Virus record (IMG/VR): IMGVR_UViG_3300009183_000080 | Location: 7,433 to 71,432 of that record | Strand: one strand, 5' to 3' | Origin: a virus | DNA: 64,000 nucleotides | In this document: piece after piece, positions 1 through 64,000 of the stretch | Position numbering within the stretch: position 1 is the stretch's first letter | Layout of the letters: each line of letters starts with the position of its first letter | Made by a program: the position numbers and the translations under genes | Notes under the pieces: model-generated | Databases searched by the model: none | What the model was told of the DNA's origin: nothing | Seen by the model: only the letters and a program-made list of their open reading frames with translations

Positions 1-571
1 TTAAAGACTTATTTATTTCTGGGGTATTATGTGGCATTACTTCAATATAGTAATCATTACCAAAGTTATTCTTAAACCATTTAATATGTTTCTTTGCAAT
101 AGCAAATTCATTTTCTTCTAATGCTTTTACAATTACACTACTTGGACATGCAGAAGTTACAATAATTCCTTCACGATATTTTTCAAGTATTTCAAAATCA
201 AATCTTGGTTTCTTAAAAAAACCATCAGTCCATGAAAGTTCACTAATTTTATTTAAATTATCTAAACCAATCTGATTCTTTGCTAGAAGAATAATGTGGT
301 TATAAACAAGGTCTTGTTGACCTTCTCGTTCAGACTTATCTCTTTTATCAGAAATGTCTGCACACATATATCCTTCTAGCCCAAGAATTGGCTTAATGCC
401 TTTGGATTTTGCTGTACGATAAAACTCACGATGTCCTGAAAGTGTGCCGTGATCTGTTATTGCCAAGGCTGGCATTTTAAGATCTACGGCACGACTTAAA
501 TATTCTTCTGGAGTTGCAATTCCATCGAATAAGGAATAATGAGTGTGTACGTGCAATCCTGCGTAGTTCAT
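1..571 (-). CDS. dnaE: DNA polymerase III alpha subunit (N-terminal PHP domain), runs off the left edge
   Basis: Manual translation from ATG at 571: MNYAGLHVHTHYSLFDG...ALAITDHGTLSGH...KPILGLEGY...HIILLAKN...KKPRFD, the PHP motifs of DnaE. Not in the ORF track because it is truncated. Confidence 0.93.
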   Translation of the reverse strand, partial: MNYAGLHVHTHYSLFDGIATPEEYLSRAVDLKMPALAITDHGTLSGHREFYRTAKSKGIKPILGLEGYMCADISDKRDKSEREGQQDLVYNHIILLAKNQIGLDNLNKISELSWTDGFFKKPRFDFEILEKYREGIIVTSACPSSVIVKALEENEFAIAKKHIKWFKNNFGNDYYIEVMPHNTPEINKSL

Positions 572-572
572 A

Positions 573-1229
573 CTACCAATCTGTGTTGGTTGATGAAGTG
601 GTTGACGGTGAGTCAAAGCCTAGATAAAAGGCTTCTTGCTCTGCATAAGGAACTTTGCGAAGTGCAAGTTCTAGTTGAAATGGCTCAATACCAGTCCAGT
701 CAAATGGCTCTTTATCTGGTGCTGCTGGAATCATTGTGTAATTTGTTTCAGTACCCTGACCATTACGCTTCATCTTCCATACAACATTTGAGATACTACC
801 AGTCTCAAGTGCATACTCACGAATAGTATTAAAAGATGATTGCTTGCTAATTCCCATAGACCAAATGGCCACATATGGTTTTTCAATTCCATCATCAACT
901 AATACGTTACAGTAAAAGCGGAGACGACCACGCCATCCAGCCTTTGGGTCTTTACGGTGCATTTCTTCTGCCCAGTCACGACCTTCTGTGTCCATAGTAT
1001 CTACTGCTTTGCGCTTGTAATCTTTTGGATTTACGTGCTCTTTGACAACTAGAGAAAGTCCACGAGATGCATTATAATTTGCAGAGTCTTCGTCTAGTTC
1101 TTCAATAAAGCGAATCTTTACTGATTGTCCATCAGCAAGTTTAAGCCATCTTACCTTTGGTGAGTTTTCATCGTATTTTGGTTTGTCGAGCAGGGCGTTG
1201 ATGTTTTTTAGTCCCTTTACTACGCTCAT
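573..1229 (-). CDS. Single-stranded DNA-binding protein (phage gp32-like)
   Basis: Lies upstream of dnaE; KLADGQSVKIRF start, KMKRNGQGTETNY motif and short C-terminal tail ending DW are typical of phage SSBs. Confidence 0.7.
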   Translation of the reverse strand: MSVVKGLKNINALLDKPKYDENSPKVRWLKLADGQSVKIRFIEELDEDSANYNASRGLSLVVKEHVNPKDYKRKAVDTMDTEGRDWAEEMHRKDPKAGWRGRLRFYCNVLVDDGIEKPYVAIWSMGISKQSSFNTIREYALETGSISNVVWKMKRNGQGTETNYTMIPAAPDKEPFDWTGIEPFQLELALRKVPYAEQEAFYLGFDSPSTTSSTNTDW

Positions 1230-1243
1230 ATTATTCTCCTTTT

Positions 1244-2707
1244 TTATGTTGTTATTTTAAAATCATCATACTGCTCTGCAGCACTATTGATTTTTTCTAC
1301 TATTTTATTATACTCTTCCAATTCATTTTTGTCAAATGAATCTTTAGAAACTTTAAAACTATTTCCAGCATATAAAGATATCCAACTATACAACTGCCAT
1401 GAAGGTGGTTGCATTAAATAAGAAAAATCTTCTTTGTTTGTTTTCATATCTTCTATAAATCTTTTTATATTATGATATTCGTATTCTGGCATTGGGTGTT
1501 TTAATAGAAACTCAGACCAAAAATTAGTATTGTTTTTATTTGTAATATAGTGCATGTATAGATAAGTTGTAATTGCCTGTCCATACCTTTCATTTAAATT
1601 ATTAAAATGATCTATTTCTGTATTAGTAATAGTATTATTAATATATTTATAGAAATATTTATCTAAAAATAAATATAAATGATTAATCATTCCCGATATT
1701 GCAGTGGCTTCCATTGGTTCAAAAAATGATGTAGCCAGTCCTATCCCTAAACAATTATTTATTAATATTTTTTTTGCATAACCTGGAGTAAAATTAAAAG
1801 TTTTTATAATTTCTAAATCTTTTCCAAAAAATTCATATGCTTCTTTTATTGCATCATCTTCATTAATGTACTTATTGTTATAAACATATCCACAACCATA
1901 TCTATTTTGTAGTGCAACTTTCCATGCCCAACCATAATCCATTGCAATTGCTTGTGTATATGGAACTTCTTTGCCATCTAAAGGAAGTTTGCAGGCAATT
2001 GCTGATGTTGCTGGAAGAAAATTAGATGTGTCAATCCACTCAACATTATAAACCTTATCTAAAAATAATCTAGAAAATCCAGATGCATCAATTAAAAAAT
2101 CTAGATTAATGCTTGTTTCATTATCTAATAGTAATTCCACAATGTCGTCATTACTATTTGTTTTAGTGTCAACAATAATAGCATCAATAATTTCTATATT
2201 TTTTTTAACTACTTCATTTTCTAAAAAATCTCCAAGCAATTTTGCATCTAAATGCAATGAATATTCTTTTTTACTATTAATTGAATGAGTTTTATTTTTA
2301 TAAGATATTTGTGCATTTAAGTTAATAGAGTCTAAATTGCCATGCTCTTGCATTGCTATATTACAAAGTTTAAAGATGTTGTCATTATTGTAAAAAGTAT
2401 TATCATCAAAAAAATTGTTAAATCCATGAAACCATGATTTGTTTTCTTTATTCCATCCAGAAAAAACAACACCATTCTTAATGGTTGCATTTGTATACTT
2501 AATTACATCTTCAACATTAATGTTAAGATCTTTAAAAACTTTATGTATGTTTGTTGTTAGTCCTTCTCCAGGTCCTAGAACGCCTATTTGTTTACTTCGC
2601 ACCATTGTTATTTTTAATTTAGGATATCTTTTATTTAACAGAAGTGCACTCAAACAACCAGCAGTTCCTCCACCAACAACAACAACGTTTTTAATATCTC
2701 TGATCAT
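1244..2707 (-). CDS. Flavin-dependent (tryptophan) halogenase family protein
   Basis: VVVVGGGTAG FAD-binding motif, GPGEG, ATIK (catalytic Lys position), DASGF, GWAWKV (WxWxI-like), FFEPMEAT. Likely start is ATG 2707, overlapping the upstream gene end. Confidence 0.88.
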   Translation of the reverse strand: MIRDIKNVVVVGGGTAGCLSALLLNKRYPKLKITMVRSKQIGVLGPGEGLTTNIHKVFKDLNINVEDVIKYTNATIKNGVVFSGWNKENKSWFHGFNNFFDDNTFYNNDNIFKLCNIAMQEHGNLDSINLNAQISYKNKTHSINSKKEYSLHLDAKLLGDFLENEVVKKNIEIIDAIIVDTKTNSNDDIVELLLDNETSINLDFLIDASGFSRLFLDKVYNVEWIDTSNFLPATSAIACKLPLDGKEVPYTQAIAMDYGWAWKVALQNRYGCGYVYNNKYINEDDAIKEAYEFFGKDLEIIKTFNFTPGYAKKILINNCLGIGLATSFFEPMEATAISGMINHLYLFLDKYFYKYINNTITNTEIDHFNNLNERYGQAITTYLYMHYITNKNNTNFWSEFLLKHPMPEYEYHNIKRFIEDMKTNKEDFSYLMQPPSWQLYSWISLYAGNSFKVSKDSFDKNELEEYNKIVEKINSAAEQYDDFKITT

Positions 2708-3215
2708 AACCAACTTTATTGATCTGTTCTGCAGAAGGAATCCATGTTTCAGAATTTTCTTGAACACCATGACCTTCAACAATTCTATTAAAGAAATTAA
2801 AGGCAGAGCAAACTGCAACAGCATCTTTAACTTGTTCTTGTGTAAATCCAGCCTCATAACATTCATCATATAATTTCTTAGTCATACTTGCTGGATGCTT
2901 AGTTAACTGTTCTACTAAATTAAAAATTGTAGTCAATCTATTTGGAGTTGATTGAATTCCCCCATCTAAAATCTCAATCTCAGCATTTATTGATTCTGCA
3001 AAAACACGGTGCGATCCATAACAAAATCTACATCCATTTAAGTATGATGTATATGCTGCAATAATTTCTCTATCTTGTGGAGACAATGACGAAGCCTCTC
3101 GCAATACTTCTTGTGCAAATGAAAGCATCATCATATATCTTTTTTGATTTTCCATAAAAACATCAATAATTGTTGAATCTTCCTTAATTGAATCGAATAC
3201 ATTTTTTACACTCAT
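2691..3215 (-). CDS. AhpD / carboxymuconolactone decarboxylase-like peroxidase-related protein
   Basis: LSPQDREIIAAYTSYLNGCRFCYGSH (ExxxxxxSxxNxCxxCxxxH) and FNFFNR motifs. Confidence 0.85.
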   Translation of the reverse strand: MSVKNVFDSIKEDSTIIDVFMENQKRYMMMLSFAQEVLREASSLSPQDREIIAAYTSYLNGCRFCYGSHRVFAESINAEIEILDGGIQSTPNRLTTIFNLVEQLTKHPASMTKKLYDECYEAGFTQEQVKDAVAVCSAFNFFNRIVEGHGVQENSETWIPSAEQINKVGYDQRY

Positions 3216-3217
3216 GA

Positions 3218-4162
3218 CTACCTCAGCATTTCTAGTATAGAATTGTCAATTGAACTACTTAACTTAATTATATCAGAATCCTGCATATCTCCAATATCTT
3301 TATACTTAGTATCTAGTGTTATTATCGATACCCTTGACTTTAACTTATCAATCATTTTTTTAGACATTGACTTTCCAGCCTCATCATTATCTGCTATTAA
3401 ATATATCTCATTGAAATATTTTTCTAATAGTTCTACTTGGCTTTTTGAAATTGTTGCTCCAAGCGTAGCCACTGCTGGCATACCAACTTGATCTAATCTT
3501 ATGGCATCAAAAGATGACTCTACAACATAAACCCTATCATTTGCTTTTACCCTATGCAGATTAAACAAAGTTTTACTTTTTGGAAGTCCTGGAGTATTTT
3601 TAAAATCTTTTCCTTCAAGACTTCTGCCAACAAAACCAATTACCATTCCTTCTGGAGAGTGAACTGGAATTGTAACCATATCCTGCTTCTCAGAATATCC
3701 TAAGTTAAACTTACTAACTGATAACTTAGTTACAAGTCTTCCATCAAAGTATCTCATTGCTCTTGGAGATTCAAGTGCTTGTGAGTTCAGTCTCTTAATA
3801 ATAACTTCGTCATACTGTACAAATGTTGGTGGGGTATATAGTTGTTTTGCTACTATTTGAGTAATATCAGACTCTTGCTCTTTGCTTTTTATATACCGCA
3901 AACTTTCAAAATATGATCTGTTGCTCATTTTCATTACTATTTCTTGCAAAGTAGCAGTCTGTTGACACCCAAAACAAAAGAATAATCCACTTTCTTTTGA
4001 CACTTCTCCAGCAGGGGTTCTATTGTTATTATGATATGGACAAAAAATAATATAGTCAGAATCTACTTCTGATTGTATTGTGACTCCGGAACCGATGAGA
4101 ACTCTTTTGACTTGATCTTCTGTGTATATATCGGTCTGTACCCGTCTGCTGCGATCATCCAT
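3218..4162 (-). CDS. dnaG: DNA primase (CHC2 zinc finger + TOPRIM)
   Basis: CPYH...CFGC zinc finger, GFVGR, VVESSFDA and ADNDEAG TOPRIM motifs. Confidence 0.92.
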   Translation of the reverse strand: MDDRSRRVQTDIYTEDQVKRVLIGSGVTIQSEVDSDYIIFCPYHNNNRTPAGEVSKESGLFFCFGCQQTATLQEIVMKMSNRSYFESLRYIKSKEQESDITQIVAKQLYTPPTFVQYDEVIIKRLNSQALESPRAMRYFDGRLVTKLSVSKFNLGYSEKQDMVTIPVHSPEGMVIGFVGRSLEGKDFKNTPGLPKSKTLFNLHRVKANDRVYVVESSFDAIRLDQVGMPAVATLGATISKSQVELLEKYFNEIYLIADNDEAGKSMSKKMIDKLKSRVSIITLDTKYKDIGDMQDSDIIKLSSSIDNSILEMLR

Positions 4163-4404
4163 TCTATATTCTTTTTCCCTACGTAGATTCCATATACTGT
4201 CAATTTAAACTCAAACCAGTCTTTGATGCTGTTATAGTATATCGTAAAATCTGGCTCTATGTCAATTCTTGGAACATATGCAGACTCTTTCATTTGTACT
4301 AACAATAGCCTAATGTACTCTTCTTTTAATCTAAAAATGTCTGACTCATCCTTGATGTTGCCATCTAACTTAAAACACTTTATAGGCTTATGATGAATTG
4401 ACAC
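4063..4404 (-). CDS. Hypothetical protein
   Basis: 113-aa ORF between helicase and primase; GTG start 5 nt after a TATAAT element. Confidence 0.6.
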   Translation of the reverse strand: MSIHHKPIKCFKLDGNIKDESDIFRLKEEYIRLLLVQMKESAYVPRIDIEPDFTIYYNSIKDWFEFKLTVYGIYVGKKNIEWMIAADGYRPIYTQKIKSKEFSSVPESQYNQK

Positions 4405-4410
4405 ATCTTA

Positions 4411-5637
4411 TTATAACTGCTTATCTTCATAATCCTTGTAGCGATAATAACCTTTGTCAAAGTCAACTTGAACTAGGAACTCACCCATAAAGCCATTTCT
4501 ATTTTTTCTAAAGGCACATTCAATAATATCGCTATTATTTGCTCTACCAAGTGCAATTACCCAGTCTGCATCATAGGCAATCTGTCTTGACCAAGCAGTT
4601 TGTCCAAGTGTTGGAACACTACTAAGATCATTTACATCATCTGGAGTTGCAGAAGATATCGCAATGATAGGAACTTCTTCTCCAATAGCCATTAACTTTA
4701 GTTCACGAGAAAGGTTTTTCATTCTTACTGTCTCATTGTCTGACTTCTGGTTTGGACTCATTAATTGTAGGTAGTCAACAATAACAAAATCTGGACGGTA
4801 TTGATCTATTTTGCCACGTAGAACTGAAGGACTAATCTCCCCACCCTGATCATTTGAAATGATATGAAATGGATTCTTTCCAGTAACCTTATCTTTGTGC
4901 CAAGTTTTAAACATCTCTGGCTCAACATGACCCTGACTAATCTTTCTATGTGACCAAAGACCTTCACCCATAATTGTAAATACACGGTTTCTAACTTCTG
5001 TCTCAGACATTTCAAGGCTAATCACTAATGGGGTTTTGCCTTGCTTCCATGCCTGTACCGCAAAATAAAGAGCAAGCCATGACTTACCAATGCCTGGATA
5101 GGCTAAAAACACTCCCAGTTGGCCTGGAGCGATACCACTTGGAAGGTAGTTATCAAATCCTGGCAAGCCAGTTTTAATACCTGTAATCCCAGCCTCTTCC
5201 ATTTTACGCAAGTGATCAAAATATGCAGCAGCGGACTCAAAATCAGTAGCATCAATATCTCTAACAGATGATGTATTCTTTTTAAGTTCTGAGGTTTGAG
5301 TAATTAGAGAATCTAGGGCAACTACTGAATTGCCACTTTGTACTTCTCCTGCTGCAGATCGTAATATTGTTTTAAGACTATCGTTTAGGTAGTCTCCTTG
5401 TAGTTCTGAAAGGTGATGTTTTGTTGCCCCAATATCTTCAACTACCTCGAAATCTCTAAACTTTTCAATTACTAAGGATAGTGGTGGAACGGAACTGTTT
5501 GCCTCAAAATATTTTCTAATGAATGTCCATACATCTAAATGTGTTCGTAAAAGTCCATCAATATTTGCTTGTAGCAAAACGTGAATCTGTTTATCTTTTA
5601 AGACTGCATTTAATACCTTTGATTCAATGCTAGCCAT
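4411..5637 (-). CDS. dnaB: Replicative DnaB-like helicase
   Basis: Walker A AYPGIGKS, SLEMS, VIVDYLQLM, IAYDAD, KNRNG. Confidence 0.95.
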   Translation of the reverse strand: MASIESKVLNAVLKDKQIHVLLQANIDGLLRTHLDVWTFIRKYFEANSSVPPLSLVIEKFRDFEVVEDIGATKHHLSELQGDYLNDSLKTILRSAAGEVQSGNSVVALDSLITQTSELKKNTSSVRDIDATDFESAAAYFDHLRKMEEAGITGIKTGLPGFDNYLPSGIAPGQLGVFLAYPGIGKSWLALYFAVQAWKQGKTPLVISLEMSETEVRNRVFTIMGEGLWSHRKISQGHVEPEMFKTWHKDKVTGKNPFHIISNDQGGEISPSVLRGKIDQYRPDFVIVDYLQLMSPNQKSDNETVRMKNLSRELKLMAIGEEVPIIAISSATPDDVNDLSSVPTLGQTAWSRQIAYDADWVIALGRANNSDIIECAFRKNRNGFMGEFLVQVDFDKGYYRYKDYEDKQL

Positions 5638-5938
5638 TCAGCCACTCCTTTGCCATCAATCTTCTTTCTGCACGTTCTCTATCATCTTCGTCTTTATCTT
5701 TTTTAGCCTTAATAATTTTTTCTGCCTGGTATGCAAAAGTATTCCAAGATGGACTCTCAGTAACCTTAAAATAGTATTCTAAAATATCGTAACATCCTTC
5801 AATTCCATACGACTGAATAAGAGCATCTGCTGCCCATTGTTCAACGTTAAGATTCATTGATGGCTTTACATCATATCTTTCTTTGTGGTATTTACTATAC
5901 CTTGAAAGCAAAGCCATTCGGTCTTTGCGCTCTGGCAT
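5630..5938 (-). CDS. Hypothetical protein (possible helicase loader)
   Basis: Overlaps the start of dnaB; function guessed from position only. Confidence 0.5.
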   Translation of the reverse strand: MPERKDRMALLSRYSKYHKERYDVKPSMNLNVEQWAADALIQSYGIEGCYDILEYYFKVTESPSWNTFAYQAEKIIKAKKDKDEDDRERAERRLMAKEWLNG

Positions 5939-6144
5939 TACTCAGAGATTTCTGCTTTGGCTTCGTTAATTTTGTCAGTTAATTTATCTTCAACAAACTT
6001 GTAAACACGTTCCATTGCTTCGTTAGTTGTCTCTCCATCTTTCTTAGAGTCAACAACTCCAAGATCAAGTCTTAATGATTGGAAGTTTCCAAGATTAAGT
6101 GTATAGCCTAAAGTTACAGAAACCTTAGTGTTATCGTTTTCCAT
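5938..6144 (-). CDS. Hypothetical phage protein
   Basis: 68 aa with GYTLNLGNFQSLRLD; coupled to the neighbouring gene. Confidence 0.65.
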   Translation of the reverse strand: MENDNTKVSVTLGYTLNLGNFQSLRLDLGVVDSKKDGETTNEAMERVYKFVEDKLTDKINEAKAEISE

Positions 6145-6162
6145 TTTACATCCATTCAGTAG

Positions 6163-6705
6163 TTAGATAGATTCAGACCAGATAGGAATGAAGCGTCCAT
6201 CTTCAGTTCTCGTATATGTAAGTATACCATCGCCCATTCTCCTAGTCAACTCTTGTTTAGTAGGAGTCATGTTGTTTGTTACAAGGCCATCTTTTCTTGG
6301 TTGACCAATATGAATTGATGCCAATATGTCCCTTATTTCCCTTATGTGACTTTCTGAATAATAACATCTTATCTGCCAGCCACGCTTTCCACCTATGCTA
6401 GATCCTATTGGTGCTGGAATTGTTCCACGCTTAATAAGAGTAGGAATATACTTTTTATGTCTGTTAATAAGTATAGCAGTTTCTCCAATAGTATATGCCT
6501 TTTCTCTTTTCTTTTTAAATTCCGCAATAAAACAAGTTTCAATTCTATCTTTATTTATATTATAAAGCGCAACAATTCCGTCTGATCTGTTTCTGTGGTG
6601 CACCTTAACTAAATCATTATTCAAAAACCAAATAGTTTTATTACCTGAAACTATAGCGGACTGATTGTAGTTTTGGCCCTCAATATTTCCTGTTGTAGAA
6701 TCCAT
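6163..6705 (-). CDS. MerR-like / winged HTH DNA-binding protein
   Basis: AYTIGETAILINRH...LIKRGTIP...RCYYSESHI resembles a MerR/excisionase HTH. Confidence 0.6.
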   Translation of the reverse strand: MDSTTGNIEGQNYNQSAIVSGNKTIWFLNNDLVKVHHRNRSDGIVALYNINKDRIETCFIAEFKKKREKAYTIGETAILINRHKKYIPTLIKRGTIPAPIGSSIGGKRGWQIRCYYSESHIREIRDILASIHIGQPRKDGLVTNNMTPTKQELTRRMGDGILTYTRTEDGRFIPIWSESI

Positions 6706-6839
6706 GATCCCTCTTTGCTGCTGTCTGGTGGATGGTAAAATTTTCTTTTACCACAAATTACACAGTAAACTTCAATATGCTCTTTTGTGCTGTATTGTCT
6801 GTCAACAAAAACAATACCACCACATCTTGCACACTTCAC
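6651..6839 (-). CDS. Small zinc-ribbon protein
   Basis: CARC...CVIC, two CxxC pairs. Confidence 0.65.
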   Translation of the reverse strand: MKCARCGGIVFVDRQYSTKEHIEVYCVICGKRKFYHPPDSSKEGSWILQQEILRAKTTISPL

Positions 6840-7279
6840 TAATTTGGTATTCCAATTGCAAGAACGTTTACATCAACAGTTGCTACTCCAACAGTATTAA
6901 ACCTTACAAGAAATGAAGCAGTACTGGCTGTAACTTGAGTAATAACAACTGAAACATTTTTTCCAGCATTTGTATTTCCTGTGTCAAAAGGAGTTGCTAC
7001 TACAATTGGTGGATGTTTAAAATTATAATTAACTGCAAACGGCACCTGATTATCAGTAGCAGTAATGTCTTTAGAACTTGCTACAACTGCTGTAATGCCA
7101 ACAATGCTTGCTCTTCCAGTTCCAACTGTATTGCTTGTTCCCGATTTGTCATTTTTAATTTGTGTTACGCTTTGATTTGTTCCAACAATATCACTTAGTT
7201 GATTAACCGTTTCAACTAATTGATACATATAAGAAACATCTAAAGGTTGCCCTCTTTGTGGTACTGTTAATTTTGCCAT
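6839..7279 (-). CDS. Putative tail-tip / H-type lectin-like structural protein
   Basis: C-terminal FxxPPIVVAT...VNVLAIG pattern; last gene of the tail block; RBS GGAGG. Confidence 0.55.
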   Translation of the reverse strand: MAKLTVPQRGQPLDVSYMYQLVETVNQLSDIVGTNQSVTQIKNDKSGTSNTVGTGRASIVGITAVVASSKDITATDNQVPFAVNYNFKHPPIVVATPFDTGNTNAGKNVSVVITQVTASTASFLVRFNTVGVATVDVNVLAIGIPN

Positions 7280-7303
7280 TGTTCCTCCATTATATCATTT
7301 AAC

Positions 7304-7996
7304 TTATGCTACCGTTGTTAAAACAGACTCAAAAAGTTTTAATGAATTATTTTGTGTTTTTGAAATTCCTTCTGGCTGAATTGTTACTCGCACATTTGTT
7401 GTTCCAGTATTTGGAAATGTATATGTAGTCACCTTAGTAATTGCGTTTCCTACAGTTGCGGTTCCGTGATATGAATAAGATGCTGCATTATCAAATTTAA
7501 CAAAAATATCGTATTTTTCTCTAAAATCAGTATCCTTCCAAGTAACAGACCAGGAGCCCCCACCACTTATTATGTTAACTTTATTTACAGTAATAGACGC
7601 AGCAGTGCCAGTGGTGGCAGCAGTTGAAACTGTACTTGAACCAATAAGAACTGTAAAGGTGTTTATTGTTGGAACAGTTAGGATTGTTTGTGCTCCAGTA
7701 ACAGCAGTGAACGGAGCCACTGTGTTAGAAAAAGTAACAATCTGTCCAACACTAAGACCGTGTGCAGATGCTGTGGTAACGGTTACGGTGCCAGAAACAA
7801 TTGCTAAATTAGTAATGGATGTAGCAGTTGATGGAATAGGATAAGAATCAACATAATAAATTGAAGACCATGCAGAAACTCTGTTTAAGTCTTCAGAAAC
7901 AACTCTGTATCTTACAACATGTTGATTAGTGCTGTTGACTGGCGGTAAATTTTTTTTTAACAATAAAGATTTTTTAATGTTTTTATCTACTGCCAT
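7304..7996 (-). CDS. Minor tail protein
   Basis: Thr/Val-rich beta protein with TTASAHGLSVGQIV module; in the tail operon. Confidence 0.6.
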   Translation of the reverse strand: MAVDKNIKKSLLLKKNLPPVNSTNQHVVRYRVVSEDLNRVSAWSSIYYVDSYPIPSTATSITNLAIVSGTVTVTTASAHGLSVGQIVTFSNTVAPFTAVTGAQTILTVPTINTFTVLIGSSTVSTAATTGTAASITVNKVNIISGGGSWSVTWKDTDFREKYDIFVKFDNAASYSYHGTATVGNAITKVTTYTFPNTGTTNVRVTIQPEGISKTQNNSLKLFESVLTTVA

Positions 7997-9132
7997 TATA
8001 CAACGTTACCAATATCTAAAGACATTCTAAATTCAACATAATTGTTTGTGTTTGGAGATTTTTCAATTGGTTCTGCATTAGCATTTTGAACAACGGTATA
8101 TCCAACCAATCCATATAAAGGATTAAGAGTGCTTAGGTTATCAAATCTAATTGCATCAAAAGCAATATAGTGTGTTGTTACTACGGCTGATGAGGTTACA
8201 ATGCATGAGTATAGTTTTGCAGATGAAACAAATTCCCAGGAAAAGGCTTCTTCTTTAACAAAATCTTCTAAAGTTTTTTCAACTACAAAATATCTATTAG
8301 CATCAAAATCAATTCCACCTGCTCCATGAACTAAATCAATTAAGCACCTTGCAGTTTTAGTATTAGTGTCTGTAAATTCTAAAATAATTTTTAAACTACC
8401 TGGTTTTGCATAAGGAGAACTTGCGTCTTTATTTACAAGAGAAAATGCAATCTTAATTTTATCTGACAATGAATTTTTAGATAAATCAATGTTAAGCCCA
8501 GTTTTTTTTATATAATTTTTTGTAGATAAAGTCGTTGTGGTAGTTCCAACATTTGTAATGTTTGTAATATCTTTAATAGTACTATAATTTCCTTTTACTA
8601 AAACCATATTATTAAAAAATCTACATCTTTCATTTTTTGTATCTCTATTTACTTTATAAAAAATTCTATTATCTGATGCTGCTTGAAACACACTTGCTGT
8701 TGTTGAAATAATGTTATCATCACTTTCATCAAGTGCTGAATTTATTGATGGAATTGCTTTTTCTGTAGTGTCAAGATACTTCCACTGTTCTTCCTCTGTA
8801 AATAACATCAAACTTCTGCTATCAAATCCTGAAGCAGATGGATTTCCTCCTGCAGAATAAATACCTATTTCTGTAATTTCATATTTTTCCTGTGTCGGAA
8901 GTTCTGCAGTAAATACTATTTTATTAACATCATTTTCTTTTACATACCCTCTTGAAGAAATTGGAACTCTAAACATCTCAAAAATTAATGATTCTTTAGT
9001 TGAATAATCTCCATAGTTGTCTTCATTTGCTAATGGTTTTTGTCCACAACCAAAAGCCATATACGATGCGTAGGAAGGGGCTGTTCCAAGCAAGTATTTT
9101 GCTATGATTTCTTTTCCTTTATTTGTTATCAT
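7996..9132 (-). CDS. Minor tail / baseplate protein
   Basis: MITNKGK...YMAFGCG...ITEIGIY N-terminal motif typical of phage tail proteins. Confidence 0.7.
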   Translation of the reverse strand: MITNKGKEIIAKYLLGTAPSYASYMAFGCGQKPLANEDNYGDYSTKESLIFEMFRVPISSRGYVKENDVNKIVFTAELPTQEKYEITEIGIYSAGGNPSASGFDSRSLMLFTEEEQWKYLDTTEKAIPSINSALDESDDNIISTTASVFQAASDNRIFYKVNRDTKNERCRFFNNMVLVKGNYSTIKDITNITNVGTTTTTLSTKNYIKKTGLNIDLSKNSLSDKIKIAFSLVNKDASSPYAKPGSLKIILEFTDTNTKTARCLIDLVHGAGGIDFDANRYFVVEKTLEDFVKEEAFSWEFVSSAKLYSCIVTSSAVVTTHYIAFDAIRFDNLSTLNPLYGLVGYTVVQNANAEPIEKSPNTNNYVEFRMSLDIGNVV

Positions 9133-9893
9133 TCCTGATCAACTCCAAGATCTGTTTCATATATTGTACCATTTTGTAGTGTTTCAATTTCAATCTTTTC
9201 TCCTGGATTTAAATCTATACTTTCTATAACTAAATTTCCAGTAGAAGTATCAATATACACATTTTTTCCTGAAGGACCATTTCCAACATTTGGAACCTTT
9301 GCGTCTAATTTTATAGCAAAATTTAAAAAATATTTGTCAGATGTGTCCTGAAGGGCCAAAATATTTTTTGGGTCTAAGGCCTTTTGTATTTCTGCCATAT
9401 TAATAATTGGTTGATAGTTTACACTTTCAGTACTTAATTTTGCATTATTTGTAAGTGATAAAAGCATAGCACCATTAATTTCTTCAAAATATATCATCTT
9501 TAAAAAGTCTGCGTCCTCTGCGTTTATTTCATCATTTTTAAAAGTAACATATTGAGGGGTTGCAATTTTAACTGCAGGCCTTTTTGTTGATGTTGACCCT
9601 GTTTGTGAAGTCTGTTCTCCACCAGTTGATCCAGTTGATCCACCAGGTGCATCAGGTGTGGCTTTTATATTTTTTGTTCCAAAATAAGATTGAATATCTT
9701 GATTTAATTTATTATATCCCATTCTATCGTCTGGATCTATATTTACAGAAGGTACAAAATTGTTTTGCATGTAATCAAAGTTATCTTTACTTTCTGGTGG
9801 TAAAAATGCTTTTAAATCTTTAAGCATTTTATCAAAACCCATATTGTCATCTGGATCTATGTTTACTGAAGGAACAAAATCATAAATACCCAT
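9129..9893 (-). CDS. Minor tail protein with N-terminal duplicated segment
   Basis: In the tail operon; FVPSVNIDPDDxMG occurs twice; likely start at ATG 9893. Confidence 0.6.
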   Translation of the reverse strand: MGIYDFVPSVNIDPDDNMGFDKMLKDLKAFLPPESKDNFDYMQNNFVPSVNIDPDDRMGYNKLNQDIQSYFGTKNIKATPDAPGGSTGSTGGEQTSQTGSTSTKRPAVKIATPQYVTFKNDEINAEDADFLKMIYFEEINGAMLLSLTNNAKLSTESVNYQPIINMAEIQKALDPKNILALQDTSDKYFLNFAIKLDAKVPNVGNGPSGKNVYIDTSTGNLVIESIDLNPGEKIEIETLQNGTIYETDLGVDQE

Positions 9894-9894
9894 A

Positions 9895-12800
9895 TTACAC
9901 CTCACTCAAATATATAGTCATGTCTGGTCCTTGCAAACTTCTTGAATAATCTATGTTATAAATAACAAATCTTGAAGTAGAAGATGTAACAAGATCTAAT
10001 CCATTATTATTCTTATAATCAATTGAAACAATATCACCAAGTTGAATTGTGGGGTTTGCAAAAATTTTTAATCCAATTGCTTTTTTCGGAACCATTAACT
10101 TATCTACTAACCATCCCATTAATTCTTCTGCATCTTCTGTATTTTGTATATATTCTCCCTGTATAGAAAAAGCACTTGTTCCATAATTCATTCTGCTTAA
10201 TTTAACATTATTATATTTTTCTTTTTGTATGTTTGGAGAATAAACTATTTTATCGTCTTTAAGTTCTGGGTCTGAAAAACTTGATTTCTTTTTAAAATAA
10301 TCGTCTACTGTAAGTTCATTACTGCTATCACTTGTAAATGCAATACCTTGAATTTTTAAAAAGTTTGAAGTAGTTGTGCTTACGTCTAATAAAGTATCTG
10401 TTGCATTAAATATTAAAAATTCTGCTCCGTACGCATTTGCTTCAAATCCAGATATTGTATATTCTTTTACTTTGTCTGGGGCATTTACTATTTTTGCATA
10501 TAGTGCTGGATAGGCATTGTCAAACCTTGCATTAATATATGCACACTCTCTCATTATAGTTCCAAATTCTTCAAAATGAATATCATAAATTGGAGTAGTT
10601 AAAGGGCTTAATCCACTCAAATATGTTTCTTGTAAAATTCCACTCATTGCATATTTTCTTAATGATTGATTAACGGTAACATCTTTTGCTGCAAATACTT
10701 TTGAAATTTGATTGTTTACTACAAAACCAGAATTTTGTGAATAATTGTTGGTTAAAGCATAAAAATTTTCAAACATACATTTAGATGATCCTCTAATAAA
10801 TAAAGCAGTATTTTGATATGCTGGTAGTGGAGAAGTATCATCAACTTGACCAATTAAAATATCATTTATATATAAATAAAACCTTCTTGTATTTTTATTT
10901 GCTAAATCTTCATATTCTACTGCTAAATCATATACAGTTGTAAACTGTTCACCATATTTTCTTGATATACCAGCAAAATCTCCAGAGTCATATTGAATTT
11001 GTTCATTGAATGCATTAAACAATAATGTTGGAATAGCATTTGCTTGTCCAGTACCTTCTTCAATTTTATAAAATATAATATTTGAAGTGTTTGTTGTTGC
11101 GCCATCTAATGCAATAACTTCAAAGTAGTATCCATTGTTTGTTTCTGGGTTAAGCAGAATTGCAATTCCTCCAGAGTTTCCAGATATAACAACACTTTGT
11201 TCTGGAGATGTTGAACCATTTGAATAGTATGTCATTCCAGAAAGTGGAACTGCAGTAGAAATTATATTACTACTTTCTGTTTTTATTTGCTCATCTCTGT
11301 CACCAATAATACGCATTTTAGTTCCAAAATGTTTAAATACTGCTTTGTCTAGTTTTTTATAAACATAAGATATATGATTAATTGGTTTTGGATCTGTTGC
11401 AATAAAATCTTTACCTTTAAAAACAAGTGCTGATGATTGAACTAATCCTTTATTTTTAACAGGATCTATAGATTGCAAAGATGCTCTTTCTGTTTCTGTA
11501 AAAGGATGTTCTGATAAAAATCTTTTAATTACGCCATTAACAAATGCTGAGTTAGCAATGGTATTTGAAATACCCGCAGGGCCAGCACCAGTGGTTCCGT
11601 CAAATGTAGTGTCTCCAAATAAATATTGAGATTCCATTAAACAACCTCTACGATTAGTAAGACTATACCAGTGTTCATCTAAGGCTGCTTTATGGGAAAC
11701 AATGGTTGTTCCAAATTGAGCCCTTCCATGTTTTGCAACAGAGCCATTTACCATTCTAATAACTCCATTAACTGTTTCATAATATGGCTCTGAGTATATT
11801 CTAACTTTTCCCGTTGGATATAGTTTGCCATTATATTTTAATTTATTTAAATAATTTTTGTATTCAGAATCACTACTTATCCATACGTTTGGGTTTTCAA
11901 GTCCTTCAACAAAATATTGAACTGCATCATATCTAATAACTTCACCATTAGCATAAAAATATCCTTGATTTCTTGAAATTAAATAAATGCTTTCTCCAAA
12001 ATCAATAACATTATTTTTAAGTTGATTATCCATTACGGTTGGCGCTTCATTTATAAGTGTTGAGTTTAGCCCAATTGCTGATAATGTAAATCCACTTGAT
12101 TTTTGATTTGATCCTTTTAATTCTTCATAATTAGATATCTCCCATAAAAGTGATGGTTTATATACCCAAAATTTATTTGATGCACTTGATATGGTTTCTT
12201 CGCCTATTGCTGAAAATGTTTTGTCAATGTATCGTGATGTATAATTGATTTTTCCATCATTATAAATTTTTTTATCTTGAGAAGCAATTGAAATAATATT
12301 AGGAAGTTTTTTACCAGTAATTAATTTATTTTTAATTATGCTCACAGAATTTTCTGAAAGAGATGGACTATTTCCACCAAGTTCATCTTCCCAATATTCA
12401 GTGCTATAAAGTCCGCCATCAAAAAACTCTTCTGCAGTATTGCTATATACCCCTGCATCTTCTGAGGTTAAATCTATCTCTACTAAAACATCATTTGTTT
12501 TTGATCCAATTAATGTTGTATCTATTGACCTCTTTGATGCTTCTGGTATTAAATAATTTTTGCTCATTGCAATAAAATTATTATATTCATCAAAGAACAT
12601 TGCTGTTTGTGTTGATATGGCTAATTCATTTAATACTTCTGCAACGTTTGTATCTGGTCCTACAAAAAAATATGGAATAATTGGATCTGATTCTCCTTCA
12701 ATTCTTTTATAAATATAATTAGTAAATCCAATAGCGTCTAATAAAATTGATATTGCATAACTTACTGATATGTTTGTAAGAAAAAGTTTTGGAGCAAGCA

Positions 12801-14535
12801 TTGATTCAAAATAAAAATAAAAATCTCTTAACTCTAAAGATATAGTTCCACCAGTTACATCTGCCTGTGGAAAACCTTCTGAATACAAAGTTTTAATTGG
12901 AACACTGTAATCATTTCCAGAAACGTTTAAGAGTGTTTCATAGAAATTAAACTTAATATTTTTTGTAACATACTTAGAAATAATACTATTTGTATTATTT
13001 TCATTGAATGCTTGATCATCGTCAAATATTGAAATGTTTCCAGTAGAGGCTAGAAGTTGTCCAACGGGCAAAGAAGTTGATCCAAGATCAGACAATTGTT
13101 TAGTTACTTTATAGTTAATAGTTTTGTTTGATATGTTTGCAATTAGTCTTGGTGACATCTCAATTAAATCAAAGGTTGAATCAAATTTATTCATGGCATC
13201 TACAACAATTCTAACTCCTCTAACATATTGAAACTCACGATATGTAGTAACGTTATCTTTAATAAAATATTCTGGAGATGTAAAATCAGTAACAAAATTT
13301 GTTTCTTTAGTTAAGTCTGAATTTGTTAACTTCCAACCATATTCAGGAACAAAGGTTTGATAAACTTTTGTTGTATTGTTCCAAATATGATAAACTCCTT
13401 TGTCTGTTGCTGATTCTACAACTAAATAAGCATAGCCATCGATTGATTTATTTGGCAATAATGTTGTAGAGGATATTTTTTCAACATGTATAAATCTATT
13501 TTTATGTTCAATTGGAAGAATTAATCCATATGACAATTCCACATATCCATCTTCGTTAATTATTGGAGTTGCATCATCTCTTAAGGAGTTGGCATTAAAA
13601 GTTTTTGCTGATACCCATGAATTTCCAGACAAGTATTCTATTCTCCAGTTAATAGGAACCTGTTTGTTAGAGTTTCCATAAAGTGGATCTGCAATAGGAG
13701 TTGTAGAAGTATTAAAAGGGCCTAAATTTTTACTTCCAACATGTGTTTGCATCTTAACTATAAGTCTATTAGCGGGAACATTTTCTTTATACACTACAAA
13801 TGGTGCAGCATCTTCAATTGGATATTGACTGTTTGTAGAATTTTTTGATATACCTCGTTCTGGTGAATTAATGTCTGTGCCATTTTCTTTTCTAAATGAT
13901 GTCCAATATTTAAATTGATCATCTCTTGCTCCCATATAATATCTTGGTCTTTGTGTAAAAGAACTAATTCCGTTAACAGAATCTTTAACTTTTTTATATT
14001 TTATTTTTTTTATGGGTAAATTATTTGAATCATTTTTTACAATGCCATTGCTATCTTTTTCATAAACAAACTTACCTTCTGCATCTGTTTCATATTCATA
14101 AATAAAATTTCCAGCAGCATCTGTTTCATAAAATTGTTGATTGTCAATTGAATTAGTATTAAAATTATGAAAGTGTCTTCCTGGAATGTAAAAGGCTTTG
14201 TTAATTCCAGATCTTGGACGAAAAGGTTTAATACAATCTTCTAATGAATAAAACATATTATATTGTTCTTCAATCTTAGAAAATAACGAAGGAAGATCAT
14301 CATTATCATAGCCATTGTCAACTACAATATCTGAATCTGTTGCTCCCGTGTAAGCATTGTTAGTGTCGGTTGCATCAAATGAAAGCGGTATTTTTTTTGT
14401 ATCTCTATTTCTATAATTTCCTAATTTAAAAATATTATCTGGAACATTCATATTCCACTCTGCTAATATTGTTGCACGAGTTTCAATTGTTGAAGAAGTT
14501 TCTATATGGTTTTTTAATGTTGTATTTACAAACAT
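9895..14535 (-). CDS. Large minor tail protein (hub / central fibre)
   Basis: 1546 aa, second gene after the tape measure; C-terminal NPTIQLGDIVSI motif typical of tail hub proteins. Confidence 0.75.
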   Translation of the reverse strand: MFVNTTLKNHIETSSTIETRATILAEWNMNVPDNIFKLGNYRNRDTKKIPLSFDATDTNNAYTGATDSDIVVDNGYDNDDLPSLFSKIEEQYNMFYSLEDCIKPFRPRSGINKAFYIPGRHFHNFNTNSIDNQQFYETDAAGNFIYEYETDAEGKFVYEKDSNGIVKNDSNNLPIKKIKYKKVKDSVNGISSFTQRPRYYMGARDDQFKYWTSFRKENGTDINSPERGISKNSTNSQYPIEDAAPFVVYKENVPANRLIVKMQTHVGSKNLGPFNTSTTPIADPLYGNSNKQVPINWRIEYLSGNSWVSAKTFNANSLRDDATPIINEDGYVELSYGLILPIEHKNRFIHVEKISSTTLLPNKSIDGYAYLVVESATDKGVYHIWNNTTKVYQTFVPEYGWKLTNSDLTKETNFVTDFTSPEYFIKDNVTTYREFQYVRGVRIVVDAMNKFDSTFDLIEMSPRLIANISNKTINYKVTKQLSDLGSTSLPVGQLLASTGNISIFDDDQAFNENNTNSIISKYVTKNIKFNFYETLLNVSGNDYSVPIKTLYSEGFPQADVTGGTISLELRDFYFYFESMLAPKLFLTNISVSYAISILLDAIGFTNYIYKRIEGESDPIIPYFFVGPDTNVAEVLNELAISTQTAMFFDEYNNFIAMSKNYLIPEASKRSIDTTLIGSKTNDVLVEIDLTSEDAGVYSNTAEEFFDGGLYSTEYWEDELGGNSPSLSENSVSIIKNKLITGKKLPNIISIASQDKKIYNDGKINYTSRYIDKTFSAIGEETISSASNKFWVYKPSLLWEISNYEELKGSNQKSSGFTLSAIGLNSTLINEAPTVMDNQLKNNVIDFGESIYLISRNQGYFYANGEVIRYDAVQYFVEGLENPNVWISSDSEYKNYLNKLKYNGKLYPTGKVRIYSEPYYETVNGVIRMVNGSVAKHGRAQFGTTIVSHKAALDEHWYSLTNRRGCLMESQYLFGDTTFDGTTGAGPAGISNTIANSAFVNGVIKRFLSEHPFTETERASLQSIDPVKNKGLVQSSALVFKGKDFIATDPKPINHISYVYKKLDKAVFKHFGTKMRIIGDRDEQIKTESSNIISTAVPLSGMTYYSNGSTSPEQSVVISGNSGGIAILLNPETNNGYYFEVIALDGATTNTSNIIFYKIEEGTGQANAIPTLLFNAFNEQIQYDSGDFAGISRKYGEQFTTVYDLAVEYEDLANKNTRRFYLYINDILIGQVDDTSPLPAYQNTALFIRGSSKCMFENFYALTNNYSQNSGFVVNNQISKVFAAKDVTVNQSLRKYAMSGILQETYLSGLSPLTTPIYDIHFEEFGTIMRECAYINARFDNAYPALYAKIVNAPDKVKEYTISGFEANAYGAEFLIFNATDTLLDVSTTTSNFLKIQGIAFTSDSSNELTVDDYFKKKSSFSDPELKDDKIVYSPNIQKEKYNNVKLSRMNYGTSAFSIQGEYIQNTEDAEELMGWLVDKLMVPKKAIGLKIFANPTIQLGDIVSIDYKNNNGLDLVTSSTSRFVIYNIDYSRSLQGPDMTIYLSEV

Positions 14536-15171
14536 TTAAACCTCTTCCAGCGATACCGTAATATCCCAAAGATCATGATTGCTTTGTCCACGCTTAGATA
14601 CCGTATATGAAAAATCAGAAACATAAACCTGAACAATTTGGTTATATTGTTCTAAATGTGTATATGGTGCTGAGGTTCCATCTTGTGCATAGTTATTAAA
14701 CTTGTCATAGGCTAGGAACATCCAAAATGGTCCCGTGTGGTTTTCATACCAGTCTAGCATTTCTACTCCGCCTGCACCCCCGTCAGCGGTATATTCAGGG
14801 GATTGTGTGGTTGCTCCAGTAGTGGCTCCAGTAGTGGCCCAGTTTGGTATAGAAAAATAAGATCTTGATGGAAGGTTTTGCCAACTTACACTTAAAGTAT
14901 TTTTATCAGCAATATGAAAAGACCTCATGTTGCCGTTTACCATTCTTTGTCTTTGTTCAATTCTTTGTGAATTAAATTGAAGAGGACTACGGTTGTGGTC
15001 TGATAGAATTAAAAATTGATTTAGATTAGTAGTTTCTGTAGTGTATGCTCCTATTTCAAATCCTTCTGGCACGTACATTCCGCTTTGTAAAGTTCCTGGA
15101 TTTTCTGACCAAAGAATTCCTTGTGGTCTGGAATAGCGTTTTCTTCCACTCATATATGCTGCGGTAGCCAC
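14536..15171 (-). CDS. Distal tail (Dit-like) protein
   Basis: Immediately follows the tape measure; RMVNGNMRSF and WDITVSLEEV motifs. Confidence 0.65.
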   Translation of the reverse strand: MATAAYMSGRKRYSRPQGILWSENPGTLQSGMYVPEGFEIGAYTTETTNLNQFLILSDHNRSPLQFNSQRIEQRQRMVNGNMRSFHIADKNTLSVSWQNLPSRSYFSIPNWATTGATTGATTQSPEYTADGGAGGVEMLDWYENHTGPFWMFLAYDKFNNYAQDGTSAPYTHLEQYNQIVQVYVSDFSYTVSKRGQSNHDLWDITVSLEEV

Positions 15172-18100
15172 TATAAACCTCTAATTCTTTGATTATCAAT
15201 TTGTCTAATTTGATTAATAACAGTACGTGCAATATCATTTGGATTTGCATTACTGTTAGAAACATTAACACTAAGATTATAATTATACAGGGTTTTGGAA
15301 TTATTTGTGCTAACTGCATTATTTGAAACATTAGCATTACTATATTTTGGGGTTGAAGAACTTGGTGTTTCAAATGTTGGGGAGTTTATAGCACTAAGTA
15401 AAGGACCAAACTTTTGAGTTGCTTTTCTATTTACTACAAATTCTCCAGGAGTAAGCATTGCTGGAACAGTATCAGTTCCAACAGCCATGCCACCAGATGA
15501 CATATATCTAGGAACTATTCCGCCCATTGCATAACCTGTTATGTTCATTTCTTTTCCATATTGTTTTACAGCATCATCAACTCGTTTTTTATCAAATCCA
15601 TATTTTAAAAGATCTAACAATGTTTGTTTTGCAATTTTTACTACATTATCTGGAATTGCAGTAGAAGATTTTAATATATCATAACTCTTACTTTCTTTAT
15701 TAAGAAATCTTAATTCATTTTCTAACCAAACATTGCCCCCAAGTCTTGAGCCTGGAGGGGTTTTCTTTCCTGCTTCATCAACAAAACTAGGCTTAATTCT
15801 TGGGTGAATATCAACAACTTTGCCTAACCCTTTTGCTTCTAATGTATCAACAATTTTTTGGCTATAGTCAGTTCTACTAGAAACTATACCTGTATTTAAT
15901 CCAGTTTTGGTAGTTCCACTCATTCTTGCTGCATCCATTAAAGCCAAAGCCATTAAATCAAAACTTTCCATTATGCTTCCTTTATTTCCTATAGTTTCCA
16001 ATAAAGATCCATCAAAAGGATCATGCAATATTGCAGCAACACCTTTGATTGTTCCTTCTTCACTTTTAGGACCAGCAGAATATATTTGATGGTATAAAGA
16101 TATGTCGTCATCGGCTCCTTGATATAAATAATAATTTGGACCTGTTGTTTTATTTTTCTTTGGCTTATTTAATGGCATGCTGATTTTAGCAGCAGGAATA
16201 GATTTTTTGTCAGCCACTTTTTTTAACGTTTCTTTTAACGTCTCTGGGGTTGAGTACCTTGCTGCAATTTCGGCTCGCAAATCTTTTTCAAATTTTTGTG
16301 CTGCTTTTTCTCCTGCAGTTAATTTAGGATCAGGTAATTTCATTCCTTTAGTTGCTGCATATGCAGTTTGTTTAGGTTCAAATATTTTTTTTAATCCGCT
16401 AGAAATAGAGTTGGATTTTTTAATTACTGACTTAGGTATGCCATCCGCAACCATTGATTTGCTATCTAATTTAAAGCCCATTCCTGGCATAGTTCCCATC
16501 ATCCAGTTGGTAAAGGCATCACCATGTCTATATCCCAAATAGCCTTCTTTTATTAAGGCTTGAATTATTGGCTGGTTTGCATCTGAGTTGGCGCTTGTAA
16601 CATGAGCACCTGGCATGTTGTATTTTATTGCAATTTTTTCTATATCTTTTGGTGTAGCCAAACCTTTACTACCTAAAACTTTTAAAATTGCTGATGGGGT
16701 TAGTGCTGTTTTATATGCGTATTCTCCAAAATCTTCAAATTGATTTTTAGAAATTTTAGCATTAGCAGCAAAATAGTTTCCTGGTCCATAAGCAGCCCTT
16801 GGAGGAGTTCCTTCTCCACTAATTGCTTTTGCATGTCTTTCATAAACAGATAATGGAGAAGCAGTATATGGTGTACTTGTTCTGTGAACGCCTCTTTGAA
16901 GTTGCAGAAGTCCTCCCAGACCTCCTGGCATAGAGTCTACAATTTCTTGAGTTAAATTGGGTTTGTTTAATAATGTTAGCAAATCATCCTTTTTAGTAGC
17001 AATTTTTGAAATAAAATTGGTTGCTGGCTTTTTTACAAATTTTTCTAAAATATTTTTTGGTATATTTTTATATAAAGGATCAGAAGTGTATCTGCCTTCT
17101 AAATTATTTTGCATATATTTTTGCAATGTAGAAAATTCTTCTGGGTTTTTATTTTGTATTGTTAATTTTGGATTTAAATTTTGTGCAAGTTTACCAATAG
17201 ATTTGCTAGCCAATTCAGCCATTAGCGAATTTCTACCGTAATTATCAAAACTACCAGTCCATCGGGTTTCAGGGGTTTCTCCATATTTCCAAGAGTTTGA
17301 AAATGCTTTGGCAACATTTGACATAAAATTTGCAGGTGCAGTCAATGGTTTAGCAATAGTACTTGCAATAGTTTGCATACGAGATTTTGGGGCAAAAGGA
17401 GTGTAAGTACTAAAATCTAGTACGTCACTAGGTAAGTCACCCCAAATATCTGAGTTATTTGAATTATTTTTAATATTATCAAACATCTCTGCTGTTTTTC
17501 TTGCCTGCTCTTCTTTTCTACTTTTTGGCAAATTAATTATTTTTTTAAATGGTGCAGCAATTTTTGATTCTACTGCTTTAAATGGTTTAGCAATTGCTGA
17601 AAGTGCTGTGGAAACTCCTGGTATTAGTTTTAAATATTTTAAAGGATTTGCCATTGTTAAGCCAATACCTAAAGCATCTGATCCTCTTTCTTTTAATCCA
17701 TACCCTTCATTTTTATATAAATTTGCACCAAGAACATTGATATCAGGAACATTAAGTTTTGGTCCCATGCCAGGAATAGCATTAGCACCATCAATTGAAT
17801 TTTGCAAAACTGGTCTTATGAAAGAAGTTGCAGCCATTTGAAAACCTTCTTTAAAGAAATTTCCAATTGCTCCTGCTGTTGTTCCTGCTGCACCTACTAC
17901 CTTTTTTGCAATTGATGATCGTTCAAATTTACCATCAGGTTGAAGATTTTTAACTCCTAAGTATCCACCTTCTGCAAGTTTTTGGGCATTTAAAGATTCA
18001 AACAAACCTACTCCATACTTATCAACACTTCTTGCATTTACAACATATTCTCCATCTGATAGTAATGCGGGTATTGAATCAGAAGTTCCTGTTCCTGGCC

Positions 18101-21100
18101 CGTTGATTTTTCCACCAGATCTAAATCCAGGAATTCCAACACCACGAAGAAAATCTTTTCTTCTTTGTTCTTGGTCTATTAATTTTTGTGCTGCTACTAA
18201 TTCTGCATTTTCTTTATACAGTCTATTAACTTCTTCTGCATCTTTTCTAAGTTGTTCAGATCGTTGTTCTGCGGTTTTTCCTGGAGCAAAACCTTGACTT
18301 GCTTTTTGGTTTGCTATTTTTTGTTCTCCGTCTGATGCTGCTATCTTAGCATTTAGTGCTGCTGTTGCTTCAGCATTTGCTCGTGCTACTGAGTTAGGGA
18401 TAATGTTTCCAGATGCAAATCCTGCTGCTGCAATTCTTGCTTCATCCATTGTTTTTACAAACAATTTAAATTCTTCATGAAGTTCTTTAACAGATGCTTT
18501 AGTTCCTACTGCAGACCCATCCAAAGTCTCAAAAACATTGTCTAAGAATTTTGCTGCACCTTCTGGACCTAATGCTTCAACTGCAAGATTGATTGTTGAA
18601 ATTGCTGCGTCAATTTGATCCTTTGTTAATTTTGTTGTTTGTTCAGTAAGTTTATCCAATTCAATCTTTTTAACTCTAACTTCATTTTCCATATCTATAA
18701 ATCTTTGATCTATAGTTCTGTTCATTTTTTCAAAATCTTCTCTTGTATATGCTTTGCCATCACTGCCAGTTGCAGTAACACCCTTAATTGCATTTTCTTT
18801 TGCTTTTTGTAATGCTTCCATTCTGCTTCTTGCACTTTGTGCAATTTTTGCATTTCGATATTCTTGCATTGCACTGCTTGCTGCAGACATATCTCCACTT
18901 GCAAATGCCTCAGCAATTGACATTTTTCTTGAGGTTAGTTCATTTTCTTTTTCTCTTAAACTATTTATTTCTTCAAGAGCAGTAATTTGTTTATCATAGG
19001 ATTCATTAATGTCATATTCTCTTCTTGAAATTTGTTCTAAGGCATAATCATTATCACCCTTTTGTATGTTTAGTTTAGTTTTTTCTTTAATGTATTCATT
19101 TTCAATCATTTTTTCTTGTATATCAATATAAGCCTTTGCCATTTGAAGTTGTTTGCTTTGAGATTCTGCTGCATCCATTTGTGCTGTTTTTGTAAATCTT
19201 TCATTAATAAAATTTGCTTTTGTTAATTCTTTTTGTTTTAATTTTATTGTATCTAAATCTTCTTGAGAAATTCTTGATTGTGTAATTGCTAAAGCAATAG
19301 CATCAGTGCTAACTACATTGTTGGCTTCTTGTTCACTAAAACCTTGTAGTCTTAATGTATTAATAGCCTTTGTTCTGCGTTCCATTTCTACCAATGCGCT
19401 TACTGTGTTATTATAATTTTGTCCAACTTCTGAAGAAGCCAAACCTGCTTCAAATTTTTGTTGTTTTTTTGTGTCTATACCCGTTACTTTTCCTTTTTTT
19501 GTTTTTATTCCCATTTGGTCCATAAGTTCTTTATCTTGCAGTTGTTCAGGGGTTAGATTTTCTACAAAACGTAAATAGTCTTCACTTATTTTGCCTTCAC
19601 CAAGAGTTCTTAATTTGTTAATAGTTCCGTCAAAATTAATTGGAATTTTTCCTGTTGCAGTCATTACCTTCATTAACTCTTGAAAACCACCAGTTGCTTT
19701 TATTGTTGAGTCATGAAATAGTTTAAGTTTTTTAAGCATGTCATCAAGTAATGAGTCTCTACCTTTTTGTTCGTCTTGTTTTTTTGCTGCTGCTACTTGC
19801 TTTGCCATTGCTTGTTCTAATTCTGTAACTTGTTTTGCTGGGGCTGCTGCCATCGCTTCAGCAGCACGGGCTTTACCTTGAGCCGTACTTAATTGTTTTT
19901 CAATTGCTTGTGGAGACATCCCAGTAGAAGCCAAATAACCACCCATTGCAGCGGGGTCTTCTATGTATGAGCGATAAGCGGATAAAAAAGTTATTGTAAA
20001 TGTTTTTTGTTGATCTGCTGGTAATTTATCAAAATAATCTACTTGAGTACTTAATGCGTTTATTTCATCAACCGACATTCCGTCTATTTTTGCTAAAATG
20101 CCAATTTTTAATTTACCTTTTGTTTTTTGAATTTGTTTAAAAATTTCTTTTAATGCAGCAGTTCCATTTGGATTTTTTTCTATATAATTAGATACAATTT
20201 GCATATCCAATACTTCTCCTGTTTTACCAAGAGTTTTGAAAAAATCTATATTCTCTTGATTGTCACCTGATGAACCGCTAGTCATTTTTAAAACTAATGT
20301 TTTTTGAACTTCTTTTAATGGATTTCCAGAATTATCAATAAACATTGATGCAACTTGTGATGCCTCATTTCCTTGTGTTGGAGAAGAAACTAAAACTTTT
20401 AGTAATGCTTCTGTTCCTTTTTGATCACCTTTAAATAAGTTTGTTAAATTTATAATTTCTGTAGGGCTTACATTTTTTCCTTTAAGTTGTAAATTTATTG
20501 CATATTGTTGTTTTCTTGATATTCCTTCAAAACCTTTAATTGCCTCAACTGCCCCTCCAGCAATATCTTGTTCTGCTGTACCTTTGTATGCTGCTACTGC
20601 TCCTTTTTCAGAAGTTCTTAAAAGTGATGTGGCTGTTTTGGTAGAAGTTGTTTCTACATCATCAAAAAATTTTACAACCTGTTCATTAATTTGTCTATCT
20701 TTTTCAACTAAATCAAGTCTTTGTTTTTCACGCTTGTCTCTTAGTTCATCTGCTTTACCAAATTGTTTCTTTATTTCTAATTGTTCAATTAATTTTTGAG
20801 TTTGAGCATCAAAAGAATTTAAAAGTTCTTGACTTTGTTCTATTGCAATTGATTGAAGTCCAACAGCAGTTCCTGTTGCTTTTGCAATAGAAGCACCATT
20901 AAATAAACCAAATTTAGCAAGTTTAGCATTTTTTACGTTTGCAAATGAGTTTGCAATATTATTTTGTGCAGTATCAAGAAGTTTAACTCTAACTCCAATT
21001 GGATCTTCAAGAGCATTTTCTCCTTTAGGACCCATTAAACTTATTAACTTAGCATTTACACTAATTCCAAAAGAATAGTCATTAAGTTGTTTGCCTAATT

Positions 21101-24100
21101 CTGCAGCAATACTTTGTGCTTGTGATGCTGTTAAAGTACCACTTGCAATTGATGTTGCTAGTTGTGAAGCAATACCCTCTTGAGTGTCAACCTTGTTAGT
21201 TGCTTTCATACTACTTGCAATATCTTTAATTTTTTGCTGTCCCGTTTCACTTTGAACATATGCTTGTCCAAAAGTTGTTTTACCAGGTTTAATTTGAAAT
21301 TTGGAAAAACTATCTGCCCTTCTTCTATTCATTAATTCGGTGCCAGTAACCTTATTAGTAAAAATTGCTAACTCATTTAAAGATTTTGAACTAGCACCCA
21401 TTGCTTGAGTTGTTTCCATTGTTTTTGCTGCTAATGCTTCATTTTTCTTTTTAAGATACATATACCCTGCTCCTACAAGTACTAGGGCTGCTGCTAACGC
21501 TCCTGCTTGAGTTTTCATTAATGGTGCAGCCATGCTCAATCCCATTGCAATCATTGAGCCTTCCATGTTTCCAGTCATTCCTAGTGCCATTGATGCGCCC
21601 ATACCAGCAGCACCAATTCCTGGAGCAAATCTTGCTATTTTTGTAGGGTTTTTTACTGATCTAGAAGCAAACTGTCCAGCCTTTGAAGCCTTTAGTCTTT
21701 CCATTGCTGCTTTACGTCTTCCTGGAGTTTGTTTAGTACCGTCAAAATCTTCTGCATTATCGGAGCCATATGACCCAAGACTAGAAATGTCTATAACTTC
21801 TTTTCCAGTAATTGGATCTATTATAGTATTAACATCGCCTTCACCACGTAAAACAAATCCGCCTTTATTTAATCCTTGTAAAAATCCTTTATTTTCTTGT
21901 GTTGATTTTTTATTTACAACAAAAGATCCTTGATTGAGCATCATTGGAACTGTATCTTTATTGCCTGTTCCTGGAACTATTGTTCCATTAGAACGTCTTT
22001 CAATTTTTCCACCGGCATTTATATATTGTAATGCTGGACCAATTTGTTGTGCTAGTGCTCTATCTGCAATAAATTCTCCTGGAGTTAATAATGCTGGTAC
22101 CGTTTCTGGTTCTCCGTAACCTGGTGTTCCATTTTTTCTTCTTCTTTCTTTGACAAGAAAACCTCTTTGTTTTAAAACTCCAGTTAGCACACTTTTAACA
22201 AATGCATCTTCGGATCCTGGTTTAGATTGAGCCACGTTTATTAAAGTTTTAAATTCTTTCCGTTGTCTGGTAGTGGCATCAATCGATTCACGAAGCGGTT
22301 TATTTATTTTAGGATGTGGTGCTGCTTGTGATGATTCTGGCATCTTGCCATCACTTTTATTTCTTGGACCTACTCCTACATCTGTAAGTGGTGCTAATCC
22401 AGAACCATCTGGATTTAATGTTCTACTCCACATAGCATCAACTTTAGGCAGAAAACTTCTTGAAACTCCTGCAGTAGTTGTTTGGCCTCTTGATGATGTC
22501 ATAAAATTATCAAACATTTCGTTGTATACTGGTCCGCCTATTGGTTGTTTTTCAGAAATGGCTGCTGCAAACGCTACTCGTTGCCCCATACTAGTAGACC
22601 ACGCTAATTTAGCCCTAGCACCAGTTGCTGTTCCGACAATTTGACGAATATCTGCTGATAATTGTTCTTTTGCAACCACAGCCATTCGGTATGCTTGTAA
22701 TGCCTTAACTCTTTCAGTTGTTCCTGGAGTTGCATTTAGATATCGTTGTCTTGTTGTTTCTTCATGATTTTCAAGTATGCCTTCTGTTCTTATAGCGTCT
22801 TCGTGGGTAAGTGGATATGGCTCTGGAAGATCAAGAAATGCCTTGCCTGCTGTTCTTGCGCTGTTATTGCTTTGAGTTAAATTATTATATCCTTGATCTC
22901 CAACCATTGTATATCCAGCACTTTTTCTCAAACCAATAAGGCTATCTCTTGCTGCTCCCATATTGCCTCGTGTGTGTACTGGGGGGTTATTTCCATGTGA
23001 ATCTTCCCAATGTAACAAGGCAGTTCCAGCAACACCACCTGGTCTAATGTTTAACAGGTCTTGTTCTTCCGCCAGCAATCTAAGCCTAGTTCTTTCTTTA
23101 TTTGCTGCAATTCTTGCTGCCTCCGCAGCCTTTTCTTCTTCAGTGCCTTTAAACCTTCTTACAAACCCACCTTTATTAAATGTAGCAGCAGCATGAATTG
23201 GTTGGAATTTTGACCAATCAACGTTTGCTCCAGCCTTAAGTCTATCAATCATATTTTGATAAACAATTGTTTCTGTTGGATCTAAATCCCAAGATTTAAT
23301 AAGTTTTTCTAGTCTTGGTATTGTTTCACTAATTTCTTTTTTTATTGCAGCATCATATTCTGTTGGAGACATTTTTGCAGCAAGACTAGATGTTTCTTTT
23401 GCAAAAAATTGTTTTGCTCCGCCACCTTTTACACCACCAAGATTAACCATTGCTTGTTCTTCCATGCTTGGCATTACTTTGGCAAACTCTCTAAATCCAG
23501 AGGCTCTATCATGTACCCCAGCAGTTCCAACATCTGCAACAATATTTCCAGAAACGTTTGCCCTTTGTAAGTCTTTGTCTCCTCTTAGTGTTGACGCAAC
23601 TAACTGTTTAACCATGTCCTTTTGTGAGAATTGTCCATCCATTGCTGCTATTCTAGGATCATAAGGGGACTCAATAACAATAAATTTTCTTTCCCCTGTT
23701 GGGTCTGTTGGATCCATCATTGTTCTAATAGTTTGTTTTGGAGATACCATTTTGTGTGCGGCTCTTACAATTTCTGTAGCACGAATTTCTGCTAGTGCAG
23801 TACCTTCATCCATAGTTGGTTTTACTACAACTAAATCTCCATTAGGTTTTCTGTATACCCCGCCAACTCCACGAGCAGGAAAACTAAATCCAGTGAATGG
23901 TTGATGTAATGTTCCAAAATCGGTTGGTGGCACGTCTCCATATTTTCCAGCCTTTACATTATCCGATATCTTGTTTAGCGTTTGTCTAGACGTTGTTGCT
24001 TTTGCTGCTGAGGTTGGCATACCAATAAATCTTGCTGGTGGCTTTGGTTGTGCTGCTGCTACCTGAGCAGCAACTACTGCTTTAGCATGTTCTATTGATC

Positions 24101-26345
24101 CTACACGGAATTTTGGTAATGTTGGATCATATCTTGGTCCTCCCTTTACTTCCCCTGCCCAAGGATTTTGTATATTTTTAAACTTTCCAGTTCCTACACC
24201 ACGTAAAACAAAACCACCTTTGTTTAACGCTGGTAATAATCCCCGATTTTCTTGTGTTGCTTTTTTATTTACAACAAATTCTCCAGGAGTTAACATTGCT
24301 GGAACTGTGTCAGTGTTTCCACTTCCTGGAACAAGTCCTCCCTTATTAAATTTCTTTGGTGTAAAACCAGGTCTCATCATTCCTGGATTTACTCTAGCAA
24401 AATTGTTTGCTGCAACTACTCCTCTTTGATATGCTGCTGTTAATTGATTTGCAGCCTGTGTCTCTAAAAGAAAACTTTGTCTTAGTCTGGAATGTGCTTG
24501 ATCTAATGAGGCTGCAACTGTTGTTGCTTCAATTTGTGCTGAAGTCATATATTGAGTTTGTTCGCCAAGAACTTTAGACTGGCCCCCAAGATTCATAAAT
24601 CCTTTTCTTAAGGTAATAAATAATTTAATAATATTTGCTGCACCATTTGCAATTAAACCAAATGTCATCAATAATGCAGGACCAATAAGACCAACAATAC
24701 CAATAAATCTTACAATTCCGGCCTTTACTCCATCACTAAGCCCATTAAATTTTTCAAGTATTTTGCCAATAAACTCTACTATTGGAGTAACAGCCTTTAA
24801 AAATTGTTCTCCAATTGGTGCTAATGTTACTTTAAGATCTTCCATTGTTTTTTTAAATTTTGTACCAGTTGCATTTTCTACTTTAGCAAGTTCTCGTTCA
24901 GATAAAATAGCAAGTTCTTCAATTGAGTTTGATGCTAAATTAAGAGTTCTGGATGCTTGAGTTCCATCTTTTGTAATATTTTGAAATAATGTTGAAAGTC
25001 TTGAAAACTGAAACTTGCCAAACAATTGTTCAATTGCTCTTGCTCTGTTTAGTGGATCAAGTGTGTCTAGTGCTTGTGCAAATTGAATAACGGTTGATTT
25101 AATATCTCCCTTGTTTGATTCAACTATGCCCTTAATATTAACTCCAAAATCTGCTAAAAATGCAGATGCTTTTTTGCTTGGATTAATTAATGATGCAAGG
25201 CCAGACTTTAATGCGTTGGCACCTTCTGAAGCATTAATGCCACCCTCTTTCATTGCAGTCATAAAGAATGCAAGGTCTTCAACATCTCCACCAAGTTGTC
25301 TAATAACTGGGGCAGCCTTTGGAATTGCAATAGTTAAATCTTCAATATTTAAAACTGTTTGGTTTTCTACAGCGTTAAGAAAATCAATCTTTCCTCTTAA
25401 TTTATCTGCTTCTATTCCAAAAGCATTTGTTAATGATATTGTTGTTTCTAATGCCTGCTCTTGTTCAACTCCTCCAAGAACTGCAAGTCTTGTTGCTTGT
25501 GCAACCTGTGCCATTAAGTCGGCACCCATTTTTCCTGTTGCTGCTGCGTCTGCTGCAATTTGCATAGTTTTTTCAACAGCAACTCCATATTTAGTAAACT
25601 GTTTTGCTAATAACTCAACTTCTTTTAATGCTCTAGAAGTTTCAGCGGAAGTTGTAAACATTTCACCATAAACACGTTTAAATCTAATGGCTTGTTTTTC
25701 TAATGCCATAAATGTTTTGCTTGAAGAAACTGCCAACATACTAAGTGGAATTGTAAAACCAACCATAAGTTGACGACCAGCCCACTGTGTATTTTTACCA
25801 AAATTTAAAAGATTAGTTGATCCTTGTTTTAATAACTGATTTAATAATTGTTGTTTTTGTGCAGCCAAAGCAGTTTTAGTTGCAAGATTATTCATGTCTA
25901 ATGTAAGAGGTCTTACGGCTATAGCCTTAATTGCACCATTTGCATCTCTACCCATTTTAATATATTGGGTTTGCATTGTTTTAACACGTTCTTCTGCTAC
26001 CTTGCCAATTGTGTTAAACTCTGTTTTGAAAAGTTTTCCAAATGTTTTTGTTGCACCACCAGCATACCTAAAATATTCACGAGTTGAAAATTTGTTTTTT
26101 TCTAATGAGTCAGTGAAACTATCAGTAGAACTTTTTATTGTTGTAATGCTTGCTGCAAATTTTCCAGTTGCATTTACACTATTTATAAGATTGCTTGTTA
26201 AGTTGGCTTGAGCCCTTGCTGCTGCTTTATTGCTTGTTGCAATTGCGTTATTAAACTGAGAAAGTTGTGCTTGAAGTGATTTTAGTTGTGCAAGTGCTTG
26301 AGAGGCGTCAAGATTAACCTCAATATTGGATTGAACATCAGCCAC
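15171..26345 (-). CDS. Tape measure protein with embedded cargo domains
   Basis: 3724 aa; N-terminal TP901-type tape measure region (GGINASEGANALKS, AIEQLFGK), long helical Ala/Lys/Gln-rich stretches; follows the tail chaperones. Confidence 0.93.
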   Translation of the reverse strand: MADVQSNIEVNLDASQALAQLKSLQAQLSQFNNAIATSNKAAARAQANLTSNLINSVNATGKFAASITTIKSSTDSFTDSLEKNKFSTREYFRYAGGATKTFGKLFKTEFNTIGKVAEERVKTMQTQYIKMGRDANGAIKAIAVRPLTLDMNNLATKTALAAQKQQLLNQLLKQGSTNLLNFGKNTQWAGRQLMVGFTIPLSMLAVSSSKTFMALEKQAIRFKRVYGEMFTTSAETSRALKEVELLAKQFTKYGVAVEKTMQIAADAAATGKMGADLMAQVAQATRLAVLGGVEQEQALETTISLTNAFGIEADKLRGKIDFLNAVENQTVLNIEDLTIAIPKAAPVIRQLGGDVEDLAFFMTAMKEGGINASEGANALKSGLASLINPSKKASAFLADFGVNIKGIVESNKGDIKSTVIQFAQALDTLDPLNRARAIEQLFGKFQFSRLSTLFQNITKDGTQASRTLNLASNSIEELAILSERELAKVENATGTKFKKTMEDLKVTLAPIGEQFLKAVTPIVEFIGKILEKFNGLSDGVKAGIVRFIGIVGLIGPALLMTFGLIANGAANIIKLFITLRKGFMNLGGQSKVLGEQTQYMTSAQIEATTVAASLDQAHSRLRQSFLLETQAANQLTAAYQRGVVAANNFARVNPGMMRPGFTPKKFNKGGLVPGSGNTDTVPAMLTPGEFVVNKKATQENRGLLPALNKGGFVLRGVGTGKFKNIQNPWAGEVKGGPRYDPTLPKFRVGSIEHAKAVVAAQVAAAQPKPPARFIGMPTSAAKATTSRQTLNKISDNVKAGKYGDVPPTDFGTLHQPFTGFSFPARGVGGVYRKPNGDLVVVKPTMDEGTALAEIRATEIVRAAHKMVSPKQTIRTMMDPTDPTGERKFIVIESPYDPRIAAMDGQFSQKDMVKQLVASTLRGDKDLQRANVSGNIVADVGTAGVHDRASGFREFAKVMPSMEEQAMVNLGGVKGGGAKQFFAKETSSLAAKMSPTEYDAAIKKEISETIPRLEKLIKSWDLDPTETIVYQNMIDRLKAGANVDWSKFQPIHAAATFNKGGFVRRFKGTEEEKAAEAARIAANKERTRLRLLAEEQDLLNIRPGGVAGTALLHWEDSHGNNPPVHTRGNMGAARDSLIGLRKSAGYTMVGDQGYNNLTQSNNSARTAGKAFLDLPEPYPLTHEDAIRTEGILENHEETTRQRYLNATPGTTERVKALQAYRMAVVAKEQLSADIRQIVGTATGARAKLAWSTSMGQRVAFAAAISEKQPIGGPVYNEMFDNFMTSSRGQTTTAGVSRSFLPKVDAMWSRTLNPDGSGLAPLTDVGVGPRNKSDGKMPESSQAAPHPKINKPLRESIDATTRQRKEFKTLINVAQSKPGSEDAFVKSVLTGVLKQRGFLVKERRRKNGTPGYGEPETVPALLTPGEFIADRALAQQIGPALQYINAGGKIERRSNGTIVPGTGNKDTVPMMLNQGSFVVNKKSTQENKGFLQGLNKGGFVLRGEGDVNTIIDPITGKEVIDISSLGSYGSDNAEDFDGTKQTPGRRKAAMERLKASKAGQFASRSVKNPTKIARFAPGIGAAGMGASMALGMTGNMEGSMIAMGLSMAAPLMKTQAGALAAALVLVGAGYMYLKKKNEALAAKTMETTQAMGASSKSLNELAIFTNKVTGTELMNRRRADSFSKFQIKPGKTTFGQAYVQSETGQQKIKDIASSMKATNKVDTQEGIASQLATSIASGTLTASQAQSIAAELGKQLNDYSFGISVNAKLISLMGPKGENALEDPIGVRVKLLDTAQNNIANSFANVKNAKLAKFGLFNGASIAKATGTAVGLQSIAIEQSQELLNSFDAQTQKLIEQLEIKKQFGKADELRDKREKQRLDLVEKDRQINEQVVKFFDDVETTSTKTATSLLRTSEKGAVAAYKGTAEQDIAGGAVEAIKGFEGISRKQQYAINLQLKGKNVSPTEIINLTNLFKGDQKGTEALLKVLVSSPTQGNEASQVASMFIDNSGNPLKEVQKTLVLKMTSGSSGDNQENIDFFKTLGKTGEVLDMQIVSNYIEKNPNGTAALKEIFKQIQKTKGKLKIGILAKIDGMSVDEINALSTQVDYFDKLPADQQKTFTITFLSAYRSYIEDPAAMGGYLASTGMSPQAIEKQLSTAQGKARAAEAMAAAPAKQVTELEQAMAKQVAAAKKQDEQKGRDSLLDDMLKKLKLFHDSTIKATGGFQELMKVMTATGKIPINFDGTINKLRTLGEGKISEDYLRFVENLTPEQLQDKELMDQMGIKTKKGKVTGIDTKKQQKFEAGLASSEVGQNYNNTVSALVEMERRTKAINTLRLQGFSEQEANNVVSTDAIALAITQSRISQEDLDTIKLKQKELTKANFINERFTKTAQMDAAESQSKQLQMAKAYIDIQEKMIENEYIKEKTKLNIQKGDNDYALEQISRREYDINESYDKQITALEEINSLREKENELTSRKMSIAEAFASGDMSAASSAMQEYRNAKIAQSARSRMEALQKAKENAIKGVTATGSDGKAYTREDFEKMNRTIDQRFIDMENEVRVKKIELDKLTEQTTKLTKDQIDAAISTINLAVEALGPEGAAKFLDNVFETLDGSAVGTKASVKELHEEFKLFVKTMDEARIAAAGFASGNIIPNSVARANAEATAALNAKIAASDGEQKIANQKASQGFAPGKTAEQRSEQLRKDAEEVNRLYKENAELVAAQKLIDQEQRRKDFLRGVGIPGFRSGGKINGPGTGTSDSIPALLSDGEYVVNARSVDKYGVGLFESLNAQKLAEGGYLGVKNLQPDGKFERSSIAKKVVGAAGTTAGAIGNFFKEGFQMAATSFIRPVLQNSIDGANAIPGMGPKLNVPDINVLGANLYKNEGYGLKERGSDALGIGLTMANPLKYLKLIPGVSTALSAIAKPFKAVESKIAAPFKKIINLPKSRKEEQARKTAEMFDNIKNNSNNSDIWGDLPSDVLDFSTYTPFAPKSRMQTIASTIAKPLTAPANFMSNVAKAFSNSWKYGETPETRWTGSFDNYGRNSLMAELASKSIGKLAQNLNPKLTIQNKNPEEFSTLQKYMQNNLEGRYTSDPLYKNIPKNILEKFVKKPATNFISKIATKKDDLLTLLNKPNLTQEIVDSMPGGLGGLLQLQRGVHRTSTPYTASPLSVYERHAKAISGEGTPPRAAYGPGNYFAANAKISKNQFEDFGEYAYKTALTPSAILKVLGSKGLATPKDIEKIAIKYNMPGAHVTSANSDANQPIIQALIKEGYLGYRHGDAFTNWMMGTMPGMGFKLDSKSMVADGIPKSVIKKSNSISSGLKKIFEPKQTAYAATKGMKLPDPKLTAGEKAAQKFEKDLRAEIAARYSTPETLKETLKKVADKKSIPAAKISMPLNKPKKNKTTGPNYYLYQGADDDISLYHQIYSAGPKSEEGTIKGVAAILHDPFDGSLLETIGNKGSIMESFDLMALALMDAARMSGTTKTGLNTGIVSSRTDYSQKIVDTLEAKGLGKVVDIHPRIKPSFVDEAGKKTPPGSRLGGNVWLENELRFLNKESKSYDILKSSTAIPDNVVKIAKQTLLDLLKYGFDKKRVDDAVKQYGKEMNITGYAMGGIVPRYMSSGGMAVGTDTVPAMLTPGEFVVNRKATQKFGPLLSAINSPTFETPSSSTPKYSNANVSNNAVSTNNSKTLYNYNLSVNVSNSNANPNDIARTVINQIRQIDNQRIRGL

Positions 26346-26364
26346 TCATAACACCTCTTCTTAG

Positions 26365-26682
26365 TTACATATTTAGCAAAGAACCATCTGGAAGACTATT
26401 ACCAGACGCTGCCTCAACAATTTTATAAACTGTAGGCAAATCTAAATTCTCTTCAAGGGCTTTTAGGTCTTGTGACAATTCAGGCTTATACTGTTGCATT
26501 GCAATTGCTACACATTCCATTAGGATATTCATTGATTTTTCATTGTCTTCTGATACTGCTGCAATACCCTCAAACTTTTTCATAAAGGGACGGAGTAGTG
26601 AGATCTTTAACGGTCTAACTGAAATCTTTGTTCCGTCAATAAGAACAACTACATTCTCATCTGCTTTTGCTGCTGTTGCCAT
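26365..26682 (-). CDS. Tail assembly chaperone (short, G-like)
   Basis: Directly upstream of the tape measure; paralogous to the N-terminal half of 26728..27435. Confidence 0.75.
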   Translation of the reverse strand: MATAAKADENVVVLIDGTKISVRPLKISLLRPFMKKFEGIAAVSEDNEKSMNILMECVAIAMQQYKPELSQDLKALEENLDLPTVYKIVEAASGNSLPDGSLLNM

Positions 26683-26727
26683 TTCTTTCTCCTTTGGTTA
26701 AGTTAATTAATTATATCATGAATACGT

Positions 26728-27435
26728 TTATTTTTTAGTTAAATCTTCGTAATCCAAGCCCATTCCAATACCAAACCCTGCTCTTGCTGCATTAGGACCT
26801 TGTAACGACAACACATCATTACCATCACTTGTTTGCCCACCACTAAAGACTCTTGCTTTCATGTCTTCCCATTCTTTTTGTCCCTTGCCATTTTGATTAT
26901 TTTTATCTAAATCTACACCCTGAATTGCTGCTAAAAATTTTTTTTCTTCATAATCTAAATCTCTTTTTGAAGACAAAGTTTGCATTAATTCTGGAATAGA
27001 AAGAGATGTTTCTAACTCTTCATAGTTTTTCCATATGCCCAAAGTAAAAACTTCTGCTTCTAGTTTTGCTAAATCTAAATCAAACCAACCTTGTTCTTTC
27101 TCTTTGTCTTTTGATATTTCTTTAATTGGCGTTTCTTCTTCTTTTGTTGTTTGTGGTTTTATCTTAATTCCGGCTGCAATTTCAACAATATCATATAGGG
27201 TATTAAGATCTACATGTTCTTCTAAGTCTAAAAATAAACCAGGATTGTATTGTTTCATGCAAACCCTAGAACATTCTAATAAAATTTCAATAGATTCATC
27301 ATCATTTTTTGAACCTTCCATGCCAATAAATATATCCATAAACTCTCTCATGTATTTAATCTTTAAAGGAGAGCACTCAAGAACTTGATTGTTTAGTAAT
27401 ACAATTTGAGATGTTTTAAATACTTTTGTAGCCAT
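26728..27435 (-). CDS. Tail assembly chaperone (long, GT-like)
   Basis: Between major tail and tape measure genes; G-like N-terminus plus a C-terminal extension (WKNYEELETSLSIPEL). Confidence 0.72.
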   Translation of the reverse strand: MATKVFKTSQIVLLNNQVLECSPLKIKYMREFMDIFIGMEGSKNDDESIEILLECSRVCMKQYNPGLFLDLEEHVDLNTLYDIVEIAAGIKIKPQTTKEEETPIKEISKDKEKEQGWFDLDLAKLEAEVFTLGIWKNYEELETSLSIPELMQTLSSKRDLDYEEKKFLAAIQGVDLDKNNQNGKGQKEWEDMKARVFSGGQTSDGNDVLSLQGPNAARAGFGIGMGLDYEDLTKK

Positions 27436-27451
27436 TAGTTAATTTTAGCAT

Positions 27452-27488
27452 AAAACAACAAAACCCACTCCCGTTATGAGAGTGGGTT
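27452..27488 (-). terminator. Intrinsic terminator after the major tail gene
   Basis: Minus strand AACCCACTC-tcataacgg-GAGTGGGTT followed by TTGTTGTTTT. Confidence 0.75.
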
Positions 27489-27504
27489 ATTGTTTACTTT
27501 TTAC

Positions 27505-28173
27505 TTAGGCTCCGACGTAGTTGGTGCCAGATCCATCATAGTAGGTACGATCAACGATCTTACCATATGTTGCTGTTGTGTCATCTGGAAGCATACGGAA
27601 TGAAACTTCAAACATAGAAGCCTCTTCACGCTTTGCTGAAACTGTAACAGCCTCAATTGAAAGAGCACGGTATCCAATGTATACACGCTCTACTGAGTCA
27701 GACTTGTCTCCATCACCAGTTCCTGGACCTACTGCAACGATACCACGCTCAAGTGGTACTTCTCCAATGTCTCCTGCTGATAGTTGAAGTGTACGACCTG
27801 CTGATGTATTCTTTGTTCCAGTTAATGCTGATGCTTTTCCTGCAGTTGCAAGAAGTAAATTTTCTAATGTTGCTTCGGCAAAAGCGGTAGCAAGAGTAAC
27901 TTGCATTCCCTGCTTGTATAGTTTAGCAACGTCAAGAACCTGATCTACGGCTACCTCGCCAAAATCTGGTGTGAAGGTCAATTCAAGACCATTCATTGTA
28001 TAACCTACGTTGTCAAAATCTGGATCTGATGACAAGGTAGACTTATATGACTCTGTAGACACAAATGCAGGAACTGCAGTTGCACCTGTTGGTGTAAGTT
28101 TGTAATCTGCAACGAAAATTGCTGCTGCACCTACGATAATATTTGTGGATGTACCACGTGAATATGCTGCCAT
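27505..28173 (-). CDS. Major tail (tube) protein
   Basis: NIIVGAA...VGYTMNGLELTF...VDQ...AEATLENL pattern of actinophage tail tubes; own promoter and terminator. Confidence 0.85.
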   Translation of the reverse strand: MAAYSRGTSTNIIVGAAAIFVADYKLTPTGATAVPAFVSTESYKSTLSSDPDFDNVGYTMNGLELTFTPDFGEVAVDQVLDVAKLYKQGMQVTLATAFAEATLENLLLATAGKASALTGTKNTSAGRTLQLSAGDIGEVPLERGIVAVGPGTGDGDKSDSVERVYIGYRALSIEAVTVSAKREEASMFEVSFRMLPDDTTATYGKIVDRTYYDGSGTNYVGA

Positions 28174-28258
28174 TTTTAACTCCCTTTTTCAATTTTTTTT
28201 CTATATTAAGTTATCAAAGCATTATTAATGCCTTCTCTAAACTATTATATCAGCCTTT

Positions 28259-28843
28259 TTATGTATAATATGGGGCTAGGTCATTTATAGTATGATAGTC
28301 ATACTCAATAATAAACTTATTTAAAGTCAATCCACGCAGAGAAGAAAGTTCCGTTAAGTCTCTGACCTCTTCTAACTGATAAACTTTTATGTCATGAAAA
28401 TAAACATTTCTAATTAAAGGCACTGATAAATCTAAAAGAGGGGTGTCTCCATCTTGTTTTTTCATTGTCCATCTATTTAGGTCTTCGGCTGCTGCATCTG
28501 CTCTATCTAGTAATTGAGATAAAATTGTGCTAACATCTAAAATTTTGCTGGGAGTTGAATATACATAATACAATAACTGCTCACACTTAAGAGGATACAA
28601 ACCACTTCTTCTATATCTAATAAGTCTGTCATATTGAACAATTACGTCTGGCTGTGTATTTAATGCAATGCCTTCATCATCATATTGCGTTGGTATGTCC
28701 ACTCTGTTTTTGCTTAAGTCATCAATTGCTGCTGCGTTAGATGGTATTGTCAAAACACTAAGGCCGTATTCATTTAATGCTGCTTGAATAAAAGCATTTA
28801 TCCAAATTGGTGGAAAGGGTAAGTTTATTATATCTTTTGCCAT
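28259..28843 (-). CDS. Tail terminator / neck protein
   Basis: Synteny: immediately upstream of the major tail gene. Confidence 0.55.
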   Translation of the reverse strand: MAKDIINLPFPPIWINAFIQAALNEYGLSVLTIPSNAAAIDDLSKNRVDIPTQYDDEGIALNTQPDVIVQYDRLIRYRRSGLYPLKCEQLLYYVYSTPSKILDVSTILSQLLDRADAAAEDLNRWTMKKQDGDTPLLDLSVPLIRNVYFHDIKVYQLEEVRDLTELSSLRGLTLNKFIIEYDYHTINDLAPYYT

Positions 28844-28844
28844 T

Positions 28845-29522
28845 TTACTCTACCTCCACATTAATGTTTGTAATCCAACGATAGCCAACTTCTCTACCCT
28901 TTGTTTTTCCAATCTTTGATCCTGCTCTTAGATTGCTTTTGTATGCTCTTGGATTGCTTAAGTGATCATAAATTCCAGAAGCCCTTAGAAATGTTTGTTT
29001 AAAATAATAATTCATAAAATTATCAAATGTTTTTTCATAAGAACCTTGAACCCAGTCTCCTCCAGGATTTGAAACATTAACTGGATTTTTTGTAAAAATT
29101 TGTTCTCCACCAACATCAAAAGAAAGCACAGAAGCATTTCTTGGTTTAATTACAACTGGTTGACCATACTCCATAATTCTTGCCTTGTTGTAAAATGGAA
29201 CTGAAGAACCTTGTTTAATTGATGTTGATTGTTTAAAATTAGAAATAATAGATAACCCTAAATTACTTACGGTGTGGTCAACTTGAAAAAGTCTTTTAGA
29301 TGCCATTCCAACCTTGCCCCATTCATAAACGTGGTGCATAGACATTGGATCCATTCTTGCATTTGCATCAACAAACATCTTTAATGCCTCTACTGTTTCT
29401 TTTCCTAAATTATTTAAAAATACTGTTTTTCCTTTTTGCATTCCTTCAAAAAATCCAAAGGAGTAATTAACAATATTATTCATCTGTTTGGCAAATTTTT
29501 TATCATTAAATACAGCCTGCAT
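28845..29522 (-). CDS. Neck / tail-completion protein
   Basis: Synteny; HHVYEW and KARIMEYG motifs. Confidence 0.55.
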   Translation of the reverse strand: MQAVFNDKKFAKQMNNIVNYSFGFFEGMQKGKTVFLNNLGKETVEALKMFVDANARMDPMSMHHVYEWGKVGMASKRLFQVDHTVSNLGLSIISNFKQSTSIKQGSSVPFYNKARIMEYGQPVVIKPRNASVLSFDVGGEQIFTKNPVNVSNPGGDWVQGSYEKTFDNFMNYYFKQTFLRASGIYDHLSNPRAYKSNLRAGSKIGKTKGREVGYRWITNINVEVE

Positions 29523-29968
29523 TAGTCAGCCCCGCTTTGGTTTTCTGTTCTTCGTAAAACAACCTTGTAGTAATCTATTGTACCAAAAGGGTTTACAACT
29601 GGATCGTAGGTAGCAATTTCATAAATTGTACCTTTTCCAGAACGTTCTCCAGAAGTTTCTTGATATATAAGTTCATCCATACTGTTTCTTATGTTTGTAA
29701 TAATAATGTTTGTAAGTGAGTTATTTTCTTTATTTGTTGACTTACGAATGTCATTTTTAATTCTTCCAATAAGCATATTTTCATTTTTTGTAAAAACCTT
29801 TGCCTTAATATCTTCTGCTAATGCAGTTCCTCCTGAAGTAAAATTAACAATAACGCTTTTGTCAAAAATCCAATTCTTTAAACCAGATCCATACATATCA
29901 CGTTGAATAGTTGGATAGTATATGTCTGCAATCATTGGATACAAAAAATCTGTTGCTTCGCATGACAT
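29522..29968 (-). CDS. Head closure (stopper) protein
   Basis: Synteny and size (148 aa) after the adaptor. Confidence 0.55.
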   Translation of the reverse strand: MSCEATDFLYPMIADIYYPTIQRDMYGSGLKNWIFDKSVIVNFTSGGTALAEDIKAKVFTKNENMLIGRIKNDIRKSTNKENNSLTNIIITNIRNSMDELIYQETSGERSGKGTIYEIATYDPVVNPFGTIDYYKVVLRRTENQSGAD

Positions 29969-30891
29969 TACAATACTCCGATTTTAACTCTGGAATCCGA
30001 TATATATTTTGAAAGAATTTTATCAACTAAAAGATTTCCAGTACCATCTAGTATTGATTTATGGAATTGAAGTTTAAATTGATCTGTATTATAAGTAGTT
30101 ACATATCTCTTATAGTAATCTAATTTTCCACAACGAATATCATCCATAAGCATTAATGTTGCTTCTTTAATATCAAGAGGTACTACTTTATATCCCGTTT
30201 CTAAAACAAAAGTAAAGTCTGATTGGTTATCAAAAGAATTACCATAACCAATTGGTCCAAGCCAATCTGATTGAGCAGTTGGCAAAAATAATGGAGCCTG
30301 TTCTGATCTGTTATATTCTCCTGGTACATCTTTAATAATTGCAGTACCATTATCACTTAATTTATAGGTAATTCCAAAAATTGCAGGAGTTGTTAAACTG
30401 CTGTCATACCAAAGAATGTTATCTTGATATACTTTTAAAACTTTATGACTTCTATAATTGAGTGGAACATAATCAGTTCCAAGTCCTACGTGCTCGGTTG
30501 TTTTCTTTTTATAATAAAATCCTTCTTGGAGAACTGCATCAATAATAGATCTGGCTAAAAATTCTTGTTTTTTATACTCTGCAATTTCAGTTGCTGTTGT
30601 TGCTAAATCATTTGGATCGGCATATGGTCTGTAAATTTCAAGACCATCTTGAACAACTATGTCAGCGCCTGATCCGCTTTCTACTTCATAGATTGTGAGG
30701 GTATAAGATCCATCATATTTTACGTAATCGTCATCTAAAACATAAGATATTTTTTTGTTGGCATTTGAAGTAACTTCTTCTTCAATTTCTGTAAAACCTG
30801 GACCTTCGATAACCAATAAGTAGTCAGCATAGGCATTTGGAACATCATAGGTAATAGTGATTGGGTATGGCGGAAGTCTCAGTACTTGCAT
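29968..30891 (-). CDS. Head-to-tail adaptor
   Basis: GYKVVPLDIKEATLML and TGNLLVDKILSKY, SPP1 gp15-like C-terminal motifs. Confidence 0.75.
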   Translation of the reverse strand: MQVLRLPPYPITITYDVPNAYADYLLVIEGPGFTEIEEEVTSNANKKISYVLDDDYVKYDGSYTLTIYEVESGSGADIVVQDGLEIYRPYADPNDLATTATEIAEYKKQEFLARSIIDAVLQEGFYYKKKTTEHVGLGTDYVPLNYRSHKVLKVYQDNILWYDSSLTTPAIFGITYKLSDNGTAIIKDVPGEYNRSEQAPLFLPTAQSDWLGPIGYGNSFDNQSDFTFVLETGYKVVPLDIKEATLMLMDDIRCGKLDYYKRYVTTYNTDQFKLQFHKSILDGTGNLLVDKILSKYISDSRVKIGVL

Positions 30892-31115
30892 TATTTAATA
30901 CCGTAGTGCTTTGCAAGTTCTAAAGCGCTAGCCTCTCTAACTGATTTGTGTTGTAGGTATATATCAATAAATTCTGTTTTAACAATATTATAGCCTTGAT
31001 CTATGTGTCCATATTTATCAAAATAAAGGTTTTTATCAGAGTAAATTACTGCCTGACTGTTTTGTTCTTTTACTTCAACAATCTTTTCTGGTGTTATTTT
31101 TTTTACAGTTGACAT
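30891..31115 (-). CDS. Small hypothetical (head-associated) protein
   Basis: 74 aa after the capsid gene, with its own promoter and RBS AAGGAG. Confidence 0.6.
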   Translation of the reverse strand: MSTVKKITPEKIVEVKEQNSQAVIYSDKNLYFDKYGHIDQGYNIVKTEFIDIYLQHKSVREASALELAKHYGIK

Positions 31116-31150
31116 TTTACTCCTTTGTTATTATTATATCAGATCTAATC

Positions 31151-31179
31151 AAAAAGGGCAGAGGTTCAATCCCCTGCCC
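31151..31179 (-). terminator. Intrinsic terminator after the major capsid gene
   Basis: Minus strand GGGCAG-gggattgaacct-CTGCCC-TTTTT. Confidence 0.75.
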
Positions 31180-31197
31180 AAATTGATTTTTAACTAA

Positions 31198-32322
31198 TTA
31201 AGCAGAAGCAGCAATGTCCTTGTAGGCAATTGCATCTTCTTCTTCAATTTGAACACCAAAACGTACGAATACGGTGTATTCAATTGTGTCTTTCTTTGGA
31301 ACATATTGACGATTGACGGTAATATCCCGTTGGAATCCCCAAATACGGTTCTGTGGGAAAGTAAGATCGCAATAATCTGCTGGGTAGTAAGGAACTTCCA
31401 TTACGTCAACGCCAAGTACACGAGTGGTACGGGCTCCTCCGAATGTCTGTCCTACGCCATCAAGATAGTCTTGACGATTTGCTTGTGTGCTACCGTTACG
31501 GCTTGAAAAAGCCTCAGAAATAGCATCTGCAAGGGTACCGTTATTTTTAACGATACTCTGGAATACATCTGTACCTGCATAGAACTTAAGATTGTTCTTA
31601 AGTGCACGATACTTACGTGGCATTGCATTGATAATGCCTTGCATAACTGGAGTTGTCCAGTTATCTGATACAACTGCTGGAAGAACTGAATCGTGTGCTT
31701 GACCCGCTCCGCTTCCTGTTGTAGTTTTCTTAACAAAGCCTTCCATAATAGAAAGGAATGATCCTGTTGAACCATCTCCGTTAATAGCCAAATCTTCGAT
31801 ATCATTACCGAATGCATTGGTCATCAAACGAACAAGATGATCTTCAAGAGCAGCACCTTCAATATTATCTTCTAGACCTTCTGATGTAACTTCCCAATCA
31901 AGACGAATCTTTTTGGTTGTTAATTCTACTTTAGAAAAAGTAGCACCAGCGTTTGTATATGCACCACTGCCTTGAGCAGCAGCACGAATTACACGCTCAC
32001 CAACGTTAACTTTTTCAAGTTCCATTGTATTTGCTCGCATTGTAACTCTACGTCCGTCTTTTGCAAGAACAGTTGCGTCCCAAACATAGTCAATAAATTG
32101 ACGAGCCTGCTCAGGTCGTAGAATTCCACTACCTGCTGCACCCGAAGGATTTACAGCGTTTGCTCCGGTTGTGATTCCGGAAAGAGCGGTAGGAATATTT
32201 CCTATAACTCCTAATGCTGGAGTTGTTACTCCACCAATTCCACCGGAGGCAAATCCACCCTCAGCGTTATAAGCGCCTGGTACGGAAACTCCTGGTTGAT
32301 TTTTAATGATTTCTTCTGACAT
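31198..32322 (-). CDS. Major capsid protein (HK97 fold)
   Basis: GILRPEQARQFID, LEDNIEG, DIEDLAINGD motifs; ATG 32322 preceded by GGAGGTG. Confidence 0.92.
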   Translation of the reverse strand: MSEEIIKNQPGVSVPGAYNAEGGFASGGIGGVTTPALGVIGNIPTALSGITTGANAVNPSGAAGSGILRPEQARQFIDYVWDATVLAKDGRRVTMRANTMELEKVNVGERVIRAAAQGSGAYTNAGATFSKVELTTKKIRLDWEVTSEGLEDNIEGAALEDHLVRLMTNAFGNDIEDLAINGDGSTGSFLSIMEGFVKKTTTGSGAGQAHDSVLPAVVSDNWTTPVMQGIINAMPRKYRALKNNLKFYAGTDVFQSIVKNNGTLADAISEAFSSRNGSTQANRQDYLDGVGQTFGGARTTRVLGVDVMEVPYYPADYCDLTFPQNRIWGFQRDITVNRQYVPKKDTIEYTVFVRFGVQIEEEDAIAYKDIAASA

Positions 32323-32345
32323 ATTGTTCACCTCCAAGTGAATTT

Positions 32346-32882
32346 TTACTTAAATAGGTCGGATTCTGTGAGGAAACGTCCGCCCCATATTGATTTTTGA
32401 ACCATTTCTGGCTCCTGAACAATCTCACCGAGATCGCCAGACTTGCGGAAAGCGGTGTCTTGCTCTACAGCATCCACTCTCTTTCCAAATACATCGTAAG
32501 AATCCTTAACTTCTTTAACCTCACCGGAAATGTTTTGGATTGACTTACTTAGATCAGCAATTTGAGTCTGTAGGTTTAGTACAGTCTCTTCATTTAATGA
32601 TTTAACCATTGCTGTTAGATCGCCAAAGGCATTAGCAAGAGTATTCTTGATTTCAGCAATTGCATCAACTGCAGTGTCATCAGACTTAGCGATCTCTTCT
32701 GTTTTTTCAACAGTCTCGACAACTTCTTCTGATTTAACAATCTCAGTTTGAACAACTGCTTCATTTGTTTCAACTGCAACAGTTTCTGCAACTTCAGCAT
32801 CTACGCTTTTAGTTACAACTGTCTCAGTTGCCTCTGGTACGACCTCAACATTATCAACAACGTTTGTTGTCTCTTCTGTCAT
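32346..32882 (-). CDS. Nested in-frame scaffolding protein (internal start)
   Basis: Strong RBS AAGGAGGT 7 nt before the in-frame ATG of MTEETT inside the protease gene. Confidence 0.65.
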   Translation of the reverse strand: MTEETTNVVDNVEVVPEATETVVTKSVDAEVAETVAVETNEAVVQTEIVKSEEVVETVEKTEEIAKSDDTAVDAIAEIKNTLANAFGDLTAMVKSLNEETVLNLQTQIADLSKSIQNISGEVKEVKDSYDVFGKRVDAVEQDTAFRKSGDLGEIVQEPEMVQKSIWGGRFLTESDLFK

Positions 32883-33644
32883 AGGACTTACCTCCTTTTG
32901 CATCTTAATTGCACTAATGCCTTTTGCACTATCAACTAAGAACTTTATCATTTTATCTTTGTCTGTATCAGACTTTTCAACAAAACCTATATTTTTCATT
33001 TGACTTCCGCTTGTAGGACTTAATTCAAAATCATTTTCTGAAATCATAATTAATCCAGACTCTTTATCCCAAAAAACATTTTCTACTGCTAGGTCAGCAA
33101 TATCGCCTTTCATAACGTTTATTCCATCAACTTTTTCAATTGATACAACACTAGCAAATTGATTTGCTGGGCTATCAACAAGGGACAGTTCAAATAAATC
33201 ATAATCTTTAATAATTCTAATTGGGCGATCTACTTTTTCATCATATCCATCATCCCATTTATTCATAATTCCACCAATTGAAAATCCAGAAAGAGTGCCA
33301 TCTAAAACCTTTTCCCAAGTGTTTTGCGCTCCTTTTGAAACGTAAGCAGAAACAAAAACTCCTGAGTAAAACTTTTTTGAGTCGGCATCAAAGTACTTAT
33401 CTTCTTTAAATGAAACCATCTTACCAACTGCAGATGGTTGATGCATTTCTCTTATGTTTCCTTTAAACGCAGCAAATGCTTTTATGCTTGCATCGCTTGT
33501 TACAATGTCATTTTGTTTGTCTAAATTATCAAGAGTTGCAAATCCCGAAACAATTCTGCGCTCTTGATCAATCTTTGAGATTGGCATAGACAATCTAAGA
33601 TTGTTGCCATCCGATTTCCAATGCGCTTTATTAATGATATCCAT
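32346..33644 (-). CDS. Prohead protease fused to scaffold
   Basis: RIVSGFAT...DKQND...IREMH...GFSIGG...ELSLVDSPAN (HK97-type protease) followed by an acidic coiled-coil region. Confidence 0.9.
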   Translation of the reverse strand: MDIINKAHWKSDGNNLRLSMPISKIDQERRIVSGFATLDNLDKQNDIVTSDASIKAFAAFKGNIREMHQPSAVGKMVSFKEDKYFDADSKKFYSGVFVSAYVSKGAQNTWEKVLDGTLSGFSIGGIMNKWDDGYDEKVDRPIRIIKDYDLFELSLVDSPANQFASVVSIEKVDGINVMKGDIADLAVENVFWDKESGLIMISENDFELSPTSGSQMKNIGFVEKSDTDKDKMIKFLVDSAKGISAIKMQKEVSPMTEETTNVVDNVEVVPEATETVVTKSVDAEVAETVAVETNEAVVQTEIVKSEEVVETVEKTEEIAKSDDTAVDAIAEIKNTLANAFGDLTAMVKSLNEETVLNLQTQIADLSKSIQNISGEVKEVKDSYDVFGKRVDAVEQDTAFRKSGDLGEIVQEPEMVQKSIWGGRFLTESDLFK

Positions 33645-33681
33645 ATCCTTACTATTATACCAACTATTTTAATACTTTTTA

Positions 33682-35289
33682 TTACTTAGAAGATCTGCCT
33701 TCGCCTTGTGCATTTCTTCCAGAAATTGTGGATGGGCTATCAGAATTATTGTTTGCTCTTTGTGAATCTCTTTCTCTATTCCCTGCTAAATTTGCTCTAG
33801 CATCTGTTTCTTGTCTTGGACTCATTTCAAATGGAGTGTCTCCATCTTTAATCATTGGCAATCCAAGTTTCTCTCTTGCTTCATTTGGCATCATTACTTG
33901 GGTCTTAACATACCGTTCAAGAATTTGAGACTGAGAAATTTCATCAGTAAGCGTAAGTTCGTTAAATTTAAGTTCAAGAATGTCGGTTTTTTCACGAATA
34001 ATTTTGTTAATTAGTTTTGATATTTCGTTTTGTGCTGGACGAGAAACCTGTTCTTTAAATGTACGATCTTGTGCAAGTGCGTTGGCAATTGATCCAGAAT
34101 CTCCACCACCTAATTTAGACAATGGAACCTGATGGGCCACTAGAATATCATTTCTATTTTGAAGCCTATACTCTTTAAAAGATCCTTCTTGAACACCATT
34201 TTCAATTGGCTTCATATCAAATTCAACTTTATTATTTTCAGTATCTCCTGGAAGTGGAATATACAGGGTTCTGTGAGACTGACCTTTTAAACCAGTTTGT
34301 AAGAATCTAAACATTTTGTCTTCTGCGTCTGCACTTAACTTGGCACCTTTAAGTGTAATGATATATCTTGGAACTGCCTTGTTCTCAAAATAATCAATAT
34401 TGTAATTTGATGCAAGTTGATCACCAATAAGTGAAGAAAGGGCTGAAATAATATCTGGAACTCCATAAAAAGTATTTAATGGAGAGTATTGTTTAAAATG
34501 AATAACTTCATTTGGTCTTGTGTCTGTTGTTACTGGGTTTTGATTCTTTGCCCCAAAATTTCTAAAATATGTAACTGCTGGCTGGATAATCTGAACATAT
34601 CCGTCATTTAATCTGCGAACACGCATTGTTGTTGATGGAATGTGACCAATGTAACCAATTTCTCCTGTTACTTTACGACCAACTTCCATGTATCCGTTTC
34701 CAGTTGCCTGAACATCTACATAAATTTTTTCCATAATTTTTGTAAAACTATCATCATCGTTAAGATTTTCTAACCAATCACGCATTTCAATCTTTGCTCT
34801 TTCAATCCTTTTGCGAGCACGGCCAAGAGAGTTTTCGTCCTCAACGTTTTCAAGTTTTAGCATGGTACGTGAAGAAACAACAAAATCATAACCAAGACCA
34901 ACAACGTTTTCTACTTTAGCGTCAATTGCTGCGTGGTTTGCAAAAGATGTATCGTAAAAATTTGCTAATTCATAAAGGTTGTAAGGAGGTGTAATTACAT
35001 CAAAAAGCCCATAACCATTTCTAACTGCTGTTCCTGGATTGATGGCTTTTGATTTTGTGTTATCTGTACCAGACTGAACTGCATTTGCGCTATCTAAATA
35101 TGCGGAAGTTGGATCTACTGCCTTGCCAAGAGTACGAGCAGTGCGCCTTTTAAAATTTTGATCAAGATTGTTTAAATTTTTAATAAAATCCCAGTTTTTA
35201 TTAAAAGGATCGTTCTTTTTAAATTCATCCTCTTTGTCTGCAAGATTATCAATACTTGCTCCAAGATAGTACTCTTCTTCATCAATCAT
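33682..35289 (-). CDS. Portal protein
   Basis: PPYN, HAAIDAKV, TGNGYMEV, EVIHFK...YGVPD, YFENKAVP, PNEARE motifs (PBSX/HK97-type portal). Confidence 0.93.
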   Translation of the reverse strand: MIDEEEYYLGASIDNLADKEDEFKKNDPFNKNWDFIKNLNNLDQNFKRRTARTLGKAVDPTSAYLDSANAVQSGTDNTKSKAINPGTAVRNGYGLFDVITPPYNLYELANFYDTSFANHAAIDAKVENVVGLGYDFVVSSRTMLKLENVEDENSLGRARKRIERAKIEMRDWLENLNDDDSFTKIMEKIYVDVQATGNGYMEVGRKVTGEIGYIGHIPSTTMRVRRLNDGYVQIIQPAVTYFRNFGAKNQNPVTTDTRPNEVIHFKQYSPLNTFYGVPDIISALSSLIGDQLASNYNIDYFENKAVPRYIITLKGAKLSADAEDKMFRFLQTGLKGQSHRTLYIPLPGDTENNKVEFDMKPIENGVQEGSFKEYRLQNRNDILVAHQVPLSKLGGGDSGSIANALAQDRTFKEQVSRPAQNEISKLINKIIREKTDILELKFNELTLTDEISQSQILERYVKTQVMMPNEAREKLGLPMIKDGDTPFEMSPRQETDARANLAGNRERDSQRANNNSDSPSTISGRNAQGEGRSSK

Positions 35290-35650
35290 CGGAACCATGC
35301 TCCTTTATTGTTTGCTGTGCTGCATGAACTGCGCCCAAATCATTCATATTGGGAATAAGTCCTTCTTTCATTCTGGCAATCTGTTCGGAGTATTCCATCT
35401 CACTTACACGGCTTACACCAGGATGAAAAACTGGTTTTCCTTCTGGCTGACCCCAATATTCTGCTGCTTTGCGTAATTCCATAATCTTTTCAAGATCACC
35501 TTTACGTGCAGGAATGTTTAAAAGGTTTCCGTGACCATCTCCAAAGACCTTGCCGTTGGGTTTTTCCCAAAAATATAAACCCCAGTCATAGTTTTTTTCA
35601 ATAAGTTTGATCTTGGACTTACCAACTTCTCCTGGTTTTTTCTCTCTCAT
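35282..35650 (-). CDS. Conserved hypothetical protein upstream of portal
   Basis: ORF overlapping the portal start; probable leaderless start MREKK 7 nt after TGGTATACT. Confidence 0.65.
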   Translation of the reverse strand: MREKKPGEVGKSKIKLIEKNYDWGLYFWEKPNGKVFGDGHGNLLNIPARKGDLEKIMELRKAAEYWGQPEGKPVFHPGVSRVSEMEYSEQIARMKEGLIPNMNDLGAVHAAQQTIKEHGSDD

Positions 35651-35668
35651 AACCATTAGTATACCATA

Positions 35669-38600
35669 TTATGCTACGGTTGATATAGAACTTTGCCAAA
35701 TGGCGTCTTTAAATACTTTCAAATAGTCAGTCTCCATATAAATACCTTCATTGTCATCTATAATAATTTTATTTGTTCCAACATAATTTTTATATACTTC
35801 TCCAGCATTAACAATATACCTGCTGTCTCTACTTTTAACTAAAACGCTATCCCAATTTGAATTGTCCCATACGTTCCAATTTTGACCATCTACTTCTCCC
35901 CAATTTCTAAACAAAACTTGCTGTTCAAGTTGTGAATTAGTACCTTTATAAAAAGATATGTTGTTAAAAGTCATTAGATGCTTTAAGTTTATTTTTCCAT
36001 TATAAGAGTTTAGGCCTAAGTTAACTGGGAAAGATATACCTAAAACAGTCCATCTTTGAATTGATATAGTTGGCTCTGTTACATAAAGTCCATTTAAATA
36101 ATAAGATAATTCTGTAAACGGCAGGTCATCCGATTTTGTTTTAGCAAAAATAGTTGCTCTATCTGCATTTGATGAATTAGCCTGAATATAAAACTCAATA
36201 GTGTCACCTGCATACTCTATTTCAAACATTAAAACTGGATCTTCAGGAAATGCCCATAGGTCTGACCTGATAAACATTTGAATAGCACTTAAAGAATACT
36301 TAATGTCTAAACCTGGATTAATGTCAATACTTAACCCACGATTTAAATTGTTTAGTCCATCTCTTAATTCAATCCCGCTTTTTCTTGTAAGGTATAGGTA
36401 TGGAACGCTTTCTTTGTCAATAACATATGGATTAAATCCTTTATAATCAGGGATACCACTTGCTAACTTGTATGGAACCAAGTCTATTGCATATCTACTT
36501 TTTATTGGATTTGAATCATTTGCATTTAAACTTTTTGCTGCAAATTCTATTTTTCTTAAAGAAAGTTTATTATGTAATATACCAAATACTTTAAACCTAA
36601 TAGAATAAACCATTGATATAGTGTTAAAGTCAATATCTTTTGATGGATAGATTAAATAATTGTCAACAATCTCAAACCTTTCAGTCTGCCAATCTGCCTC
36701 AGTATTTAAATTTAATATTCTTTTCTTAATTGCTGGATTTGTTGTTGCATAGTCTGCGTCTGCTTGTGTAATTCCTTGAGAAATATCTTGAAAAGTAACA
36801 TATACTCTTACGTTTGAATTGTTAGTATTTAATGAATCAGAATTGTCTACCCAGTAGGTGTCTCCTTCTTCTTTTACTTCAGATGGTACTGGATAGTCAA
36901 TATTAAACTGAATAAAATCAATATCTGTTATAGTTTCTTCATCTTCATCTAAAACATCTTTTGCAAGTACTGATAATGGAATGTAGTCTTCCCAGTATCC
37001 AAAAACCGAAATATCAATAAAAAACTTTCCATAATCTTCAAAAGAAAATAGAGTATAACTAGAAACATGATCAATAATAGAGTTTGAAAAATTAAAAGTG
37101 CCGTCATCATAAAAATATGAGTCTAAAGTAAAAGATGTATGTTTATATGTGTTAATTCCAACGCTATATATATTGCCAGTAAACATATTTTCTTTATTTG
37201 GTTGGCTTCCAATGTATAGTTTTAATGATCCTGGATTTGCAAAAAATTGAGCAAGACCACCTGTTGTATTGTTTGCAATTAGTTTTGAAATTTGAATTCC
37301 GGCAGTAAAAATTCCAACGGGACAAGTATGTGATCTAATTGTAGTTGAAACTCCAGCATAAGTAAAAACATAATTTAGTAGAGTAGATTCTTTTTTGATG
37401 GCAAAACTGTTTACTCCGTCTGTTATATATAAAAACATAGCGTTTTGATTTTCTTCTAATTTAAATGTTCCAATAATAGAATCTATGGTGTTTGAAATAA
37501 ATGAAAGACTTTCAAAATATATATAAGAATCAGTTCCCCAAGTTCCAGATGGCTTCAAACTAAAAAATTTAGATCCTGTAGTTTGAATTAATTTATTGGC
37601 AGCCTCTAGTTCAGTTATGGTTTTATTGTCAGACAAAATAAAATTAGGCAATTCATAATCCGGAGTTTTAAGTGTTGATATTCCAGGAATTAAGTTATCT
37701 TCAATTCCAGAATCCCAAGATCTTGTAGTTGGATATGTTATGTTATTGCTATATTCTGCAAATGGATAGTCTATCTCTACTGTTAATCCACCATAATAAT
37801 TATCTATAATTTCTGGTGTTGTTGGAATACCTTGACCTAAAATATAATGAATTTTTGCTGCATTTGTTGAAATAGAGTATGGATATAAAGAAATGCAATC
37901 AATCTTAATTTGATCCACATATTCTGCATATGCATAAAAAGCAATCCAGTCATTACTTTTACTTGTTTCTAATTCATCATATTGTGAAGGAAGATTCATT
38001 AATGATGTATTAATTACCAAAGATCCAACTTCTTCGCCATTAACCAAAAGAGTTGCTTGATTTTTAATAAGTTTAATGTGAACAAGCATTGGTCTATACC
38101 ATTCACCAACAAAATGTGAAACAAAATCGCCATCAATTACTAAAGTTAAAAAACAATCTTTTACATATAAACCATCTGTTGATCCCATTGGTCCCAAAAT
38201 TCTTTTTGCATCTGACGTATTTACGTCTGCCTGTAGCCAAACCTCCAAAGTATAGTCATTGTGTCTGCCAGATTCGTTTAAAAATCCATACCCTGGAAAA
38301 ATAAAAGATGGTTGAGTATTTGCAATTAAATCTGCTTCATCTACAAAATAATTTATATCTGTCCAAGAATCTTCTGTATTTTTCCAATAAGACCAACTTT
38401 CTTCAGCAACCTGTTCCCAAGTTCTATAATCAATTATTTCTGAGTGTGGAATTAACTGAACTGCTCTGTCTGATCCATAAACAAGCGGTACACCAAAATT
38501 TTTACCAGCCAAAGAATTATTGTCAACAACATAATATCCGCTATTTGCATTAAGACCATAAGCGTCTGCTTCAACAACTCCATCTAAAGATAAATTAATA

Positions 38601-39235
38601 GTTGCTGGACTTGAAAGTTTTGTTTGACCTAATGATATTGCATTAAACTCTTCGCTATGTTGACCTGCAGTAATTCCATTAAAATGAATATTATAGTCTG
38701 CAATGGTTGCTCCTCCTGGAGATGAAACAACTTTTATAACAAATTTAAATTCTTTATCAAGATCTGGAAAAGTAAATGTTGCTGTAATTGGAGTCCAAAC
38801 TTGTGATTCAATGACTGTAAAATCTTTAAACTCTGATCCTCCATCATACTCATATCCAATAGATATTGAAACAATGTTTGCACTTGCTGTATAGTAGTAT
38901 GTGCTTAAAGCAAAGGTTTGTAGTGTAGGATTTAAAGATTGAAAATTTACTAGGTTTGCACTTTTTATATAAGATGTCGTATTTGAAGGTGCAACAGGAA
39001 GCGTAGATCTAAAAACTTTACGATAACTATTTGGAAAAGGCTCAACTTGGTTTTCTGAATTAATCTGTGGAGTTGACCCAGTAATGACTGTTCCACTTGT
39101 TTTAGTCCAAGTATTAATATCTCTTTGTGCTTCTGATATTAAAGATATGTAGTCTGCGGAATCATCTAATGGCCAAATTGCAAGCGGATGCTCAGCAAAA
39201 ATTTTCTCGGCATATAAATTAGAAGGAATATTCAT
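35669..39235 (-). CDS. Large virion structural protein with LamG / concanavalin A-like domains
   Basis: AEHPLAIWPLDD start; YTLEVW...EWYRPMLVHI...LLVNGEEV LamG pattern. Confidence 0.7.
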   Translation of the reverse strand: MNIPSNLYAEKIFAEHPLAIWPLDDSADYISLISEAQRDINTWTKTSGTVITGSTPQINSENQVEPFPNSYRKVFRSTLPVAPSNTTSYIKSANLVNFQSLNPTLQTFALSTYYYTASANIVSISIGYEYDGGSEFKDFTVIESQVWTPITATFTFPDLDKEFKFVIKVVSSPGGATIADYNIHFNGITAGQHSEEFNAISLGQTKLSSPATINLSLDGVVEADAYGLNANSGYYVVDNNSLAGKNFGVPLVYGSDRAVQLIPHSEIIDYRTWEQVAEESWSYWKNTEDSWTDINYFVDEADLIANTQPSFIFPGYGFLNESGRHNDYTLEVWLQADVNTSDAKRILGPMGSTDGLYVKDCFLTLVIDGDFVSHFVGEWYRPMLVHIKLIKNQATLLVNGEEVGSLVINTSLMNLPSQYDELETSKSNDWIAFYAYAEYVDQIKIDCISLYPYSISTNAAKIHYILGQGIPTTPEIIDNYYGGLTVEIDYPFAEYSNNITYPTTRSWDSGIEDNLIPGISTLKTPDYELPNFILSDNKTITELEAANKLIQTTGSKFFSLKPSGTWGTDSYIYFESLSFISNTIDSIIGTFKLEENQNAMFLYITDGVNSFAIKKESTLLNYVFTYAGVSTTIRSHTCPVGIFTAGIQISKLIANNTTGGLAQFFANPGSLKLYIGSQPNKENMFTGNIYSVGINTYKHTSFTLDSYFYDDGTFNFSNSIIDHVSSYTLFSFEDYGKFFIDISVFGYWEDYIPLSVLAKDVLDEDEETITDIDFIQFNIDYPVPSEVKEEGDTYWVDNSDSLNTNNSNVRVYVTFQDISQGITQADADYATTNPAIKKRILNLNTEADWQTERFEIVDNYLIYPSKDIDFNTISMVYSIRFKVFGILHNKLSLRKIEFAAKSLNANDSNPIKSRYAIDLVPYKLASGIPDYKGFNPYVIDKESVPYLYLTRKSGIELRDGLNNLNRGLSIDINPGLDIKYSLSAIQMFIRSDLWAFPEDPVLMFEIEYAGDTIEFYIQANSSNADRATIFAKTKSDDLPFTELSYYLNGLYVTEPTISIQRWTVLGISFPVNLGLNSYNGKINLKHLMTFNNISFYKGTNSQLEQQVLFRNWGEVDGQNWNVWDNSNWDSVLVKSRDSRYIVNAGEVYKNYVGTNKIIIDDNEGIYMETDYLKVFKDAIWQSSISTVA

Positions 39236-39250
39236 TATTAGTCTATTTTA

Positions 39251-39781
39251 TCATACAATGCGGGTAAACCATCTTGGTAATGTGTATCTATTAGTTCCTG
39301 TGACAGTTTTTACTCCGTGAACAAAATCTGGTGTGTCTGGAAAACATACTAAATCTCCTGCCTCTGGTTTAATTATAATTTCTAACTCTGGAAAATAAAT
39401 CTCACCGCCAGAATAATTATCATTTATGTATATAAGGCAAGCAATATCATTTGTTCTAGTGACATCAAAATGCTCATGCATAGATGCACCAACTTCAAAT
39501 CTAGCAATATGATTTAAATTTGAAACATAATTTACAAATGGTCCAGGATAATTTTCTAATACAAAATCATAAACTTTTTTTTGATACTCATTTAAAATTA
39601 AAAATTCTTCAGAAACATCTGATTTTGCAATACCAGAATGAAATGCTTTAAATTCTTTTTTTGTATTTCCAAATTCTGTAAACTCTGAATCAACGCTTAA
39701 TGCAAAATTATATAGCATACTAGAAACTTCTTTTGGCATAAAAGTTTTTATATGCTTTATTTTAGATAAACGATCTTCCAT
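39251..39781 (-). CDS. 2OG-Fe(II) oxygenase (prolyl 4-hydroxylase-like)
   Basis: HFD (HxD), YINDNYSGGEIYF, HGV, RYT motifs. Confidence 0.9.
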   Translation of the reverse strand: MEDRLSKIKHIKTFMPKEVSSMLYNFALSVDSEFTEFGNTKKEFKAFHSGIAKSDVSEEFLILNEYQKKVYDFVLENYPGPFVNYVSNLNHIARFEVGASMHEHFDVTRTNDIACLIYINDNYSGGEIYFPELEIIIKPEAGDLVCFPDTPDFVHGVKTVTGTNRYTLPRWFTRIV

Positions 39782-41811
39782 TAAGAAACCTTAATTTCGC
39801 AGTAGTCTGTTGTGCAATACATTTCTCCAACGGAATCAAGATTCTCAATACCGTCATAAATTGCATCAAAGTTAATGTGAGCAACCTTTCCGACATAAGC
39901 ATCATACTCTTCTTTAGTAATTTGTGTGTATGGCTGTTGTGGATAAGTATGATTTCCCATTGGAAGGAATGAAACTGCTTTTAATTGACCTTCGTACATG
40001 TGAAGTGCTGGAGCAATATGTTTTGTTTCTGTTTCTTTGTCAAAAGATAAAGTCACAGATACCCCATTGTCCGACCAATACTTCTGTGTTGTTGCAGCAA
40101 GACCAATTTTTTCAAACAAACTTACATCCTTCTCTGATCTTGGATGTCCAGAAGATACTGGGAAATATACTACTGTAGTATTTGCTGATACTAGATCGTC
40201 TTCAATTTTATACCCTGCTGCTTTAAATAAATGTAGCATTGGATCTGTATTTCCAAAACGAATTGCACGTAAGAAGTATTCTCCACCAACAGACCAGTGA
40301 ACTCCTGGAGATGCTCCAGAAAGTAATGAAACTGATCCTGAAGGTTTTACTGTAGTTACACGAATTGATTCACGAACACATAGCCATTCTGAATACTGCT
40401 TGTCGTAGTGGCGAATCTTATTGTATCCTTCGTCCATCCACTCTCTGGTTGTTGGCATTCCATTGATATCAGTAAATGATGCAATACCAGTTAATGATGT
40501 TCCAATTCTACGGTTTCTTTGCATAATACCGTTTGTAATTTGCCAATGTGTTGGAAGTAAAGTTACAGTTTTTCCATAAAGATATGCAAATTTCAAGGTA
40601 CGCATAAAGTCTTCTTTGTCTGTATGACGATTTAAATGAACCTCAACTAATGTACATAGTTCATAAGACTCTAGTGGTTGTTCTGCACAAGGATTGAAAC
40701 CCATAACACGATAGTCTTTTCCATCTGCTGGATCTGCTAGTCTTCCATAATTTCTTGCAACATCAAGCCAAATAAAACCAGGCTCTCCATTATCTGCAAT
40801 TAAATCCACATAATCTTCGTAGTGAGTTCCAACCTCAGCAGCAATAGAGTTATTGCTCATCCATGCCCATCCTGGATTTTCTGAATCAAATGAGTTACGA
40901 TCTGGAAATAGTTCTGAGTTTTTAAGATTAATAAAGTCTTTATCATTTGGATTTCCAAGAGCAAGTGTTGCAGATCTACGAACATTGCCAGAAACAACAC
41001 AGGTTCCAATAAGGTTTACAATATCTACAATTGCTCTAGAGTCTAACTTCTCTCCTGCCCTAGAACCAATTACTTTACGGATCATTGTATGTAGATCCAT
41101 TAATGGTTTTGGACCGCTTGCAACCCCACCAAAGCCCTTAATTGGGGCTCCTAGAGGACGGATCAAGTCATAGTTAAATTCTTGAATTGATTGATTTGCT
41201 CTCAAAAATGAATTAAGCAAAAGTCTAACAGATTCTACCCATCCTTCACGAGTATCTGGGATTTCATATACAGATGCTGGTTCTGTTGGTGCATAGATAG
41301 ATAGATCTTTTTCTTGACCTACCGTGTCAAATCCAACTCCAATGCCAAGCATTAATGCGTCCATAACCCAAGCAAATAAGGATCCTGGATCGTTACGATC
41401 AATGTCTCTTGTTGAAACCATCGCACAATTTTGAAGAGATGCAGAGTTTTTTCTTTCCATTGTCATTGGGGTACCAAAAGCCCAAAGACCTCTTCCTGGT
41501 GGAGTCCATTTAAGATTAAACATGCGGTCATATGCTTCTTGTGCTGATTTCTGTGCTTTATAGTCATTCCAAGGCAGTCTGTTTTCTTTCGCATGATTCT
41601 TTTGCACTGAGTACATGCCTTCAATTACTCTTTTACAAACCTCATACCATCTTTCCTTAGTACCATCGTCTTTTACACGGGAATAAGTACGAACAAACGT
41701 AATCTCTCCTAATGAGTTTCCACCTGCATCTTTGAACCCAAATGGTGGCTCAATTTCAATATATTTGTTTACAAAATCATCAGAAAAACGAAAAGAAAAT
41801 ACGTCAGACAT
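39781..41811 (-). CDS. nrdJ: Class II (adenosylcobalamin-dependent) ribonucleotide reductase, monomeric RTPR type
   Basis: PPGRGLW, LQNC, GNVRRSA, NPCAEQ, TTVKPSGSVS and C-terminal CTTDYC; no nrdB partner in the window. Confidence 0.93.
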   Translation of the reverse strand: MSDVFSFRFSDDFVNKYIEIEPPFGFKDAGGNSLGEITFVRTYSRVKDDGTKERWYEVCKRVIEGMYSVQKNHAKENRLPWNDYKAQKSAQEAYDRMFNLKWTPPGRGLWAFGTPMTMERKNSASLQNCAMVSTRDIDRNDPGSLFAWVMDALMLGIGVGFDTVGQEKDLSIYAPTEPASVYEIPDTREGWVESVRLLLNSFLRANQSIQEFNYDLIRPLGAPIKGFGGVASGPKPLMDLHTMIRKVIGSRAGEKLDSRAIVDIVNLIGTCVVSGNVRRSATLALGNPNDKDFINLKNSELFPDRNSFDSENPGWAWMSNNSIAAEVGTHYEDYVDLIADNGEPGFIWLDVARNYGRLADPADGKDYRVMGFNPCAEQPLESYELCTLVEVHLNRHTDKEDFMRTLKFAYLYGKTVTLLPTHWQITNGIMQRNRRIGTSLTGIASFTDINGMPTTREWMDEGYNKIRHYDKQYSEWLCVRESIRVTTVKPSGSVSLLSGASPGVHWSVGGEYFLRAIRFGNTDPMLHLFKAAGYKIEDDLVSANTTVVYFPVSSGHPRSEKDVSLFEKIGLAATTQKYWSDNGVSVTLSFDKETETKHIAPALHMYEGQLKAVSFLPMGNHTYPQQPYTQITKEEYDAYVGKVAHINFDAIYDGIENLDSVGEMYCTTDYCEIKVS

Positions 41812-41897
41812 AATACCCCTTAAATTTAATTATATGTTTTATTATAGCAGAGTTTTTATTTTACAACAACTCTATACTTCTACATGAGATAGAGTTT

Positions 41898-42569
41898 TTA
41901 TTTTTTATAAACTAAAGGTGTATAAAGTTTTTGTGTTTTATCATCAAAAGAATTTGCTGGCTGTATACTATATCCTAAAGTTATTCTTTTTGAATTCTCT
42001 TTCCAATATCCTCTTTCATGCAAAAGTCCAGTTTCAGATAAAATGGCCCTATTGTTTTTATTAACATTTTGAAATAATTCCCCAGACTCTAATTTATAAA
42101 TTGTTACAGATGGTTCTGCATTTATACAATAATATCCATGAAAATCTGGAATACCTCTTTCTTCATCATCATGAAAAGTCATATCTTTATTAAATAATTC
42201 TTTAGGAGCAGTAATATTTTGAAAATCGTTTAAATCACAGTTAAACCAACCTTTAATTAAATAATTTTCTTTATTAAAATCAATATCATAATAGTCGCAA
42301 GCATTTTGTGTCATTTCTAACAAAGCATTATTTAAATTAATAATTTCTTTATAATCATATTTAAAAAGATTATAAGAATTTGAAAAGATAGTCGTCATTC
42401 CTTTTTCATAATATTTTTGACCATCAGATTTTGATATTCCTTCAATTTCTCCATTAAGCATTTTTTGTTCTTCATTAAGTAAAAAATTATAAAAATCATC
42501 AAGATTATTATTTAAAAAAACTTCAAAAAACTTATGAGGTTGTTTATTTAATTGATTGCTGTTTAACAT
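41898..42569 (-). CDS. Putative 2OG-Fe(II) oxygenase-fold protein
   Basis: GWFN...FHDD...HGYYCINAEPSVT...LLHE...RITLGY pattern; likely start MLNSN after AAGGA. Confidence 0.55.
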   Translation of the reverse strand: MLNSNQLNKQPHKFFEVFLNNNLDDFYNFLLNEEQKMLNGEIEGISKSDGQKYYEKGMTTIFSNSYNLFKYDYKEIINLNNALLEMTQNACDYYDIDFNKENYLIKGWFNCDLNDFQNITAPKELFNKDMTFHDDEERGIPDFHGYYCINAEPSVTIYKLESGELFQNVNKNNRAILSETGLLHERGYWKENSKRITLGYSIQPANSFDDKTQKLYTPLVYKK

Positions 42570-42579
42570 TTTATTCCTT

Positions 42580-43296
42580 TCATTTATATGTTTTTCGATT
42601 CCAATACCATTTTTTATATCCACCAGTAAATCTACTTCTAACTTTACTTGTTTGTTCGTTTACTATTTTTATATCAAAATTTTTATTAAATTCTGCTACC
42701 CAATTGTCTCTTTTAAATGGAAAAACTTGTACCAATGGGGTACCCTGTTTAATAGTTCCCTTAAATCCTTTATCTATAAAAAAAGAAAATAAACCATCTG
42801 ACATATAACCATCTGTATCAATAATTGCAGCAACGGCATGCATTGGCATATAGTCTTGATGTTGTGGTTCCATAAATAAAGAACTATATCCTTTTTCAGT
42901 TTCTACAACCCATCCAATATTAACTCTAAATATATGGTCTGCAAAAAAATCATAATTAAATGGATAGTGTGAAACTTGTTCTTTTGAATGAGACCCAATT
43001 AATGGGGTTTTTAATTTTTTATAATTGTCTGAAATTTTAAAAATTTTGTTATCTCCAGTTGTATCAATTTCTATATCAACCGGACATAACAACAAATATC
43101 CTGTAGTAATAATGTCAAAAATTGCCTGACAATTTTTTATTGTTATTCCATCAATAAGGCTATTTTCTTGCACAATGTAACTTGGTTGATCCTTATACCA
43201 TTGTGGTAAATTTTTTGACATAGGAATTGGTTGAGGAAAAGCATCAATCATTTTTGGATATCTATAATTAAATGTTATTTTTTTTTCTGTTTCCAT
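42580..43296 (-). CDS. Hypothetical protein (possible dUTPase-like beta fold)
   Basis: P.WYK...TIKNC...GY...IIDTD...IKQGTPLVQVFPFKRDNW pattern; lies beside oxygenase genes; probably leaderless. Confidence 0.6.
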   Translation of the reverse strand: METEKKITFNYRYPKMIDAFPQPIPMSKNLPQWYKDQPSYIVQENSLIDGITIKNCQAIFDIITTGYLLLCPVDIEIDTTGDNKIFKISDNYKKLKTPLIGSHSKEQVSHYPFNYDFFADHIFRVNIGWVVETEKGYSSLFMEPQHQDYMPMHAVAAIIDTDGYMSDGLFSFFIDKGFKGTIKQGTPLVQVFPFKRDNWVAEFNKNFDIKIVNEQTSKVRSRFTGGYKKWYWNRKTYK

Positions 43297-43307
43297 AACT
43301 AATTATA

Positions 43308-44600
43308 TCAGTAATCAGGACGGTCAAAGACTAACATGTTTTCAGTAAAAAAGTTGTCATATGGCTCACAGTTAATAGATATTTTTTCCATTTCTACATT
43401 CACTTCTTCTACTGTTGTAACTGGTAGCCATGCTTGATGTTCATAATTATATACCTCGTAAGTTGTATCAATATTAGGTGCCTGTATAAACTTAGTAATT
43501 CCGTCTTTTTTAACTAAAAGATAATGAGCAGGAGTATAAAGGTTTCCATTTATATGAATAAAGTTTTCAGCAGTTCCAGGGGTAACCGACACAACTGTTG
43601 TTTCTACAACAAGATCATTGTCTAATTGTATATCAGAAGAACTCCATTCTGTCCAATTTGTTGTTGCATCTCCTCCCAAATTCATTGCATATACTGTATC
43701 TCCAACAACTAAATCTTCAATAAATTTTACTCCAGTTGGGGTCAAAACTTTTGTTTGGACTGCAAGTGAATCTCCCCAGACAGAAAATCCAAAAGAGTAT
43801 GGCCAAAAACCAAATGGTGTAAAACCAAATACTCCACCAAACGACGGTGCAAAACCAAATACTCCACCAAATGGTGCAAAAGCAAACACTCCAAATGGTG
43901 CAAAACCAAATACTGCAAATGGTGCAAAACCAAATGGAGCAAAACTAAAACTTGTAAAACTTGCAGATGCTGCAGATGTAGAAGAGTTGCCATTTGCATT
44001 TGTTGCATATACTGTATATGCCTGAGCCGTTCCAGCCTCTTGAGCAACGTTAGCAGAAAGGGTTGATCCTCCTACTGAACCTGTTTTGCTATCATTAGAT
44101 GCCCAAGTATATCCTGTAATTGCACTTCCACCAGTTGCTGGTGCTACCCAAGTTACAATGTCTGTTGCTGTTTGTGAAACTGAAGTGATAGTTGGTGCTG
44201 CTGGAGTTGCTGGAACTGTTGTTACTGTTACTGAAGAAGAAGTTGTTCCACTTGCAGTTCCTGAAGCATTTGTTCCCTGTACTGTAAATGTGTATGAAGT
44301 ATTAGATGCTAATCCTTGAAAAGTATAGGAAGGAGTAGATGAGCCAGTATTAACTGTATAGGTTGAAGGAGTGGTAGTAATAGTATATCCAGTTGCTGCT
44401 GGAGATTCTGCTGGAAGTGTCCAAGTAAGGGATACTGATCCACCTGTGCCTGCTGCTGATGCTGCTGAAGTAGTATTAGCGGTAGCAAGATAAGGACGAG
44501 ATGTTCCTACGTTTGTGCCACTTAAAGAAGTAACGTTATCTGGTTGCAAAAAGTTATCTTGTGCTGAAGACTTGATGCCTCTTTTTTTACTAACTGCCAT
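43308..44600 (-). CDS. FN3-domain virion protein with F/G/A/P repeat and C-terminal Hint domain
   Basis: Two FN3-like repeats (VSLTWT...YTFTVQGTN; VTWVAP...GGSAITGY...YATNANG), FAPFG repeats, then SLAVQTKVLTPTG...IEDLVVGDTV...YTPAH...NFFTENMLVFD (Hint-like blocks). Confidence 0.8.
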   Translation of the reverse strand: MAVSKKRGIKSSAQDNFLQPDNVTSLSGTNVGTSRPYLATANTTSAASAAGTGGSVSLTWTLPAESPAATGYTITTTPSTYTVNTGSSTPSYTFQGLASNTSYTFTVQGTNASGTASGTTSSSVTVTTVPATPAAPTITSVSQTATDIVTWVAPATGGSAITGYTWASNDSKTGSVGGSTLSANVAQEAGTAQAYTVYATNANGNSSTSAASASFTSFSFAPFGFAPFAVFGFAPFGVFAFAPFGGVFGFAPSFGGVFGFTPFGFWPYSFGFSVWGDSLAVQTKVLTPTGVKFIEDLVVGDTVYAMNLGGDATTNWTEWSSSDIQLDNDLVVETTVVSVTPGTAENFIHINGNLYTPAHYLLVKKDGITKFIQAPNIDTTYEVYNYEHQAWLPVTTVEEVNVEMEKISINCEPYDNFFTENMLVFDRPDY

Positions 44601-44631
44601 TTTTACTCCTCTTTTCTATTATATCAAACTA

Positions 44632-46716
44632 CTATGCTGACAAATCTCCCATTACAACCCAAAGATTTGCTGCTCTCTTAAATAATGTCGCTGATGACCA
44701 TTGTGCACGAAGTTTTAATCCAGGAGTTGCATTTACTGTTGTTGTTCCTGGTGTTACTGCTTCAATTGTCACAGCGCCAGTATTTGTTCGAAGAATGTCA
44801 ATTGATGTTCCAATTGGAAAGTTAAAAGTAGCGTCTGTTGGAATTAAAACTTTGACTGCAGTTCCGCCTGTATGTGAAACTTCAATTAATGAGTCTCTTT
44901 CATTTGCTGCTGAAAGGGTGTATTCTGCTGTCTTCTGAATAATTGATGTCCGTGATGGAACACCTTCTTTTGTTTGTGTACCGTCGGTAAAAATAAATCC
45001 ACCAGCAGTTGTACTAATAACTGAAGTTCCGTTTACTTTAAGATCTTTTCCTGAAGCAAGGTTGATATGCTCGGAAGATGTCCAAGAATCTGTAGCATCT
45101 ACCCAGTTAAAGGTTTTATCTGTTGCGCCTTTAAGTGTTATACCTCCGCCATCAGCAGTTGCATCTGATGGAGTAGCAACATCACCAAGAACAATATTCT
45201 TATCATCAACAGAAAGTTCTGTTGAGTTGATAGTTGTGGTTGTTCCATTTACAATTAAGTTTCCAGAAAGTGTAAGGGCTGCTGCGTTTACCGTTCCAGT
45301 AAATGTTGGACTGGCAAGTGGTGACTTTGCATCTAACTGTGTTTGAATTGCTGAAGTGACTCCATCAACATATCCAATTTCAGTAGAGGATACGGTTGAA
45401 GAGATACCAAGTTTGGTCCAGTCAATTGCTGCAGATGCGTTAATGTCAGCATTAACAATTGTTCCATCAAGAATTTTTGCAGAAGTAACTGCACCATCTG
45501 CTAAATCTCCAACAAGAATTGTTCCATCAAGAATCATTGCAGATGTAACAGTTCCTGAAGGAAGAGTTACTGTTCCTGTAAATGTAGGAGAAGCAAGTGG
45601 TGCTTTTGCATCTAATTGAGTTTGAATGGCTGATGTTACTCCGTCAAGATATCCAATTTCAGTATTGTTAACACCTGCAACAACTGCTTGTTTATTATCT
45701 AATTGTGTTTGAATAGCAGAAGTTACTCCATCAAGATATCCAATTTCAGTGTTTGAAACGTTTGCAACTATGGCTTGGTATGTATTAGATGCGGTTGTGG
45801 TATCTAGTTTTGCAGCAAGATCTGAAGTTAAACCTACAACTTTAGACTGTGCAATATTTGCTGTAGCACTAATATCGTCATTAACAATAGTTCCATCAGC
45901 AATTTTTGCAGAAGTAACTGCACCATCTGCAATATCAGCAGTAGCAATTGTTCCATCTAGAATCATTGTAGAAGTAACAGTTCCTGAAGGAAGAGTTACT
46001 GTTCCTGTAAATGTAGGACTGTTTAATGGGGCCTTAAGCGCATCGGCAGTATCTACGTATACTTTTGATGCGCCATCTGTATCTGCAGTAGGTACTGGCA
46101 TATTAATAATTTTTGTAGCCAAGTTTAAATCAATATTTCCAGTCATTTGACCGCCTGCTTTTGATAGACGTTCAGTAACATCTGAAACTAATGCTACTGT
46201 GCCTCCTGCGTTTGGAAAAAGAATTGCTCTATCTGCTGTAGGATCTATAACGCTAATTGTTGTTTCATGTGCATCTGCTGTAGTGCCTTCAAAAACAATT
46301 CCTGTTGTAGCATTAATTGTTGTGCTGTTAATAGTAGTAGTTGTACCACTTACTGTTAAATCCCCTGAAATTGTGACAGCGCCAGTAGAGGAGTTGGCTA
46401 AAACAACTGTTCCTGATGCATCTGGAAGAGTGATGGTCCGATCTGCTGTAGGATCTGTTACTTCTAGGGTAGTTTCAAAAGCATTTGCTGTAGCACCTTC
46501 AAACTTAATGTTTGAACCAAATTGAGGGTTTACTGTGCTGTCTGAGTCAATAAAATAATCAAGGTTGATCCAGTGGTTTGTGCCATCACCAATTTTAAAC
46601 TTGTTGGTATCTGACTCGTAACCGATTTCTCCGGCTGCAAGGATTGGGCCGTTGCCACTGTTGGTTGATATCCACTGGGCTGCAGTACCCCTTCTCTGTT
46701 GCATTCTTGTTGCCAT
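44632..46716 (-). CDS. Tail fibre / adhesin with Mtd_N-like N-terminus
   Basis: MQQRRGTAAQW...LAAGEIGYESDTNKFKIGDG; internal fibre repeats; C-terminal LRAQWSSATLFK...WVVMGDL. Confidence 0.8.
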   Translation of the reverse strand: MATRMQQRRGTAAQWISTNSGNGPILAAGEIGYESDTNKFKIGDGTNHWINLDYFIDSDSTVNPQFGSNIKFEGATANAFETTLEVTDPTADRTITLPDASGTVVLANSSTGAVTISGDLTVSGTTTTINSTTINATTGIVFEGTTADAHETTISVIDPTADRAILFPNAGGTVALVSDVTERLSKAGGQMTGNIDLNLATKIINMPVPTADTDGASKVYVDTADALKAPLNSPTFTGTVTLPSGTVTSTMILDGTIATADIADGAVTSAKIADGTIVNDDISATANIAQSKVVGLTSDLAAKLDTTTASNTYQAIVANVSNTEIGYLDGVTSAIQTQLDNKQAVVAGVNNTEIGYLDGVTSAIQTQLDAKAPLASPTFTGTVTLPSGTVTSAMILDGTILVGDLADGAVTSAKILDGTIVNADINASAAIDWTKLGISSTVSSTEIGYVDGVTSAIQTQLDAKSPLASPTFTGTVNAAALTLSGNLIVNGTTTTINSTELSVDDKNIVLGDVATPSDATADGGGITLKGATDKTFNWVDATDSWTSSEHINLASGKDLKVNGTSVISTTAGGFIFTDGTQTKEGVPSRTSIIQKTAEYTLSAANERDSLIEVSHTGGTAVKVLIPTDATFNFPIGTSIDILRTNTGAVTIEAVTPGTTTVNATPGLKLRAQWSSATLFKRAANLWVVMGDLSA

Positions 46717-46762
46717 AATTTAATCCCCCTAGATTTTATTCTTTCTTTATTATAACATATAA

Positions 46763-47233
46763 TTAATTAAAGTTATCTAACGGACTTCCGCCATCATAAC
46801 TAGTTAACCACTCTACTGAATCGTAAAACCCTGCAATTTGTGTTGAAGAGAATACATCATCATATGCTCCTGCATCTTGAAAAACGGTAGTAATAAGTCC
46901 CGTTCCATCAATTGCAGTATCGTGAATATGTTGTCTCAAGTTTGCAGTATCATCAAAAGTAGCAATCATAATCCAGTCGGCAGCATCTGTTGAATATATC
47001 GAAAGATGTTGCGTAACTGTATCAAAGTATATTTGTCCATCTACTGGTGCAACTGGAGCAGTTGATTCGGTTGGGACAACGTTTGCATTTCCAGCAACCG
47101 TATCAACATACAACTTAGTTGCTGCATGAGCATTTTGAGTCGGGGTGGCAACTGTAACTACTCCACCAAAGGTACCAGTTGTGGCTACGTTTAAGCCATT
47201 CTTTACCTTAAAGTCTTTGTCTACTGTTGCCAT
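46763..47233 (-). CDS. Fibre-associated structural protein
   Basis: Shares MATVDKDFKVKNGL with the upstream gene; AATKLYVD and PVDGQIYFD fibre motifs. Confidence 0.65.
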   Translation of the reverse strand: MATVDKDFKVKNGLNVATTGTFGGVVTVATPTQNAHAATKLYVDTVAGNANVVPTESTAPVAPVDGQIYFDTVTQHLSIYSTDAADWIMIATFDDTANLRQHIHDTAIDGTGLITTVFQDAGAYDDVFSSTQIAGFYDSVEWLTSYDGGSPLDNFN

Positions 47234-47260
47234 TTACTACCCCCTACTTTTTATTTTAAA

Positions 47261-49066
47261 CTATTTAAACATTTTTTTATTTAATGTGTATGCAAGAGTT
47301 CCTACAGTGGTTGGAGTTAGTTTAATACTAGCAACACCTGCTGTTACTGTAAATGATAAATCACCAAGAGACTCATTGCTAATAATTTCAGCATAAGTTG
47401 TTTGATAAACGTTGCCATTTCCATCAAGTCCCATAAGAACTTCAAACATATGAATATCGTTACCTTTTCTCATTGAAAGTATTAATTTAGAAGTTTCATA
47501 TCCTCCACTTACTTCATCCATAGTTGTAATTGTTGTTAAAGTAGTGCCTGATATTGTTCCTACATAACTAGTTTCAACTGTGCCGAGCGAGCCACTTGAA
47601 GTTAAAGCAAGTTGTGGTGTTATTACTGCGGTTTGGAAGGTTGCATTGTTATTGAATACTAACTTTGCGCCAGATGAGTTTCCAGTTTCATCAGTTACTG
47701 CTGCTAAAAGGTTTTCAGAGTTTGGTGTTGCAAGGAATGTTGCAATTCCTGTTCCAAGACCAGATACTGCTGTGCTTATAGCAACATTTGTAATAGTGTT
47801 ATTTGCACCATCAATTGTTTTGTTTGTAAGTGTTTGTGCTGTTGCTGTTTCTAGTGTACCGTTTAGGTAAATAGCCTTACCAGAAGCAAGGTTGATGTGC
47901 TCAGAAGAGGTCCATGCATCAGTTGCGTCTACCCAGTTAAAAGTCTTGTCTGTAGCACCTTTAAGAGTAATACCACCACCATCTGCGCCTGCATCTGTTG
48001 GAGTTGCTACTGAACCAAGTGTAAGGTTCTTGTCATCAACTGTGATTTCTGTTGAGTTAATTGTGGTTGTTGTACCGTTTACTGTTAAATCCCCTGACAA
48101 AACAAGAGATGTACCAGTTGCAGCACCAATGTTTGGTGTTACAAGTGTTGGGGTATTAGCAAAAACAAGTGCTCCAGTACCAGTTTCATCAGAGATGATA
48201 CCAGCAAGTTCTGAAGAAGATGTTGCTGCATGTACGTTCAACTTATCTGTTGTTACAACAAGAGTCTTTGATGATGGGATAGTTGTACTGTTAATAGATG
48301 TAGCAGTAGCAACGCCAAGATCTGGAGTTGTAAGAATTGGACTTGTAAGAGTCTTATTTGTAAGCGTTTGAGTGTTTGTTGTTCCAACTACTGCACCAGT
48401 TGCACCGTGTGCTGCTGTTGATCCTGTATGTGTTGTAAGGTCTGAACTGGTAGCCTTAGCATCTAATTGGGTTTGAATTGCTGAAGTTACACCATCTACA
48501 TAGTTAAGTTCTGTTGTAGAAAGAGTTGCTCCATCAAGAATATTAAGTTCTGTAGAACTTGCTGACATAACAACATCTTCGTTAATCTTTGGTGATGTTA
48601 ATGTTTTGTTTGTAAGAGTCTGTGTATTTGTTGTTCCGACTACTGCACCAGTGGCACCGTGTGCTTCTGTAAGGCTTGCATGTGTTGTAACGTCTGAAGT
48701 AAGTGCTACTGTACCTGTAGCATTTGGAAGTGTGATTGTCCGATCTGCGGTTGGATCTGTGACTGTAAGTGTTGTCTCATAAGCATCTGCTGTTGCGCCT
48801 TCAAAAGTAATTTGTGTATCAAATACACCAACTGCTGCTGGATCTGACCATTGAACACCATAAGTTGCTCCTGATGCTGCAGTGAGGACCTGTCCGTTGG
48901 TTCCAACGCCAAGACGTGCTACTGCATCATCTGCACTACCAACAATTAAATCACCTTTAGCATCTACAACTCCTGCGGTAATAACATTTTTACCATTAAC
49001 AGTTGCTGTTGATCCTTGAACAACTAAACCATTTTTTACTTTAAAATCTTTGTCTACTGTTGCCAT
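47261..49066 (-). CDS. Tail fibre protein
   Basis: QTLTNKTLTSP repeats, DETGTGALVFA, modules shared with 44632..46716. Confidence 0.78.
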   Translation of the reverse strand: MATVDKDFKVKNGLVVQGSTATVNGKNVITAGVVDAKGDLIVGSADDAVARLGVGTNGQVLTAASGATYGVQWSDPAAVGVFDTQITFEGATADAYETTLTVTDPTADRTITLPNATGTVALTSDVTTHASLTEAHGATGAVVGTTNTQTLTNKTLTSPKINEDVVMSASSTELNILDGATLSTTELNYVDGVTSAIQTQLDAKATSSDLTTHTGSTAAHGATGAVVGTTNTQTLTNKTLTSPILTTPDLGVATATSINSTTIPSSKTLVVTTDKLNVHAATSSSELAGIISDETGTGALVFANTPTLVTPNIGAATGTSLVLSGDLTVNGTTTTINSTEITVDDKNLTLGSVATPTDAGADGGGITLKGATDKTFNWVDATDAWTSSEHINLASGKAIYLNGTLETATAQTLTNKTIDGANNTITNVAISTAVSGLGTGIATFLATPNSENLLAAVTDETGNSSGAKLVFNNNATFQTAVITPQLALTSSGSLGTVETSYVGTISGTTLTTITTMDEVSGGYETSKLILSMRKGNDIHMFEVLMGLDGNGNVYQTTYAEIISNESLGDLSFTVTAGVASIKLTPTTVGTLAYTLNKKMFK

Positions 49067-49080
49067 TTTTTATCTCCTTT

Positions 49081-49527
49081 TTATGCCTTTAATCCCATAC
49101 GTGCATAACGTACGGTGATTGGGGTTATACCGATAACTGGAGTAACCGTTACGGATACTGTATTTCCAGCACGGGAGACGCTAATGGTGCCAATATTCCC
49201 ATCGTTGTCGATTGTTCCATACTCACTGACAGATACACCTGTAGTATCAGCAAGAATTGTCATTTCTGTTGCGTAATATTTATTTTCGCCACCAGAAGTC
49301 TTTTTAATAGAGATCATATATTTAACTGCTCTATATTCTGTTGCATCAAAATTATCAATTACTGTAGCAGTTTCAATGCCGTTGATTGTTGACTCATTGT
49401 TTCCTGCACTACCCAAATCTGTTGCTTGAGCGCTTGCTGTGTCAATAAAATCTTCAAAGTCCGTCTGTGAAGGACGATCTCCTGTTTGAAATCTTAACTT
49501 TAAGTTTGCTAGTGATAGACGGGCCAT
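49081..49527 (-). CDS. Virion structural protein
   Basis: FQTGDRPSQTDFEDFID N-terminus; C-terminal domain similar to the end of 47261..49066. Confidence 0.6.
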   Translation of the reverse strand: MARLSLANLKLRFQTGDRPSQTDFEDFIDTASAQATDLGSAGNNESTINGIETATVIDNFDATEYRAVKYMISIKKTSGGENKYYATEMTILADTTGVSVSEYGTIDNDGNIGTISVSRAGNTVSVTVTPVIGITPITVRYARMGLKA

Positions 49528-49550
49528 GTTTATATTATAACATAATTTTA

Positions 49551-49868
49551 TTACAAAATATAGTTAGAAAAACCAATAATCTGCATACCAATTCCTGGGG
49601 GATTTAAAGGATTTATACCTTCGATACCTATATTAGTTATCTTTAATCTGAATGGAAGTATTGCATTTATTGATACCTTTTTAGAATAGTCAACTGTTTT
49701 TATACCCGAAGATTTAAAACCTTTTATTGGAGTTATTTTGGTTTTTGTTTTAACATCAGTTAAAGTTGTTTTTAAATAATTAACAGTTTTAATTTTAGAA
49801 GACTTAAAGTCTTTTACTGCAGTTACTTTTGCTTTTGCCTTAACATCAGTTAATGTTGCTTTAGCCAT
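49551..49868 (-). CDS. Basic hypothetical protein with internal repeat
   Basis: TLTDVKxKxK.T..K.FKSS.IKTV.Y occurs twice. Confidence 0.6.
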   Translation of the reverse strand: MAKATLTDVKAKAKVTAVKDFKSSKIKTVNYLKTTLTDVKTKTKITPIKGFKSSGIKTVDYSKKVSINAILPFRLKITNIGIEGINPLNPPGIGMQIIGFSNYIL

Positions 49869-49871
49869 TTG

Positions 49872-50288
49872 TTATGACTGATCTGTAACTTCGCCAAGCA
49901 TGATCATTTCTCCTTGACATACAGTCCAAACCCTTGTAGCATCTGTAAGTTGAACATCAAAAACATCACCAGTTATTAATTGCTTAGATTGAGCGGGAGT
50001 CAAAGAAACTAAAAACTCTCCATCTCCATCAGTTTGTGATTGTACTGGTACTAACTCAAATAATAAATCATCTCCAACATTATCAGAGTACCGTCTAAAA
50101 TCAACCTCAATGTCCCAATCATCGACTACAATTGGATCTCCTGCATCATCTTGTACGTATATCCTAAAAGAGGCGCTGTCGCCTTTTACAACCGTCCAGT
50201 TAACCAATGGTGGTTTATTTCCAATATTGTAGGTAGAAGGAGCCTTTACATCCATCTCTGATTCGTCTGGATTGCGGTATTTAGCCAT
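49872..50288 (-). CDS. Structural protein (BppU-N / Ig-like)
   Basis: WTVVKGDSASF...FDVQLT...TVCQG; paralogous to 55498..55911 and 54264..54641. Confidence 0.6.
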   Translation of the reverse strand: MAKYRNPDESEMDVKAPSTYNIGNKPPLVNWTVVKGDSASFRIYVQDDAGDPIVVDDWDIEVDFRRYSDNVGDDLLFELVPVQSQTDGDGEFLVSLTPAQSKQLITGDVFDVQLTDATRVWTVCQGEMIMLGEVTDQS

Positions 50289-50318
50289 AAAGAAATTATA
50301 TCACATTAAGTCTTTAAG

Positions 50319-50348
50319 TTGACTCAATGTCCAAATCCATGATATACT
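50319..50348 (+). promoter_or_regulatory. Sigma70-type promoter of the transglycosylase gene
   Basis: TTGACT-N18-TATACT with extended -10 TG. Confidence 0.7.
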
Positions 50349-50400
50349 AGTGAGTAACACCATAACTTTATGGTGTTTTTGTTTCTAAGGAGGAACAGTC

Positions 50401-50940
50401 ATGACAACTAATAAGATAGTGATTGGTGTACTCGCAGCAGTAACTGGAATTGCAATATTTTCTAATTCTAGCGCTAATGCTGAAAATAATCTGAGTAGTA
50501 CCGTGTTAAAAGAAGAAACAGCAACCGCTCAGGCGGTTTTTTTGGTTTCTAAGGAAAACAAATTAAATAGTTATAAAAATGTTAGAAAACAACTAAGTCC
50601 AACACAACTAGTAGAACTTTTAGAATCAGTTGGTTTTGAAGGGTATGCACTAAAAGTTGCTTGGGCAACAGTAATGAAAGAATCAATGGGAACCCCAACA
50701 TCCTTTAATGGTAATCGTAGTACAGGAGATAATTCATATGGACTATTTCAAATCAATATGCTAGGATCAATGGGCGCAGATCGACGGGATAAGTTTAACC
50801 TTGATTCCAATGATGATCTATTCGATCCCGTTAAAAATGCACAGATTGGCTACCATATGAGTGATGGTGGTAAAGACTGGTCTGCCTGGAAGGGTATTAC
50901 CTGGAAGACCAAAGAGTGGCTAGCAAGATATCCTGATTAA
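50401..50940 (+). CDS. Secreted lysozyme-like lytic transglycosylase (SLT / Rpf-like)
   Basis: Signal peptide; MKES catalytic Glu, SYGLFQIN, LFDPVKNA, DWSAW; RBS AAGGAGG; the only plus-strand gene within the structural block. Confidence 0.85.
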   Translation: MTTNKIVIGVLAAVTGIAIFSNSSANAENNLSSTVLKEETATAQAVFLVSKENKLNSYKNVRKQLSPTQLVELLESVGFEGYALKVAWATVMKESMGTPTSFNGNRSTGDNSYGLFQINMLGSMGADRRDKFNLDSNDDLFDPVKNAQIGYHMSDGGKDWSAWKGITWKTKEWLARYPD

Positions 50941-51524
50941 TAAACAAAACTAACAATTGCATATCTAACACCACCTGTTATTGGCAAAACTTTATGCTGA
51001 TAAACATAACTTGATGGGAAAAGAAATAGTTGATTAGCCTTTGGCCTAATCGTTAAATTAAACTTGGAAAATTCTATTTCTCCTCCTTCGTAATCGTCAT
51101 TGCAATAATAAATTAAAGACATCCTTCTTGGTGTTTCAATATGATCATCTAAATGAGTATTAAAATATTGACCCTTTCTATATTTTAAAACTAGATAAGG
51201 TTCATGGGTTTTTGTTTCTAGATGAAACATTTCCTTGTAGTATTCTTCATATGGCGTGAACAAATTTTTTAACTTATTTGAAGTTTCAAGTAAAAATAAA
51301 TCATTTTGATCTGATTCAAATGGAATGCTAATAGAAAAAACATTTCTTGTAGACAGGTCAATAACCTTTTCTCCATAAGAGTTGTGGGTTCCACCAAATC
51401 CCCAATTAAGATTTCTTTTTTTTGTTTCTAACTCTAACTCTTCTATAAAATTTTTTGAATCTAGGAAAACATCATCATAAATAAAAAATCCTGGAATTGG
51501 TTCTGTATAATTAGATAATGTCAT
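50937..51524 (-). CDS. 2OG-Fe(II) oxygenase (prolyl 4-hydroxylase-like)
   Basis: HLD, YCNDDYEGGEIEF, FPSSYVYQH, RYA motifs. Confidence 0.9.
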   Translation of the reverse strand: MTLSNYTEPIPGFFIYDDVFLDSKNFIEELELETKKRNLNWGFGGTHNSYGEKVIDLSTRNVFSISIPFESDQNDLFLLETSNKLKNLFTPYEEYYKEMFHLETKTHEPYLVLKYRKGQYFNTHLDDHIETPRRMSLIYYCNDDYEGGEIEFSKFNLTIRPKANQLFLFPSSYVYQHKVLPITGGVRYAIVSFVY

Positions 51525-51526
51525 TT

Positions 51527-51733
51527 TTATACGGGATAACTGTCGCCAACGGACAACTGACCATCTTCAATAAAAATCATTTGATGTGGTGTTGCAATAA
51601 CTCTTGCCAATAATTCATTACAATCCATAATACATTCTACTACCCCATTAACTGCAATTGCTATTTTATAACTATGATCATTAATATCATAGCCTTCTTT
51701 TTTAATTATTTCTAAACTTCTTGCCGTAAGCAT
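51527..51733 (-). CDS. Small hypothetical protein
   Basis: Paralogous to 51994..52206 (KIAI.V.G.V...M.C.E.LA). Confidence 0.6.
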   Translation of the reverse strand: MLTARSLEIIKKEGYDINDHSYKIAIAVNGVVECIMDCNELLARVIATPHQMIFIEDGQLSVGDSYPV

Positions 51734-51742
51734 TTTTCTCCA

Positions 51743-51991
51743 TTAGTCTTGTACAGCAGGCCATTTGTTAATTGGACAAGATGCTGCTTTTAATTTTGTT
51801 TTTTGATTCATAAAACATCCACAAAGTTTACAAGTCTTGGTTGCTTGAATTAATTCTGGACAAGACAAGCAAATGTCGTATCTTTCTTTTTGTATTTCAT
51901 CCGTTGTATGATTGTTTGGATTAAGAAGATCCCAAGGTTTTACTTGTGATTGTGCTTCTTTCCAAATCTGCCATTTAGTTTTTTCTGTCAT
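51743..51991 (-). CDS. Small Cys-rich metal-binding protein
   Basis: CLSC...CKLCGCFM..KT.L..ASCP..KW. Confidence 0.7.
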   Translation of the reverse strand: MTEKTKWQIWKEAQSQVKPWDLLNPNNHTTDEIQKERYDICLSCPELIQATKTCKLCGCFMNQKTKLKAASCPINKWPAVQD

Positions 51992-51993
51992 TG

Positions 51994-52206
51994 TTACTCT
52001 GTAAAAGTGTCTGAGTCTGCATTGTAAGAATATCCTACACTAATTTGTTCATTTAATACTCTTTCGCTAACATCAAGTACTAATGGATTGCTTAACAATA
52101 TCGAAGCAAGTCTTTCCTGACAATACATAACATCAACTACTTCATTATCAATAATTAAAGCAATTTTGCTCATTGCAATAACTTCTTCTTCTGTTGGTCC
52201 TGTCAT
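51994..52206 (-). CDS. Small hypothetical protein (possible fibre chaperone)
   Basis: KIALIIDNEVVDVM...VGYSY; follows the Cys/Gly-rich structural gene. Confidence 0.6.
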   Translation of the reverse strand: MTGPTEEEVIAMSKIALIIDNEVVDVMYCQERLASILLSNPLVLDVSERVLNEQISVGYSYNADSDTFTE

Positions 52207-52233
52207 TATTCCTCCTTCTTTATTATATCTTAA

Positions 52234-53295
52234 TTAAAGCGATTCTGCAGAAAAGTTATCTATTAGAGATCCAGCATTTGTACTAGATGGTGTTTTTATA
52301 ATACCAGCCTTAGTTCCTTTTAATGGAGTTGCTGGAGTATTGGTTAGTGTTGTTGCAAAAGCAGAACTTAATCCAGAACTTTGATATGCTGTAATTGTAA
52401 TGTTATCTCCGGAAGTAGATGCTTTAATAGAGTTTGCCTCTACAAATGCACTGTTATTAGAGTTAATGCCTGTTGTTTGAACTGTTGATATTGTGCCAGA
52501 AACATTTTTATATAATTTTAATTCAGTTAAATATGTTGTTGTACTACCTCCAGGAACATAAGTTCCACAATCTCCACCACCACTGCTTGAGTTTCCTCCT
52601 GCACCAGCGCAACCATAAGTTGGCGTACTTGTAGTTGAGCCAGTGTAGTATGCTAAGCCTGCAGGAGTTGTTGTTCCACAACCACCAGAGCAAGCCCCAC
52701 TTACGGATCCTCCAGTGCAACTATAAGTCATACTTCCTCCGCCACATGGCTGACCCTCGGTTGGACCACCATCAATTACACAACTATTGCCTGATGGAGT
52801 ACATCCGCCTGGACAGTTACCCCATCCCGCTGAAACTAGACTAGAAGAACAAGACGCTGATGTTGCACCAACAAGTGTTCCACAATTTCCACCACCACTG
52901 CTTGAGTTTCCTCCTGCACCAAAACAACCTGACGTGGTTCCTGTTTGCACAGTACTGCCAGTGTAGTATGCCTGTGTGCTTGAAACTGAAGAAGAGTAGT
53001 TAACAGAACTTGCCCACCAAGAGTTTGCATCTGTTACCCAAAAAGCAATTCCAGGACCACCATCAGTTATGTCTGCAGAAACAATAACATTTTGTGCTCC
53101 AATATCAACTGTTGCTAAAGGATAACTACTTGCAGCGGTAGATGATGTTGCTTGATTTGAAGAGATTGCCCAAGTTCCGCTAAGAATAGACCATAAATTT
53201 CCAGAACTTGATGTACCTAAAGATCCATCTGATCTATTAAACGTGTCAGTTATTTTACTTAGTACTGATGTAATAATTCCAAGTATATTTAGCAT
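52234..53295 (-). CDS. Lectin-like virion protein with Cys/Gly-rich insert
   Basis: DTFNRSDG...W...SGTW N-terminus and IDNF C-terminus of a beta-sandwich, interrupted by a G/S/T/C-rich segment. Confidence 0.7.
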   Translation of the reverse strand: MLNILGIITSVLSKITDTFNRSDGSLGTSSSGNLWSILSGTWAISSNQATSSTAASSYPLATVDIGAQNVIVSADITDGGPGIAFWVTDANSWWASSVNYSSSVSSTQAYYTGSTVQTGTTSGCFGAGGNSSSGGGNCGTLVGATSASCSSSLVSAGWGNCPGGCTPSGNSCVIDGGPTEGQPCGGGSMTYSCTGGSVSGACSGGCGTTTPAGLAYYTGSTTSTPTYGCAGAGGNSSSGGGDCGTYVPGGSTTTYLTELKLYKNVSGTISTVQTTGINSNNSAFVEANSIKASTSGDNITITAYQSSGLSSAFATTLTNTPATPLKGTKAGIIKTPSSTNAGSLIDNFSAESL

Positions 53296-53304
53296 GGAAT
53301 ATCC

Positions 53305-54090
53305 TTAAGCCGTCAGGTCGCCTAGAAGAACCCAGGAGTTTGTTCCTACTTTAATAAGTGTTGCTGCTGAGTATTGTCCGGAAAGTTTTCTATTATTACT
53401 TTTACTATTTAGTGTAACGCTTCCACTTACTGGTGCAACTGATGTTTGAACAGAACCTATTTGTAGAATGTCGACTCTTGCTCCCGCAGGAAATGTGGTT
53501 TCCAATGGAATTGTAATAATTGAAGTTGATGAGGATACGTTCATAATAATAATTTTTCCAGCATCTGCTGGGTCTAATGTATAGTTCGCTGTTTTTGTTG
53601 ATGAATCAACTGTTTGCTTTAATGTTGAGACTGCAGTTGGTGTTGCTGCTTTAACTGATGAAGTTTCTGATGTTGAATCACTTAGTTGAGAAACTCCAGG
53701 CTGTGAAGTTGTTGCTGCTTGTGGTGCTGCCCATTTAAGACCAAAAGTTCCTTGTGTATCGTCTGCAGTTAAAATATATCCATTGCTGCCAACTGTTAAA
53801 TTATCAACAGCATTATTTCCGGTTCCAACAAAAAGATCTCCTCTTGCATCCATAACAGACTCTTGAACAACAGTACTGTTATCTGTAGAAATTGCAGCAA
53901 TCGATGCTTCAATATCGTGTAAATATTTTGCAATACCAGCAGTTGGGGTAGCGTTGGCAAGAAGTGGAGCGTCTTGTCCATAATGATAGTTTTTAAATGC
54001 AATCTGGATATCTGCGGTATCTCCTAATGATGGAATTTTTGCAAGGGGATACTTATCTGTTGCTTCAGTTCCAATATTTACGACAGCCAT
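53305..54090 (-). CDS. Tail fibre-like structural protein
   Basis: DARGDLFVG, ATTSQPGVSQLSD...AATP, C-terminal GQYSAATLIK...WVLLGDL shared with 44632..46716. Confidence 0.72.
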   Translation of the reverse strand: MAVVNIGTEATDKYPLAKIPSLGDTADIQIAFKNYHYGQDAPLLANATPTAGIAKYLHDIEASIAAISTDNSTVVQESVMDARGDLFVGTGNNAVDNLTVGSNGYILTADDTQGTFGLKWAAPQAATTSQPGVSQLSDSTSETSSVKAATPTAVSTLKQTVDSSTKTANYTLDPADAGKIIIMNVSSSTSIITIPLETTFPAGARVDILQIGSVQTSVAPVSGSVTLNSKSNNRKLSGQYSAATLIKVGTNSWVLLGDLTA

Positions 54091-54117
54091 ACAAAGATTA
54101 TACCATAATAATAAAAA

Positions 54118-54264
54118 CTATTGATTTACTGTAATAACGCTATTTGCTTCAATTACTTCTATTTCTTGATCGATTCCCGTCAAATTTGGAGCGGTATTTA
54201 GAACAATGTTTAACTGTGATTCATAAACAGTAACTGAGTCTTCATAAACAAAAACTTCTGGCAT
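54118..54264 (-). CDS. Small hypothetical protein (48 aa)
   Basis: Manual translation MPEVFVYEDSVTVYESQLNIVLNTAPNLTGIDQEIEVIEANSVITVNQ; TAATG coupling to the upstream gene. Confidence 0.55.
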   Translation of the reverse strand: MPEVFVYEDSVTVYESQLNIVLNTAPNLTGIDQEIEVIEANSVITVNQ

Positions 54265-54641
54265 TATGCACCAGTTACATCGTCAGTTACTGTAATTGCT
54301 CCAGTTAGAAGCGTATATCTTAATGTAGTGCTATTAAAAATTTCAACATCGTAATAATATGTTGATCCTCCAACCAAATCGGTTCTAGCACTTGGTTTAA
54401 TTGTACAAGTAATAATATCTGCACCTGTATCGATTACTGCAGAAAGTTTAGTTGTATCCGCAACACTATCAATTGCTGTAGTTGGGCTGTCGCCTCTACT
54501 TGAAGCGATTGAAAAGATTGCTCCCGCAGCAGCATAGTTATCTAATGCAAATGTTGCTCCAGTAGAAGTTTTCGGGGTAATTTTAAAAACAAATGTATCT
54601 CCACGATAATAGTCAAAGTCATATGTTCCAGGAAATGCCAT
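54264..54641 (-). CDS. Structural protein (BppU-N / Ig-like)
   Basis: YDFDYYRGDTF...YYYDVEI...TLLTGAITVTDDVT. Confidence 0.65.
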   Translation of the reverse strand: MAFPGTYDFDYYRGDTFVFKITPKTSTGATFALDNYAAAGAIFSIASSRGDSPTTAIDSVADTTKLSAVIDTGADIITCTIKPSARTDLVGGSTYYYDVEIFNSTTLRYTLLTGAITVTDDVTGA

Positions 54642-54656
54642 GATCTTATTATACCA

Positions 54657-55421
54657 CTAAGAAATGTGGACTAAGATAGATTTGACTTTTACATCCCCGT
54701 CAAAATCTGCTCTAATTTGTGGGTTAATTCCATATTTTCTAATTCTGTCATTTACTATGTACAGGGTTTGGGTAACTGAAAAATCATAAAGATATTTATA
54801 TTTTAGGTTTGCTACAAACTGTGTTGAATTTAAAGTTGCTTTTTCAGAAAAGGCTCTTATCCAAACCTCAGTATTATTTCCATATGTTTCTAACTCAAAA
54901 CAATAAGTTATTTCAACTCTAGTGCCTATATCTAATCCTTTAAAGTTTAATTGTTGATTTGCTGCACTCCATAGACTTACATTTCCTTTTGGCAAATATT
55001 CTTCGTTTGTTCCATCAGATTTTGCATCGTTTAATATATTTACCCATCCTTCATCTCCGCTAGATAGTCCTACACGAATTTGTGACTGATCTAAATTTTC
55101 ATAATATGCCCAACCAGACTTTCTATTTTGAGAAACTATTCCGTTGCTTGCAACAATTGATGATTCTCCTGGTTCTCCCTTTTGTCCTCTTTCACCTTTT
55201 GGACCTTGTGGACCAGCATCACCTTTATCGCCTTTTGGTCCTATCTCTCCCTGTCTACCAGCAACTCCTTGTGGTCCTGGTGGCCCTACAAGTATTCTGT
55301 AGTCTATATCGGGCACTGAGGGATTATTTGTTTCTATAACTGTTTCTGCTACTGCTTCGGCATAGCCATATTTAGGTTTTGATTGCATTCCTGGAATTTC
55401 AGATTTTTTACTTATGCTCAC
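54657..55421 (-). CDS. Collagen-like (Gly-X-Y) virion protein
   Basis: GPPGPQGVAGRQGEIGPKGDKGDAGPQGPKGERGQKGEPGE. Confidence 0.85.
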   Translation of the reverse strand: MSISKKSEIPGMQSKPKYGYAEAVAETVIETNNPSVPDIDYRILVGPPGPQGVAGRQGEIGPKGDKGDAGPQGPKGERGQKGEPGESSIVASNGIVSQNRKSGWAYYENLDQSQIRVGLSSGDEGWVNILNDAKSDGTNEEYLPKGNVSLWSAANQQLNFKGLDIGTRVEITYCFELETYGNNTEVWIRAFSEKATLNSTQFVANLKYKYLYDFSVTQTLYIVNDRIRKYGINPQIRADFDGDVKVKSILVHIS

Positions 55422-55497
55422 TTATTAATTATAAAGGTTTTTAAGTTAACCTTAATTACCTTAGAGGGTGTAACTGCAGGTGATGTAACTTTAATAA

Positions 55498-55911
55498 TCA
55501 TAATCCAGTACCTGTTACATCGCTAAGCACTACAATAGTTCCAATAACTGGTGTCCAAGTAACTTCTGATTCAACTGCACCAGACTCATCGTTAGGAATA
55601 ATAATTTCCAAATCAAAAGGTAATTCTAAAACGGTATTTTTATAACCAGTTCCCCAAAGTTTTGTAATCTCAGAGGTAGCAGTAATAATAACATAACCAG
55701 TATATTTTTCAACGGTCAATTCATCTAAAGTATCACCAGAGGCATCATAAGAAGAAGAAACAAATGTCCAATCAGAAATATCTACAAAGGTAACTTCATC
55801 ATCTTCTAAAAATTCTACTTTAAGAGTTGCAGAATCTCCACGAACCACTTTCCATTGGATATTTATGGGAGATGCTCCTACTTGATCAATGGAAGCGGTG
55901 ACAGAACTCAT
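55498..55911 (-). CDS. Structural protein (BppU-N / Ig-like)
   Basis: WKVVRGDSATL...FDLEI...WTPVIGTI; paralog of 49872..50288. Confidence 0.6.
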   Translation of the reverse strand: MSSVTASIDQVGASPINIQWKVVRGDSATLKVEFLEDDEVTFVDISDWTFVSSSYDASGDTLDELTVEKYTGYVIITATSEITKLWGTGYKNTVLELPFDLEIIIPNDESGAVESEVTWTPVIGTIVVLSDVTGTGL

Positions 55912-55939
55912 AAAATTATTATACCATACGGTTTTTCAT

Positions 55940-55968
55940 TTGACAGATCAGGAAAGTTCGTGTATACT
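55940..55968 (+). promoter_or_regulatory. Consensus sigma70-type promoter
   Basis: TTGACA-N17-TATACT. Confidence 0.7.
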
Positions 55969-56043
55969 TAAAATATATAAGAAAAAAGATGTATCTTTAA
56001 GTTAAATATATAAAAGATATCTTATATATAATATATATATATA

Positions 56044-56253
56044 TTATGGATGATTTTTTAAATGATCAATTAAGAGATCGAACATTTTGTCAGTTTTTTG
56101 TTCTACTCTAGTTAAAGAGTCTTTCATCGATGATCCAGAATTCGGCTTAAGTTCGCTTAAATAATGTTTTACAAGCCACTTGATTCCAAAGGCGATAGAT
56201 GATACAATTGTAAGTATTGCAACAATTAGTGAAGCCCAGTCTTGTATGGTCAT
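56044..56253 (-). CDS. Small membrane protein, holin-like
   Basis: One N-terminal TM helix followed by ELKPNSGSSMKD, a motif common in actinophage lysis-associated membrane proteins. Confidence 0.6.
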   Translation of the reverse strand: MTIQDWASLIVAILTIVSSIAFGIKWLVKHYLSELKPNSGSSMKDSLTRVEQKTDKMFDLLIDHLKNHP

Positions 56254-56287
56254 TGTAGGATTATTATATCATCATTTAAGGAGAGTT

Positions 56288-57058
56288 TTGAAAAAAGAAA
56301 TACTCAGTACGCTTGAATACTCAAAAAATATAATTATATCTCCAGATGTTGATGGTTTAATGAGCGCAACACTTCTTTCTCGAAATTTGGGACATCGAGT
56401 CGTCGGCACATATGACAAAAGTATTTTATGTTTGGCGGAGGGTATAAATCCGGCGGAATGTCTGTTCGTCGACTGTGATATGAATACTCCAGAGTTCGCG
56501 TCAATTGGAAATCATATGCGACTTATGGAAGATAACATCTGTATCGAATCTTTTAATCCAAATGTTCACTTCGCCACCAAAAAGTACAATGAAAAGTTCC
56601 CTTACGCAACCTGTTACTTAATCGCGTTTGCAATAGAGGCACAAACCACCACTTTAGACAAACAACGCATGGCATATGCAGATTCGACATACAAAAATGC
56701 TGTCGACTATGCAGAGAATATGCGAAATTGGTCTACTAGGATGGATGATGAGAATGTCCGATATGTTTTGTCTGATGATGTAGATATTTCCGAAGTAGCA
56801 AAAGAGTATGAAGAGAAACAAGGTTTGGTATCTCGCAGACTAGGCTTAGAAAAATATCTAGTTGAGATGAATACCGCACTAAAGAAACAATCTGCATGGA
56901 ACTTTGCATTTCCTGGTGAACTAACAACAATTAAAAAATATAAAACGGGATTAGTTGACAAAAATACTGCTATACGATACAATAAAGATATAATCTCCTA
57001 TGCCGAGATCTATGGTGGAGAATATAGTGTTACCTACAAAGATTTGGAAGAGGTATGA
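56288..57058 (+). CDS. DHH-like phosphoesterase / nuclease
   Basis: SPDVDGLMS, FVDCD, GNH and ADS motifs; TTG start after AAGGAG. Confidence 0.6.
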   Translation: MKKEILSTLEYSKNIIISPDVDGLMSATLLSRNLGHRVVGTYDKSILCLAEGINPAECLFVDCDMNTPEFASIGNHMRLMEDNICIESFNPNVHFATKKYNEKFPYATCYLIAFAIEAQTTTLDKQRMAYADSTYKNAVDYAENMRNWSTRMDDENVRYVLSDDVDISEVAKEYEEKQGLVSRRLGLEKYLVEMNTALKKQSAWNFAFPGELTTIKKYKTGLVDKNTAIRYNKDIISYAEIYGGEYSVTYKDLEEV

Positions 57059-57228
57059 TGAATAAAGAGCAGATTAAAGAAATTATAATTAATGAGATGG
57101 TAGATATTTGGAAAGAGCAGGCAAAAGAAACTGCGATTCCTACAAAAATGCTTGAAAGATCAATTAAAACAATGATGCCTGGATTAGAAGATTTTGCAGA
57201 AAGAGCATCTTTAAAAATAGTAGAATAA
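57056..57228 (+). CDS. Small hypothetical protein
   Basis: Manual translation MMNKEQIKEIIINEMVDIWKEQAKE...; start overlaps the upstream stop; start coordinate approximate. Confidence 0.5.
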
Positions 57229-57231
57229 CAT

Positions 57232-57304
57232 TGGTTTGTAGCACAATCGGCAGTGCAGTCGGCTGTTAACCGACAGGTTATAGGTTCGAGTCCTATCAAA
57301 CCAG
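57232..57304 (+). tRNA. tRNA-Asn(GTT)
   Basis: Acceptor TGGTTTG/CAAACCA, anticodon arm GTCGG-CTGTTAA-CCGAC, T arm ATAGG-TTCGAGT-CCTAT, discriminator G; CCA not encoded. Confidence 0.95.
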
Positions 57305-57308
57305 CAAC

Positions 57309-57337
57309 TTGACTTTCACATATATCCTAGATATACT
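57309..57337 (+). promoter_or_regulatory. Sigma70-type promoter of the peptidase gene
   Basis: TTGACT-N17-TATACT. Confidence 0.7.
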
Positions 57338-57363
57338 TAATACAACAACTACGAAAGGCTATT

Positions 57364-58524
57364 GTGTTTAAATCAAGAGTATTATTACTATGTATTTCAT
57401 TTTTATTGGTTTCTGCTGTTCCATCTCAATCTGCCGTCAAAAAACCAGCATCCAAGTCCACAGTTGCTAAGAAACCTGTTGCTAAGAAACCTGCAATTAA
57501 GACGGCAGTGGTTAAACCAACTCCCACACCATCCCCATCTACAGTCGTAGAAGCACCTAAACCCGTAGTGACAGAACCAACTCCAACTTCTAAACCTGCG
57601 CCAACAGCACCTGCACAACCAATAACTTTTGAAAATCTAGATTTGGTTTGGACAAGCAAAGTTGCTCGTACTGAAATACTAACGGAATTTGCAAAGTTAA
57701 ATAAACCAGAAAATGCTTATGAAATGTTTACTGGACCAACAGTCACTTCAGGAGATATTGTCGAAGAGAAGAGACTTTTAGACATCGCAACGACAATGTT
57801 TTCGAGTTATTATCTTCCAAAGAAATATCAAGTTGTTTACTTTTCAGAACGGGATGCAAATTGGGCTGAAGAAACCAAAACCAAAATTGGCGCTGCATAC
57901 CATACGACTTTTCAAGCAGCGATTGATAGTTACAACCGAGGATATGGATGCAATTTTGCTTTTGCTACAAAAGGTAAAGATTCAATTCCTGTTTACTTTT
58001 CTTGTTTAGATTCTAAAGTGGGTCGTACTACAAATGACAAACAAACTGCAATCCATGAGTATTTTCATTTAGTCCAGGCAAAATATGATTGGAAGAAAAT
58101 GCCCTGCTGGATGCTAGAAGGATCTGCTACATATTTTGGTGCGACTTTAGGAATTGATGGAACTGATCCAACTGGTAAATCCTCATTTGAATTTATTTGG
58201 CAATTAGCCAGAAATCCAGACACACCAAAATTAGTTGAAAATGTCAAAAGTGATGTTGCAATTTTGGATATGTTTAAACTGTTGGACAAAAATATGTTTG
58301 AATTAGGAATGACGTCATGCACTTCTTTAGGGGCTTACACGGTAGGTTCTATTGCAACAGAAGCATTAATTGCAGTTAAAGGTTACAAAACCTATATGGA
58401 TTTTGTGGCAACCTTTCCAAATACTTCAGATTGGAAGACAGAATTCAAAAAGGCTTACGGGTTATCTGCACAGGATTTCTATCTAAAATTGGCACCATAT
58501 TTGCGCTATCGGATTACTGGTTAG
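57364..58524 (+). CDS. Secreted HEXXH zinc metallopeptidase-like protein
   Basis: Signal peptide, Lys/Pro/Thr-rich linker, AIHEYFHLVQ...WMLEGSATY (gluzincin HEXXH...E). Confidence 0.8.
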   Translation: MFKSRVLLLCISFLLVSAVPSQSAVKKPASKSTVAKKPVAKKPAIKTAVVKPTPTPSPSTVVEAPKPVVTEPTPTSKPAPTAPAQPITFENLDLVWTSKVARTEILTEFAKLNKPENAYEMFTGPTVTSGDIVEEKRLLDIATTMFSSYYLPKKYQVVYFSERDANWAEETKTKIGAAYHTTFQAAIDSYNRGYGCNFAFATKGKDSIPVYFSCLDSKVGRTTNDKQTAIHEYFHLVQAKYDWKKMPCWMLEGSATYFGATLGIDGTDPTGKSSFEFIWQLARNPDTPKLVENVKSDVAILDMFKLLDKNMFELGMTSCTSLGAYTVGSIATEALIAVKGYKTYMDFVATFPNTSDWKTEFKKAYGLSAQDFYLKLAPYLRYRITG

Positions 58525-58761
58525 GATTAGCAAATAGTTCGTCTTGGTGCCAATTAGGGTTTGGATTCAATACCGTTTGGCAATCGCAATGCTGACAAAC
58601 CTCTTGTTGAAAAACCTTCAATGCAAAACCATTGTTTTCCATGTTTCTATTATATACCCGAATTTGAAGATTTTCTGAAAAATTTTATATTTGGGAAAAG
58701 TGGTTTTACAGAAATCTGAATATATTTTGCAGATGTACGATACATGTATATGTAAAAAAAT

Positions 58762-58803
58762 AACTAAAAAAATTAGTGAGCACACCGTAAGGATATGCCC
58801 ACC
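58762..58803 (-). terminator. Terminator of the leftward early unit
   Basis: Minus strand GTGGGCATATCC-TTAC-GGTGTGCTCAC followed by TAATTTTTTT. Confidence 0.55.
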
Positions 58804-58887
58804 GTATTTATTTTGCTTACTGTGCGCTAACTCTGCACCGTATCAATTTAACTTAATGCGTAGCGCTATGCACCGTATTTATTTTAT

Positions 58888-59064
58888 TTATTGCGTACCC
58901 TGTACCCACCCATTTAATCCTAATAAATCACAGTCTACCCGTACCCGTGTTGATTTATTTAATCGCTTAGGCAAGTCTTCAACGAATGTCCGCACCTGTG
59001 CTAATTGATCGAATGACATCTTTTTTTCTGTGCCTTGTGTTGTTGTTAGTGTTAGCGTTATCAT
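58888..59064 (-). CDS. Small early hypothetical protein (58 aa)
   Basis: Manual translation MITLTLTTTQGTEKKMSFDQ...RVRVDCDLLGLNGWVQGTQ. Confidence 0.6.
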   Translation of the reverse strand: MITLTLTTTQGTEKKMSFDQLAQVRTFVEDLPKRLNKSTRVRVDCDLLGLNGWVQGTQ

Positions 59065-59184
59065 TTATTTATCCCCTTCGCATTCGCAAGGCATGACCAT
59101 CATGCCTTCGTCACCATAAAACACGAAACCTGCGCTACCGCATGAGTCGCAATCAACCGCTATAACATCTAATAAATTACCCAT
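59065..59184 (-). CDS. Small Cys-containing protein (39 aa)
   Basis: MGNLLDVIAVDCDSCGSAGFVFYGDEGMMVMPCECEGDK; abuts the next ORF. Confidence 0.6.
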   Translation of the reverse strand: MGNLLDVIAVDCDSCGSAGFVFYGDEGMMVMPCECEGDK

Positions 59185-59186
59185 AA

Positions 59187-59399
59187 TTAGAGCCCCTTAT
59201 TCCAGTTATATCTTGACATGATCTCAAGATTTAACGCTGTTTTTTCTATCTCGCTCATTGAGTCAAGGATAGAGCGACTCTTAGAGATATTTTCTCTAAT
59301 GCGTAACTTTTCTGAGTTATCTAATTCATCTCCCCGATATTTTGGAGAGGTACTAGCGTACTCGTTGGTTAATTGTTCTTGATTTGTAAAGTAAGTCAT
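59187..59399 (-). CDS. Small early hypothetical protein
   Basis: 70-aa ORF in a tightly packed leftward unit. Confidence 0.6.
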   Translation of the reverse strand: MTYFTNQEQLTNEYASTSPKYRGDELDNSEKLRIRENISKSRSILDSMSEIEKTALNLEIMSRYNWNKGL

Positions 59400-59525
59400 T
59401 TATTCCACTTCCATTTCTACAATATCGAATGATGTTGAACCGTTGATAAACGCTTCTGCTTTTTCTAATGTTGAAAACAATCCGACTAAATCGTATCCAT
59501 TTTCTACTGCGTATACTTTTGACAT
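59400..59525 (-). CDS. Small early hypothetical protein (41 aa)
   Basis: MSKVYAVENGYDLVGLFSTLEKAEAFI...; RBS GAAAGG; first gene after the leftward promoter. Confidence 0.65.
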   Translation of the reverse strand: MSKVYAVENGYDLVGLFSTLEKAEAFINGSTSFDIVEMEVE

Positions 59526-59573
59526 TTTGAGCCTTTCTAGTTTAGAGAGTTTCTCTAACTTGCTTATACCTGA

Positions 59574-59815
59574 ATTATACACGAACCAACTGACATTCTC
59601 AAATCGAAAATCGGGCGATATCGGACATATTGCAAAAGTGTAATGTACCTCACACAACAAACTAGGGCAAAACGGACACGCCCCCCTGGGCGTTGTGGAT
59701 AACCTGTGTATAACTTGTGTGATGTAACACACGTTGAGAGTTTTTAAAAAATGTCCGATTTGTCTGTATTTAGGTTTACATAATGACTGCAAATGTCAGT
59801 GGTACCTGTTAGACT
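59574..59815. promoter_or_regulatory. Divergent promoter region with DnaA boxes and CRP-like boxes
   Basis: Leftward TGTCAG-N10-TATAAT (59595-59574), rightward TGTCAG-N10-TAGACT (59794-59815), TGTGGATAA 59694, TGTGTATAA 59705, TGTAA-N6-TCACA 59639, TGTGT-N6-ACACA 59716. Confidence 0.75.
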
Positions 59816-59845
59816 TACAATATAACAACAAGAAAGGTGGTTATC

Positions 59846-60016
59846 ATGACTACACTAGTCCTAATGCCCATAAATCGGTACTATTTAACCGATTACACCC
59901 AATTCACCCACTGCGATGAGGTCCAATATCGCCACTATTGCGACAAGCATTTCGAGGCGCAAGGTTGCTATTATTGCGAGTTTGATCCTTATGCGCCTTG
60001 CGAGTGTGATCAGTAA
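59846..60016 (+). CDS. Small Cys/His-rich protein (56 aa)
   Basis: MTTLVLMP...HCDE...CDKH...CYYC...CEC; RBS GAAAGGTGG. Confidence 0.65.
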   Translation: MTTLVLMPINRYYLTDYTQFTHCDEVQYRHYCDKHFEAQGCYYCEFDPYAPCECDQ

Positions 60017-60092
60017 CACATTGAGAGTTGTCCGATATGTCTGATATTTACTTGACATAATCACTGTAAATGTCAGACCCCTATGCTAGACT
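60005..60092 (+). promoter_or_regulatory. Early promoter cassette
   Basis: TGTGA-N6-ACACA, TGTCCGATATGTC, TGTCAG-N10-TAGACT. Confidence 0.7.
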
Positions 60093-60123
60093 TAAACCAT
60101 AACCAAAAAGAAAGGTGGTCAAA

Positions 60124-60303
60124 ATGACTACATTAACAATAAATAAAGTGCATACGCACACACCCTTAGAGAGTGCTATCTCTACTCATAACGAAATTGC
60201 ATACACAATATGCGTTGAGTGTGATCAAAACATTGAGTCATTTTATATTGACTTTGATAATGACCGCTTAGGTCGTTGGAGTAAATGGGAGGTATCAGTA
60301 TGA
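60124..60303 (+). CDS. Small hypothetical protein (HxH, CxxC)
   Basis: RBS GAAAGGTGG; HTH...CVEC...WSKW. Confidence 0.6.
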   Translation: MTTLTINKVHTHTPLESAISTHNEIAYTICVECDQNIESFYIDFDNDRLGRWSKWEVSV

Positions 60304-60539
60304 ACGCTTGGGCACTAATATCTTTCATATCTGCTGGACTGGTTGCGCTTGCTGGCGTGTTAGCCTTTGGCATATTGCTAATGGCTGAGAAATATGGGTG
60401 GGATAATGAATAAATGTTCATCTTGTAATCAAGACACTACACAATTTATAACCGACGATGGCGACTATTATTATCCGATATGCGGTGAGTGTTACTAAAA
60501 CCCTTATATTTCAATGTAACGCACTCGGGCGTGTCGTTA

Positions 60540-60661
60540 CCCCCTGGGCCTTGTGGATAACTTGTGGATAACTTATGTGGGCTATCTCACAAAACTAATT
60601 TAAGAAATGTCCGATTTATCACCATTTTGGATTGGCTATTGTCAGTGGCTTAGGCTAGACT
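60540..60661 (+). promoter_or_regulatory. Early promoter cassette with tandem DnaA boxes
   Basis: CCCCTGGGC, TGTGGATAA x2 (60552, 60563), TGTGG-N6-TCACA (60576), AATGTCCGATTTATC, TGTCAG-N10-TAGACT. Confidence 0.75.
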
Positions 60662-60694
60662 TAGAATATAACAACAACGAAGGGAAAACCTATA

Positions 60695-60883
60695 ATGATG
60701 ACAAGAAAAGACTATGTTAATGTATCGGATATTTTGCGAGCATACCAAGATGAAATACCTCAAACTTTATTCGAGGATTTAATAATGGATTTCGCAGATT
60801 TCTTTCAAGCAGATAACGATAATTTTTCACCAGAGAAATTTGAAAATGCTTGTTACAATTCTACTATGAAAGTTGGTGCGTAA
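60695..60883 (+). CDS. Small hypothetical phage protein
   Basis: MTRKDY...FADFFQADNDNF...KF..AC pattern; first gene after a promoter cassette. Confidence 0.7.
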   Translation: MMTRKDYVNVSDILRAYQDEIPQTLFEDLIMDFADFFQADNDNFSPEKFENACYNSTMKVGA

Positions 60884-61092
60884 TGAGTTACCTTTATTCA
60901 TTCGAAAGAGTTACACCAGAAACTGACGGGTATGGAGATACAATTTTCGATACCCCAGAAGTTGACACAATTCCCGCTGATCTTTATTCTGATTGGACAG
61001 ATGAGGACTTAGCAGAATATGAGGCTTACTATGAGGAACACTATGACGAAACAGAGGAACTACAACAGGAAGCGAGCAACAACAATGAATAA
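60883..61092 (+). CDS. Very acidic small protein
   Basis: MSYLYSFER...DWTDEDLAEYEAYYEEHYDETEE; TAATG coupling. Confidence 0.6.
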   Translation: MSYLYSFERVTPETDGYGDTIFDTPEVDTIPADLYSDWTDEDLAEYEAYYEEHYDETEELQQEASNNNE

Positions 61093-61288
61093 CACTCTAA
61101 CAGTAGAAACCCCTATCGTGTTTAAGCACACAATAAACCTAAACGACTATCCAGAGTTTAATCAATTGAGTGAGGAAAAAATAAAAACTTTCCTTACTGA
61201 AATGGTTGTCGCTGTCTTTGAATTAAAAGAAACAGAAAAGAAAGTCAATAAGTACAACAATGGATCTTATTGTGAGGTGGTTGCGTAA
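61085..61288 (+). CDS. Small hypothetical protein
   Basis: Likely start MNNTLTVE overlapping the upstream gene end. Confidence 0.55.
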   Translation: MNNTLTVETPIVFKHTINLNDYPEFNQLSEEKIKTFLTEMVVAVFELKETEKKVNKYNNGSYCEVVA

Positions 61289-61596
61289 TGGGTAACAATT
61301 TATCTACTGAGTTGGCTAGCGGGGATTTTGATATCCCCCTAGAAACTGCGATCACTATTCAGTTGCGTAATAATCACTATCCGCCAGTACCTCATTCAAT
61401 GGTATCCGTATGCGTTGAAGCCATTACCGCATATAATGACGGACTAACAGAAAAACTAATCGCGTTACCTTGCGATGGATTAGATAGAAACGGCGAGCCA
61501 TTCCAAATTACTTGGAAAGGTGAACGATTTGCGCCAGCAAATGCTATCATTGAAGGAAACCACTTATGGGAATGGGTAATCTATGACAATGACTAA
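61288..61596 (+). CDS. Hypothetical phage protein
   Basis: LRNNHYPPVP...C.EAI...HLWEW; TAATG coupling; RBS GAGGTGG. Confidence 0.7.
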   Translation: MGNNLSTELASGDFDIPLETAITIQLRNNHYPPVPHSMVSVCVEAITAYNDGLTEKLIALPCDGLDRNGEPFQITWKGERFAPANAIIEGNHLWEWVIYDND

Positions 61597-62038
61597 CACA
61601 ATTCAAGAATTAGAAAACCTTATTATCGAATATCGTGGTGATCAGAATGGCGTAAATGCTATTAGAAAATGTATTTCAATAATTAAAAAGAATGAGGGTA
61701 AATAAATGAAAACACTACAAGAAAAGTTAGATGAAGCATCCTTAGCACTAGAGCCAGTGCTTTGGGAAATACTAAAAGAAATTGAGGAAAATTAAAATGA
61801 TAACAAACACCGATCTAATCGCCATAACAATTGCACTTGCAGGATCTTGCTTAGTAATGATTTTGCAATTTAATTATATTAGAAAACAAAAAGATAGTAT
61901 TTATATTTTGCAAACTCTAAACAAAAAACTCATGCATAGAAAATAACAAAAGCCCTTCGGGGCCCAGGGGCCAATGTCCGATTTGTCTAGAATCTCCCAG
62001 GAATTGACTTTGCCTTAACTAAATGATAAAATTATCCT

Positions 62039-62185
62039 ATGACAAAAAAAACAGATGAGGAGTTACGTATCCTAATGGAGTTACGTAGATCTAATGCTGC
62101 CTCATATGTCCCGTCAAAAAAAGTTTACGTACGTAAGAAAAAACACCCCAAATTGTCAGTGCAGGAAGGTATAATAGAACCATGA
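62039..62185 (+). CDS. Small basic protein (48 aa), leaderless
   Basis: MTKKTDEELRILMELRRSNAASYVPSKKVYVRKKKHPK...; ATG 6 nt after TTGACT-N17-TAAAAT; ATGA overlap with the next gene. Confidence 0.6.
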   Translation: MTKKTDEELRILMELRRSNAASYVPSKKVYVRKKKHPKLSVQEGIIEP

Positions 62186-62904
62186 ACCCCAAACTAAAAA
62201 GATCAAACGATAGAAAGGTTGCCAATGCTGTCAGTCCTAATGGTAAGACTGCAACAATTGCTAACACCTTCGGCCTCCCCGCTGGTAAAGCATTCTCATG
62301 TCCAGGAGAAACACCTACCTGCAAAAAAGTCTGCTACGCAGGAAAGTTAGAAAAGATTTACAAGGGAGTAAGAGATAACCTGCTCCACAATTGGGACCTA
62401 TTAAAAGACGCTGATCATGAAACTATGGTTAACCTACTTTCAGAAATGATTGCAGACTTTAAAAAAGATTGCGATAAGCGCAATGCAGAAAAACTATTCC
62501 GCATTCACTGGGACGGTGATTTTTTCAATGATACTTATACACGTGCATGGCGTGATGTTATTGAAAACAACGAGGATGTTCAATTCTGGGTCTATACACG
62601 TGTCGCCTCTGCAACCGTATGGTTAAAAGATATTGCAAACTTATCTTTATATTACTCAACAGACGACGACAACAAGAGTATTGCACAAGGTCTCTCTACT
62701 CAAGGAATAAAACTAGCCTATCTTTCCCAAACCTTTGCACAAGGTAAAGAAGACATGCTTAACCTTATTGGCAAGAGTGGCGTTAAGTGTCCTGAGAACA
62801 ATAAGAAAATTCCACTTATCTCTAAGGCAGGGTCTGCTTGCGTTACTTGCGGACAATGCGTATATGAGAGAAATGATATTCTATTCTCTGCTAGTAAGAA
62901 GTGA
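62182..62904 (+). CDS. GP88-like Fe-S / radical-SAM-like protein
   Basis: FGLPAG...SCPG.T..C...CYA, FRIHWDGDF, FWVYTR, C-terminal CP...CVTCGQC; resembles the mycobacteriophage gene product 88 family. Confidence 0.78.
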   Translation: MNPKLKRSNDRKVANAVSPNGKTATIANTFGLPAGKAFSCPGETPTCKKVCYAGKLEKIYKGVRDNLLHNWDLLKDADHETMVNLLSEMIADFKKDCDKRNAEKLFRIHWDGDFFNDTYTRAWRDVIENNEDVQFWVYTRVASATVWLKDIANLSLYYSTDDDNKSIAQGLSTQGIKLAYLSQTFAQGKEDMLNLIGKSGVKCPENNKKIPLISKAGSACVTCGQCVYERNDILFSASKK

Positions 62905-63125
62905 TTTGACTATCCCCTGCCAAAATGGTAAAATTGAACTGTCCGAAAGGAATATCATATGGAAGTGTTAATTATACTAATTGCCCTAATTGTCCTAGCA
63001 ATATTTGGATTAGGTCATGAGTGAAATGTCCGAATTGTCCTGTGGTGTATCTCACACCGCTAGGATTTGAGTTATAGCCCTAAAAATGCTATACTTGAAG
63101 TATCAACAAACGAAAGGAAGCAAAA

Positions 63126-63278
63126 ATGGGAAACTATCAAATCGGAGATAACTACACAACTCTCAAATCGGGAGTAACTGGCGTTATCAAGGAAATCCAC
63201 CCACAAGCATCTGGCTCGGTGCGTGTTCTGCTTGATGTAAGCGGAAAAGAGCGTTGGACAACTTGGTCTGCTGAATAA
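63126..63278 (+). CDS. Small beta-barrel (SH3/KOW-like) protein (50 aa)
   Basis: MGNYQIGDNYTTLKSGVTGVIKEI...VRVLLDVSGKERWTT; RBS GAAAGGAAG. Confidence 0.6.
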   Translation: MGNYQIGDNYTTLKSGVTGVIKEIHPQASGSVRVLLDVSGKERWTTWSAE

Positions 63279-63287
63279 GCAAATCAA

Positions 63288-63321
63288 ATCTCACCTGAGT
63301 ATGTGAAAGATAAACTGCTCA
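63288..63321 (+). ncRNA. Candidate H-type pseudoknot RNA motif, copy 1
   Basis: UCAC-C-UGAGUA-U-GUGA-AAGAUAAAC-UGCUCA; intergenic. Confidence 0.45.
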
Positions 63322-63343
63322 CCCCTTTAACCCCTAACAGAAA

Positions 63344-63787
63344 GTGAACCCAAATATGTCAAGGTATCAAAAATCAAAACCCATCTCAGTAAAAATCGCA
63401 ACAGCAAAAGTAATTAAAGCGTTAGAGGAAAAACTAACACAATTCAAGAAAGATTACTTAGCACAAGAAGCACTAGAAAAAAAGTTTAATAAAGAACACG
63501 AAGCGTACAAAAAAGAACTTATCGAGTACGCTCTCGCTAATGCTAAGTTAGCACAAAACTTTAGAACAAGTTATCGCAATTACCAAAAATGCTTAAACAT
63601 TGACTTTGATATAACAGTTGATGAGTCAAAACTGCCAAAAGAACCTGTTAGAGATTACACAATTATACACACAAGCGAATACAATGACACAGTATATGAA
63701 ATTGAAAACGCTGTTCGTATTCTCAAAATGACAGATGAGGAAGTTGTTAGCACTAGCACTTACAATGCTATTGCTCGTTATCTGTAA
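63344..63787 (+). CDS. Hypothetical coiled-coil phage protein
   Basis: ISVKIATAKVIKALE...IENAVRILKMTDEEVVSTSTY; the start may be ATG 63356. Confidence 0.7.
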   Translation: MNPNMSRYQKSKPISVKIATAKVIKALEEKLTQFKKDYLAQEALEKKFNKEHEAYKKELIEYALANAKLAQNFRTSYRNYQKCLNIDFDITVDESKLPKEPVRDYTIIHTSEYNDTVYEIENAVRILKMTDEEVVSTSTYNAIARYL

Positions 63788-63875
63788 ATAATCTTGGGGA
63801 GGTAGAATAATTCCATTTTCCTCCACCTCCCCATCTTAAAAATAGACGGGCAAGCAAACGCCCTGATACTACTAA

Positions 63876-63903
63876 CACCCTGAGCAAGGTGAAAAACTGC
63901 TCA
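63876..63903 (+). ncRNA. Candidate H-type pseudoknot RNA motif, copy 2
   Basis: CACC-C-UGAGCA-A-GGUG-AAAAAC-UGCUCA; intergenic. Confidence 0.45.
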
Positions 63904-63914
63904 CTTAATTTTCA

Positions 63915-63996
63915 CCCCTGGGCCGATGTGATCTTGCTCACAATGTCCGATATGTCTTATTTAAGATTGGCTATTGTCAGCCCTATCTGCTAAGAT
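63915..63996 (+). promoter_or_regulatory. Early promoter cassette with a perfect CRP-type box
   Basis: CCCCTGGGCC, TGTGA-TCTTGC-TCACA (63927-63942), AATGTCCGATATGTC, TGTCAG-N10-TAAGAT. Confidence 0.72.
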
Positions 63997-64000
63997 TAGA

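Follow-up and report, generated by a model that had tools for sequence, protein, structure and literature searches.

The tape measure gene and its scaffold

The window, by which we mean the whole stretch of 64,000 nucleotides of viral DNA that was analysed, carries on its minus strand a single uninterrupted reading frame of 3,724 codons plus stop, with a GTG start (15171..26345; ORF list and translation). The initial annotation took this gene for that of a tape measure protein (TMP), and the N-terminal part of the product agrees: PF10145 matches aa 247-443 (Pfam, E 9.4e-24, 84.8 bits against a cut-off of 33.2), TIGR01760 matches aa 200-554 (NCBIfam, E 4.9e-26, 91.6 bits against a cut-off of 28.8), and TMP PHROGs match aa 1-650 of the 3,724-aa protein. 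The gene order is also that expected for a TMP, with major tail and chaperone genes followed by the TMP gene and then by distal tail/hub genes, and it is identical in Streptomyces phage Birchlyn. Two chaperone-like ORFs lie 5' of the TMP gene (26365..27435, minus strand; 26728-27435 and 26365-26682); both match phrog_10504 and are placed like the tail assembly chaperone genes of Birchlyn. Downstream follow the tail-tip genes (9895..15171, minus strand; PHROG matches and synteny with Birchlyn), among them a 211-aa tail-tip ORF (14536-15171) and a 1,546-aa minor tail protein (9895-14535), each assigned by PHROG and on the same strand.

The protein begins with a conserved TMP head part, the N-domain (aa 1-662; 24360..26345, minus strand), which holds the PF10145, TIGR01760 and PHROG matches and a hydrophobic stretch at aa 539-577, and which the 65 other distinct members of the family share at 57-93% identity. 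Further on, aa 1499-2739 (18129..21851, minus strand) resemble the N-terminal TMP part in composition, with helix formers at 0.51 and G+P at 0.09 (0.40-0.46 and 0.13-0.16 for the cargo described below), are collinear with the relatives and contain a Gly/Ala/Met-rich hydrophobic stretch that is strongest at aa 1613-1632. Judged by composition, hydropathy and conservation in relatives, we read this interval as ordinary TMP body that holds no cargo. The last part of the chain is tail T (aa 3660-3724; 15174..15368, minus strand). Of the 66 family members, 55 end in a module followed by T, and in these T is 45-90% identical. By analogy of position it would be the counterpart of the tip-bound C-terminal end of other TMPs, and we infer its role from this.

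N-domain relatives are encoded in at least 593 IMG/VR stretches, and 65 of the 80 retained loci have complete ORFs that exceed 2,000 aa and are organised in the same way. An artefact of misassembly or gene fusion was ruled out, given a frame that stays open over 3,724 codons and the many relatives with the same layout. We read the gene as the TMP gene of a large siphophage that is uncultured. Its product has a constant scaffold (N-domain, module, body, module, tail T) and, within this, two cargo slots.

A module repeated five times

The initial annotation had reported five copies of a short motif, and a regular expression for it matches the TMP exactly five times, all on the minus strand and where they had been described: DTVPAMLTPGEFVVN at aa 679-693 (24267-24311), ETVPALLTPGEFIAD at aa 1414-1428 (22062-22106), DTVPMMLNQGSFVVN at aa 1464-1478 (21912-21956), DSIPALLSDGEYVVN at aa 2756-2770 (18036-18080) and, letter for letter as in copy 1, DTVPAMLTPGEFVVN at aa 3625-3639 (15429-15473). 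The expression had 0 matches in 2,000 shuffled versions of the protein, and with an HMM derived from all five the copies reach 73-91 bits; their occurrence is not due to chance.

Each copy belongs to a module of about 50 aa that runs from [FY]xxGG over G-x-G and D[TS][VI]PAxL[TS]xGE[FY]VV to a short helix-like stretch and LNxGG. At least one xxxGG element neighbours every motif copy: upstream FNKGG (copy 1), FRSGG (copy 4) and YAMGG (copy 5, before which MSSGG can also be read from the sequence), downstream LNKGG (copy 1), INAGG (copy 2), LNKGG (copy 3) and LAEGG (copy 4). The F/YxxGG element that had been noted beside the motif is present upstream of copies 1, 4 and 5, and so is, elsewhere, the lone FNKGG that had been noted near 23170 (aa 1056-1060, 23166-23180). 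With the HMM the modules extend, on the minus strand, over aa 663-713 (module 1, FNKGG...DTVPAMLTPGEFVVN...LNKGGF; 24207..24359), aa 1398-1447 (module 2; 22005..22154), aa 1449-1498 (module 3, in tandem with module 2; 21852..22001), aa 2740-2791 (module 4, of a 'GPGTGTSDSIPA' subtype; 17973..18128) and aa 3611-3659 (module 5; 15369..15515). Module 5, the ancestral terminal module, is orthologous to the sole module, likewise terminal, of the relatives L005, L011, L017, L018, L012 and L023. Module 4 shows 58-60% identity with modules from Gordonia phage GAL1 and from Burkholderia phage vB_SBP33, 57-59% with those of the relative L070, and just 27-38% with the other four copies in the window.

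Copies 1 and 5 of the motif agree in 15/15 amino acids and 40/45 nucleotides. The longest exact nucleotide runs between copies reach only 16-18 nt and synonymous sites differ, so the conservation of the module acts on the protein, and the early suggestion that the motif serves as a recombination anchor at the DNA level is weakened. Among aligned module copies from distant phages, G29 is kept in 28/28 and G15, D20, P23, L26 and E30 in at least 90%.

Cargo and its exchange among relatives

Slot 1 (aa 714-1397) lies between modules 1 and 2. Its cargo B1 (aa 743-1057; 23175..24119, minus strand) is predicted to adopt a bilobal protein-kinase fold. The AlphaFold2 model of aa 712-1062 is an alpha/beta domain (mean pLDDT 76.2) for which Foldseek gave three PDB matches at E<=1e-3, with probabilities up to 0.98 and TM-scores of only about 0.19-0.33; among the matches listed, all are kinases or kinase-containing proteins (haspin, VRK1, PI3K-gamma, CtkA, PI4KII-alpha). 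K131, E142, D212, D214, N219, D227 and G229 are invariant in 16/16 sequences of 42-58% identity, and by inspection we read them as a putative ATP-binding beta-3 Lys, helix-C Glu, catalytic D-x-D-x-x-x-x-N loop and metal-binding D-x-G. No kinase family matched B1 in Pfam or NCBIfam, its sequence profile found no kinase domain among PDB sequences and phmmer of slot 1 against the PDB gave nothing meaningful. The profile matches that B1 and D2 did give among PDB sequences (designed proteins, PKC C2 domains, a ribosomal protein) were taken as chance. Eleven proteins of 130-615 aa are homologous to B1; ten of them lie on contigs of 1.3-6.6 kb and hence are probably gene fragments, which lends no support to a free-standing kinase gene. 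B1 ends at the lone FNKGGFV joint (aa 1056-1062; 23160..23180, minus strand; regex), and at the same place P0122, P0146 and P0141 have a full module. The remainder of slot 1, B2 (aa 1062-1397; 22155..23162, minus strand), is its most variable part, 21-32% identical to the closest relative L004 between flanks of 86-99%, and matched nothing in Pfam or NCBIfam.

Slot 2, between modules 4 and 5, opens with D1 (aa 2792-3113; 17007..17972, minus strand), for which Pfam and NCBIfam gave no family match and which lies partly in a stretch (aa 2723-2935) 87% identical to P0122. The next block, D2 (aa 3114-3321; 16383..17006, minus strand), is a candidate ADP-ribosyltransferase (ART) of the ART-PolyVal/PARP-like kind, with weaker support than the kinase fold of B1. 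The AlphaFold2 model of aa 3100-3330 is again an alpha/beta domain (mean pLDDT 81.9), and its top Foldseek matches in BFVD are PolyVal ADP-ribosyltransferases (E 5.1e-3, probability 0.98). In the PDB the top matches are PARP14, diphtheria toxin and cholix, but at E 0.3-3 (best 0.32), with 0 matches at E<=1e-3; TM-scores are low for D2 in both databases and for the top B1 rows (0.12-0.37). An Atlas lead points to ART-PolyVal PF18760 (12% of one cluster, score 0.86), while a Pfam search of the window domain for PF18760 and PF00644 matched 0 families and Pfam PARP matched 1/33 members of the D2 family (E 0.066). The catalytic triad of ARTs is of the H-Y-E type. D2 carries a YGPGxYFA motif, and across 33 sequences the H in 'VHRT' is mostly conserved, the Y in 'GxGxYFA' is kept in at least 90%, and an acidic residue before 'FTNW' is common, not universal; the third catalytic position varies among homologs. 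In 16 of 56 other D2-bearing proteins D2 sits between two modules; a further 26 of the 56 are homologs of 150-590 aa without a module, some of which may be fragments. Slot 2 is completed by D3 (aa 3322-3610; 15516..16382, minus strand), part of a stretch (aa 3313-3724) 81% identical to P0122; D3 itself shares 29-33% identity with the cargo that comes last in P0147, P0134 and P0138. A by-eye assignment of D3 as an acetyltransferase was left out, the Atlas lead being faint (rank 24, 13% of one cluster, score 0.86). Phmmer of slot 2 against the PDB gave nothing meaningful, NCBIfam gave no match on slots 1 and 2, and Pfam at E<=10 on four segments returned sub-threshold noise only. Of the three long segments between motif copies, all initially viewed as globular, two bear this out, those with the modelled alpha/beta domains (pLDDT 76.2 and 81.9); the view fails for aa 1499-2739, which has TMP-body composition and is not cargo.

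How the cargo varies was followed in 66 distinct family members including the window, 49 IMG/VR relatives being used for the counts of B1 and D2. All 66 start with the N-domain and a module and 55 end with a module and T, while B1 is present in 19/49 and D2 in 0/49. Identity to L004 runs along the protein as 95-99, 90, 21-59, 86 and 79-82%: the N-domain and module 1 are 90-99% identical, slot 1 (aa 714-1397) 21-59%, and modules 2-3 86%. L027 and L031 are without the kinase-like domain, which in the window is bounded by 'NKGGFVLR' and 'NKGGFVRR'. Module 4 and aa 2792-3610 are missing from the closest full-length relatives, in which the body runs straight into the module 5 ortholog; the D block with module 4 is an insertion adjoining module 5. 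P0122 has another sequence in place of the ART-like part (window aa 2936-3312), and this replacement lies within slot 2 and not at a module. The proposal that the motif delimits swappable cassettes is supported: relatives gain, lose and replace cargo at modules (L004, L027, L031, module 4 with the D block), although not every swap is at a motif, the one in P0122 falling inside a slot. In the cargo-bearing relatives P0122, L051 and L070, Pfam found nothing but the TMP domain. Against cultured phages, tblastn of aa 726-3724 gave 108 records, the best 40 of which cover just the module-4 region (2-3% of the query), and cargo was not found among these best 40 of 108 matches.

The module in other tape measures

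Among 2,380 candidates of less than 2,048 aa, the module HMM matched 2,077 proteins at E<=1e-3, and module-bearing TMPs include the PF10145, PF20155 and PF06791/PF09718 types. In the best 120 matches the last module ends a median of 70 aa from the C-terminal end (at most 150 aa in 90/120), and 74/120 have two or more copies; P0002 has four in tandem. In the four TMPs examined that bear an SLT, M23/lysozyme or lysozyme domain, a module stands N-terminal of it (4/4) and in two on both sides, and internal modules accompany lytic domains in unrelated TMP families too. No Pfam family covers the module in searches of the window TMP and other TMPs. The module is an ancient TMP element that normally occurs once, heading the last ~120 residues, and is not particular to this phage.

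The window TMP resembles lambda gpH in having a glycine-edged module near its C-terminal end: the profile aligns to gpH 732-778 (hhalign probability 79%, E 1.6e-5), the HMM match against the PDB being weak (E 0.15). According to a 2025 paper, a ~14-kDa peptide is cut from a glycine-rich region of gpH, with site and catalyst unknown (PMC12617516). For a C-terminal fragment of ~14 kDa the cut has to lie at about residues 710-725, some 10-25 residues upstream of the module, and module 5 with its tail (~115 aa) is of similar size. Of the other roles first suggested for the motif, that of a processing site would fit lambda gpH, while that of an export signal is conjectural. Unlike the window TMP, gpH has one divergent copy, is without cargo and belongs to the PF06791 N-terminal family instead of PF10145. 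In the same source, lambda and T5 are the sole TMPs known to be cut (PMC12617516); for T5 pb2 the cut is described as separating the channel-forming part from a muralytic C-terminal piece (PMC10038345). The T5 cut site (after R1127) gave no HMM match to the module and an hhalign probability of 0.07, and a by-eye likeness of T5 'FVPR|AEGG...GEHGTEVV' to a module start was dropped, as neither method backed it.

The profile also matches the JBD30 TMP (8rk3, aa 1018-1068, E 4.3e-7), whose residues 1022-1066 are described as a predicted hook of two helices and a beta-hairpin, proposed to anchor the TMP in the baseplate (PMC11445458), and mycobacteriophage Douge gp16 (8zdo) has two internal modules (aa 958-1013 and 1409-1464). 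Douge gp16 (twice, internally) and JBD30 gp46 (once) share the module with the window TMP, but neither has been reported to carry a kinase or an ART. The module is unseen in 8zdo and 8rk3 because only the last 33-42 residues are modelled.

Proposed delivery of cargo and competing readings

Taken as a whole, a modular TMP with two cargo slots that is cut near its modules and delivers enzymes to the host is the best explanation we can offer, and we hold it to be an even call. The architecture, the conservation of the module at the protein level, the gain, loss and replacement of cassettes at modules and the two predicted cargo folds, all documented here, are what it builds on. Since kinase-like and ART-like domains sit in the TMP between module copies, the tail probably carries enzymes into the host in finished form, as judged from other phages. 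In this lineage each inserted cargo block carries its own module on its N-terminal side, hence the five copies. The TMP may leave the tail before the DNA and C-terminal end first, as in other siphophages, in which case the cargo would enter the cell envelope or the cell too. The chain would be cut just upstream of the modules, in the way that gpHC arises in lambda by a cut of gpH near the one module there, and module-headed pieces would be released, whose kinase and ART could modify host proteins early in infection, like T4 Alt and the T7 kinase. [quoted passage not shown] More tentatively, and with some doubt on our side, the module could be the determinant of TMP processing that has long been sought: a 'cut here' element, portable and sufficient by itself, that is either autoproteolytic or recognized by a common protease, which sets cleavage in lambda gpH and most other TMPs and whose reuse would create a polyprotein that releases changeable enzymes (kinase, ART, lysins) ahead of the DNA.

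Parts of this arrangement have precedents. Gp96 of Thermus phage P23-45, a TMP fused to a virion RNA polymerase, is a precedent for TMP cargo acting in the cytoplasm (PMC10770324), and like the window TMP it is a giant TMP carrying an enzyme for the host side of the envelope. It differs in its single, N-terminal RNA polymerase, with no repeated joint module or cassette exchange described in the available text, whereas the cargo in the window is internal and near the C-terminal end, kinase- and ART-like and variable between relatives. TMPs with cell-wall hydrolase domains (T5 pb2C; SLT, M23, lysozyme) likewise have enzymatic inserts, headed by a module in the 4/4 examined; the window cargo is, by contrast, without lytic signature, and the T5 cut site is without detectable module similarity. 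The polyvalent proteins of phages and conjugative elements are described by Iyer et al. (2017) as large proteins of the virion in which ART, kinase and further effector domains are combined in one chain, presumably to be injected along with the DNA, and cassette-like recombinational variation is suggested for them (PMC5512222). As in these and T4 Alt, one large virion protein of the window holds several domains, two of predicted enzyme fold and three further blocks, delivery being inferred from other siphophages; unlike it, they are head-/MuF- or conjugation-associated, and their Pfam domains are unmatched at threshold in the window TMP. 'Tape measure' occurs 0 times in the main text of PMC5512222, and a literature search of titles and abstract openings found no published ART inside a TMP.

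A possible alternative, which we take seriously, keeps the same architecture without a cut at internal modules: the module would be a structural joint or anchor, a small hook made of a hairpin and a helix for docking in the tail tip or tube, and would tolerate insertions beside it, leaving cargo tethered to the TMP channel. The JBD30 hook (residues 1022-1066; PMC11445458) is the exact stretch matched by the profile (aa 1018-1068), the polymerase of P23-45 is modelled as staying fused to the TMP pore (PMC10770324), and cutting is on record for lambda and T5 only (PMC12617516). However, the tail tip has few docking sites, and five hooks per chain, or the tandem of four in P0002, are hard to explain as anchors; moreover, the lambda gpH cut falls beside the module, and the JBD30 hook is a prediction and not a solved structure (PMC11445458).

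It is unlikely that the inserts serve the virion itself, as length spacers, assembly aids or means of envelope penetration, with inactive kinase- and ART-like folds and no host-directed effectors. TMP length sets tail length, as established for lambda, and therefore any insert lengthens the tail. Neither fold is recognised by family models and the third ART catalytic position varies among D2 homologs. Yet spacers need no conserved folded domains, the putative kinase catalytic residues are invariant in 16/16 sequences at 42-58% identity, and D2 homologs of 150-590 aa without module (26/56, some possibly fragments) exist; ART and kinase domains are, besides, typical of the effectors that phages inject as polyvalent proteins (PMC5512222). 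Most improbable is that internal modules are mere scars of C-terminal TMP fusion or short-homology recombination, DNA crossover points with no function in the protein: cassette borders do fall at modules and the copies have exact runs of 16-18 nt in common, but synonymous sites have diverged, the copies in distant phages keep G29 in 28/28 and G15, D20, P23, L26 and E30 in at least 90%, unrelated TMP families have internal modules beside lytic domains, and scars would decay, as one apparently did (FNKGGFV only, aa 1056-1062), so that the remaining copies appear maintained.

For proteomics, the five-copy protein predicts either five module-headed fragments and a module-less N-domain or one intact chain. 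The module, missed by Pfam, could become a new family for annotation. Since it lies right beside the region of the cut in lambda gpH and is open to mutation, it is also a concrete candidate in the question of where and how gpH is cleaved. If the proposal is true, the idea of the polyvalent protein would extend from phage heads to tails, and the siphophage tail would, besides conducting DNA, also deliver a polymorphic payload of enzymes.

Genomic setting and the five modules

The tape measure protein (TMP) is encoded by a single ORF of 3,724 codons with a GTG start (window 15171-26345, minus strand; ORF list and translation), and its N-terminal 650 residues are those of a TMP (PF10145, E 9.4e-24; TIGR01760, E 4.9e-26; several TMP PHROGs). 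PHROG matches of its neighbours place the gene within the minus-strand structural module of a siphophage, which runs portal, protease, major capsid protein, Ig-bearing major tail protein, two chaperone-like ORFs, TMP, a 211-aa ORF and a 1,546-aa minor tail protein. Streptomyces phages of ~130 kb, Birchlyn among them, share this order, and their portals have 46% identity to that of the window. The N-domain of the Birchlyn TMP (2,099 aa) shows 28.8% identity to that of the window (aa 1-662) over 577 residues. The window phage, represented by one contig of 71,432 bases, has a G+C content of about 34%.

The tandem ORFs 5' of the TMP gene (26365-27435, minus strand; 235 and 105 aa) both correspond to phrog_10504, the first with an additional C-terminal portion corresponding to phrog_10474, and may be a two-gene form of the G/GT chaperone pair instead of a frameshift pair. 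Elsewhere on the minus strand, a 1,188-aa ORF between the portal and ribonucleotide reductase genes (35669-39235) matches no PHROG at E<=1e-3, and two ORFs that match PHROGs of tail fibers or central fibers (43308-46716) lie beyond the ribonucleotide reductase gene, apart from the main tail module. A 541-aa ORF (1244-2869, minus strand) whose PHROG match bears the annotation tryptophan halogenase (E 2.7e-94) is found near the genes for primase and DnaB-like helicase.

The motif regex matched the TMP exactly five times (aa 679, 1414, 1464, 2756 and 3625) and 2,000 shuffles of the protein not once. All five matches, with cores at 24267-24311, 22062-22106, 21912-21956, 18036-18080 and 15429-15473 (minus strand), fall inside the ranges reported in the initial annotation, and the lone FNKGG described there is found at aa 1056 (23166-23180). 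Including flanks, the conserved unit forms a ~50-residue module that runs from an upstream xxxGG through G-x-G and D[TS][VI]PAxL[TS]xGE[FY]VV to LNxGG some 15 residues further on; modules 1-5 occupy aa 663-713, 1398-1447, 1449-1498, 2740-2791 and 3611-3659. In two related loci (L017 and L012), the terminal module is preceded, at a distance of about 50 aa, by short serial repeats of the xGGMVPKYMAxGG type, for which the window has YAMGGIVPRYMSSGG; the basic-aromatic-xxGG unit is therefore itself iterable.

Copies 1 and 5 are identical at 15/15 residues, yet at 40/45 bases, and the longest exact runs common to any two copies are 16-18 bases. Among 28 copies taken from distant phages, a single glycine never varies, and G15, D20, P23, L26 and E30 are each kept in >=90%. 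Conservation of the module thus acts on the protein. The suggestion that the motifs serve as recombination anchors is weak at the DNA level; short homologies may aid recombination, but they do not account for the module.

The module beyond the window

The module is an old and widespread TMP element. When aa 726-3724 were compared with cultured phages, 108 records matched; the 40 matches listed were all confined to the module-4 region and came mostly from TMP-annotated genes of Gordonia, Burkholderia, Mycobacterium, Pseudomonas and other phages. The match lies at about aa 819-874 of the 940-aa TMP of a lambda-like Burkholderia phage and is internal in the TMP of Gordonia phage GAL1. When 5.8 billion proteins were searched with a length limit of <2,048 aa, 2,380 candidates emerged, and 2,077 of these carried the module at E<=1e-3, with three different TMP N-domain families represented. 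The last module of the 120 best-scoring proteins ended a median of 70 residues from the C-terminus (<=150 in 90/120), and 74/120 held two or more copies, a sample skewed to high scores in which multi-copy proteins are over-represented. All four examined TMPs with a recognised lytic domain (SLT, M23/lysozyme or lysozyme) carried a module N-terminal of it, and two of the four had modules on both sides. The 1,803-aa P0002, a TMP of the PF20155 type, has six copies in all, four of them in tandem at aa 1262-1463 after a lysozyme-like domain. No Pfam-A family spans the module; in lambda gpH and the module-bearing protein P0065, PF09718 stops 30-40 residues short of it.

A copy was also seen at the extreme C-terminus (about aa 364-427 of 431) of gp79 of the Pelagibacter podophage HTVC103P (L003 4912-6207), a hypothetical protein encoded directly after the portal gene; the module therefore also occurs in a protein without TMP annotation.

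Cassette exchange and the cargo domains

At least 593 relatives of the N-domain are present in IMG/VR. We kept 80 loci, 66 with a complete ORF, 65 of which exceeded 2,000 aa; these, 16 long proteins from the slot-2 search and the window gave 66 distinct sequences, the 16 being biased by their selection through slot-2 homology. All 66 start with the N-domain and a module, 55/66 end with a module and a conserved tail of about 65 aa, and the content between these ends varies among members. The kinase-like domain B1 (aa 743-1057) occurs in 19/49 IMG/VR relatives and the ADP-ribosyltransferase (ART)-like domain D2 (aa 3114-3321) in 0/49; the two are combined only in the window and in 4/16 added proteins.

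Three junctions were compared at residue level. Relative to L004, the closest relative, identity is 95-99% in the N-domain, 90% in module 1, 40% at aa 714-742, 50-59% in B1, 21-32% in B2 (aa 1062-1397), 86% in modules 2-3 and 79-82% in the body up to aa 1900. Slot 1, the B1-B2 segment between modules 1 and 2, has been exchanged, and each of the two breakpoints falls at a module. Up to about aa 2783 the closest full-length relatives follow the window collinearly, after which they skip to aa 3605-3724. Their single terminal module matches module 5 at 32-37/45 positions and module 4 at 12-14/45, and is the ortholog of module 5. Module 4 has only 27-38% identity to the other window copies, 58-60% to Gordonia and Burkholderia phage modules and 57-59% to those of locus L070. 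Module 4 and D1-D2-D3 (slot 2, aa 2792-3610) therefore came in together as a single block, the module lying N-terminal of the cargo.

The expectation that cargo changes exactly at the motifs is thus borne out for slot 1 and the module 4-D block, but not for P0122, which is 81-87% identical to slot 2 outside a part (window aa 2936-3312, D2 included) in whose place stand about 420 unrelated residues, joined at points other than modules. At the third junction, B1 is found in the window between NKGGFVLR (aa 708-715) and NKGGFVRR (aa 1057-1064) and is missing from L027 and L031; where the window retains just FNKGGFV, P0122, P0146 and P0141 have a full module.

B1 went unrecognised by any sequence model (Pfam, NCBIfam, profile against PDB sequences). 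Its AlphaFold2 model, built from 16 family sequences (mean pLDDT 76.2, first 70 residues disordered), gave three PDB matches in Foldseek at E<=1e-3. The matches listed were all kinases or kinase-containing entries (haspin, VRK1, PI3K-gamma, CtkA, PI4KII-alpha), with probabilities up to 0.98 and TM-scores of only ~0.19-0.33, and VxVKP, AE, RGDKDL...N and D-x-G are invariant in the alignment.

Scanning 1.84 billion representatives with slot 2 in full (810 aa) yielded 67 proteins at E<=1e-3 with D2 as their common core. D2 was present in 56/66 scanned, between two modules in 16, with a module only upstream in 7 and only downstream in 6; another 26 were proteins of 150-590 aa without a module. The top PDB matches of the D2 model (pLDDT 81.9) were PARP14, diphtheria toxin, cholix toxin and exotoxin A, all weak (E 0.3-3), and the top BFVD matches were 'PolyVal ADP-ribosyltransferase' entries (E 5.1e-3, prob 0.98). 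PF18760 was a lead from the Atlas (12% of one cluster, score 0.86), and Pfam found PARP in 1/33 D2 members (E 0.066). D2 also carries YGPGxYFA, a motif that resembles the PARP signature. On these models and matches we regard D2 as ART-like with moderate confidence. No Pfam or NCBIfam family was matched by B2, D1 or D3, and the Atlas offered just a faint acetyltransferase lead for D3.

Possible processing of the chain and fate of the cargo

The protein is built on a scaffold with five modules that have been maintained; its cassettes are exchanged at modules, and two of its folds are enzyme-like. According to passages of PMC12617516, lambda and T5 are the only TMPs known to be cut, a ~14-kDa peptide is removed from the glycine-rich region of lambda gpH, and neither the exact site nor the catalyst is known for it. 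The module HMM matches gpH weakly (E 0.15), and hhalign aligns the whole module to residues 732-778 (prob 79%, E 1.6e-5); a 14-kDa C-terminal fragment of gpH would by calculation put the cut around residues 710-725, some 10-25 residues ahead of the module. In T5 pb2 the cut falls after R1127 and splits off a muralytic C-terminal piece (passages of PMC10038345), and neither HMM nor hhalign aligned this site with the module. JBD30 gp46 matches at aa 1018-1068 (E 4.3e-7); in portions of PMC11445458 residues 1022-1066 are predicted to form a hook in which two helices join a beta-hairpin, with speculation on cleavage at residue 1066 and anchoring in the baseplate. The Douge TMP matches twice, but its structure paper models residues 1658-1699 alone. 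In the favoured reading the cargo would exit the tail together with the TMP, the chain would be cut just upstream of the modules by analogy with lambda, and the enzymes would act upon host proteins.

The main rival keeps the same architecture without cutting: the module would be a joint or an anchor and the cargo would stay tethered, as proposed in parts of PMC10770324 for the TMP-fused RNA polymerase of P23-45. Less likely are readings in which the modules, conserved at the protein level, are only scars, or in which the inserts, two of them enzyme-like, are non-effectors.

Already known are TMPs with lytic inserts, the P23-45 fusion and polyvalent proteins of the head that bear ART and kinase domains; 'tape measure' occurs 0 times in the main text of the polyvalent-protein paper (PMC5512222). 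To our knowledge, and within the portions of the literature covered, neither a TMP whose polymorphic payload of kinase and ART is fenced by modules nor a link of the module to the lambda cut region is in print.
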